In this document: positions 1 to 32,864 of the stretch, in pieces | Layout: each line of letters opens with the position of its first letter | Numbering within the stretch: the first letter of the stretch is position 1 | Source of the DNA: Actinomycetota bacterium | GTDB taxonomy: Bacteria > Actinomycetota > Acidimicrobiia > Acidimicrobiales > Ilumatobacteraceae | Length of the DNA stretch: 32,864 nucleotides | Direction: 5' to 3' | Assembly: GCA_009927375.1 (NCBI GenBank) | Contig: RFNE01000201.1 | Span: forward strand, 1-32,864 | Made by a program: the position numbers and the translations under genes | Notes under the pieces: model-generated | The model's input: the letters and a program-made list of their open reading frames with translations, nothing else | Told to the model about the DNA's origin: nothing | Databases searched by the model: none

Positions 1-1307
1 GAACCAAGCGTGATTGACGACGAGGTTCGAATAGCCCTCACTGCTGTCAGTAGCTCACATGCGACGACGGTCTCCACGGCATCAAGGATCTCATGCGTTG
101 CGGCAACTGAGCGTGCGGCGAACGATGCGTGATCCTCTGTTCCGATCGAAATCGTCGTGGTGTGGCGTGAGGAGGGGTCGGCGAGTGTTCGAACGGTTTC
201 GAGTGCAGATGCAGCGCAATACTCGAGCACCATCACCCCAGAGCTTCCCGAAGGACCGACGGCGAGGAAGCGTTCCAGATCCGTATATGCGGGGTCATTG
301 AGCTTGACGATGCGTGCGACGGACGAAGACATCCACTGACAGAGTGCCAAGCGCAACGTGTCGAAGGCGAGCCCCACACTCGTGAGATTGAATGCCCCGT
401 GATGCCACACCGCGCCGTGGGCAAAACGCGGATTCTCTGCGCGCGCATCGATAGCGCGATTGGTTTCGTCCTTGGCATGCCACAGCGACTCAATGAGTGG
501 TCCAAAGACGAACGGCATCACTCGATACGCAAGCGGATCCTGCGTCCGCGCTTGGACGTAGTCCGTGCCATCAAGGAGTCTGCGAATCACCGTCATGCAC
601 TCAGCGACACCATCCGATGGTCGCGTTCCCTGAGCGACTTCTGACCATTGCTGACGATTCGCTCGAATCGGAACGGTGCTCAACGTTGCCGCAACCAGAC
701 TTGCTCGTACGACCGCTTCCAGTCGATGTAGCGCATGAGCACCGAGACCGAGCGTCGGTGCGCTCGAGCTCATGAACGAAAGCGCGGCGCTCGCGTCAAC
801 GTCCTCGATGAACTTTTGCATCGTGCCATCCGACCATTGGCGTTCCCCGACGAGGCACGTGGCCAGCTCACCGAGAACAGTGATGTCACCGGTGCCGAGT
901 CCACCGAATTCGCGAAATGCAGACGTCTTGTTTGCGATCAGGGCATCAACGAGCGCGCGCACGACATCGACCCGAATCCCTGAGCCGGGTTGAGCGAGCT
1001 GATGTGCTCGTACGACCATCGCGGCGCGCGCAATTTCGTCGGAATACGGTGCGCCACCGCCTGCGGCATGCGACCGGATGAGACGCATGCCGTGACCACC
1101 ATCTGAATCATCTGCAGCGACGTTTCGATTCGCACCGACCCCCGTCGTTCGTCCGTAGGCGACGTTGTTGACGCTTGCGGCGACAGATTCATCGTGACTT
1201 CGCTGCAGCGACTGTTGAACGTCCGACGGAAGCGAAAGTTCCTCGGTCGCCGTACTCAGTTCGACGACTCGTTGGATGTCGAGTGGATCGGTCCCGAAGC
1301 GGTGCAT
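1..1307 (-). CDS. Aromatic amino acid ammonia-lyase (HAL/PAL) family protein; C-terminus cut by window edge
   Basis: Not in the ORF track because it runs off the window edge. Manual translation from ATG 1307..1305 gives MHRFGTDPLDIQRVV...VAYGRTTGVGANRN...IRSHAAGGGAPYSDE...EFGGLGTGDITVLGELA...AENPRF...SIGTEDHASF. This is collinear with histidine ammonia-lyase and open to position 1. Confidence 0.75.
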   Translation of the reverse strand, partial: MHRFGTDPLDIQRVVELSTATEELSLPSDVQQSLQRSHDESVAASVNNVAYGRTTGVGANRNVAADDSDGGHGMRLIRSHAAGGGAPYSDEIARAAMVVRAHQLAQPGSGIRVDVVRALVDALIANKTSAFREFGGLGTGDITVLGELATCLVGERQWSDGTMQKFIEDVDASAALSFMSSSAPTLGLGAHALHRLEAVVRASLVAATLSTVPIRANRQQWSEVAQGTRPSDGVAECMTVIRRLLDGTDYVQARTQDPLAYRVMPFVFGPLIESLWHAKDETNRAIDARAENPRFAHGAVWHHGAFNLTSVGLAFDTLRLALCQWMSSSVARIVKLNDPAYTDLERFLAVGPSGSSGVMVLEYCAASALETVRTLADPSSRHTTTISIGTEDHASFAARSVAATHEILDAVETVVACELLTAVRAIRTSSSITLG

Positions 1308-1311
1308 GGCG

Positions 1312-3303
1312 TTACTTTCGACTTCTCACTGGAATGGCTAGCAGATCATCTGCGATGGTCTCAAGAATGAGTTTTGCGCCGGGTTTGTAGACGTGGACTC
1401 CGTCCCATCGATACGAAAGACTTGAGGAGATCTTGGCGCTGTTGCACCACTCTCTTGGACCCTCGATGAAATACACCTGAGACGGGTACTCATCGACAAC
1501 GTTCTTGATCAGTTCATTGAGGTGCCCCGTGCGAAGGTCGTCACCACGCTCCTTCAACGCAGGAACGGGTCCACCCTTCGAGTCGACCGGGCGCATGCAT
1601 GGAATCTCAAGGACGGCCACCGCGGTCTTCGTCGCCAAGAGGGCGTCGATCCCCTTGCGTAATTGGCAGTGAACAACGTGTCGGCTGGAACCGTGTCGAG
1701 TTTGAACCTGAGTTTCCCGACTTCGATGTCCAGGACCTCCCATGCACCGATCACGACGAGTGCGACATCAGCCCGAGCGGTCGTGGCGGACTTCGCCCAC
1801 TTGGTTTCAAATCCGACGCAATTGGCGAAGTTCCGTCGGAATCGATCGTTCTTCCCACCCACACCGACACCTCGGTCGTACACGCCGCAACCGTCGATGG
1901 ACCCGTCGGCAAGATCGAACGTCTCTTCGATTCCATCCGGCCGATTCACATACAGCGAGTGCGCCTGTGAATCGCCGACGATGACCACTCGTCGCGGTAA
2001 CTTCGCCAGCGTCGTCGACGTCGTCGACACACCGGGCACGGTGGTCGGTGGGATTGTCGACGGAGCAACGAACACGACGTCGGAATTCCCCTGGTCGAGA
2101 GACACGTCGCGGCTTGAATTCCGGTGAGCTGCACGCTCGATCCGATCACGACCGCTGCAAGAACAGCGGCGATGCCGACGGACATGCGACGCTGCATTCG
2201 GGACAAGTTAGGCCACGCACTCCTCAACTTGCCAGCCGCCCCAGCACGGACTGGAAGTTCGACATACCTATAGGTCACCTCGTTGAGGAGAACCGTCACA
2301 ACTGCTGCAAGAGCGAGTTGACGGACCGACTCTCGTGCATTGAGCACGACGAAGGTCGGCCAGTGCCACAGATACAAGCCATACGAACGCTTGCCGATCG
2401 CAACGAGTAGTGGGAGCGACAATGCCTCACCGACAGTCCTGGACTTCGGCGGATCACCGCCATGATCAACACCACGGTTGCGATCGACGTCGCTGCGAGA
2501 CCGCCTCGATAGAGGGCTTCGTCCTCGACGTGCATCGTCGCCATCAGAAATCCGATCAGCGTGAGTGCACCGAGAGCGAAGATGGTCATCGCAAAGTTGG
2601 CGACTCGATGTGCGCGCGACTGGTGTTCCCGCGGGGACCACAGGAGTGCGAGGGCCGCCCCGGCAAGGATCCCCGACGACCGCGTGTGGGTACCGAGATA
2701 CAGCAGATTGGTTCGAGCCTCGTCGTCGAGAACGAACGCAAACGCGGTCAGGATCATCACGATGAGCGACAAGACGGCCGCTGTTATCCCCAGGGGGAAT
2801 CGCCGCACGTTCTTTCGACCGATGCACGCGACGAAAACGAGTGGCCAGAGGAGATACCACTGCTCCTCGACCGCCAGCGACCACAAGTGACGAAGCACGG
2901 GAAGCGAGCCCGTGCCGAAGTACGGAACGTCGACCCCGAAGATCTGCCACCAGTTCGAGACGTAGAACAAACTTGGAATCACGTCGCGACGGAACTCTGG
3001 TGCAGCATCGGTCCACACGAACGTCACTGCGACGAGGGTGACCGTCAGCATCGTCAGCAATGCAGGCATGAGTCGTCGGAACCTGCGAAGCCAGAACCCG
3101 CGAAGCGAGACTCGGCCCTTCGATATCCGTTCCTCGAGCATCAAGGTCGTGATGAGGAACCCGCTGATGACGAAGAAGATCTCGACACCGAGGAATCCGC
3201 CAGGGATGAACGTCGCCCCCGCGTGATACGCGATGACGGCACACACACTGAGTGCGCGGAGCCCATCGAGTGCGGGCACGTAGCCGAGAGATCGTGTGCT
3301 CAT
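1312..3303 (-). pseudogene. OafA/YrhL-type acyltransferase-3 + SGNH hydrolase fusion, interrupted by three frameshifts
   Basis: One gene-length unit is split over four collinear minus-strand pieces. Piece 1, 3303 to ~2435: MSTRSLGYVPALDGLRALSV...FFVISGFLIT. Piece 2, ~2435 to ~2100, in the frame of ORF 1946..3244: LSLPLLVAIGKRSYGLYLWHWP...TYRYVELP plus a TM helix. Piece 3, ~2100 to ~1660, ORF 1554..2105: RRVVIVGDSQAHS (SGNH block I). Piece 4, ~1660 to 1312, ORF 1312..1743: RWDGVHVY (SGNH block V). Confidence 0.7.
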
Positions 3304-4460
3304 TGACGGCTAGTTGTCAGCTGCCACGACGCAACGATCGCAATCAGGAACACGAGCGCTCCGAGCGAATACGGTGCGCCGATTCCAACTCGATCGAACG
3401 ACAGTCCAGCAAGCGGTGGCCCAATGACTCGTGCAAGCGCGCCTGCGGACTGTTGGAACCCGAGGACCTCGCCGCGTTGATCGGCTGGAGCAGAATTCGC
3501 GACGAGGGTCGTCAATGAAGGGTTGCTCACACCACTGCCGATGACAATCAAGGCGAGTGCAACGAAAAGCACCACCCACACTGACGCGCCACCCAGCACC
3601 CCGAGTCCACACGCCACGAGAACGAGTCCGCTTTGTAGCAATCGTGTGCTCCCGAATCGCTTGGTGAGTGGACCGATCAGCATCCCCTGCACGAGCGACA
3701 TTGCCAAACCGATTGCGAAAAAGACCGCCGCAGTTGAGCCTTCGGTGAGGTCGAAGCGTGCGCCTCCGAACAGCGAGAACGTCGCCTCAAATCCGGCGAA
3801 TGGAAGCGCAGAGAAGAATCCGATCACGATGAATCGATTCACTTGACGCACGCGGCGCGAAGGCGATCGTGGCTGCCTCACCGTCGTGGACGTCTCGGGC
3901 AGACGTATGACAGCGGCGATCGCGTTTGCTGCGGCAAGACCGGAAGCGACGAAGAACGGTACGTGGGGCCCACCGAGTGCTGCAAGACCACCGAGCGCGG
4001 GTCCAACCACGAACCCCACTCCAAAGGCCATCCCGAGTAGTCCAAGCATGCGTGCACGCTGTTCTGGCTTGCCGAGATCGACGACCGCGCTCTGCGCGAC
4101 GGCGATGCTCGCTCCCGACGCACCATCGATGATGCGACCGACGAAGAGCACCCACAGGGCTCCGGCGATGCCGGTGACGAAACTTCCGACCGCCGTTCCG
4201 ATGAGAGAAACAATGATGACTGGCTTGCGGCCGACTCGATCGGAAAGTCGACCAAGCATGGGTGCGCAGATCATCTGTGCGAGCGAGAACGACGCAAACA
4301 GCAGACCGACTTGAAGCCCACTCGCTCCGAATCGGTCGGCGTAACGACCCAAGATCGGAGCCACGATTCCGAACCCGACCATGTCGAGCGCGACAGTCGA
4401 CCAGATGACCCAGAATCCGCGGGGCAACGGCTCCCGCTCGGTGGTCGTCGTCATCGACAT
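3300..4460 (-). CDS. MFS transporter (drug:H+ antiporter-like)
   Basis: 386-aa ORF, hydrophobic throughout, with MFS motif A GRLSDRVGRKP. Its stop overlaps the downstream acyltransferase start (ATGA at 3300-3303). Confidence 0.85.
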   Translation of the reverse strand: MSMTTTTEREPLPRGFWVIWSTVALDMVGFGIVAPILGRYADRFGASGLQVGLLFASFSLAQMICAPMLGRLSDRVGRKPVIIVSLIGTAVGSFVTGIAGALWVLFVGRIIDGASGASIAVAQSAVVDLGKPEQRARMLGLLGMAFGVGFVVGPALGGLAALGGPHVPFFVASGLAAANAIAAVIRLPETSTTVRQPRSPSRRVRQVNRFIVIGFFSALPFAGFEATFSLFGGARFDLTEGSTAAVFFAIGLAMSLVQGMLIGPLTKRFGSTRLLQSGLVLVACGLGVLGGASVWVVLFVALALIVIGSGVSNPSLTTLVANSAPADQRGEVLGFQQSAGALARVIGPPLAGLSFDRVGIGAPYSLGALVFLIAIVASWQLTTSRQ

Positions 4461-4469
4461 CCCTTTGTG

Positions 4470-5840
4470 TTACGCGCGACGCACGCGAGTGCCGTCCTTG
4501 GTGGTTTCCACCACGTAGCCGGCCGATTGCAACTCACCACGAATCCGATCGGCTGCGGCAAAGTCTTTCGCGGCGCGGGCCGCATCCAACTGCCGGGCAA
4601 GATCGGCAGCAGAATCCTCAACGTCGCTTCCCGCTTGCAGGTCGAGTCCGAGTGCAGAACACATGGTCATCACTGCTGCTGCGAGTGATGCGGCGAGCGC
4701 GCGGTCACCTGAGTCAACAGCAGCGTTGGCACGTCGAACCGTGTCGAAGATCAGTGCGGTCGCACCAGGTGTGTCGAGATCGTCATCCATGACGCGTCGG
4801 AACGAAGTGAGGACGTCACCGTCGGCCGTGGCCACACCGAGCGCGGCCAGTCGGGACGCGAACGCATCGAGACCCGCGAGCGACTTCACCGACGCATCGA
4901 TGTTGTCTTGGCCAACCTTCACCGGCGACCGGTAGTGCGTCTGCAGGAGCAACATGCGATAGGCGCGCGGGTCGTAGTGCTCGATCAAGTCGAGGAGATT
5001 CGTGACGTTGCCCAAGCTCTTCGACATCTTTTCGCCCTCGGCATCGACGACGAAGCCGTTGTGCATCCAATGCTGCGCGAAGGTCTTACCGAGTGCGACC
5101 GCTTGTGCGCGCTCATTCTCGTGATGCGGAAAACGCAGGTCGGCACCACCGCAGTGCAAGTCGAAGGATTCACCCAGTAACTCGAGACTCATGACGACGC
5201 ATTCGCTGTGCCACCCAGGTCGACCCTCTCCCCACGGCGACGGCCAACTCGGTTCACCGGGCTTCGAGAACTTCCACAACGCGAAGTCTGCGGGTGTTCG
5301 CTTCTCTGCGGCACCGAGCACCTCGCGATCACCACCACCGCTCAGCATGTCTTCCAAGCTCTGATGGGCAAGGAGGCCGTAGTCGGGCACTGCGTTGACG
5401 TCGAGATACACACCATCCGACGTCGCATATGCAGCATTCCTGGACATCAAGGTGCCGATCATCTCCACCATCTGGGTGACGTACTCGGTCGCGTGCGGTA
5501 CGTCGGTCGGGCGCAACACGTTCAATTTGCGCATTGCCGTGAACCAAACGTCCTCACACTTGTGAGTGATGTCCTCCCACGGGCGACCTTCGCGATTGGC
5601 GCGGTCGATGATCTTGTCGTCGATGTCGGTGATGTTCGACACGAGCCGAACGGTGAGCCCACTCCACTCCAGGTAACGGCGAAGGATGTCGTAGACGAGG
5701 GTGGCTCGACCGTGACCGAGGTGCGGAGGGCCGTAGACCGTTGGTCCGCAGAGGTAGATCCCGATCTTTCCGGGCTCGCGTAAGTGGACCTCGCGCACCT
5801 CGCGCGTCGCAGTGTCGTAGAGGTGCAGCATTTCCGTCAT
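4470..5840 (-). CDS. cysS: Cysteine--tRNA ligase
   Basis: MLHLYDTATRE...IYLCGPTVYGPPHLGHGR (HIGH-type motif), KMSKSLGN, WHSEC. The C-terminal anticodon-domain tail DFAAADRIRGELQSAGYVVE argues for CysS rather than the MshC paralog. Start is ATG 5840 or ATG 5831; the latter aligns with the E. coli N-terminus MLKIFNTLTRQ. Confidence 0.93.
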   Translation of the reverse strand: MTEMLHLYDTATREVREVHLREPGKIGIYLCGPTVYGPPHLGHGRATLVYDILRRYLEWSGLTVRLVSNITDIDDKIIDRANREGRPWEDITHKCEDVWFTAMRKLNVLRPTDVPHATEYVTQMVEMIGTLMSRNAAYATSDGVYLDVNAVPDYGLLAHQSLEDMLSGGGDREVLGAAEKRTPADFALWKFSKPGEPSWPSPWGEGRPGWHSECVVMSLELLGESFDLHCGGADLRFPHHENERAQAVALGKTFAQHWMHNGFVVDAEGEKMSKSLGNVTNLLDLIEHYDPRAYRMLLLQTHYRSPVKVGQDNIDASVKSLAGLDAFASRLAALGVATADGDVLTSFRRVMDDDLDTPGATALIFDTVRRANAAVDSGDRALAASLAAAVMTMCSALGLDLQAGSDVEDSAADLARQLDAARAAKDFAAADRIRGELQSAGYVVETTKDGTRVRRA

Positions 5841-5896
5841 TCTAAAGGCGCATCCACACGCCAAGCCCTGCGCAAGCCCAATACAGTTGATCCGCG

Positions 5897-8458
5897 ATGA
5901 ACGTCCCCGAAAAGCCGACGCTGGAGGATCTCGAGCCTCGCCTCATGCAGCGCTGGGAAGCCGAGGGCGTCTACCGATTCGACCGCTCCGCCACCCGCGA
6001 CTCCGTCTTTGCAGTCGACACTCCTCCGCCGACGGTGTCCGGCTCTCTGCACATGGGCCACGTCTTCAGCTACACCCACACCGACACGCTCGCTCGCTTC
6101 TGGCGCATGTGTGGCAAGAGCGTCTTCTATCCGATGGGCTGGGACGACAATGGTCTCCCGACCGAACGTCGCGTACAGAACTACTTCGGCGTCTCGTGTG
6201 ATCCGTCCATCGCATACGACCCGAACTTCACACCACCATTCCGTGGTGACGTCCCGAAAGATCACCGCGCAGTGGCGATCTCGAGGCCGAATTTCATTGC
6301 GCTGTGCGAAGAACTCACCCACCAAGACGAAAAGGTGTTCGAGGATCTGTTCCGCCGACTCGGGTTGTCCGTCGACTGGTCGCTTCTGTATTCCACGATC
6401 AGTGACCATGCTCGCAAGACGAGTCAGGCGGCATTCCTTCGCAACTTGAGTCGCGGTGAGGCGTATGCGCAAGAAGCTCCGACATTGTGGGATGTCGACT
6501 TCGGCACCGCCGTCGCACAGGCAGAGCTCGAGGACCGTGAACGGCCGGGCGCGTACCACTCGATTGCGTTTTCTCGCAGCGATGGTTCAGGTGACGTGAT
6601 GATTGCAACCACTCGACCCGAACTCATTCCCTCGTGCGTCGCGCTCGTCGCGCATCCCGATGACCCCCGATATCAGCCGCTCTTCGGCAAAACCGTCAAG
6701 ACCCCGCTCTTCGGTGTCGAAGTTCCAGTGTGTGCTCACGAACTTGCACAGATCGACAAAGGAACCGGCATCGCCATGATCTGCACGTTCGGTGACCTCA
6801 CCGACGTCATCTGGTGGCGCGAACTCCAACTGCCAACGCGTGCGGTGATCGGTCGTGATGGAAGATTGGTGAAAGACACACCGGAGTGGATCACGACGAG
6901 CGCGGGCAAGGATGCTTACGCAGTGCTCGCGGGGCTCAAGGTGAATCAGGCGCAACAGAAGATCGTCGAACAACTCCGTGCCTCGGGAGAGATGCACGGC
7001 GAACCGGAAAAGATCATGCACCCGGTCAAGTTCTACGAAAAGGGTGACCGACCACTCGAGATCGTCACTTCACGCCAGTGGTACATCCGCAACGGCGGTC
7101 GCGACGAGAGCCTTCGCGCAGCACTCTTGTGCCGCGGCGGTGAGCTCGCATGGCACCCCGACTTCATGCAACACCGCTATTCGAATTGGGTCGAGGGATT
7201 GAATGGTGACTGGCTGATCTCGCGCCAGCGCTACTTCGGGGTGCCGCTCCCCCTCTGGTATCCACTCGACGCAAACGGCGAGCCGAACTTCGACAAGCCG
7301 TTGGTTCCAAACGAGTCGCAATTGCCGATCGATCCGAGCACCGACGTCCCGTCCGGCTTCACGGAGGGTCAGCGTGGTCAGGCCAACGGATTCGTCGGCG
7401 AGTCAGACGTCATGGATACATGGGCAACCTCGTCGCTCACGCCACAGATTGCTGGTCGCTGGATCGAAGACCCAGACCTTTTCGGTCGCATGTTCCCGAT
7501 GGACGTCCGACCACAAGGTCACGACATCATTCGCACCTGGTTGTTCGCCACCACGGTTCGCAGTCACTTCGAACACGACGTGATGCCGTGGCGCAATGCA
7601 GCGCTTTCTGGATGGATCCTTGATCCCGACCGCAAGAAGATGTCGAAGTCCAAGGGCAACGTCGTGACACCGATCGATCTCTTCGACCAATACGGCAGCG
7701 ACGCGGTTCGCTACTGGGCGGCAAGTGCTCGACCAGGAGTCGACACCGCCTTCAGCGAGGACCAAATGAAGGTGGGACGCAAACTTGCCACCAAGTTGCT
7801 CAATGTCACCAAGTTCGCGCTTGGAATCGGAGACGTTGACCCATCAGTCGCGCCGTCACACGCGATCGACGTTGCGATGTTGGCGCGTCTCGCCGAGGTC
7901 GTCGACGACGCAACGCGCGCGTTCGAGGGTTTCGACTATGCCCGCGCGCTCGAACGCACCGAGTCATTCTTCTGGTGGTTCTGCGACGACTACGTCGAGC
8001 TCGTCAAGACCCGTGGTTACACCGAAGGTCCGGATGCGGCGTCCGCTCGCGCCGCACTTCGTCGAGCCCTGAGCACCCTGCAGCGACTGCTCGCCCCACA
8101 CATCCCGTTTGCAACCGAAGAAGTGTGGTCGTGGTGGCAGAACGGCTCGATTCACACATCCACGTGGCCGACGCGAGGTGATCTTCTCGACGGAACATCA
8201 ACCGTCAGCGACCACAATGCGCATTTGGATGCAGTGTGTGCGGTGCTCGCAGTGATCCGCCGAACGAAGACCGAGGCTAAGGTCTCGCAACGCGCAGAAG
8301 TCGAGCATGTCTCGGTCTCCGCAACGAAAGTACAAATCGACGCCATCGAGAAGTCGCTCGAGGATCTTCGCAATGCAGGAGCGATCGCGAACATCGAGTT
8401 CCGCGTTCACGATGATGCGGTGATTACCGCAAACGTTCGTCTCGTCGAATCTGCCTAA
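5897..8458 (+). CDS. valS: Valine--tRNA ligase
   Basis: 853-aa ORF with PPPTVSGSLHMGH (HIGH), KMSKSKGNVV (KMSKS) and an editing-domain region. It is the short form without a long C-terminal coiled coil. Confidence 0.95.
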   Translation: MNVPEKPTLEDLEPRLMQRWEAEGVYRFDRSATRDSVFAVDTPPPTVSGSLHMGHVFSYTHTDTLARFWRMCGKSVFYPMGWDDNGLPTERRVQNYFGVSCDPSIAYDPNFTPPFRGDVPKDHRAVAISRPNFIALCEELTHQDEKVFEDLFRRLGLSVDWSLLYSTISDHARKTSQAAFLRNLSRGEAYAQEAPTLWDVDFGTAVAQAELEDRERPGAYHSIAFSRSDGSGDVMIATTRPELIPSCVALVAHPDDPRYQPLFGKTVKTPLFGVEVPVCAHELAQIDKGTGIAMICTFGDLTDVIWWRELQLPTRAVIGRDGRLVKDTPEWITTSAGKDAYAVLAGLKVNQAQQKIVEQLRASGEMHGEPEKIMHPVKFYEKGDRPLEIVTSRQWYIRNGGRDESLRAALLCRGGELAWHPDFMQHRYSNWVEGLNGDWLISRQRYFGVPLPLWYPLDANGEPNFDKPLVPNESQLPIDPSTDVPSGFTEGQRGQANGFVGESDVMDTWATSSLTPQIAGRWIEDPDLFGRMFPMDVRPQGHDIIRTWLFATTVRSHFEHDVMPWRNAALSGWILDPDRKKMSKSKGNVVTPIDLFDQYGSDAVRYWAASARPGVDTAFSEDQMKVGRKLATKLLNVTKFALGIGDVDPSVAPSHAIDVAMLARLAEVVDDATRAFEGFDYARALERTESFFWWFCDDYVELVKTRGYTEGPDAASARAALRRALSTLQRLLAPHIPFATEEVWSWWQNGSIHTSTWPTRGDLLDGTSTVSDHNAHLDAVCAVLAVIRRTKTEAKVSQRAEVEHVSVSATKVQIDAIEKSLEDLRNAGAIANIEFRVHDDAVITANVRLVESA

Positions 8459-8484
8459 GCAACGCCCACTACGCTGAGACAACG

Positions 8485-9711
8485 ATGAGATCGTCTCGGC
8501 GTCCGTGGTCGCACTTTGCCATTCTCGCCTTCAACATCGGCATCGCAGGCCTGCTCGTCGTCGTTGGTGTCGGCATGCTGTGGGCAGGTCAGCGCTTGAG
8601 CACGCGTCAGGTAGTGAGCATCGGACGTGACCAAAACGCGACACCGGTAGACGACGCCAACATCACTCCGTCAGAGGAATGGAACCTCACGGAGGGCGAT
8701 CTCCAGGCGAAGAACTTCCTGCTCACCGGGTCGGACAACGGAGGTTGCGTCGACCCAGACTCCCCATACGCGGGCGCATTCGGCGACCGAACGAGCTTTG
8801 GTGAGCGAAGCGACACGATCATGATCATTCGCGTCAATCCACTCGACAACCAAGCGGCCTTCCTTTCGTTTCCCCGTGACCTTTGGGTCAAGATCGCTGG
8901 GTCGACGCGATCGAACCGCATCAACACGGCCTTCGAAAGAAAGAATCCGAATCGCCTCATCAACACCATCTACGAGAACTTCGGCATCCCAATCGACCAT
9001 TACGTCAACATCGACTTCTGCGCCTTCAAGGAAATCGTTGATGCGGTGGGTGGCGTGAGCGTGCCCTTCGCATACGAGACTCGCGATCAGAAGACAGGGT
9101 TGTATGTTCCGCGAGCAATGTGCTTCCAGTTTTCCGGCGACCACGCACTCGCCTACGTGCGGTCACGATCCGGCTATTCGTACTTCGACCCCGCCAAGGG
9201 ATCGTGGGTCAAGGACGGCACGTCGGATCTCGGTCGCATCAGCAGACAACAAGACTTCATCCGCCGCGCGATGCAACGCGCGCTCGACAAGGGCTCGAGT
9301 AGCCCTCGAGTCGCCAACGAACTCTTGAACACCGGGTTGCGTAACGTCATCACCGACGACCAACTTTCCGCACTCTCCATGCTCCAATTGGCGCAGGCGA
9401 TGCGCAACATCAATACCTCCAAGATTCCCTCGTACACGATCAGCAGTGCGGGTCAAATGATCGGCGAAGAAGCAGTTCTCATCCCGAAGATTCAAAACGA
9501 CACCATGCGCCAGGTCCTCGCGCTGTTCCAAGGCAAGGCGAGCTTCGGCACGTCGAGCGCAGGCGATGAGGGAGCGCTTGCCCCAAATGCGATCTCCCTG
9601 CGCGCATTCACGACTCGCTCCTCCGCGTCACCGTCGACAACAGTTCCCGCGGTTGCGCCGGAACAAGACACGCTCGGGATCGTGCCCCCAGACGATCCGT
9701 CCTGCCGCTAG
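8485..9711 (+). CDS. LCP (LytR-CpsA-Psr) family cell-envelope glycopolymer ligase
   Basis: N-terminal TM anchor, then NFLLTGSDN...ERSDTIMIIRVNP...FPRDLWV...INTAF and DHALAYVRSR, typical of the LCP catalytic domain. Confidence 0.85.
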   Translation: MRSSRRPWSHFAILAFNIGIAGLLVVVGVGMLWAGQRLSTRQVVSIGRDQNATPVDDANITPSEEWNLTEGDLQAKNFLLTGSDNGGCVDPDSPYAGAFGDRTSFGERSDTIMIIRVNPLDNQAAFLSFPRDLWVKIAGSTRSNRINTAFERKNPNRLINTIYENFGIPIDHYVNIDFCAFKEIVDAVGGVSVPFAYETRDQKTGLYVPRAMCFQFSGDHALAYVRSRSGYSYFDPAKGSWVKDGTSDLGRISRQQDFIRRAMQRALDKGSSSPRVANELLNTGLRNVITDDQLSALSMLQLAQAMRNINTSKIPSYTISSAGQMIGEEAVLIPKIQNDTMRQVLALFQGKASFGTSSAGDEGALAPNAISLRAFTTRSSASPSTTVPAVAPEQDTLGIVPPDDPSCR

Positions 9712-10451
9712 CTGAGAACGCCGAGCATCGCCTCGGGAATGTCCGACGGCCCGCTCACCGTCGCAAACCGCGCACCAACTCGTTGAGAGAACGCTCGCGC
9801 TTCGTCACTGTCATCCGAATGCGCAATGATGACAAGCTCGTCAAGGCACCGCGCGGATTCCTCGGCCGCCTGCGCGGACGTTGAGCGACAATCCGAAAGC
9901 AAGATCGTGATCCTTCGCTGCGCCGTCGATCGGGCGAGTTGCGAAGCTGACTCCCGGAGTGCATCTGCGAGATTCGTCGTACCAAACCCACGTAGCGACA
10001 GCACCGAGGTGACGAGTTGGTCAACGGGAACCTCGTCCGTTTGCGATTTGGCCACTCCAACGTCTCCGCCGAATACCAAGATGCTGTAGTCCGTCGGCTT
10101 GCGGTGGGCAACGGCTGCGGCGGCAAGTGCAGCCGTTGCGAGCGGGGCTCCACCCATCGAACCGCTCCTGTCGATCACAAGACTGATGGCGTGGGTGTTC
10201 TTCGTCCACACGCGATGACGAATCTCATCAATTTCGAGCACACCGGTGGCGCGATGACTCACGAGCGCATCAGTACTCGCATCGATGTCGAATTCGCCAG
10301 AAGAATCACTCGTTCGTTGGCTGACGACGCGTCCGACGCCACGTCGCGTCGGACCCACACGTGAACTCACCTCGATGAAGATTCGTCCGGCCAGTGTTCG
10401 TGCCAACTCACTCAAGGACGGATCGGTCGCAGCAACGAGGTCCGCGAGCAT
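9708..10451 (-). CDS. VWA (von Willebrand factor A) domain protein, partner of the upstream MoxR ATPase
   Basis: MIDAS motif VIDRSGSMGG, then GTTNLADAL and LLSDCRST. The first ATG/GTG/TTG is at 10451, but the frame stays open with protein-like sequence up to 10676 (see findings). Confidence 0.8.
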   Translation of the reverse strand: MLADLVAATDPSLSELARTLAGRIFIEVSSRVGPTRRGVGRVVSQRTSDSSGEFDIDASTDALVSHRATGVLEIDEIRHRVWTKNTHAISLVIDRSGSMGGAPLATAALAAAAVAHRKPTDYSILVFGGDVGVAKSQTDEVPVDQLVTSVLSLRGFGTTNLADALRESASQLARSTAQRRITILLSDCRSTSAQAAEESARCLDELVIIAHSDDSDEARAFSQRVGARFATVSGPSDIPEAMLGVLS

Positions 10452-10618
10452 CGACAGCGCCTCGTCTGGTTCACTCGCAAGTTTCTGTGCGAATGCATCC
10501 TCGTCGAGGACGCCGACCTCGGGCGAGATCTCTTCGAAACCGTCGTGGCCCTCGAGTTCGCGTCGCGAAACGGTGCGCTTGGATGCGCGTGCCGCTGGAG
10601 AGGATGTTGGCGGTCGCT

Positions 10619-11563
10619 CTAGCGACGACTTGGCGCCCCCGTCGGGGCGCTCGCTTTTCCCGAACGGTCTCGTTCGTCAGCCGCAAATTGACGATCCCAC
10701 AGTTCTTCGATGATTGACTCCGCGCTGCGTGTGACGCCCTCACGCACTCTCACGCGACCGCTCAACGACACAACGGCGGCGTCCTTCCCACATGCATCTC
10801 GAGTTGCGGCCGATCCGCGCATTGCAACCAATTGATCAGCGACCATCACCGTGTCGATTGCACCACGAACCGATGAGCCCACGCGAAGTTCAGGGTGGGA
10901 CCTCGTTGCCCTTGCAACCTCGACGACACCGCGAACCCACGCCGAGTCGAAATCCTTCACCGATCCGCGCGTTGCGTGCTCGACGATTGCCACCTCGTCG
11001 TCGAGTGACTGGTACGTCATTGCAACACGGCACACACGATCGGAGATCGCACTCGAAATGCGCGCTGTTCCCACGGCGTCGAAAGGGTTCATCGCTGCAA
11101 CCAGCCGGAATCCATCACCCGCAGTGACCTTCCCGTATCGCGGGATGGTGATCTCTCCCTCGCTCATCACCGTGACGAGAACGTTCAGGGTCTCCTCAGG
11201 AATGCGGTTGATCTCTTCGACGTACAAAAGCGCACCTTCGCGCAACGCCTGGACGAGTGGACCGTCGACGAACGAACTTGCTGCGTACCCCTCGTCAAGC
11301 ACTCGGGCAGGATCGAAGTTTCCGATCAGTCGACTCGGTGTGAGTTCGGCATTGCCCTCGACGAACACGAAGGACACGCCGAACGACTGAGCAACTGACC
11401 GCAAGAGCGTCGACTTGCCGGTTCCGGGAGGGCCCTCGAGAACGACGTGGCGTCGTGCGCCGAGCGCAGCGACGACCAGCTCAACTTCTCGCGTGCGGCC
11501 AACGACACCCTGTGCCGCGGCCGATGCTCGTGAACCTACGTCGCCCGAGCGCTCCTTAGGCAT
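10619..11563 (-). CDS. MoxR-family AAA+ ATPase
   Basis: Walker A GPPGTGKS, Walker B LLYVEEINR, and the MoxR-like core VVGRTREVELVVAAL...LVAAMNP. I chose ATG 11563 (MPKERSGD), which overlaps the last codons of the upstream ADH by 8 nt (ATGCCTAA). The longest ORF starts at 11590. Confidence 0.88.
   Translation of the reverse strand: MPKERSGDVGSRASAAAQGVVGRTREVELVVAALGARRHVVLEGPPGTGKSTLLRSVAQSFGVSFVFVEGNAELTPSRLIGNFDPARVLDEGYAASSFVDGPLVQALREGALLYVEEINRIPEETLNVLVTVMSEGEITIPRYGKVTAGDGFRLVAAMNPFDAVGTARISSAISDRVCRVAMTYQSLDDEVAIVEHATRGSVKDFDSAWVRGVVEVARATRSHPELRVGSSVRGAIDTVMVADQLVAMRGSAATRDACGKDAAVVSLSGRVRVREGVTRSAESIIEELWDRQFAADERDRSGKASAPTGAPSRR
10633..10661 (-). promoter_or_regulatory. Candidate -1 programmed ribosomal frameshift cassette (slippery heptamer + hairpin) at the MoxR/VWA junction
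   Basis: The minus-strand RNA reads G_GGA_AAA in the MoxR zero frame (10661-10655). A 4-nt spacer follows, then GCGCCCC-GACG-GGGGCGC (10650-10633), a 7-bp all-GC stem with a tetraloop. The cassette lies inside the 55-nt window where both frames are open. Confidence 0.25.
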
Positions 11564-12668
11564 ATTTGATGACGCCGCGAATGTTCTCACCTTCGCGCAT
11601 CGCGCGGTAGCCCTCGTTGACTTCCTCGAGTGCGTACTCGCGCGTCACAAGTCCGTTGAGGTCGAGCTGACCTTCACGGAACAAGCCGAGCAACTTCGGA
11701 ATGTCGGAGCGGGGGTTTCCCGAACCGAACAACGAGCCAACCAGTTGCTTTTCCGACAATGTGAGGTCGAGCAGGCTGATGTTGGCCGTCATCTCCATCA
11801 GAGGATGGATGTTCGTGACGACGACACGGCCGCCCTTCGACACTGCGGCCATTGCCTCGCCGATCATCGCACCGTTGCCGACGCCCATCGTCATGATGAC
11901 CTTGTTGGCCATCGTTCCCCACGTCAACTGCTGCACCATCGGGATCGCCTCTGCGAGCGACGCGGCGGTATGTGTTGCACCGAACTCCATCGCCTTTTCG
12001 CGCTTGAACTCGATCGGGTCGACCGCAATGATTCGCTTCGCACCCGCAAGACGTGCGCCCTGCACCGCGTTCGCACCAATGCCACCAATGCCGACGACCA
12101 CAACGGTGTCGCCGGGCTTGACTTCGGCGGCGTACACGCTCGATCCCCAACCGGTGACGACACCGCAACCGAGCAAGCACGCGCGATCAAGCGGAATGTC
12201 CTTCTCGATCTTGATGCAGCTTGCTTCATTCACGACGGTGTGCTCGGCAAAGGTGCCGAGCAGGCACATGATGCCAAGGTCCTTGCCGTCCTTGTGGTGA
12301 CGAGCGGTCTGATCGGAGATCTGCAGACCCGTAGCGAGGAACTGTCCCATGTCGCAGATGTTCTGGTGACCGGTGCTGCAGCTCGGGCAACGACCACACG
12401 AGGGAATGAAACCGAATACGACGTGGTCGCCGGGCTGCAACCACGTGACACTCGAACCGACTTGCTGAACGACACCGGCACCCTCATGCCCTCCGATGAT
12501 CGGAAATGCGGCAGGCAAGTCGCCAGTGACGAGGTGCTCGTCGCTATGGCACATTCCGGAGGCAACGAGCTTGACGAGTACTTCGTTCGGACCGGGAGGA
12601 TCGAGGTCGATTTCTTCAATGCTCCACGGAGCGTTGAGTTCCCACAACACGGCTGCTTTCGTCTTCAC
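11556..12668 (-). CDS. Zn-dependent MDR alcohol dehydrogenase of the mycofactocin-associated (NDMA-dependent, Rxyl_3153-like) type
   Basis: KTKAAVLWELNAPWSIEEIDLDPPGPNEVLVKLVASGMCHSDEH, GHEGAG, structural-Zn CGRCPSCSTGHQNIC, Rossmann GIGGIG. I chose GTG 12668, preceded by GAGGTGGGGG (SD-like), giving the family-typical MKTKAAVLW N-terminus. The longest ORF extends to TTG 12731. Confidence 0.85.
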   Translation of the reverse strand: MKTKAAVLWELNAPWSIEEIDLDPPGPNEVLVKLVASGMCHSDEHLVTGDLPAAFPIIGGHEGAGVVQQVGSSVTWLQPGDHVVFGFIPSCGRCPSCSTGHQNICDMGQFLATGLQISDQTARHHKDGKDLGIMCLLGTFAEHTVVNEASCIKIEKDIPLDRACLLGCGVVTGWGSSVYAAEVKPGDTVVVVGIGGIGANAVQGARLAGAKRIIAVDPIEFKREKAMEFGATHTAASLAEAIPMVQQLTWGTMANKVIMTMGVGNGAMIGEAMAAVSKGGRVVVTNIHPLMEMTANISLLDLTLSEKQLVGSLFGSGNPRSDIPKLLGLFREGQLDLNGLVTREYALEEVNEGYRAMREGENIRGVIKYA

Positions 12669-12784
12669 AATGACCCCCACCTCTGCGCAGTCGCCCACGC
12701 CGTTGTCCTGACTGGGCATATTGTTGCCCAAACCCCTCCAGCGACGCTACCCCGAGGCGCGCCCCATGATTACTGTGGAGTGCA

Positions 12785-12925
12785 ATGGAACCAACAGCAG
12801 CACTCGAGCAGGACCGCATCAGCGACGCTGAGGCCACCGGCACCCGCGATTCGGCACAGCCGCAGATCGTTGAAGAACTTCTCATCGAGGAGATCTCCAT
12901 CGACGGCATGTGCGGCGTGTACTGA
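12785..12925 (+). CDS. mftA: Mycofactocin precursor peptide MftA (46 aa)
   Basis: Absent from the ORF track (under 60 aa). Manual translation: MEPTAALEQDRISDAEATGTRDSAQPQIVEELLIEEISIDGMCGVY-stop. It has the canonical C-terminal IDGMCGVY core. GGAG lies 5 nt upstream of the ATG, and the gene sits immediately upstream of mftB/mftC. Confidence 0.9.
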   Translation: MEPTAALEQDRISDAEATGTRDSAQPQIVEELLIEEISIDGMCGVY

Positions 12926-12943
12926 TCCGCACGACCTTCCACG

Positions 12944-13210
12944 ATGACCCTCACGCTCGACTCGGCGTGTGAACTGCACCCCGACGTCGCCTTGCGACCA
13001 GAGCCCTTCGGCGCACTCGCGTATCACTACGGCAACCGTCGCCTGATCTTCCTCAAGCACCCGGACGTGGTCGCCGTCGTTCGTGATGCCGCAAACCATC
13101 GCTCGCTGCGCGAAGTACTTGTCGAAAACGGCATCGCTGAGTCGCGTTGGCCGTCGTTCATTTCTGCTCTCACGTCGCTCGCGCAGTCCGAGGTGATTCG
13201 TGTCCACTAG
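12944..13210 (+). CDS. mftB: Mycofactocin biosynthesis chaperone MftB (PqqD-like RiPP recognition element)
   Basis: 88-aa ORF with LHPDVALRPEPFGALAYHYGNRRLIFLK, the typical MftB signature. It lies between mftA and the radical SAM gene. Confidence 0.88.
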   Translation: MTLTLDSACELHPDVALRPEPFGALAYHYGNRRLIFLKHPDVVAVVRDAANHRSLREVLVENGIAESRWPSFISALTSLAQSEVIRVH

Positions 13211-14357
13211 TTCGCTCGCTGCACAGATGAAGCAGGGGCTCGACGCCCCCATCTGTCTCACGTGGGAATTGACGTATGCCTGCAATCTCCAGTGCGTCCA
13301 TTGCCTCTCATCGAGTGGCACCCGAGACCCGCGCGAGCTGACGACCGAGCAGGCCAAGGCAGTGCTCGACGAACTTCGTGACCTGCAGGTGTTCTACATC
13401 AACATCGGTGGTGGTGAGCCGATGGTGCGACGCGACTTCTTCGAGTTGCTCGAACATGCGGAGCACTGCAACATCGGCGTCAAGTTCTCCACCAACGGCG
13501 CGTTCATCACTCCAGAGAACGCCCGACGGTTGGCCGCGATGAACTACCTCGACATCCAGATCAGCCTTGACGGCGCAAATCGCGCGACGAACGATCGAGT
13601 TCGTGGCGAAGGTTCGTACGACATTGCCCTTCGTGCAATGGACAACCTGCGGGATGCGAGTTTTGGTCGGTTCAAGATCTCGGTCGTGATGACGCGAGAA
13701 AATGTCTCCCAACTGGATGAATTCAAGGCGCTTGCCGACTCTTACGGAGCCCAACTGCGCATCACCCGATTACGACCCGCTGGTCGCGGCGCAGACACGT
13801 GGAATGAGCTCCACCCGACTGCGGCCCAACAGCGAGTGATCTACGACTGGCTCATGCACCATGGAGAAGACGTCTTGACCGGAGACTCGTTCTTCCACTT
13901 GAACGCATTCGGTGACGCACTCCCCGGACTCAACTTGTGCGGCGCGGGTCGCGTGGTCTGTCTCATCGATCCGCTCGGTGATGTCTATGCATGCCCGTTC
14001 GTCATCCATGATGAGTTCAAGGCGGGCAGCGTGCTCGAAGATGGAGGATTCACGCACGTCTGGAAATCGAGCGACCTCTTCACCTCATTGCGCGAGCCCG
14101 AATCGCCTGGAGCATGCGCATCGTGCGGGAGCTACGACGCATGCCAAGGCGGATGCATGGCAGCGAAGTTCTTCACCGGGCTTCCCCTCGATGGTCCAGA
14201 CCCCGAATGCGTGAGCGGGCACGGTGAGCACGCACTCTCGTCCGCTGGTGCTGCCCCTCGCCCATCGATGGATCACTCGAAGCCAGTGCGCCTCACCGTG
14301 AAGGCTCGCCGAAGTCCAGTTCTCGTCACTCACCACAGCGGAGGGAGTCCATCATGA
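13200..14357 (+). CDS. mftC: Mycofactocin radical SAM maturase MftC (SPASM domain)
   Basis: GLDAPICLTWELTYACNLQCVHC (CxxxCxxC radical SAM cluster), plus the C-terminal SPASM cysteines CGAGR...YACPF...CASCGSYDACQGGCMAAKFFTGLPLDGPDPEC. GTG start overlaps mftB by 11 nt. Confidence 0.93.
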   Translation: MSTSSLAAQMKQGLDAPICLTWELTYACNLQCVHCLSSSGTRDPRELTTEQAKAVLDELRDLQVFYINIGGGEPMVRRDFFELLEHAEHCNIGVKFSTNGAFITPENARRLAAMNYLDIQISLDGANRATNDRVRGEGSYDIALRAMDNLRDASFGRFKISVVMTRENVSQLDEFKALADSYGAQLRITRLRPAGRGADTWNELHPTAAQQRVIYDWLMHHGEDVLTGDSFFHLNAFGDALPGLNLCGAGRVVCLIDPLGDVYACPFVIHDEFKAGSVLEDGGFTHVWKSSDLFTSLREPESPGACASCGSYDACQGGCMAAKFFTGLPLDGPDPECVSGHGEHALSSAGAAPRPSMDHSKPVRLTVKARRSPVLVTHHSGGSPS

Positions 14358-15037
14358 ACGGTGTCTCGACAGGTGGTGTCATCGCCCTTCTCCTCCTTGG
14401 ATATTTCCTCGGAACGTTCCCGAGTGCACTGATCGTCGCGAAGCGCGGTGGCATCGACGTCACCGCCGAGGGTTCGGGAAATCCGGGCACGTCGAACGTC
14501 GTGCGCCTACTCGGCTGGCGTTATGGCGCAGTCGTGATGATTCTCGACATCGGCAAGGGTGCGCTCGCAGTTGGCGCTGCGGCGATCGTTGCCGGCGATC
14601 GCGTGACCCAACTCGGATATCTCTGCGGCTATGCGGCGGTCATCGGACATACGTTCCCAATCACGCGCAAGTTCGTCGGTGGTAAGGGTGTCGCGGCTGG
14701 TGGCGGTGCGATGTTCGTGCTCTACCCACTCATGAGCCTCGTGTTGTGCAGTTCGTGGTTCGTCATCAGGAAGGTCACCGGGAAGTCCTCGGTTGCATCG
14801 CTCGTGATCACCATCTGCGTTCCGTTGTACATCGTGTTCTTCCGCGACAATCGCTGGGAACTCCTCGATGCTCTCGGTCTCGTCGTGTTGATCATCATCC
14901 GACACACGGCGAACATCAAGCGACTTGGTCGCGCGAGGAAAACGCGGCCTAAGGCCCGAGGGCGTCCATGGCCACCTTCATCACCGACTTCTTCGACTCG
15001 CTCAAGGAGTTCTCGTCTTCGCCGTGGTTCTACGTGA
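14354..15037 (+). CDS. plsY: Acyl-phosphate:glycerol-3-phosphate acyltransferase PlsY
   Basis: GSGNPGTSNV, DIGKGALAV, GHTFPI, GGKGVAAGGG and IIRHTANIKRL match the PlsY conserved blocks. ATGA overlap with the mftC stop, and a strong SD GGAGGGAG 6 nt upstream. The Arg/Ser/Pro-rich 3' tail overlaps dedA by 70 nt. Confidence 0.85.
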   Translation: MNGVSTGGVIALLLLGYFLGTFPSALIVAKRGGIDVTAEGSGNPGTSNVVRLLGWRYGAVVMILDIGKGALAVGAAAIVAGDRVTQLGYLCGYAAVIGHTFPITRKFVGGKGVAAGGGAMFVLYPLMSLVLCSSWFVIRKVTGKSSVASLVITICVPLYIVFFRDNRWELLDALGLVVLIIIRHTANIKRLGRARKTRPKARGRPWPPSSPTSSTRSRSSRLRRGST

Positions 15038-15588
15038 TCATCTACGTGATCGCGGTGCTGGACTCCGTCTTCCCCGTCGTACCGAGCGAAACACTCGTGA
15101 TCATCGGCGGAGTGTCCGCGGGTCTCGGTGATCTCTCGATCACGTTCGTCGTGCTCGCCGCTGGTCTCGGAGCATTCACCGGAGACAACATGAGTTACCT
15201 GATCGGACGCAGAGCGAGTGGAGCGATCACGCGAAGATACGAACGAACGGAGAAGGGCCGGCGACGGCTCCAAACGGTCATCAACCAAATCCACGAACGC
15301 GGCGGCTTGCTGCTCATCACCGCGCGATTCATCCCTGGAGGGCGGACGATTCTCACGTTGTCGTGTGGCATTACCCGTCAAGAACGTCGGTGGTACATGG
15401 GCTGGATCGCTGCCGCAGCAACGATCTGGGCGCTCTACGCATCACTACTCGGCTTCATCGGTGGCAAGACGTTCGAGGAGAATCACACACTCGCGTTCGT
15501 GGTCGCATTTGTTGCTGCCGTTTCGGTGACGGTGGTCATCGAAATCATTCGCGCGGTCCTGAAGAAGATCCGCAAGCGAACGCCGTGA
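14968..15588 (+). CDS. DedA / VTT-domain family membrane protein
   Basis: FYVIIYVIAVLDSVFPVVPSETLVIIGG...GDNMSYLIGRR...LLITARFIPGGRT, the typical DedA re-entrant loop signatures. Several TM helices. Confidence 0.85.
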   Translation: MATFITDFFDSLKEFSSSPWFYVIIYVIAVLDSVFPVVPSETLVIIGGVSAGLGDLSITFVVLAAGLGAFTGDNMSYLIGRRASGAITRRYERTEKGRRRLQTVINQIHERGGLLLITARFIPGGRTILTLSCGITRQERRWYMGWIAAAATIWALYASLLGFIGGKTFEENHTLAFVVAFVAAVSVTVVIEIIRAVLKKIRKRTP

Positions 15589-16271
15589 AGTTTGCAACGC
15601 GTCGACTTCGTGAGTTGACGTCTGCGAAAGTGTCCTCGATCGAGCGACCGATCCTTGCGATTCCCGTCGGATCGTGCGAGCAGCACGGACCTCACCTCCC
15701 ACTCGGTACCGACACGATCATCGCCGAGGCGTTGTGTGACGCCCTCGCATCACTCAATGCTCGGATCGTGGTCAGTCCATCGCTCACGATCACTTCGAGC
15801 GGTGAACACGCAGGCTTTCCTGGCACGCTCTCGATCGGAGGTCCGGCGACGTCATCGACGATCATCGAGCTCGTGCGCTCTGCCGACTGGGCAACGGGTG
15901 TCGTACTCGTGAACGGTCACGGTGGGAACGCTTCACCAGTGAGTGATGCCGTTGCGATACTTCGAGCGGAGTCGCGAGTCGTCACCGACTGGTGGCCACG
16001 CATCGACGGTGGTGACGCGCATGCCGGGCACATTGAAACCTCACTCATGTTGCACCTCGCAGCCGATCTCGTGGACATGGAGCGGGCGGAAGTCGGCAAC
16101 ACCCAACCACTTCGTGAGATTGCCGACTCACTTCGCTCCGGCGGTCTCCGAGCAGTCTCGTCGAATGGAGTTCTCGGCGATCCCCGACATGCATCACGAG
16201 AAGTCGGTGAGAAGTTGATGGCGGACCTGGTCAGTCAACTCAACCACCACGTCGCGCTGCATCACCCATGA
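15585..16271 (+). CDS. mftE: Mycofactocin precursor peptidase MftE (creatininase-fold)
   Basis: PILAIPVGSCEQHGPHLPLGTD...SSGEHAGFPGTLSI...VNGHGGN...GDAHAGHIETS. GTG 15585 overlaps the dedA stop (GTGA). The track ORF 15363..16271 has an implausible N-terminal extension inside dedA. Confidence 0.88.
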   Translation: MKFATRRLRELTSAKVSSIERPILAIPVGSCEQHGPHLPLGTDTIIAEALCDALASLNARIVVSPSLTITSSGEHAGFPGTLSIGGPATSSTIIELVRSADWATGVVLVNGHGGNASPVSDAVAILRAESRVVTDWWPRIDGGDAHAGHIETSLMLHLAADLVDMERAEVGNTQPLREIADSLRSGGLRAVSSNGVLGDPRHASREVGEKLMADLVSQLNHHVALHHP

Positions 16272-17656
16272 CTCCAGATCCGTCGTTCGTTTGCGATTCG
16301 TCATGGCATCGCTACTCGGACGGCACCACCCTCGTTGCCGGATCTCCGCTTGCGGTGTTTTCCCTCAGCGAAGCCGGACGTGACGTCGCTCGAGCACTCG
16401 AAGCTGGTGAGCCGCTCCCCGACTTCCATCGACCACTGACTTCTCGACTAGCAGCAGCTGGTGCAATTCACCCTCTTGCGTCCGAACTCGAAGAGTCGCT
16501 CGAGACATTGCTGACAGTCGTCATTCCCGCGCACGTTTCAGATGACGCCGGAATCGCGCGACTGACACGTTTAATCGAGGAACTCAGCGTGCAGTGTTCA
16601 GTCATCGTCGTCGATGATGCGTCGCCGCAGGCGTTCATGATTCCCAATGCCGCAAAGATCGTCAGGTTGGACACGAACCGCGGACCAGCTGTAGCACGAA
16701 ACGCAGGACTCGAAATGGTGACCACGCCGTTCGTGGCGTTCATCGACAGTGATGTCACCGAGTGTGGTTCAGCCCTGCCCCTCCTCGTTGCAACATGTTC
16801 ACTGGACGGTGTCGGACTCGCCGCACCACGGGTTGCAAGCCGACCAGGAGTAACGCGACTTGCTCGATACGAGGAGCGATTCTCTCCGCTCGATCTCGGT
16901 TCGGAACCCGGCCGCGTCGCTCCTGGCTCACGAATCTCCTACGTCCCGTCGGCGATGTGGGTCGTGAGGACGGAGGTTGCAAAGTCCCTCGGCGGCTTTG
17001 ATGCCGAGATGCGAGTCGGTGAGGACGTCGACTTTGTCTGGCGACTCGTCCGCGCAGGTTCGACGGCGAGATACGAGCCACGTGCCGTCGTGCACCACGA
17101 TCCCCGTCCGACGCTCAGAGCGCTCATGAGACAGCGATTCTTCTACGGAGGCTCCGTCGGTCCGCTCTCCATTCGACATCCATCGCTCCTTCGACCGCTC
17201 AAGACGAGCTGGCATTCGGTTGCGCTGTGGGTGTTCTTCTTCGCCGGTCTTGCACCGATCAGTGCGCTACTCGGGATCTACACGTTCGTCGGTCTCGCTC
17301 GCCGACTTCGCCACCTCGACCACGGAGTTCGCGAAGCATTGCGTCTCGTCGTTCGTGGGCATTGGTCCGCACTTTCCTCGATCGTCCGTGCCCTTCGACG
17401 CGAGTGGATACCCCTTACGCTCCTGTGCCTTATGTTCGGTGGTTACCTCGGTGCGCTCGCGCTCGCCGTCTTGTTCATTCCATCCATCGTGGACTATTTC
17501 CGTGGCTCCAAACGGCTCGATCCGGTCACGTTTGTTGTCCTGCGCATCCTCGACGATGCGTCATATGGAATGGGTGCGGTCACGTCATGCGTCCGCAACC
17601 GAACGATCAGACCGGTTGTACCTGATCTGCGGACGTGGCGCGCAAACGTGCACTGA
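16268..17656 (+). CDS. mftF: Mycofactocin glycosyltransferase MftF (GT2 domain plus C-terminal TM region)
   Basis: VVIPAHVSDD...VIVVDDASP...RGPAVARNAGL...FIDSDV...GEDVDFVWR, followed by hydrophobic helices. ATGA overlap with the mftE stop. Confidence 0.88.
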   Translation: MTPDPSFVCDSSWHRYSDGTTLVAGSPLAVFSLSEAGRDVARALEAGEPLPDFHRPLTSRLAAAGAIHPLASELEESLETLLTVVIPAHVSDDAGIARLTRLIEELSVQCSVIVVDDASPQAFMIPNAAKIVRLDTNRGPAVARNAGLEMVTTPFVAFIDSDVTECGSALPLLVATCSLDGVGLAAPRVASRPGVTRLARYEERFSPLDLGSEPGRVAPGSRISYVPSAMWVVRTEVAKSLGGFDAEMRVGEDVDFVWRLVRAGSTARYEPRAVVHHDPRPTLRALMRQRFFYGGSVGPLSIRHPSLLRPLKTSWHSVALWVFFFAGLAPISALLGIYTFVGLARRLRHLDHGVREALRLVVRGHWSALSSIVRALRREWIPLTLLCLMFGGYLGALALAVLFIPSIVDYFRGSKRLDPVTFVVLRILDDASYGMGAVTSCVRNRTIRPVVPDLRTWRANVH

Positions 17657-18119
17657 TGTCGTTGCACTCCTCGCACACCGAGGCTGGAATCACACCGAGA
17701 CGCATCAGGATCGCAAACATCTTGCAGCCGAGACAGAATGCAAACGCTGCTTCAAGGAACGCTGCGAACACCAATCCAACGATCACTAGGCGTGCAGCAA
17801 TGACCGCGTCCTGCACATAGAGCACACTCGCCACGATTGACATCGCGGCGCCGACTCCCTGTGCAAATCGCTTCGGTGGACCAGGAACGAACTTGTGCTG
17901 GATGTTCAAACGCGGGGTAATCACCTGAGTGGCAAGTCGACCAAGCGGGCTCAGCGTTGGGCCCGTCAAGACTCGTGCGACGAATCCATACGTGAGCGCT
18001 GCAAGGATCCAGCCGTTTCCAGTTGCTGCGAACGCAAGTCCGAGGACGACAGCGCCGGTTGCAACGATTCGAGCACTTGTTTCATTGACGGGATTGGGGA
18101 AACTGAACAGTCCTGGCAT
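17607..18119 (-). CDS. DUF4395-family membrane protein
   Basis: FPNPVNETSARIVA...LSPLGRLA...PGPPKRFAQGVGA...EAAFAFCLGCKMF matches my recollection of DUF4395. The 3' end overlaps the 3' end of mftF by 50 nt (convergent). Confidence 0.7.
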   Translation of the reverse strand: MPGLFSFPNPVNETSARIVATGAVVLGLAFAATGNGWILAALTYGFVARVLTGPTLSPLGRLATQVITPRLNIQHKFVPGPPKRFAQGVGAAMSIVASVLYVQDAVIAARLVIVGLVFAAFLEAAFAFCLGCKMFAILMRLGVIPASVCEECNDISARLRATSADQVQPV

Positions 18120-18200
18120 GCCGACAGCCTAGGAGCCAATTGTTGACCTAACAAGTCGTATTTAGGACCCCCCTCTGGAAGCCCGATACCGTTGCGGGCG

Positions 18201-19150
18201 ATGACTTTGCGGCTGGTGGTCGACCAATCGGCCTGGAACGCCCACGTTCAGGGGGTCACATCCGCACTCCGGCCCCTCGTTCCTGTCATCAAGGGGAACG
18301 GCTACGGGTTCGGCCGCTCCGTCCTGATGAAGCACGCCACAGGATTCTCCGATGAGGTCGCAGTCGGAACCGTCTACGAACTTGCTGATGTTCCGGAAAG
18401 CACCACACCGATCGTCCTGACTCCAGTCGATGACGCGTGCACAGTCCCACTTCGTTCTGATGGCATCTACACGGTTGGCTCTGTTCACCATGCGGTCACC
18501 TTGCACAAGCTCGGTCACAACGGACCAGTCATCATCAAGTTGCGATCCCGAATGCAGCGCTACGGAGTTGCTCCCGGCGACGTGGACGAACTCGTCAAGA
18601 CGGTGAATGACGCTGGGTTGTCGATTCATGGGTGGTCGATCCATCCCCCACTCACCAGTGCGACCACCGACCACGTCTCCGAGATCGCAAGCTGGGCAAA
18701 TGATCTGGACGATGACCTTCCGATCTACGTGAGTCATGTCGATCGCGAGGCACTTGAGGAGTTGCGTGGTCGTTTTCCCCGACACGAGTTCCGTGCACGA
18801 AGCGGCACGACGTTATGGCTCGGTGACAAGTCGATGCTCAAGTTGGAAGCAAACGTCATCGACACGCACCCGACCCGTGGCGGTCTCGCCGGATATCGCC
18901 AAGTTGCAGTTCCTGGCGAGGGGACGATCGTCCTCATTGGTTGTGGCACGGCCCACGGAATCTTGAGCGTCCAGACGGTTTGTCGCCATTCCACTTCAAC
19001 CGCACGCGATTACATCTTCTCGAATCTCCCCACATGCACACGTCTATGGTCTTCATTCCCGCCACAGCCGAGGTTCCTCAGGTCGGTGAGTGGATCGACG
19101 TCCAGCAGTCGATGACCCGCGCACTCGTCGACACCATCACGTGGCAGTAG
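18201..19150 (+). pseudogene. Alanine racemase-fold PLP enzyme, one frameshift near 18955-18975
   Basis: The N-terminal part (ORF 18192..19115) has the PLP-lysine motif PVIKGNGYGFG and reads up to ...GCGTAHGI. The C-terminal barrel continues in the -1 frame (ORF 18941..19150): ERPDGLSPFHFNRTRLHLLESPHMHTSMVFIP...VDTITWQ. The 950-nt span is not a multiple of 3. Confidence 0.65.
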
Positions 19151-20253
19151 CGACTACCGAACGACTTCGCTCCCTCGACGTCGTTCGAGGTATCGCACTC
19201 ATCGGCGTCATTGCACTCAACTACCACGCGGTCCTGAACGAACAAGACGCGTTTTCGCCAATCGATGCCACGTTCTTCTCGCGGCTCTTCAATCCGGTTT
19301 CCGGTGTGCTGACTACACGTTTTGCCGCCACGTTCGTCTTCGTCGCAGGGATCGGCGTGACCTTGATGTCATCGCGACTCAAGCCAGCAGATATCGATGG
19401 CGTCCATCATCTTCGCCTCACACTGTTGCGACGCGGGATCTTCCTCCTGCTCGTCGGCTACGGGCTCGAATGGATGTGGCCAGGAACGATCCTCTTCTAC
19501 TACGGCGCGTACTTCATCCTCGCAAGTGTGCTCGTCAACCGCTCGACTCGCATCGTGGTCGCCACTGCAATCGTGTCGGTCGTCGCTGCCGCAGGACTCA
19601 ATCTCTGGCGAGTATCCGAACGTTTCGCCGACAACTACACCGCGTGGCTCGATCCCGCATCTCTTGACACGCCTCGCAACGTCGCGCTCCGCCTGTTCGT
19701 CGGCTACACACACCCAGTCTTTCCATGGCTTGCGTTCTTTCTCACCGGAATGGTCGTCGCGAGGAGATTCACCGGTGAACGAATGATCACGCGTCGGCAT
19801 GCCACGGTTGCGGCGATTCTCGTCGTTGGCACATATCTCCTCCGTGACCTCATTCGACCATCGTTGATCACCGATCGCGCTGCGTCTCTTCGCGCATCTG
19901 CCGTTTCTCTCCAACCATTCGACCGAGGAATCCTGTACGTACTGAGCACGCTCGGGATCGCGATCCTTGCGGTGTGGTCGATCGAGCGACTCGTCGAGCG
20001 TCATCCGAATGCCAAACCAGTAGACGTACTTTCTCGTGCCGGGAGAATGTCCCTCACGCTGTATATCGCTCACATCCTGATCTTCAAGCTCATCGTTGAT
20101 GTGCTCGGTGCCGTACGCCCAACCGGTTTGGATACTGCGCTGCTCTTGACACTTGCCGTGTACCTGGGTGGACTTGTCGTTGCGTGGTTCGTGCTCTCAC
20201 GTCGATCACGCGGCCCAGTCGAATGGCTCTATCGAATGGTCGGCGGCAGGTGA
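19141..20253 (+). CDS. DUF418/YeiB-like polytopic membrane protein
   Basis: ERLRSLDVVRGIALIGVIALN N-terminal signature and about 9 hydrophobic helices. I chose GTG 19141; ATG 19090 gives the longest ORF but overlaps the racemase-like gene. Confidence 0.7.
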   Translation: MAVATTERLRSLDVVRGIALIGVIALNYHAVLNEQDAFSPIDATFFSRLFNPVSGVLTTRFAATFVFVAGIGVTLMSSRLKPADIDGVHHLRLTLLRRGIFLLLVGYGLEWMWPGTILFYYGAYFILASVLVNRSTRIVVATAIVSVVAAAGLNLWRVSERFADNYTAWLDPASLDTPRNVALRLFVGYTHPVFPWLAFFLTGMVVARRFTGERMITRRHATVAAILVVGTYLLRDLIRPSLITDRAASLRASAVSLQPFDRGILYVLSTLGIAILAVWSIERLVERHPNAKPVDVLSRAGRMSLTLYIAHILIFKLIVDVLGAVRPTGLDTALLLTLAVYLGGLVVAWFVLSRRSRGPVEWLYRMVGGR

Positions 20254-20912
20254 TCAACGAACGGTGGAGAGCGGTAGTCGGAGCTGAACTCCACAAGCCG
20301 TACTGGAGTTCGCTCCAGGATTTCCTCACACGTGAACGATCGCAACAGGAGGTCTATCCACCCCAGGCGCACGTGTTCGCCGCACTCGATCTCACGCCAC
20401 CAGAAGATGTCCGCGTGGTCATCGTCGGCCAAGATCCCTATCACGGTCCCGGGCAAGCACATGGATTGAGTTTTTCCGTTCCTCGCGGGATCGTGATACC
20501 GCCGTCCTTACGAAACATCTTCACTGAACTCCACGATGACCTTGGTATCGCACCATCTCGTCACGGGAACTTGGAGTCGTGGGCAAGACAAGGAGTGTTG
20601 CTGCTGAACGCGACGCTCACCGTCCGCTCGGGCGAGGCAGGTTCACATCGTGGCCACGGATGGGAGACGTTCACCGACGCAATCCTCGGCCATCTCGGAC
20701 GTCAAGCCATGCCGCTCGCATTTGTCTTGTGGGGTACATCTGCACGATCGAAACGCTCGCTGATCAATGACAGTCACACCGTGATCGAGTCGGCACATCC
20801 GTCACCGCTCTCTGCGCACCGAGGATTCTTCGGCTCTCGAGTCTTCTCACAGATCAACCAGCACCTCGCTCGACATCAGTTCGCTGCGATCGACTGGCGG
20901 CTCCCCGAGTAG
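20250..20912 (+). CDS. ung: Uracil-DNA glycosylase, family 1
   Basis: VVIVGQDPYHGPGQAHGLSFSV, LLLNATLTV and HPSPLSA are the family-1 UDG motifs. GTG 20250 overlaps the preceding stop (GTGA). Confidence 0.9.
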   Translation: MINERWRAVVGAELHKPYWSSLQDFLTRERSQQEVYPPQAHVFAALDLTPPEDVRVVIVGQDPYHGPGQAHGLSFSVPRGIVIPPSLRNIFTELHDDLGIAPSRHGNLESWARQGVLLLNATLTVRSGEAGSHRGHGWETFTDAILGHLGRQAMPLAFVLWGTSARSKRSLINDSHTVIESAHPSPLSAHRGFFGSRVFSQINQHLARHQFAAIDWRLPE

Positions 20913-20921
20913 TTTTGCGGT

Positions 20922-21314
20922 GTGGGAACGGTTCGGCGACACCTCTTCATCGATGCTGACGCCGACACCGTGTGGGGTCTCGTCGGTGCACCGGAGCGGT
21001 TGCACGAATGGTTTCCGACGACATCCACGCGCATGGAAGGCAACAAGCGTTGGATCACGCTGGCATCCGGCATCACCTTCGAGGAAGACATCGTCACGCT
21101 CGACCACGACTTGCGAAGATTCCAATATCGGATCGTGAACAATCCGATCATCACCAGCCACCTGGGCACCGTCGACGTGATCCCCGACGGGGACCATCGT
21201 TGCGTGGTGATCTATTCCACCGACATGGAACCAGAAGTTTTGGCGCTGCCAATCGGCGGGGCCGCGGGTGTCGGGCTCGCGGCACTCAAGGAACGCTTCG
21301 AGGGGAACTCGTAA
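20922..21314 (+). CDS. SRPBCC (START/polyketide cyclase-like) small protein
   Basis: 130-aa ORF with IDADADTVWGLVGAPERLHEWFP, typical of the SRPBCC N-terminal strand-helix. Function unknown. Confidence 0.65.
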   Translation: MGTVRRHLFIDADADTVWGLVGAPERLHEWFPTTSTRMEGNKRWITLASGITFEEDIVTLDHDLRRFQYRIVNNPIITSHLGTVDVIPDGDHRCVVIYSTDMEPEVLALPIGGAAGVGLAALKERFEGNS

Positions 21315-22864
21315 TGGGCCGCAAGATTCTCTTCATCACGACGGATCAGCAACGATTTGATGCCCTCGGCTGCAACGGTGGTATCTACGCGCGGACGCCG
21401 AACATCGATGCGCTCGCCGCGAACGGGATCGTGTTCGATCGTGCACACCCGCAAAACGTCGTGTGCATGCCGTCGCGCAGCACCATGCTCACCGGACAAC
21501 ACGTGAGCACACATGGCGTCTGGATGAACGGGGTTCCCCTCCCCGAATCCGCCCCGAGCATCGCCCGCACACTTCACGACGTCGGATACTCGACCGCACT
21601 CATCGGCAAGGCACACTTCGAGCCGCTGCTCGACCCATTTCTGCGGTTCACGGAAAACCGCCTCGGTGCGCACCGTGTCACCGCAGAACCTGGCCACGAT
21701 CCACACCGTGGCTTCGACCACATGGAGCTCGCCACACACGGCGCCGCGGGACAGTTGCACTACTCACAATGGCTGCGTGAACATCACCCCACGGAAATTG
21801 GCGGGTACTACAACGTGCTCGACCGAGAACTGCAGGTGAATGCAGAAGGCGGCGGCGACACGGGCGCGCCCCAGGTGAAGGCCAATCCAATTCCTCGCGA
21901 GTGGTATCACACCGATTGGGTTGCCGAACGCACGATTGCGTGGCTCGATTCACTCCCGAACGATCGCGATTGGTTCTGCTGGATGAGCTTCCCCGATCCA
22001 CATCACCCGTGGGATCCACCGGCGAGTGAACTCCATCGCGTGCGCTGGCAGGACGTCGATCTTCCCGCCGGCTACATCGCCGACGCGAACGAGCGAGAGC
22101 GCGTCATCGACGACAAGTTGCGTCACTGGCGCGGCTGGTACGACGGGACGTTCGTTTCCAACTATGAAGCTCCTGCAAAGTGGGTTCCCTCGACGCTGAC
22201 GCCAGATCAGGTGCGGGAAGTCAACGCATTCACCCACGTGGAGAATGAGCTCATCGACGAAGCCATCGGCCGTGTGCTTGCCGCGGTCTCGTCGCGCGGC
22301 TGGTCACAAGATCTCGACGTCGTTTACACCACTGACCACGGCGAGTTCCAAGGCGACTTCGGATTGCTGTTCAAGGGTCCGTACCACGTCGACTCACTGA
22401 TGCGACTGCCACTCATCTGGCGACCCGCACCACGACTCGGGATGAAGCCAGCGCGTGTCGGCCGACCGGTTGGTCTCGTCTCACTCGCCTCGACGTTCGC
22501 CCACATCGCCGGACTCGACCAACCGAGCTACGCCGAAGCACCCCGACTTCCCGTGGACGATGCAGACGCCGATTCGCTCGGTCATGAACGTGTGCTGACG
22601 GAGTGGGACAGCGTGCTGTTCGGCAAGATCGTGCACCTCCGCACGATCCATCGTGACGGCTGGACATGTACTGCTGCCCTCGACGGCACGATGAATTCCT
22701 TTGGTGAAGGAGAGCTGTACGACGTCACCGCCGATCCACTGCAACACGTGAATCGATGGGACGATCCCTCCGTGCGAGCACTGCGCGACGAGCTCTTGGC
22801 CGACTTGTGGTCAAACCTTCCTCAGCAACAAACTCCGTTGCGGACGATGGACGCTCCGGTCTGA
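21314..22864 (+). CDS. Cys-type (formylglycine-dependent) sulfatase
   Basis: ILFITTDQQRFD...VCMPSRSTMLTG (CxPxR formylglycine motif) and YTTDHGEFQG. ATG 21314 overlaps the upstream stop (TAATG). The track ORF start at 20972 is an out-of-context extension. Confidence 0.88.
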   Translation: MGRKILFITTDQQRFDALGCNGGIYARTPNIDALAANGIVFDRAHPQNVVCMPSRSTMLTGQHVSTHGVWMNGVPLPESAPSIARTLHDVGYSTALIGKAHFEPLLDPFLRFTENRLGAHRVTAEPGHDPHRGFDHMELATHGAAGQLHYSQWLREHHPTEIGGYYNVLDRELQVNAEGGGDTGAPQVKANPIPREWYHTDWVAERTIAWLDSLPNDRDWFCWMSFPDPHHPWDPPASELHRVRWQDVDLPAGYIADANERERVIDDKLRHWRGWYDGTFVSNYEAPAKWVPSTLTPDQVREVNAFTHVENELIDEAIGRVLAAVSSRGWSQDLDVVYTTDHGEFQGDFGLLFKGPYHVDSLMRLPLIWRPAPRLGMKPARVGRPVGLVSLASTFAHIAGLDQPSYAEAPRLPVDDADADSLGHERVLTEWDSVLFGKIVHLRTIHRDGWTCTAALDGTMNSFGEGELYDVTADPLQHVNRWDDPSVRALRDELLADLWSNLPQQQTPLRTMDAPV

Positions 22865-22870
22865 GACGAC

Positions 22871-23845
22871 TCAGACGGCTGGAACTTGCTGCGTGACGCA
22901 GTGAATTCCACCGCCGCCATAGGCGAGGATGCCGCCGATGTCGAGTCCCACAACCTCACGGTCAGGCATGAAGTCCGCAAGCAATGCAAGCATCTCGTCG
23001 TCGTCGGGATGACCGCAGACGGGAACAATCGCTCCACCATTGACGAGGTAGAAGTTCAAGTACGGCACCTGAACCGTCGCGCCGTGATAGGTGATCGTCG
23101 GCAACACGGGTATCTCGCGAATCGTGACGTCGAATCGCTCGGCGACACGACGATTCTCAATCAAGCGTTCGTGATCCACGAGTGAGCGATCTGCGCATCC
23201 CTGCATCACCATCACACCAGGAGCAATGAAGATTGCGACGTTGTCGACATGACCGTCGGTGTCTTCATCGAGCGAGAGACCGTGTGGCAGCCAGATGACT
23301 TCGGGCATCCCGAGCTCAGCAACGAGCTTCGCCTCGATTGCGTCCTTCGACATCGATGGATTGCGATTCGGGTTGAGCAAGCACTGCTCAGTCGTTGCGA
23401 GGAATCGCTCGCCGTCCGAGGTGATGGATCCGCCCTCCAACACCATGTCGATGTCGCGAACCTCATGACCCGCATGTGCTGCCCAGCGACGTGCGACTTC
23501 AACGTCGGCGTCGATCGGTGAAAACTTGCCGCCCCAACCATTGAACGCCCAGTTGGTTGCCACACGACGACCACCGTCGACTACATAGATCGGTCCGGAG
23601 TCACGGAACCACGAGTCGTCGATCGGAATCTCCACGACGTCAACCGTCGAACCACAGCGTTCACGTGCGTCGTCGCCGTCGCCAGGATTTGCGATCATCG
23701 TTACGGGTTCGAATCCGGAGATCGTCCGTGCGAGCGCGGCATGCGCTGCACGTGCCTCTGAGATGTGCTCTCCGTAGACGGACAATCGAGTCGGCCAACA
23801 GATGACGGTTCTCTCATGGCGAGCGAACTCGCCAGGCATCTTCAT
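22871..23845 (-). CDS. aguA: Agmatine deiminase
   Basis: MPGEFARHERTVICWP...DDSWFRDSGP...EGGSI...DGHVDN...GGGGIHCVTQQVP. ATG 23845 overlaps the aguB stop (ATGA). Confidence 0.9.
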   Translation of the reverse strand: MKMPGEFARHERTVICWPTRLSVYGEHISEARAAHAALARTISGFEPVTMIANPGDGDDARERCGSTVDVVEIPIDDSWFRDSGPIYVVDGGRRVATNWAFNGWGGKFSPIDADVEVARRWAAHAGHEVRDIDMVLEGGSITSDGERFLATTEQCLLNPNRNPSMSKDAIEAKLVAELGMPEVIWLPHGLSLDEDTDGHVDNVAIFIAPGVMVMQGCADRSLVDHERLIENRRVAERFDVTIREIPVLPTITYHGATVQVPYLNFYLVNGGAIVPVCGHPDDDEMLALLADFMPDREVVGLDIGGILAYGGGGIHCVTQQVPAV

Positions 23846-24729
23846 TCGCCGAATCCATCCATCGTGATGATCGGCATGTACAACTCTGGTCGACGGTCGC
23901 GGAAGAGCCCCCACACGGTGCGCATCTCTTGGAGCACCAGTCGGTCGAAGGTTGCGACGAGCACGGTCTCCTCGGTGCGGTCCGCTTCGGCGACCTTCGC
24001 ACCCGTCCCGTCCGCGATGAATGAGCTTCCGTAGAACGTGATCTCCGTCGGATCTCCGACTTCATGACCGGTGCGGTTCGCGGCGACCACTGGCGTGATG
24101 TTCGCTCCTGCGTGACCCTGCATCACTCGCTGCCAATGCCCCGAGGAGTCCCACGTCGGATTCGGTGGCTCACTACCGATCGCCGTCGGATAGAGCAAGA
24201 CCTCCGCACCCATGAGCGCCATCGAGCGCGCGGCCTCGGGGAACCATTGGTCCCAACAAATTCCCACGCCGACCTTGCCGTATGCGGTGTCCCACACTCG
24301 GAATCCGGTGTCACCTGGGCTGAAGTAGAACTTCTCGGTGTAACCCGGCCCATCAGGAATGTGGCTCTTGCGATAGATGCCCATCATCGAGCCGTCGGCA
24401 TCCAGCATTGCAACCGTGTTGAACAACGCGTTGTTGGCGCGTTCGAACACGCTGATCGGAAGAACTACTCCGAGTTCGCGTGCAACGTCCTGGAAGTGTC
24501 GCACTGTTGGATGCCCGTCGATTGGCAGCGCGCGAGCGTGCTCTGATGCCTTCTGGTCCTTGCAGAAGTAATGACCCTCGAAAAGCTCCGGGATGAGGAT
24601 GATCTGTGCACCTTGCGATGCAGCCTTCCGAACGAGTCGCTCAGCAGTCGCGACATTGCTGGCGACGTCGCGCGCCATCGACATCTGGATTGCTGCAACG
24701 GTGAACGAATTCTGAGTCATCGGCGTCAC
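23842..24729 (-). CDS. aguB: N-carbamoylputrescine amidase (CN-hydrolase family)
   Basis: FTVAAIQM...IILIPELFEGHYFC...IYRKSHIPDGPGYTEKFYF...VGICWDQWFPE supplies the Glu-Lys-Cys triad context. GTG start overlaps the upstream stop (GTGA). Confidence 0.9.
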   Translation of the reverse strand: MTPMTQNSFTVAAIQMSMARDVASNVATAERLVRKAASQGAQIILIPELFEGHYFCKDQKASEHARALPIDGHPTVRHFQDVARELGVVLPISVFERANNALFNTVAMLDADGSMMGIYRKSHIPDGPGYTEKFYFSPGDTGFRVWDTAYGKVGVGICWDQWFPEAARSMALMGAEVLLYPTAIGSEPPNPTWDSSGHWQRVMQGHAGANITPVVAANRTGHEVGDPTEITFYGSSFIADGTGAKVAEADRTEETVLVATFDRLVLQEMRTVWGLFRDRRPELYMPIITMDGFGE

Positions 24730-25217
24730 TGAGCAGCGAGCGCCGTAGTGATCGCGTCGATCACCTCAGGTGCGTCGGGTTGTGTCTTGGGGTGGAAGCG
24801 CGCAACGATCGAGCCGTCGCGACCGACGACGAACTTTTCGAAGTTCCAACGAATGTCTCCCGAGTATCCCTCGCCGTCCGCGACCGAGCGCAACGTCGAA
24901 TAGAGCGGGTGCGCATCGTCTCCATTCACGTCGACCTTTTCGGTCAACGGAAACGACACGTTGAACGTCGTCGAACAGAAGTCATGAATCTCCTCGGGCG
25001 ACCCTGGCTCCTGGCCGAGGAACTGATTGCACGGGACGCCGATCACGGTGAAGCCCTGCGCGGCAAAACGATCCTGGAGGCCTTGAAGTGCTGAGTACTG
25101 GGGCGTGAGACCACAACGAGACGCGACGTTGACGAGGAGCGAGACCTTGCCCTTGGCATCCGACAGTGGACTTCCCGCACCCATGAGGGCTCCGATTGAT
25201 GACGCATACACCGACAT
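24726..25217 (-). CDS. Glutathione peroxidase-family thiol peroxidase
   Basis: LLVNVASRCGLTPQY (peroxidatic Cys), VIGVPCNQFLGQEPG, IRWNFEKFVV. I chose ATG 25217, which has GAGGAG 7 nt upstream. Confidence 0.88.
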   Translation of the reverse strand: MSVYASSIGALMGAGSPLSDAKGKVSLLVNVASRCGLTPQYSALQGLQDRFAAQGFTVIGVPCNQFLGQEPGSPEEIHDFCSTTFNVSFPLTEKVDVNGDDAHPLYSTLRSVADGEGYSGDIRWNFEKFVVGRDGSIVARFHPKTQPDAPEVIDAITTALAAQ

Positions 25218-25293
25218 GTTGTGACTCCTCGTGAGATGGCGACCGACGAACATTGATCGTAATCCCGCAGAGGCGACCTGCTACACAAGATGC

Positions 25294-25878
25294 ATGCCTC
25301 GACAGAAATTTGATGCGTCGTACTACCGCAGGTTCTACTCCTCCACTCCAGTTCACAGTCGCAAGAAGGTTGAAGAGCTCGCCACGGCCGTCCATGCGAT
25401 GTGCTCATGGTGGGACGTCCCGGTGAAGTCGGTGCTCGACGTGGGTGCAGGTCTCGGCTACTGGCGCGACTGGTACGCAAAGACCCATCCGCGCGTGAAG
25501 CGCTTGTCAGTCGACATCAGTGCACACGCGTGCGAGAAATACGGTCATGAGCGCCACGACATCGCCGAGTGGTGCCCGCGAACCAGTTTCGACCTCGTCG
25601 TCTGCCACGGAGTTCTCCAGTACCTCACTTCTTCACAGGCCGAGCGTGCGATCACAAATCTCGCCACAGCAACTCGCCACGTGCTGTATCTCGAGGTGCC
25701 GACAACGGACGACATCGAACACTCGATCGATGCCAAGTCAACCGATCTCGACATCCATGCGCGATCAGGAGCGTGGTACCGCAAGCAGCTGTTGCGGCAC
25801 TTTGACCAAGCCGGTGCCGGCCTGTGGGTGAAGCGCGACGGTGATGTCGTGCTGTACGAACTCGAACGCTCGCGCTAG
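25294..25878 (+). CDS. Class I SAM-dependent methyltransferase
   Basis: Motif I VLDVGAGLGYW and post-I/II DLVVCHGVLQYL. Substrate unknown. Confidence 0.72.
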   Translation: MPRQKFDASYYRRFYSSTPVHSRKKVEELATAVHAMCSWWDVPVKSVLDVGAGLGYWRDWYAKTHPRVKRLSVDISAHACEKYGHERHDIAEWCPRTSFDLVVCHGVLQYLTSSQAERAITNLATATRHVLYLEVPTTDDIEHSIDAKSTDLDIHARSGAWYRKQLLRHFDQAGAGLWVKRDGDVVLYELERSR

Positions 25879-26543
25879 GCGCGACGACCGTTCAATGCAG
25901 CCCACACCGTGCTGGTGCAGCCCGCTGCCACCAAGGCCTTGAGCACGTCTCCAACGAGGAATGGAGCAACGCCGAGGCTGATCGCATTCTGCTCACCATT
26001 GGCGACAGGAATCCCGAGGTGATACGCAAGCCACGTCGCACCGCAGGCGTAGATGATCGTCGAACCGAGCAACATCGCCGGCAGTGACGAAACGAACGAA
26101 CGGTCATGCTTGCGCTCGGCGAGGTAGCCAATCGCACCTGCCGCAAAAATAAATCCGACGAGATACCCCATCGTTGCGCCGGTTCCCTTCTCCCATCCGC
26201 CCGCACCGCCGGAGTAGAACGGCAAACCGACGAGTCCCATCGCCCAGTAGGCGCCCTGGCTCAACGCGCCGCGGCGAGCACCAAGAACCGCACCGGACAA
26301 CAGCACCGCAAAGGTCTGTCCCGTGAGCGGAACTGGCGTGAATCCAAGTGGAATCTCGATTTGTGCGGCAAGCGCAGTGAGAAGTGCGAAGCCGATCACG
26401 AGGAGAGCATCCTGGGTGAACGTTTGCGCACGTGAAGCGCGTCGTGGGGCGTAGTCGGCGAGAACTCGAATGTCTGCTGCAATCATGAGACCAACGCTAC
26501 CCAACGAGGTCGTGCTCCGACCAGTTACCAGACCACCAACCAC
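25875..26543 (-). CDS. bioY: Biotin transporter BioY (ECF S-component)
   Basis: IEIPLGFTPVPLTGQTFAVLLSGAVLG...GYLVGFIFAA...PFLVGDVLKA is the typical BioY signature. Start uncertain: GTG 26543 or ATG 26486. Confidence 0.83.
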   Translation of the reverse strand: MVGGLVTGRSTTSLGSVGLMIAADIRVLADYAPRRASRAQTFTQDALLVIGFALLTALAAQIEIPLGFTPVPLTGQTFAVLLSGAVLGARRGALSQGAYWAMGLVGLPFYSGGAGGWEKGTGATMGYLVGFIFAAGAIGYLAERKHDRSFVSSLPAMLLGSTIIYACGATWLAYHLGIPVANGEQNAISLGVAPFLVGDVLKALVAAGCTSTVWAALNGRRA

Positions 26544-26567
26544 GGCGTGACGGATAGTGTGAGACTC

Positions 26568-26966
26568 ATGGCGACGCCGAAGATCGACTGGGACGCTTTG
26601 CGCTCAGCGGCGCGAGAGGCCCAGAGTCATGCCTACGCCCCGTACTCGAACTTTCGCGTTGGCGCGGCAGCGTTGGTTGACGACGGTCGCATCATCGCTG
26701 GTTGCAACGTCGAGAATGCTTCGTACGGAATGACGTTGTGCGCCGAGTGCGCGATGATCGGTGCGCTGCACATGGGTGGCGGTGGTCGACTCGTCGCGGT
26801 GGTCTGCTTCGGCAACGACAACGCGGTCACACCTTGCGGTCGATGCAGGCAGCTGTTGTGGGAACACGGTGGTCCGAATCTCCTCCTCGAAGTGAACGGT
26901 GAACCACGACCGATGAGCGAGATGCTTCCCGTTGCGTTCCCCGAACATTCAGTTTTTGAAAACTGA
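26568..26966 (+). CDS. cdd: Cytidine deaminase (homotetrameric type)
   Basis: AYAPYSNFRVGAAAL...GCNVENASYGMTLCAECA...PCGRCRQ (zinc ligands). ATG 26568 gives a 132-aa product aligned with known short Cdd proteins. The longest ORF starts at GTG 26547. Confidence 0.9.
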   Translation: MATPKIDWDALRSAAREAQSHAYAPYSNFRVGAAALVDDGRIIAGCNVENASYGMTLCAECAMIGALHMGGGGRLVAVVCFGNDNAVTPCGRCRQLLWEHGGPNLLLEVNGEPRPMSEMLPVAFPEHSVFEN

Positions 26967-26968
26967 CG

Positions 26969-27832
26969 ATGTCCACCGTCACTGACGTCCTGAGTCCTGA
27001 TCAAGTGGAACAATTCCACGAGCAAGGATTCCTCGTCTTGGAGAACTTTGCTTCGGCTGACTCCTGTCTACGCCTTCGAAACCGAGCGATGGAACTTGCG
27101 GAACGTCACGTCCCCAGTCCACAAGAAGCGACGATCTTCACCGCCGACGCCGAGGCACGACATGCAGCCGACAAGTACTTCCTCGAAAGCGGTGACAAGA
27201 TTCGGTGCTTCTTCGAAAAGGATGCGTTTGACAACAACGGTGTCTTGAAATCAGACGCCCATCTGAGTCTGAACAAGCTCGGTCACGCAATGCACGATCT
27301 CGACCCAGTGTTCGACGAATTCAGCCGCACTCCGAAGTTGGCGGCCGTCGCCAGACAGATCGGCATGTCGGATCCCAAGTTGTTGCAGTCGATGTACATC
27401 TTCAAACAGCCACGCATCGGCGGCGAGGTGAATTGCCACACCGATCACACCTTCTTGTGGACCGAGCCACAGACTGTCATTGGATTCTGGTTTGCCATTG
27501 ACGACGCCACGACGGAGAACGGCTGTATGTGGGCTCTCCCAGGTGGTCACCGCATCCCGGTCAAATCACGTTCGCGGCTCAACGATGCGAGAACGGCAAC
27601 GGTGACTGACGTCTACGACGCTTCGCCCTATCCAACCGACGGTCTCGTGCCCCTCGAGGCACCACGCGGCACGCTCGTGTTGTTGCACGGAACGTTGCCT
27701 CACCTGTCAGGACCAAATACGAGCGACAAACCACGCCACGCCTACACGATTCACGCAATTGATGCGACTGCAAAGTATCCCGAAGACAATTGGTTGCAGC
27801 GACCAAACCTCGCGATGCGAGGCTTCAACTAA
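26969..27832 (+). CDS. Phytanoyl-CoA dioxygenase (PhyH) family Fe(II)/2-oxoglutarate oxygenase
   Basis: QVEQFHEQGFLVLENF N-terminus, HTDH (HxD iron ligands), distal HGTLPH. Confidence 0.8.
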   Translation: MSTVTDVLSPDQVEQFHEQGFLVLENFASADSCLRLRNRAMELAERHVPSPQEATIFTADAEARHAADKYFLESGDKIRCFFEKDAFDNNGVLKSDAHLSLNKLGHAMHDLDPVFDEFSRTPKLAAVARQIGMSDPKLLQSMYIFKQPRIGGEVNCHTDHTFLWTEPQTVIGFWFAIDDATTENGCMWALPGGHRIPVKSRSRLNDARTATVTDVYDASPYPTDGLVPLEAPRGTLVLLHGTLPHLSGPNTSDKPRHAYTIHAIDATAKYPEDNWLQRPNLAMRGFN

Positions 27833-27837
27833 CTCGC

Positions 27838-29866
<2,029 letters not shown>

Positions 29867-29870
<4 letters not shown>

Positions 29871-30733
29871 TTGGACACCTTTGCAACCAGCCACCAATGG
29901 CTCCGATTCGTCCGCTTGAGAATTCCGACGGTCACGCCGGCATGTCGCACGGATCGTTGACGACGGTGAGAATGCAGGATTCTGACGTCGGTGAGGTATC
30001 TCAGTTCACCCCGCTGACTCAAGTGGTCGAGAACTTCGTCCGGAGACAATCGGTTCGCCTGCCACCCGAATCTCGTGGCCCATCGTTTGGTGGACAGTTG
30101 TTTGCCTACCAAGGGCAGTCGCCACAGCAAGCGAACGAGCACACCGAGCGGAATAAGAACGACATCGAGGGGCACCCAGGTTCGGTAATTGAGCATGATC
30201 ACCCCACCACTTCTTGTGACTCGAATCGCCTCGGATGTCAGCGCGAGGGCATCGTCATGCTGGCAATGCTGCAGCACGATGTAGGAAAACACCTGGTCGA
30301 CACTGTCGGTCGAAACGGCAAGCGTTCGGCCATCGGCAACGTGCACGGTAGACAGGCGTTCAGGTCGTCCATGGAGCGCAATCGTTTGATGGCAACGCTC
30401 GAGGAATGCGGCATCCACATCCGTCGCGATCACCCGCGCACAGAGGTTCGTGAAGGCAGCTGTCATACGACCAATTCCACTTCCGATCTCAAGGAGCGTT
30501 GACGTTGCGAGTCGGTCAGTCGACAAGCCAAAGTGCCTCATGAACCGGCGCACTTCTTCGTCGCCCGTTCTCACGAAATCCGCAAGTGTCAGACTCTTCC
30601 CGGTTTCGTTGTTGAACACCCATCCAGTCTCACGGACGACGTCATCGGCAGTTCCACCACCCTCGGTCTTCGTGCCGGCCGCGCGCCACGGAGTGAACTG
30701 CGTGCGCCAGTTCTTCGGTGACTGCGACGACAT
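29867..30733 (-). CDS. Class I SAM-dependent methyltransferase with a hydrophobic C-terminal segment
   Basis: Motif I LLEIGSGIGRMT, VFSYIVLQH, and a hydrophobic stretch VVLIPLGVLVRLLW. Substrate unknown. Confidence 0.7.
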
Positions 30734-30746
30734 GCTGTGGAGGGAT

Positions 30747-32012
30747 CTACTTGCGCTCAGGCAGCGGGGCCGAATAGTCCGCGCCGCTGTCCAAGTCGAA
30801 CGCAGTGTGCAGTGCCTTAACCGCCGTGTTCAACTTCGACTTCTCGACGACCACCGAGATTCGAATCGTGCTCGTCGAAATCATCTCGATGTTCACATCG
30901 TTGTCAGCAAGAACCCTGAACATCTTTGCCGCGATACCTGGACTCGACTTCATACCAGCTCCAACAAGAGAAAGTTTGACGATGTTCGCATCCTGATTGA
31001 TGCCCTTGGCGCCGACTTCGGAGCTGACCTTGCGAAGGATTGGTTCGGCGGTTTGGATATCACCCATGGGAAGCGTGAAGGAAATGTCGGTCGTGCCGTC
31101 GATCGAGGTGTTCTGCACGATCATGTCGACGTTCACATTCGCCTGTGCAAGTGACTCAAAGAGAAGGGCCGACACACCTGGACGGTCAGGCACCCCAAGA
31201 AGCGTCATCTTTGCCTCGCCCACGTCGTGGACGACACCCGAAATGATTGGTTCTTCCATGGCTCGTACATTCCTCTCGTCATGTTCATCGACGACCCACG
31301 TTCCTTCTTCCCAGGTGAAGCTGGAACGAACGTGAATCGGCACGTTGTGATTCCTTGCAAACTCGACTGAGCGCAGTGCGAGCACTTTGCTGCCCGCTCC
31401 GGCCATCTCCAACATCTCATCGAAACTCAATGTCTTCAACTTGCGCGCCTGCGGTACAACACGTGGATCCGCGCTGAAGACGCCGGTGACATCGGTGTAG
31501 ATCTCGCACACGTCTGCATCCAACGCAGCAGCAAGCGCTACCGCCGTCGTGTCACTTCCACCGCGACCGAGTGTCGTGATCTCCCGCGCGGTGCTGACAC
31601 CCTGGAAACCTGCGACGACCGCAACCTTCCCGAGACCGACCGCCTCGCGGACTCGATCACCCTTGATCTCGAGGATCTTGGCCTTGGTGTGCGTCGTATC
31701 GGTAATGATCCCGACCTGGCTTCCAGTGAAGCTCATTGCATCGCACCCCATGTCAAGGAGGGCCATACAGAGCAACGCGCTCGAAATTCGTTCACCGGTC
31801 GTGAGCAACATATCCATCTCGCGCCCGTGGGGATTGTTCGACACCTGACGGGCAAGTTCGACCAGATTGTCCGTGGCCTTGCCCATTGCAGAAACGACGG
31901 CGACGACACTGTGACCTTGCTCACGCGTTGCAACGATATGGCGGGCGACGTTGCGCATCCGATCCGGGTCAGCAACTGATGTGCCCCCGTATTTCTGAAC
32001 GATCAATCCCAC
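30747..32012 (-). CDS. lysC: Aspartate kinase
   Basis: [35 protein letters not shown] and two C-terminal ACT domains. GTG start at 32012. Confidence 0.93.
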
Positions 32013-32062
32013 AGGTGTTTCAGACTAGTAGTGCACCGACAGACGGATAGTCTTCATATTTC

Positions 32063-32864
32063 ATGGGCACGAACAAGCGCGCACGCAAGAAGGAAAATCG
32101 TAAGCAACGACTCGACCAGTTGGCTCGGCAATCCCAGCGTCGGCGTCAGCGCACAGTAGGAGTCCGAATCGCAATCGTCCTTGCCATCATCGTTGGCATC
32201 GCCGGAATCTTCAGCGTTTCCGGAAGCAATGAGTCTGCGACGAGCGACACGACCGCCGCAAGTTCACCGACCACAGCTGCAGTGACCGGCGAAACCATCA
32301 CTGGTGAGACTCCGTGCCCAGCAAAGGACGGAAGCGCAAACCGCGTTGCTCAATTCGAACAAGCGCCGCCCACGTGTATCGAAGACGGAGTGACGTATAC
32401 CGCCATCGTCACGACGAACAAAGGCGAATTCTCGATCGTGCTCGACCAGACAGCAGCTCCTCTCGCTGTCAATAATTTCGTGGTTCTCGCGCGCTACAAG
32501 TACTTCGACAACACGAACTGTCATCGTGCGATCGTCAACTTCGTGGTGCAGTGTGGTGACCCGACCGCAACCGGTTCGGGTGGGCCCGGTTACCAGTTTG
32601 CAGATGAACTTCCCGCGGCAGGCTCGTACAAGGTCGGCTCGATTGCAATGGCCAATTCCGGACCAAACACGAATGGAAGTCAATTCTTCGTCATCACTGG
32701 AAGCGACGGTGCAAGCCTTCCACCGAACTACACCCTCTTCGGTCAAGTGACGGAAGGTCTCGATTCGACAGTCCCCGCGCTGAATTCAGCCGGAAATCCT
32801 GACCCGGCGGCGAACGGCGTCCCGCCGATCGAACCGCTGGTGATCAACACGGTCGTCATCATCG
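32063..32864 (+). CDS. Membrane-anchored cyclophilin-type peptidyl-prolyl cis-trans isomerase; 3' end cut by window edge
   Basis: Not in the ORF track because it runs off the window edge. Manual translation: MGTNKRARKKENRKQRLDQLARQ..., a TM helix IAIVLAIIVGIAGIF, then CHRAIVNFVVQCGDPTATGSGGPGYQFADE and MANSGPNTNGSQFFV. Confidence 0.88.
   Translation, partial: MGTNKRARKKENRKQRLDQLARQSQRRRQRTVGVRIAIVLAIIVGIAGIFSVSGSNESATSDTTAASSPTTAAVTGETITGETPCPAKDGSANRVAQFEQAPPTCIEDGVTYTAIVTTNKGEFSIVLDQTAAPLAVNNFVVLARYKYFDNTNCHRAIVNFVVQCGDPTATGSGGPGYQFADELPAAGSYKVGSIAMANSGPNTNGSQFFVITGSDGASLPPNYTLFGQVTEGLDSTVPALNSAGNPDPAANGVPPIEPLVINTVVII

Follow-up and report, generated by a model that had tools for sequence, protein, structure and literature searches.

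MoxR-class AAA+ ATPases with VWA partners adjoin enzymes that they serve, and the question raised here is what such a pair does beside an alcohol dehydrogenase (ADH) gene that is divergent from the mycofactocin (mft) genes. The window, the whole stretch of 32,864 nucleotides of an Ilumatobacteraceae contig, had been read before from its letters only. This sequence-only reading saw a Zn-dependent ADH translationally coupled to MoxR and VWA and proposed a dedicated factor for the dehydrogenase, possibly for metal or nucleotide loading. Here, we describe a comparative analysis of the locus, according to which it probably encodes a mycofactocin-dependent nicotinoprotein ADH together with a dedicated AAA+/VWA remodelling chaperone that is made by frameshifting, all in a single transcription unit.

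Organization and transcription of the locus

The earlier coordinates were all borne out when re-read from the sequence (Table 1), including the 8-nt overlap, with the ADH stop within the first codons of moxR (ATGCCTAA), and the shared region next to mftA, estimated before at about 116 nt and exactly of this length. The family calls hold as well: the ADH gives 567 bits against TIGR03989 (cut-off 440) and its translation has the catalytic and the structural zinc motifs, MoxR gives 96.8 bits against Pfam AAA_5 (PF07728), and the VWA frame matches VWA_2, VWA_CoxE and VWA, each above the gathering score. MoxR also has a weak match of 38 bits to Pfam bpMoxR. The mft genes exceed the cut-offs of the NCBIfam equivalogs TIGR03967, TIGR03962, TIGR03964 and TIGR03965, the mftA peptide ends in IDGMCGVY, and mftD is absent from the mft cluster of the window (12785-17656).

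Table 1 Features of the locus in the window
Feature	Position	Strand	Remarks
NDMA-dependent (nicotinoprotein-type) Zn ADH, TIGR03989	11556-12668	minus	GTG start, TAA stop at 11556-11558
Overlap of ADH stop and MoxR start	11556-11563	minus	ATGCCTAA, 8 nt, read from sequence
MoxR-class AAA+ ATPase, AAA_5, NorQ/CbbQ-like	10619-11563	minus	zero-frame product of 314 aa
VWA/MIDAS reading frame, -1 to MoxR	9708-10676	minus	first canonical start only at 10451
Slippery heptamer G_GGA_AAA	10655-10661	minus	X_XXY_YYZ phase in MoxR frame; proposed -1 frameshift site
GC-rich hairpin GCGCCCC-GACG-GGGGCGC	10633-10650	minus	core GCCCC/GGGGC begins 6 nt after heptamer
Divergent spacer between ADH and mftA	12669-12784		116 nt
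mftA, mftB, mftC	12785-12925, 12944-13210, 13200-14357	plus	part of mft genes 12785-17656
plsY	14354-15037	plus	between mftC and mftE
mftE, mftF	15363-16271, 16268-17656	plus	downstream part of mft genes

The GTG start of the ADH is preceded by GAGGTGGGGG. MoxR starts with an ATG at 11563-11561; the sole alternative, a GTG at 11590, would give a longer overlap with the ADH. In a riverine metatranscriptome, one RNA contig extends over 10258-11597 and thus takes in the 3' end of the ADH gene, the whole of moxR and the 5' part of the VWA frame. Since this one contig spans all three, it supports their co-transcription. It has zero indels, in a type of data in which rare edited transcripts would escape detection. 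The ADH contig is covered about four times as deeply as MoxR/VWA. A possible 5' end is at 12716, where another RNA contig runs out into adapter sequence; a scan of the 116-nt spacer found neither a sigma-70-like consensus promoter nor an inverted repeat.

Walker A, Walker B and sensor residues of MoxR are invariant in our alignment (A2), and so are the MIDAS residues DxSxS...T...D of VWA among its homologues. Among solved structures, those nearest to MoxR in sequence include AAA modules of midasin as well as CbbQ and NorQ. In fold, a natural MoxR-VWA fusion that is 58% identical has an AAA+ part closest to NorQ (9qh4, 9qhd) and CbbQ (6l1q, 5c3c), at target-normalised TM-scores of 0.78-0.84. 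The fusion junction falls in a disordered linker of a high-confidence model (pLDDT 90.4).

A putative frameshift between MoxR and VWA

The earlier remark on overlapping frames holds, with 58 nt shared by MoxR and VWA, but it was incomplete, because the VWA frame has no normal start. The frame is open from 10676 and crosses the MoxR stop (10619-10621), and before 10451 it holds no ATG, GTG or TTG. Position 10451 is 25 codons downstream of an SPEVG motif that sits in the N-terminal segment conserved by VWA homologues, so that 45 conserved N-terminal residues are without a start codon. VWA can no longer be seen as a third gene that starts normally and is translationally coupled. Reading through G_GGA_AAA into the VWA frame, in turn, leads to a predicted MoxR-VWA fusion of 618 aa with the junction peptide ...SGKSERPDGGAK.

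The signal of slippery heptamer and GC hairpin, situated where the two frames overlap, is found again in 76/77 related loci. G_GGA_AAA is in phase in the window and in 73/76 related loci, and A_AAA_AAA replaces it in three more. Other Gly-Lys dipeptides of the same genes were encoded like the one in the heptamer in only 1 of 404 cases (codon usage predicts 1.4%). Nearly all of the 75 unique sequences listed share the position of the core stem GCCCC/GGGGC, longer loops included, and single-sequence folds recovered it in most of them; over 36 nt, the MFE averages -14 kcal/mol. Synonymous sites of heptamer and hairpin are frozen across the related loci, and the VWA frame is at -1 and open across the MoxR stop in 77/77. 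Natural single-ORF MoxR-VWA fusions form at least 120 clusters, which match 91-97% of the predicted fusion and are collinear with it. In a sister clade linked to short-chain dehydrogenases (SDR), the MoxR/VWA junction is an in-frame UGA that is kept and directly followed by coding-type conservation. With VWA startless, the heptamer/hairpin signal recurrent and single-ORF fusions present in relatives, the most likely explanation is a programmed -1 frameshift that would yield MoxR and a MoxR-VWA fusion, and we infer from these patterns that it operates in the window.

Gene neighborhood in relatives

The unit is by no means confined to this genome but recurs across orders, and MoxR/VWA goes with mycofactocin-coupled dehydrogenases of two unrelated folds. 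In 60/61 Acidimicrobiia (Ilumatobacteraceae-type) loci, the gene immediately upstream of it, on the same strand, is a TIGR03989-type ADH, and 27 of these 60 have two tandem ADHs. Among the natural-fusion loci, an MDR-type ADH (Pfam ADH_N + ADH_zinc_N) is directly upstream in 7/8, and six ADHs in the four loci scored gave 520-551 bits with TIGR03989. Isolates of Pseudonocardiales and Micrococcales carry this ADH-fusion unit, as do three metagenome contigs of unassigned taxon. The isolates with an upstream ADH include Alloactinosynnema and Leekyejoonella; in both the unit points away from the mft genes, adjoining mftA in Leekyejoonella and with two genes in between in Alloactinosynnema. A Pseudonocardia fusion (L173) has no dehydrogenase adjoining.

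The sister clade, whose MoxR is 44-49% identical, has a TIGR03971 SDR homologue directly upstream on the same strand in 55/58 loci, and all ten such SDRs run through NCBIfam were above the TIGR03971 cut-off. Many of these loci have the order mftB-mftC-SDRs-MoxR-VWA-mftE-mftF, and two Rhodococcus plasmids carry SDR and MoxR/VWA pair far from any mft gene. The split in the MoxR tree follows the client type and not the host: the SDR-linked sequences are one clade (support 100/100), and ADH-linked sequences from the class Actinomycetes fall outside it, grouped with Acidimicrobiia. Beyond these, the closest MoxRs share no more than 30% identity and are from unrelated DUF4129-MoxR-DUF58 contexts.

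This survey lends strong comparative support to the earlier notion that ADH, MoxR/VWA and mft are one module. The core of that notion, a dedicated factor, probably stands; the start of VWA, metal loading and simple NAD loading needed correction.

Possible function of the MoxR-VWA pair

According to our model, most ribosomes on moxR would terminate at 10619 and give the 314-aa ATPase. Some would slip by -1 at G_GGA_AAA, aided by the hairpin with its core 6 nt downstream, and read on in the VWA frame to give the 618-aa MoxR-linker-VWA protein. Mixed rings would then have a fixed small number of adaptor arms, the MIDAS site of which may dock on the dehydrogenase, by analogy to NorQ/NorD and CbbQ/CbbO. 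ATP hydrolysis could open the dehydrogenase, so that the buried, otherwise non-exchangeable NAD(P)(H) is swapped or an inactive state is reset. The dehydrogenase is thus the presumed client and the nucleotide the presumed object of remodelling; action on the buried nucleotide is more likely than on the metal. A role in cofactor biosynthesis or handling fits the SDR clade equally well, where the pair is often inside the mft biosynthetic cluster. Many TIGR03989 and TIGR03971 enzymes, for example those of M. tuberculosis, are not known to have an adjoining MoxR/VWA. Simple NAD loading, an earlier option, is not required: TIGR03971 SDRs of mycobacteria, when produced in E. coli, are isolated with NAD already in them (PMC5264612), so that MoxR/VWA is not needed for primary cofactor loading. 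For these SDRs, release of NADH "would require a large conformational change" (PMC5264612). The recurrence of the unit across orders suggests a dedicated helper machine for mycofactocin-dependent enzymes.

VWA could also be made as a separate protein without any frameshift, either truncated, from the ATG at 10451, or with a non-canonical start codon, for example GTT, and bind MoxR only non-covalently, as in NorQ/NorD. The GTT sits where a close relative has its start codon: the closest N-terminally extended relative starts MSRRELERH... exactly at VSRRELEGH of the window. Gene callers annotate two genes, and about two thirds of the relatives have a possible in-frame ATG, GTG or TTG upstream of SPEVG. 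However, the position of this start is not conserved among the 77 loci; it is absent in 22 and only one codon before the motif in three more. The invariable -1 frame open past the MoxR stop, the frozen synonymous sites, the common collinear fusions and the UGA kept in the sister clade with coding-type conservation straight behind it also make separate initiation improbable.

We also regard it as unlikely that MoxR-VWA serves mycofactocin itself in maturation, trafficking or docking, for example by aiding MftC/MftB or the handover to partner enzymes. The pair lies between mftC and mftE/mftF in many SDR-clade loci, is divergent from mftA in the window and is accompanied by mftC in 40/49 and 16/29 of the loci with at least 5 kb of upstream sequence. 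Yet it is always 3' of the dehydrogenase genes, on the same strand and often with overlapping stop and start codons, its MoxR clades follow the dehydrogenase fold, and the dehydrogenase neighbor is kept with no mft gene in view on the two Rhodococcus plasmids and in L083, L086 and L178. Moreover, the canonical mftA-F clusters of M. tuberculosis and M. smegmatis yield mycofactocin without containing the pair (PMC3023750). Insertion of zinc into the ADH, like that of iron by NorQ/NorD or copper by CoxD/CoxE, would agree with the zinc motifs and with metal insertion by the closest solved relatives, NorQ/NorD, but zinc in general enters Zn-ADHs unaided. The TIGR03971 SDRs that the sister clade would serve lack any metal site; for this reason metal loading as considered before is disfavored, and we judge it very unlikely. 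Least probable of all is inherited synteny without a functional link, or a MoxR-vWA conflict or defence system. LCP and leuS are also syntenic in Ilumatobacteraceae loci, and there is the bpMoxR match, but the ADH-MoxR-VWA adjacency outlasts LCP and leuS (L171, L172, L174, L177, L178), PADLOC matches are at P-loop level only, a third "effector" gene is absent and the MoxR clades are client-specific; the cross-order survey has already largely refuted this reading.

Comparison with known systems

NorQ/NorD and CbbQ/CbbO remodel a folded enzyme or handle its cofactor. With them the MoxR-VWA pair shares the AAA_5 fold, a VWA partner with intact MIDAS and genes that adjoin one specific client enzyme. 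However, sequence identity is only about 25%, the client here would be a mycofactocin-dependent nicotinoprotein dehydrogenase (MDR or SDR), and ATPase and VWA are one chain by putative recoding or true fusion instead of two proteins. With about 300 aa, including a helical adaptor, the VWA partner is small, whereas NorD and CbbO have roughly 600-770 aa.

In fs-chlD of Mg/Co chelatases, a short AAA+ subunit and, by -1 frameshifting, a long AAA+-linker-VWA subunit come from the same mRNA (Antonov et al. 2013, PMC3711429); there, too, relatives have true fusions and annotation breaks the gene in two. In contrast, fs-chlD is of the ChlI/BchI and not the AAA_5/MoxR family, its CobN/ChlH partner is not present here, its slippery site is a poly-A run instead of G_GGA_AAA with hairpin, and its hosts are Pseudomonas, Burkholderia, Delftia, Herpetosiphon and methanogens (PMC3711429) instead of Actinomycetota. 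Replacement of the frameshift by an in-frame UGA in the sister clade is a further difference.

In M. smegmatis, MSMEG_6242 (Mno) is co-regulated with 6241 (AAA ATPase) and 6240, and mft mutants show a joint increase of 6242 and 6241 (PMC7174638, PMC8406134); a MoxR/CoxE/ThcE operon was reported for R. qingshengii (PMC13689224). In these cases, too, expression of a mycofactocin-dependent NDMA-type ADH (Mno/Mdo) goes together with that of an AAA ATPase and one other protein; this dehydrogenase has the Fe-ADH (type III) fold, and the ATPases are likened by their published description. These neighbors are mentioned there in passing, with no function assigned (PMC7174638, PMC8406134, PMC13689224).

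The production of tau and gamma from E. coli dnaX has in common with our model a -1 frameshift at a phased heptamer, with a hairpin downstream, which determines the ratio of two isoforms of an AAA+ subunit within one ring (PMC3711429). Frameshifting shortens the protein in dnaX, whereas here it would lengthen it. The polarity of dnaX is seen in one relative (L169), which has an in-frame fusion and still keeps heptamer and hairpin.

Results

A mycofactocin-linked dehydrogenase and its MoxR/VWA neighbours

TIGR03989 ('NDMA-dependent alcohol dehydrogenase') was defined by Haft as confined to mycofactocin genomes (PMC3023750); membership in this family of mycofactocin-linked MDR proteins (Rxyl_3153 family) requires that the protein as a whole exceed a curated cut-off of 440 bits. 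The ADH of the window scores well above it (see table), and the genome has the mycofactocin genes: mftA, mftB, mftC, mftE and mftF directly adjoin the ADH. Members of the family are predicted to hold their NAD(P)H tightly and without exchange, and to turn over with NDMA or mycofactocin. Downstream of mftA follow mftB, mftC, plsY, mftE and mftF (12785-17656), and mftD was not found within this cluster. The inserted plsY encodes a glycerol-3-phosphate acyltransferase, and the same layout without mftD is common to most of the closest Ilumatobacteraceae relatives (L001-L080).

Features of the window and of the natural-fusion contexts
Feature	Position	Strand	Remarks
ADH, TIGR03989	11556-12668	-	567.4 bits, full length; cut-off 440; GTG start
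MoxR-class ATPase, AAA_5 (PF07728)	10619-11563	-	96.8 bits; cut-off 22
VWA frame	ends 9708	-	VWA_2 31.4, VWA_CoxE 29.6, VWA 27.2 bits; all above gathering scores
Heptamer G_GGA_AAA	10661-10655	-	X_XXY_YYZ phase in MoxR frame, inside overlap
Hairpin GCGCCCC-GACG-GGGGCGC	10650-10633	-	downstream of heptamer
mftA	12785-12925	+	116 nt from ADH; peptide ends IDGMCGVY
L169, L170			natural-fusion contexts, Ilumatobacteraceae-type; ADH upstream
L171, Alloactinosynnema sp. L-07			mftE-D-C-B-A, aldehyde dehydrogenase, regulator; divergently ADH-fusion
L172, Leekyejoonella antrihumi			mftF-SDR-mftD-C-B-A; divergently ADH-fusion
L174, L177, L178, metagenome contigs			ADH-fusion; differing arrangements relative to mft

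The gene order described in the sequence-only reading was confirmed to the nucleotide: the ADH stop lies within the start of MoxR in an 8-nt overlap (ATGCCTAA at 11563-11556), with mftA divergent at the other end of the ADH. The GTG start of the ADH is preceded, as read from the sequence, by GAGGTGGGGG; neither a promoter consensus nor a palindrome was found in the ADH/mftA spacer. In a riverine metatranscriptome, one RNA contig covers 10258-11597 without an indel. Because this single contig spans the 3' end of the ADH, the whole of MoxR and the 5' part of VWA, it supports co-transcription of the three, with the caveat that such libraries may contain contaminating DNA. In one metatranscriptome (run X17) the ADH was covered at roughly 90-175x contig depth; coverage was at most 5 upstream of 12716 and across mftA, and a contig ended with adapter sequence at 12716. 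The 5' end of the ADH mRNA may lie about 48 nt before the GTG, and if so, the longer starts TTG (12731) and ATG (12718) would be excluded. The VWA stop TAG (9708-9710) lies at the end of a convergent LCP-family (LytR-CpsA-Psr) gene (8485-9711), with 4 nt common to both genes, and a terminator-like hairpin was not found between the two.

Walker A (GPPGTGKS) and Walker B (YVEE) are intact in the MoxR protein, and the motif residues are invariant in two homologue alignments (A2, A4). The MIDAS motif DxSxS...T...D of VWA (D169, S171, S173, T233/T234, D262) is likewise invariant in its alignment (A1). The window proteins thus belong to the MoxR-class AAA_5 ATPases (NorQ/CbbQ group) and to the CoxE-like VWA proteins with MIDAS. 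A seemingly longer MoxR homologue of 470 aa (P0123) was an internal-duplication artefact.

A probable -1 frameshift between MoxR and VWA

Relative to MoxR, VWA lies in the -1 frame. This frame is open from 10676 on and overlaps the MoxR gene up to its stop by 58 nt; its first ATG, GTG or TTG comes only at 10451. Homologues of 282-313 aa span 93-97% of the extended frame and keep about 45 residues (SRRELxRHxxFExVSPEVGxLDE...) that are encoded in the window upstream of this ATG. The VWA gene had been described as following with overlapping frames; the overlap stands, but an ordinary third gene does not, because there is no start before 10451 and the conserved N-terminal segment lies upstream of it.

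A slippery heptamer lies inside the overlap and is followed by a hairpin (see table). We compared the window with 76 related loci, one genome per species. Each of the 77 has its VWA reading frame at -1, uninterrupted at the MoxR stop and overlapping MoxR by 40 nt or more. A heptamer is carried by 76 of the 77 loci; phased GGGAAAA was found in 73 relatives and in the window, AAAAAAA in 3, always 34-52 nt before the MoxR stop. In genes of this frameshift clade GGA makes up 16% of the Gly and AAA 29% of the Lys codons, so that G_GGA_AAA is expected at about 1.4%; it encodes just 1 of the 404 other Gly-Lys dipeptides. Judged by these codon counts, conservation of the heptamer is beyond what the protein sequence requires. 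In nearly every one of the 75 unique sequences the hairpin core GCCCC/GGGGC begins 6 nt past the heptamer, and it is kept where loops are longer. An indel at the site was found in neither RNA nor DNA contigs, and Rfam gave no SECIS and no known frameshift element in the window or at one UGA junction (see below).

A 618-aa MoxR-VWA frameshift product is probably made from the window. It is predicted to consist of MoxR residues 1-303 (...DRSGK) followed by SERPDGG... to the end, with the junction peptide ...SGKSERPDGGAK predicted for the frameshift clade. A search with this product retrieved at least 120 clusters of natural single-ORF proteins of 590-660 aa with 45-58% identity over 91-97% of the query. 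These natural fusions are collinear with the predicted product through the junction, the closest reading ...EGKGERPD... where the window has ...SGKSERPD.... In a close relative (L169:8001-9884) MoxR-VWA is a single in-frame ORF that retains the phased GGGAAAA and the hairpin. Here the product of a -1 slip would be the shorter one, a polarity like that of dnaX; the in-frame fusion could equally be due to a 1-nt assembly difference. Another entry listed as 'fusion' (P0268/L170) is probably a frame-disturbed gene call.

The AlphaFold model of the closest natural fusion (pLDDT 90.4) has four parts: AAA+ (1-293), a disordered linker (294-315) that holds the MoxR/VWA junction, a helical adaptor and VWA (419-626). 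Foldseek with the model of this 58%-identical protein matched NorQ (E 1e-17, target-normalised TM 0.83) and CbbQ (TM 0.78-0.82); in the model, the AAA+ part is closest in fold to these two. NorQ and CbbQ are ring ATPases, each of which uses a VWA-MIDAS adaptor to remodel one particular enzyme so that a ligand of its active site can be inserted or released.

Distribution of the ADH-linked pair

Of the ADH-linked loci, 61 extend 1.3 kb or more upstream of MoxR, and in 60 of these the gene immediately before MoxR, on the same strand, is a TIGR03989-type ADH. Two tandem ADHs precede MoxR in 27 of them (many in L022-L080, e.g. L025:6825-9112); these paralogues share about 75-80% and 55-60% identity with the window ADH, and the window has only one. 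MftC is present in 40/49 loci with at least 5 kb upstream. Since all 61 loci are from Acidimicrobiia (Ilumatobacteraceae-type) and LCP and leuS are also syntenic there, the search was widened to other groups.

Eight natural-fusion contexts were inspected, and in seven an MDR-type ADH lies directly upstream of the fusion. The six ADHs of L169-L172 score 520-551 bits against TIGR03989; those of L174, L177 and L178 were identified by Pfam domains only. The fusion of Pseudonocardia sp. WMMC193 (L173:8001-9812) is without a dehydrogenase neighbour and adjoins PIG-L and COX1 genes. Many similar Pseudonocardia fusions appear in the match list, possibly a third group whose client would differ or be distant. 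One metagenome contig (L174:1-6651) carries the ADH-fusion unit and mftABC together with two OYE-type flavoproteins and ETF/ETF-QO genes, possibly an alternative route that re-oxidises mycofactocin.

An SDR-linked sister clade with a candidate UGA readthrough

Among plasmids, those of Rhodococcus qingshengii and R. ruber gave the best matches to the window MoxR, with 44-46% identity; no other match exceeds 30%. There, MoxR lies directly after or between genes for 'mycofactocin-coupled SDR', whose products score 367-396 bits against TIGR03971 (cut-off 300). A plasmid tblastn with VWA as query gave no match at E 1e-8, whereas the MoxR query did match, and a plasmid search for Mno-linked paralogues returned only the same two Rhodococcus records. 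The order SDR(s)-MoxR-VWA was also seen in Mycolicibacterium, Pseudonocardia, Williamsia and one Geodermatophilaceae isolate. The set combined these isolate loci with those of the two plasmids and 80 from metagenomes; among the 58 with at least 1 kb upstream, an SDR homologue lies directly upstream of MoxR in 55. Many of the loci are ordered mftB-mftC-SDR(1-5)-MoxR-VWA-...-mftE-mftF.

In the MoxR-domain tree the subfamily is split from generic MoxRs, which have DUF4129-MoxR-DUF58 contexts, with 100/100 support, and all SDR-linked sequences form one clade, again with 100/100. The ADH-linked sequences from Actinomycetes (L171, L172) lie outside this clade and group with Acidimicrobiia. MoxR-VWA therefore tracks the fold of its neighbour and not the taxonomy of its host.

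The junction differs in the SDR clade. MoxR ends with TGA in all 88 loci (L081-L168; e.g. L086:7952-7954, L084:8027-8029), and VWA is in the same frame and open from the codon directly after the TGA in 66 of the 67 loci in which VWA is visible. The context Pro-Gly-TGA-AG[AG] is invariant in 60 unique junctions, and the Arg codon is never CGN. The peptide R-x-V-x-A-D-S-P after the TGA is conserved with an entropy of the coding type (0.71, 0.52 and 1.29 at codon positions 1, 2 and 3), and any start codon before the D-S-P motif is present in only 20 of 61 unique sequences. Leaky termination at the UGA, giving a MoxR-VWA fusion, would be the most economical reading of these junctions, which lie outside the window, and the TGA is thus a candidate site of programmed readthrough of UGA in Actinomycetes. 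Selenocysteine was considered for this position and rejected: neither a conserved structure downstream of the TGA nor a SECIS was found in the SDR clade, and in natural fusions of this type the residue at the UGA position is E, H or G and in no case Cys. In Geodermatophilaceae bacterium NBWT11 (L088:7973-9183) the VWA frame breaks about 60 codons past the UGA and no VWA gene is called, which may reflect a pseudogene or a sequencing error.

Discussion

The ADH-MoxR-VWA arrangement is real and, as the survey established with 60 of 61 Acidimicrobiia loci, further orders and the SDR sister clade, not limited to the genome in which it was noticed. MoxR-VWA follows mycofactocin dehydrogenases across at least two classes of Actinomycetota in client-specific clades. 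On the sequence evidence it is best filed as a putative MoxR/VWA chaperone pair whose clients would be of a new class and whose recoded architecture is unusual.

The sequence-only reading proposed a dedicated assembly or remodelling factor for the ADH. The putative client families, MDR and SDR, share a buried, non-exchangeable NAD(P)(H) and mycofactocin dependence (PMC3023750, PMC5264612). TIGR03971 SDRs produced in E. coli co-purify with NAD, which argues that the pair is unnecessary for primary loading, and release of the nucleotide would need a large conformational change (PMC5264612). The best-supported mechanism would be that of an ATP-driven 'activase', by which the dehydrogenase is opened so that its bound nucleotide can be exchanged or reset, because the putative clients have this nucleotide in common, but neither fold nor metal, and primary loading is independent of the pair. 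Recoding would then fix the number of adaptor arms per ring.

Zinc insertion would suit the MDR clients, which contain Zn, but the SDR clients are metal-free. A role of MoxR-VWA in handling mycofactocin itself would fit the many loci with mft genes; on the R. qingshengii and R. ruber plasmids no mft gene was found near MoxR. Mere synteny could be read from the Ilumatobacteraceae-type loci with their shared LCP and leuS, and has to be set against the SDR clade and the Actinomycetes fusions. A defence role would place the pair with the MoxR-vWA ternary conflict systems, whose third component is an effector or sensor and which lie in defence islands. Their bpMoxR domain (PF20030) reached only 38 bits (residues 15-136), a third effector gene is absent, genes of metabolism surround the pair, and PADLOC returned P-loop-level hits without a defence-system match. 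As to the junction, VWA could be initiated separately, and a 247-aa VWA is indeed called in the window; a canonical start before the SPEVG motif is absent in 22/77 loci, and in 3 more the first start precedes the motif by a single codon.

Nucleotide exchange by an activase can be extended to a general 'nicotinoprotein activase' that would open MDR, SDR and perhaps Fe-type ADHs to swap or reset NAD(P)(H), its isoform ratio set by three interchangeable junctions. In this extension these would be the -1 frameshift in Ilumatobacteraceae-type Acidimicrobiia, UGA readthrough in the SDR clade (UGA followed by AGA or AGG in Rhodococcus, Mycolicibacterium, Pseudonocardia, Williamsia and related soil-metagenome contigs) and true fusion. 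Taken as a whole, we consider this generalisation rather unlikely. If leaky termination holds, one orthologous family would reach the same two-isoform output by frameshift, UGA readthrough or fusion, and the second of these would be a rare programmed stop-codon readthrough in a cellular bacterial gene. MoxR-VWA would be a concrete candidate for keeping mycofactocin dehydrogenases active, or for rescuing them once the tightly held nucleotide is damaged or trapped in a wrong redox state. It should be mentioned that annotation pipelines split or truncate such genes: the 247-aa VWA is called where 618 aa are probably made.

In the literature searched, neither an analysis of the association between MoxR/VWA and mycofactocin dehydrogenases nor a helper protein for these enzymes was found, only incidental mentions. 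The Fe-type Mno/Mdo, which depends on mycofactocin (MSMEG_6242), shares its regulation with MSMEG_6241 ('ATPase AAA') and MSMEG_6240 (PMC7174638, PMC8406134, PMC6529628), and in R. qingshengii IGTS8 an operon of MoxR/CoxE/ThcE has been mentioned (PMC13689224); both ATPases are possible orthologues of the window MoxR.

The closest parallel for the junction is fs-chlD (PMC3711429). The chain of evidence is the one by which fs-chlD was established, with a -1 open frame without a conserved start, a phased heptamer plus structure and single-ORF relatives, but the AAA+ family is a different one. A chelatase (ChlI/ChlD) was rejected: the best family is AAA_5, the Mg_chelatase match is confined to residues 111-163 (33.5 bits), chelatase equivalogs score far under their cut-offs, and cobN or chlH was seen in none of the loci examined. 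The MoxR-VWA gene would therefore work like fs-chlD without being a member. With it, the very few cellular genes in which programmed frameshifting governs subunit stoichiometry would include two AAA+/VWA families.

Follow-up and report, generated by a model that had tools for sequence, protein, structure and literature searches.

A mycofactocin operon carrying plsY and dedA in freshwater Ilumatobacteraceae, probably streamlined from an OYE/ETF-type cluster

How does a mycofactocin operon come to lack mftD and to hold plsY and a dedA gene between mftC and mftE? We addressed this question in a 33-kb stretch of DNA (32,864 nucleotides, hereafter the window) from an uncultured freshwater member of the Ilumatobacteraceae (Acidimicrobiia), where mftA-mftB-mftC-plsY-dedA-mftE-mftF form a single compact co-directional unit on the plus strand (12785-17656). 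Genes were identified with NCBIfam profiles, comparing bit scores with the curated cut-offs, and with Pfam in addition (Table 1). The locus has an MftA ending in CGVY, MftB and MftC beside mftA, MftE, MftF and a nicotinoprotein dehydrogenase partner; the FMN-dependent pre-mycofactocin synthase MftD is missing from the cluster. We read it as a functioning mycofactocin maturation operon, streamlined from an OYE/ETF-type cluster, in which plsY encodes an ordinary PlsY and mftD lies elsewhere in the genome, and give this reading a probability of roughly 0.55.

Table 1. Genes of the mft operon and its neighbours in the window, with profile scores (bits) against cut-offs where available.
Feature	Coordinates	Strand	Profile evidence
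VWA-domain protein, part of ADH-MoxR-VWA module upstream of mft operon	9708..10451	-	Pfam VWA_CoxE, VWA_2, VWA
MoxR-type AAA ATPase, adjoins alcohol dehydrogenase	10619..11590	-	NCBIfam AAA matches
NDMA-dependent (nicotinoprotein) Zn alcohol dehydrogenase (ADH), divergent from mftA	11556..12731	-	TIGR03989 567 vs. 440
mftA, precursor peptide, 46 aa, C-terminus IDGMCGVY	12785..12925	+	TIGR03969 54.9 vs. 25
mftB, chaperone	12944..13210	+	TIGR03967 93.9 vs. 33
mftC, radical SAM/SPASM maturase	13200..14357	+	TIGR03962 612.6 vs. 265
plsY, acyl-phosphate:glycerol-3-phosphate acyltransferase	14354..15037	+	TIGR00023 142.6 vs. 137.2; PF02660 145 vs. 24
dedA, DedA-family (VTT domain) membrane protein	14968..15588	+	PF09335 62 vs. 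33.9
mftE, peptidase, creatininase family; GTG start overlapping dedA stop	15585..16271	+	TIGR03964 254.4 vs. 172
mftF, GT2 glycosyltransferase	16268..17656	+	TIGR03965 352.6 vs. 280
DUF4395 membrane protein, convergent; marks operon end	17607..18119	-	PF14340 119

The seven-gene co-directional order and tight packing proposed by an earlier, sequence-only reading of this DNA held up against the sequence and the profile matches, and a signal scan detected neither sigma-70-like promoters nor plus-strand terminator-like sites within the mftA-mftF unit. Rfam and tRNA scans of the whole 33-kb window were both empty. An 18-nt gap separates mftA from mftB, and mftB and mftC overlap by 11 nt, provided that mftC begins at the GTG at 13200 (an ATG at 13227 is an alternative start). 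The mftC/plsY junction is an ATGA overlap with GGAGGGAG, a strong Shine-Dalgarno sequence, just ahead of it, while dedA/mftE and mftE/mftF are joined by GTGA and ATGA overlaps, respectively. The gene call of a close relative (L001) has the identical mftE start and a Pfam MftA match. The operon would be transcribed as one unit starting upstream of mftA, with translational coupling at most of its junctions.

These junctions are as first described, with the exception of a 70-nt overlap between plsY and dedA. This overlap is literally present in the window; its source is a 1-nt deletion (TTT to TT) at about position 14925, which leaves the final ~37 codons of plsY out of frame. The intact allele would end at about 14952. 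The deletion is missing from two related contigs (L001 and L100, 98.9% and 91% identical, respectively), in both of which PlsY has 199 aa and stops 15 nt ahead of the dedA ATG, and an exact-match scan of JGI metagenomes found the intact allele once and the deleted allele not at all. Since 15 nt leave no space for a promoter or a terminator, tight linkage is upheld all the same. It could be argued that the operon, and plsY especially, is becoming a pseudogene in this strain, as the 33-kb window contains three frame disruptions (at the plsY 3′ end, in a gene resembling alanine racemase and in a PALP enzyme gene that is split). We find this hardly credible: in both disruptions that allow comparison, a short T run has lost one T that the 98.9% and 91% identical relatives retain, as is typical of assembly error; in plsY, only the tail beyond the last conserved motif is affected; the scan gave no match to the deleted allele; and every mft gene is intact and above cut-off.

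Although the margin of plsY over the TIGR00023 equivalog cut-off is narrow, its product aligns over the full length of the Aquifex aeolicus PlsY (5XJ5; E 2e-22) and keeps the motifs GSGNPGTSN, DxxKG, GHTFP..GGKGVATGGG and RHxxNIxRL. It is a genuine phospholipid acyltransferase, predicted to be catalytically intact. The DedA protein scored weakly against the DedA/UptA NCBIfam models (about 41.8-55 bits, with UptA cut-offs of 250-300). As its UptA scores (48.7 vs. 300 and 41.8 vs. 250 bits) fall far under the cut-offs, we consider it a generic family member and no UptA equivalog.

We then turned to the missing gene. No FMN_dh/MftD gene was found among the large ORFs of the 33-kb window, all of which were scanned, and tblastn searches of the window for remnants with four MftD queries (E ≤ 10) returned nothing beyond noise (E ≥ 0.4), in agreement with the earlier statement that the 33 kb hold no MftD-like gene. 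That plsY and dedA occupy the slot of mftD, as had also been supposed, is not supported by the sister loci. In L031, a divergent ADH gene is followed on one strand by mftB mftC OYE1 plsY OYE2 dedA etfA fixC etfB mftF (TIGR03996 642, TIGR03997 935, NF038209 351, TIGR04503 172 and TIGR03965 357 bits), and L017 and L043 resemble it in gene order. An apparent DedA-EtfA fusion from ORF calling in L043 was ruled out, the DedA match lying in another frame and Pfam showing ETF domains only. Apart from plsY and dedA, the order in L031 is that of Amycolatopsis sp. GM8 (L088) and of Acidimicrobiia locus L054, i.e. of a cluster composed of mftABC, TIGR03996/TIGR03997 FadH/OYE enzymes, NF038209 mft_etfA, a FixC-like gene, TIGR04503 mft_etfB and mftF/mftE, which we also saw in A. 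tucumanensis (L075) and in Acidimicrobiia loci L071 and L081. The plsY and dedA positions thus lie inside an OYE/ETF-type cluster that is without mftD even in Amycolatopsis; mftD was found within 10 kb in 0 of 10 such loci.

The TIGR03996/TIGR03997 oxidoreductases and mft_etfA/etfB are absent from the window and present in its sisters, which makes the window operon a derivative, not a member, of the OYE/ETF type. Judging from gene order, it would be a slimmed descendant: plsY would have settled after mftC or OYE1 in Acidimicrobiia, dedA after OYE2 in one sub-lineage, and the clade of the window would then have dropped the OYE and ETF genes to give mftABC-plsY-dedA-mftE-mftF. This exact layout occurs in at least seven species-level genomes. 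The order is identical in metagenome or MAG contigs L003-L008, whose PlsY is 64-73% identical to that of the window, and in GTDB species representatives L010, L011, L013, L016 and L018; two further loci (L012 and L015) are consistent with it and broken off by the contig end. Variants lack dedA (three genomes, L009, L020 and L036, all keeping mftE and mftF) or mftE (one genome).

Because the OYE/ETF-type cluster never holds mftD, a location of the gene elsewhere in the genome is probable. A profile search and an Acidimicrobiales MftD query showed that Acidimicrobiia possess MftD, often as a stand-alone gene, as in L089, L091 (Acidiferrimicrobium sp. IK, beside a TetR gene), L096 and L097; none had another mft gene within 10 kb on each side (L089 and L091) or on the whole 6.5-7.2 kb contigs (L096 and L097). 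Local absence of mftD is therefore the norm in this class and no sign of loss. It should be noted that none of the eight candidates and ten clusters examined had MftD in an assembly carrying mftC-plsY, all being in other assemblies or bulk metagenome records, and that MftD was within 10 kb of mftC in 0 of about 67 MAG-derived loci. These observations would also be expected if streamlined freshwater lineages had truly lost mftD; the keto-amide would then be made from AHDP by another enzyme, or the pathway would end in a glycosylated AHDP-type product serving some other role. Clusters can lose MftD, as two freshwater Acidimicrobiia MAGs (L064 and L079) carry the L093-type cluster precisely minus mftD and a GNAT gene between ADH and mftF, and MftD is not universal among species with mft genes (Haft 2011, PMC3023750). 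We nevertheless consider true loss unlikely. Besides the frequency of stand-alone MftD genes, MftE, MftF and the mycofactocin-family ADH have all been kept, yet the redox carrier requires the keto-amide made by MftD (PMC11778925), and the window offers no candidate substitute: the PLP-barrel gene after mftF was rejected in this role since a profile search matched it to alanine racemases and its VVKGNGYG motif (PLP-lysine) is invariant. The gene probably encodes a divergent alanine racemase that general synteny has kept in place. Most likely, and this is the option we favour from among those of the sequence-only reading, mftD would be encoded at some other genomic site, as it is in other Acidimicrobiia.

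The genes upstream of mftA are consistent with this view. The ADH, which probably starts downstream of the position given by the longest ORF, is 75-82% identical to that of related loci and belongs to a family that Haft reportedly linked to mycofactocin. The VWA gene is syntenic in relatives, and the MoxR orthologues of L003-L008 match Pfam bpMoxR and AAA_5. The adjacency and good conservation of a mycofactocin-family ADH, MoxR and VWA favour a redox-active product. In our preferred reading, mftD would never have been part of the OYE/ETF-type cluster, the pathway would run MftC/B, MftE, MftD and MftF in that order, as in mycobacteria, and the mycofactocin made would serve the adjacent nicotinoprotein alcohol dehydrogenase. 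At the other end of the operon, the DUF4395 gene and mftF overlap by 50 nt at their 3′ ends, an arrangement identical in L006-L008, L010, L013 and L016.

The role of plsY was approached through its linkage to mftC, mapping the gene content of related loci by tblastn against a reference panel. In 33 of 80 genome loci plsY begins no more than 200 nt after mftC, and in 11 further loci it lies 1.8-5.3 kb downstream. Counting only MAG-derived loci with at least 2 kb of downstream sequence, plsY follows mftC in 44 of 59, vs. 0 of 13 named Actinomycetes loci. The subclades of PlsY correspond to those of MftC, which indicates vertical co-inheritance of the two genes. The adjacency outlives many rearrangements on both sides, exceeding what is expected of a neutral passenger, and could reflect a direct functional tie. 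PlsY, and partly DedA, might accordingly be supposed to act directly in the mycofactocin biology of Acidimicrobiia, for example by acylating the glycosylated cofactor, by tethering it to the membrane or by handling a lipid carrier for a membrane-bound MftF, with selection keeping plsY beside mftC or OYE1 despite changing flanks. The ATGA overlap behind a strong Shine-Dalgarno sequence would fit such coupling, as would the lipid-themed neighbours in sister loci (FadH/OYE enzymes, a FadD-like ligase, ETF and FixC) and the reported response of mycobacterial MftR to long-chain acyl-CoAs (PMC8728441).

We regard a direct role of this kind as improbable. PlsY has all of its glycerol-3-phosphate and acyl-phosphate motifs and no mark of a specialised paralogue, plsY is wanting from the Actinomycetes loci, and 15 MAG-derived loci with sufficient room have mftC and no plsY nearby, including L038, in other respects similar to L024 and L026. 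Glycosyltransferases of the MftF type (GT2) are, moreover, thought to use nucleotide sugars directly. The existence of close relatives without dedA, together with Acidimicrobiia mftC loci without adjacent plsY (e.g. L038, L055 and L066), weakens the case for an obligatory part of DedA or PlsY under the membrane/lipid option of the sequence-only reading. The plsY gene most probably encodes the cell's ordinary PlsY, which would stay in the operon through being co-transcribed or co-regulated with a set of lipid-oriented genes, and would not be a replacement for MftD. Quite unlikely, too, is the combined case, in which MftD is wholly lacking from freshwater Ilumatobacteraceae and the class-wide persistence of plsY next to mftC marks a real tie between mycofactocin and membrane lipid synthesis, with a second, MftD-independent route or form; the cofactor could be lipid-associated or acylated, or the redox-active centre could come from a different enzyme.

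To our knowledge, nearly all that is known of mycofactocin derives from mycobacteria. The literature searched contained no paper tying mycofactocin to plsY, G3P acyltransferase, DedA, Acidimicrobiia, Acidimicrobiales or Ilumatobacter, and within it the layout is indeed undescribed, as had been thought. The present data indicate that a compact mft operon of probable OYE/ETF-type descent is present in abundant, uncultured Acidimicrobiia of fresh water, that mftD is habitually unlinked in this class, and that in much of it mftC has been accompanied by a gene for a phospholipid acyltransferase. Even if the linkage is only regulatory, it would still suggest that outside mycobacteria mycofactocin works in the physiological setting of lipid and fatty-acid metabolism, which would fit control of MftR by acyl-CoA. 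If MftD is truly absent, the four steps now described do not make up the full pathway in an entire lineage. Annotation pipelines should not take a local absence of mftD as ground for calling an mft cluster defective.

Compared to known systems, the window PlsY is like that of A. aeolicus in its end-to-end alignment, its conserved motifs and its comparable size (199 aa in the intact allele), and differs in sitting in a cofactor-maturation operon. Like the undecaprenyl-phosphate transporter UptA, the DedA protein is about 200 aa long and has a VTT domain; it differs in falling below the equivalog score and in being absent from certain close relatives whose operon is otherwise the same. M. tuberculosis Rv0691A-Rv0696 is the canonical mftABCDEF cluster, of the mycobacterial type also present in M. 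smegmatis. The window resembles it in having an MftA with C-terminal GVY, MftB, MftC, MftE and MftF as curated equivalogs and an adjacent mycofactocin-family nicotinoprotein ADH; unlike it, the window has no mftD, mftR or mftG in 33 kb, has plsY and dedA between mftC and mftE, and takes its gene order from a different cluster type. With the OYE/ETF-type cluster it shares the relative order mftABC ... mftE/mftF and the lack of an internal mftD. It differs in having shed OYE1, OYE2, etfA, fixC and etfB while retaining the Acidimicrobiia-specific inserts plsY and dedA, and the intermediates L031, L017 and L043 join both forms.

The seven co-directional genes recognized from the sequence alone were borne out by ORF listing, NCBIfam and Pfam scans, with five of the six core mycofactocin genes present in the window as curated equivalogs, and the operon is a predicted mycofactocin pathway of the standard type. 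A signal scan detected neither a sigma-70-like promoter nor a plus-strand terminator-like site inside the unit, as had been proposed. At its 3′ end, mftF shares 50 nt with the 3′ end of a convergent gene for a DUF4395 membrane protein, so that a terminator would not fit between them; L006-L008 (L-numbers denote retrieved homologous loci) show the same convergent overlap, there of 41 nt. The junctions also matched their earlier description, the mftB/mftC overlap depending on the start chosen for mftC. The 70-nt plsY/dedA overlap is an artefact of a single-base deletion (TTT to TT). This deletion is missing from a 98.9%-identical ENA contig (L001) and a 91%-identical contig (L100), where PlsY is 199 aa long and its stop lies 15 nt before dedA, and an exact-match metagenome scan matched the intact allele once and the deleted allele not at all. 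Only the tail of PlsY, 3′ of the last conserved motif, is altered. Two other genes are disrupted in the 33 kb, one encoding an alanine-racemase-like protein and the other a PALP enzyme. The two lesions that could be compared, those in plsY and in the alanine-racemase-like gene, are single-T losses found in neither the 98.9% nor the 91% relative, which suggests homopolymer errors in the assembly; assembly indels are the most likely explanation in the window.

Coordinates of the features discussed
Sequence	Feature	Position	Remark
Window	ADH-MoxR-VWA trio	9708-12731	upstream of mftA
Window	mft operon	12785-17656	seven genes
Window	mftA		46 aa, C-terminus IDGMCGVY
Window	mftB		followed by mftC
Window	mftC start	GTG 13200	overlaps mftB; alternative ATG 13227
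Window	plsY		TIGR00023, 142.6 bits (cut-off 137.2)
Window	plsY deletion	near 14925	TTT to TT
Window	DedA/VTT-domain gene		between plsY and mftE
Window	mftE start	15585	GTG
Window	mftF		last gene of unit
Window	mftF/DUF4395 overlap	17607-17656	convergent
Window	~316-aa gene	18192-19147	L001:7428-8378
Window	Second single-T loss	near 18963	alanine-racemase-like gene
Window	PALP gene split	~29330	ORFs 29292-29897 and 28910-29359
L009	plsY-mftE-mftF	10890-13478	no dedA
L019	plsY-dedA-mftF	11201-13794	no mftE
L064	ADH, mftF(-), mftA-B-C-E-SDR	1831-8544	no mftD or GNAT gene between ADH and mftF
L079	as L064	1431-7363	as L064
L093	compact mft cluster	761-8382	mftD and GNAT gene between ADH and mftF
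L089	stand-alone mftD	10001-11188	
L096	stand-alone mftD	3283-4470	
L097	stand-alone mftD	225-1397	

PlsY homologues and MftC-retrieved loci were labelled as Ilumatobacteraceae, Acidimicrobiaceae, Acidimicrobiales or Acidimicrobiia MAGs, many of them sampled from lakes, reservoirs and rivers. Contigs with a PlsY 64-73% identical to that of the window carry the same operon, within a wider synteny of cysS, valS, LCP, VWA, MoxR and ADH upstream and alanine-racemase-like, DUF418, UDG and sulfatase genes past mft. When 80 species-representative genome loci were mapped by tblastn, the exact layout was found in L010, L011, L013, L016 and L018, and L012 and L015, both cut by a contig end, were consistent with it. 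L009, L020 and L036 lack dedA and read plsY-mftE-mftF, while L019 has no space for mftE; the mft accessory genes are mobile within the clade. Some MAG records titled Bifidobacterium, Gammaproteobacteria or Amycolatopsis (L026, L055, L032, L067) match Acidimicrobiia arrangements and identities, and probably bear wrong taxonomic labels or contain wrongly binned contigs.

In 33 of the 80 loci, a PlsY homologue comes no more than 200 nt after mftC, and in 11 more it lies 1.8-5.3 kb downstream. Of the 59 MAG-derived loci that extend at least 2 kb beyond mftC on the downstream side, 44 have plsY after it; in the 13 loci from named Actinomycetes, plsY was never near mftC. Subclades defined by PlsY identity are the same as those defined by MftC (40-55 vs. 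72-85% identity between subclades, respectively), which points to joint vertical inheritance of the two genes, rather than repeated capture. The gene after plsY in most plsY-linked genomes encodes the curated family "mycofactocin system FadH/OYE oxidoreductase 1" (OYE1; TIGR03996, 700 bits in L065), with SDR and FadD-like genes beyond it.

In L031, an Ilumatobacteraceae MAG, a minus-strand ADH gene is followed by mftB-mftC-OYE1-plsY-OYE2-dedA-etfA-fixC-etfB-mftF, the mft cluster lying on one strand with short gaps (NCBIfam TIGR03996, TIGR03997, NF038209, TIGR04503 and TIGR03965; 642, 935, 351, 172 and 357 bits, respectively). L017 and L043 have this order up to their contig ends. Without plsY and dedA, it is the order of the OYE/ETF-type cluster of Amycolatopsis sp. 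GM8 (L088), L082 and L054; without OYE1, OYE2, etfA, fixC and etfB, it is that of the window. None of ten examples of OYE/ETF-type clusters, Actinomycetes ones included, contains mftD. Since the window keeps the order of this mftD-free cluster, in which the L031-type arrangement places both plsY and dedA, these genes do not sit in the slot of mftD, as the sequence-only reading had it. We propose that plsY and dedA are Acidimicrobiia-specific inserts in an OYE/ETF-type cluster, which the freshwater clade later pared down by losing the two OYE genes, etfA, fixC and etfB.

The absence of mftD from the window itself was confirmed: all other sizeable ORFs of the 33 kb included neither an FMN-dependent alpha-hydroxyacid-oxidase-type protein nor a TetR regulator, and tblastn of the window with four MftD sequences gave noise alone. 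Of the 13 Actinomycetes loci, 9 have an MftD gene no more than 10 kb away from mftC; no MAG-derived locus does. The Acidimicrobiia as a class do possess MftD, with many entries labelled Acidimicrobiales and one from the isolate Acidiferrimicrobium sp. IK. It occurs in two settings: one is a separate type of compact cluster, in which mftF and an ADH gene flank mftD (L093-L095), and the other is a stand-alone gene with no other mft gene within 10 kb on each side (L089, L091) or on the whole of short contigs of 6.5-7.2 kb (L096, L097). Unlinked mftD is thus normal in Acidimicrobiia, favouring a location elsewhere in the genome of the window's organism, one of the options considered previously. 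We give roughly one chance in five to true loss of MftD in the lineage, since two freshwater Acidimicrobiia MAGs (L064, L079) have an L093-type cluster from which mftD and a GNAT gene are neatly gone, a second, independent mft cluster without mftD, and since MftD was reported in 2011 not to be universal (Haft, PMC3023750). No MftD entry looked up could be placed in an assembly carrying mftC-plsY. An unlinked mftD is still the favoured reading. The stand-alone genes of L089, L096 and L097 share a context of mftD, F420H2_quin_red(-), a small ORF, HAD and Beta_elim_lyase(-). In L089 and L096 PRK and Meth_synt_2 lie upstream, and in L089 and L097 genes for cobalamin biosynthesis lie downstream. 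The mftD of Acidiferrimicrobium sp. IK (L091) adjoins a TetR gene in divergent orientation that may be mftR.

PlsY can be aligned over its entire length to the Aquifex enzyme of known structure (5XJ5, E 2e-22) and keeps the GSGN, DxxKG, GHxFP..GGKGVAT and RHxxNIxRL motifs, and so has the appearance of an ordinary acyl-phosphate:G3P acyltransferase. DedA scores far under the UptA cut-offs and is, judged by sequence, a generic family member. The mft genes can do without either gene: plsY is missing from 15 MAG-derived loci with room for it, including L038, otherwise like its plsY-bearing relatives. Together with the absence of dedA from three loci, this speaks against either gene being required for biosynthesis. 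That plsY has stayed beside mftC or OYE1 through many rearrangements is still more than is usual for a neutral passenger. Genes around plsY have a lipid theme (FadH/OYE enzymes, FadD-like ligase, ETF, FixC), and in mycobacteria long-chain acyl-CoAs are sensed by the regulator MftR (PMC8728441). We infer that plsY and dedA may be co-transcribed with the mft genes within a lipid-oriented regulon.

The ADH divergent from mftA is an NDMA-dependent, Rxyl_3153-type alcohol dehydrogenase (TIGR03989, 567 bits), of a family tied to mycofactocin by Haft (PMC3023750). MoxR and then VWA genes come after it, and the trio is kept throughout the clade; many sister loci have two tandem paralogues of this ADH. 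A similar MoxR/VWA pairing lies beside the mycobacterial methanol dehydrogenase gene, suggesting by analogy that the alcohol dehydrogenase may need an activating chaperone. On the other side, wherever a clade member's contig extends far enough, mftF is followed by a gene of ~316 aa. A single-sequence search of the PDB gave no match for its product; as a profile, it matched alanine racemases (3kw3, E 1.6e-10), and the PLP-lysine motif VVKGNGYG is invariant. The gene probably encodes an alanine racemase that is short and divergent. In Acidimicrobiia, a minus-strand gene encoding a HelD/HelR-like RNA-polymerase recycling ATPase repeatedly turns up next to mftA-C, usually directly upstream and sometimes between mftC and plsY (L021, L023-L029, L034, L037, L038, L040, L041, L045-L047, L052, L053, L056, L058, L061, L062, L065, L066, L068, L072).

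The layout had been thought undescribed, and the searched literature indeed contained no report that connects mycofactocin to plsY, G3P acyltransferase, DedA or Acidimicrobiia. An ordinary account of the operon is the most likely one; its importance would be far greater only if these lineages had no MftD at all, or carried a second plsY. Compared to its parent OYE/ETF-type cluster, the window lacks the OYE and ETF genes, and compared to the standard mycofactocin cluster, it differs in having no mftD among its genes.
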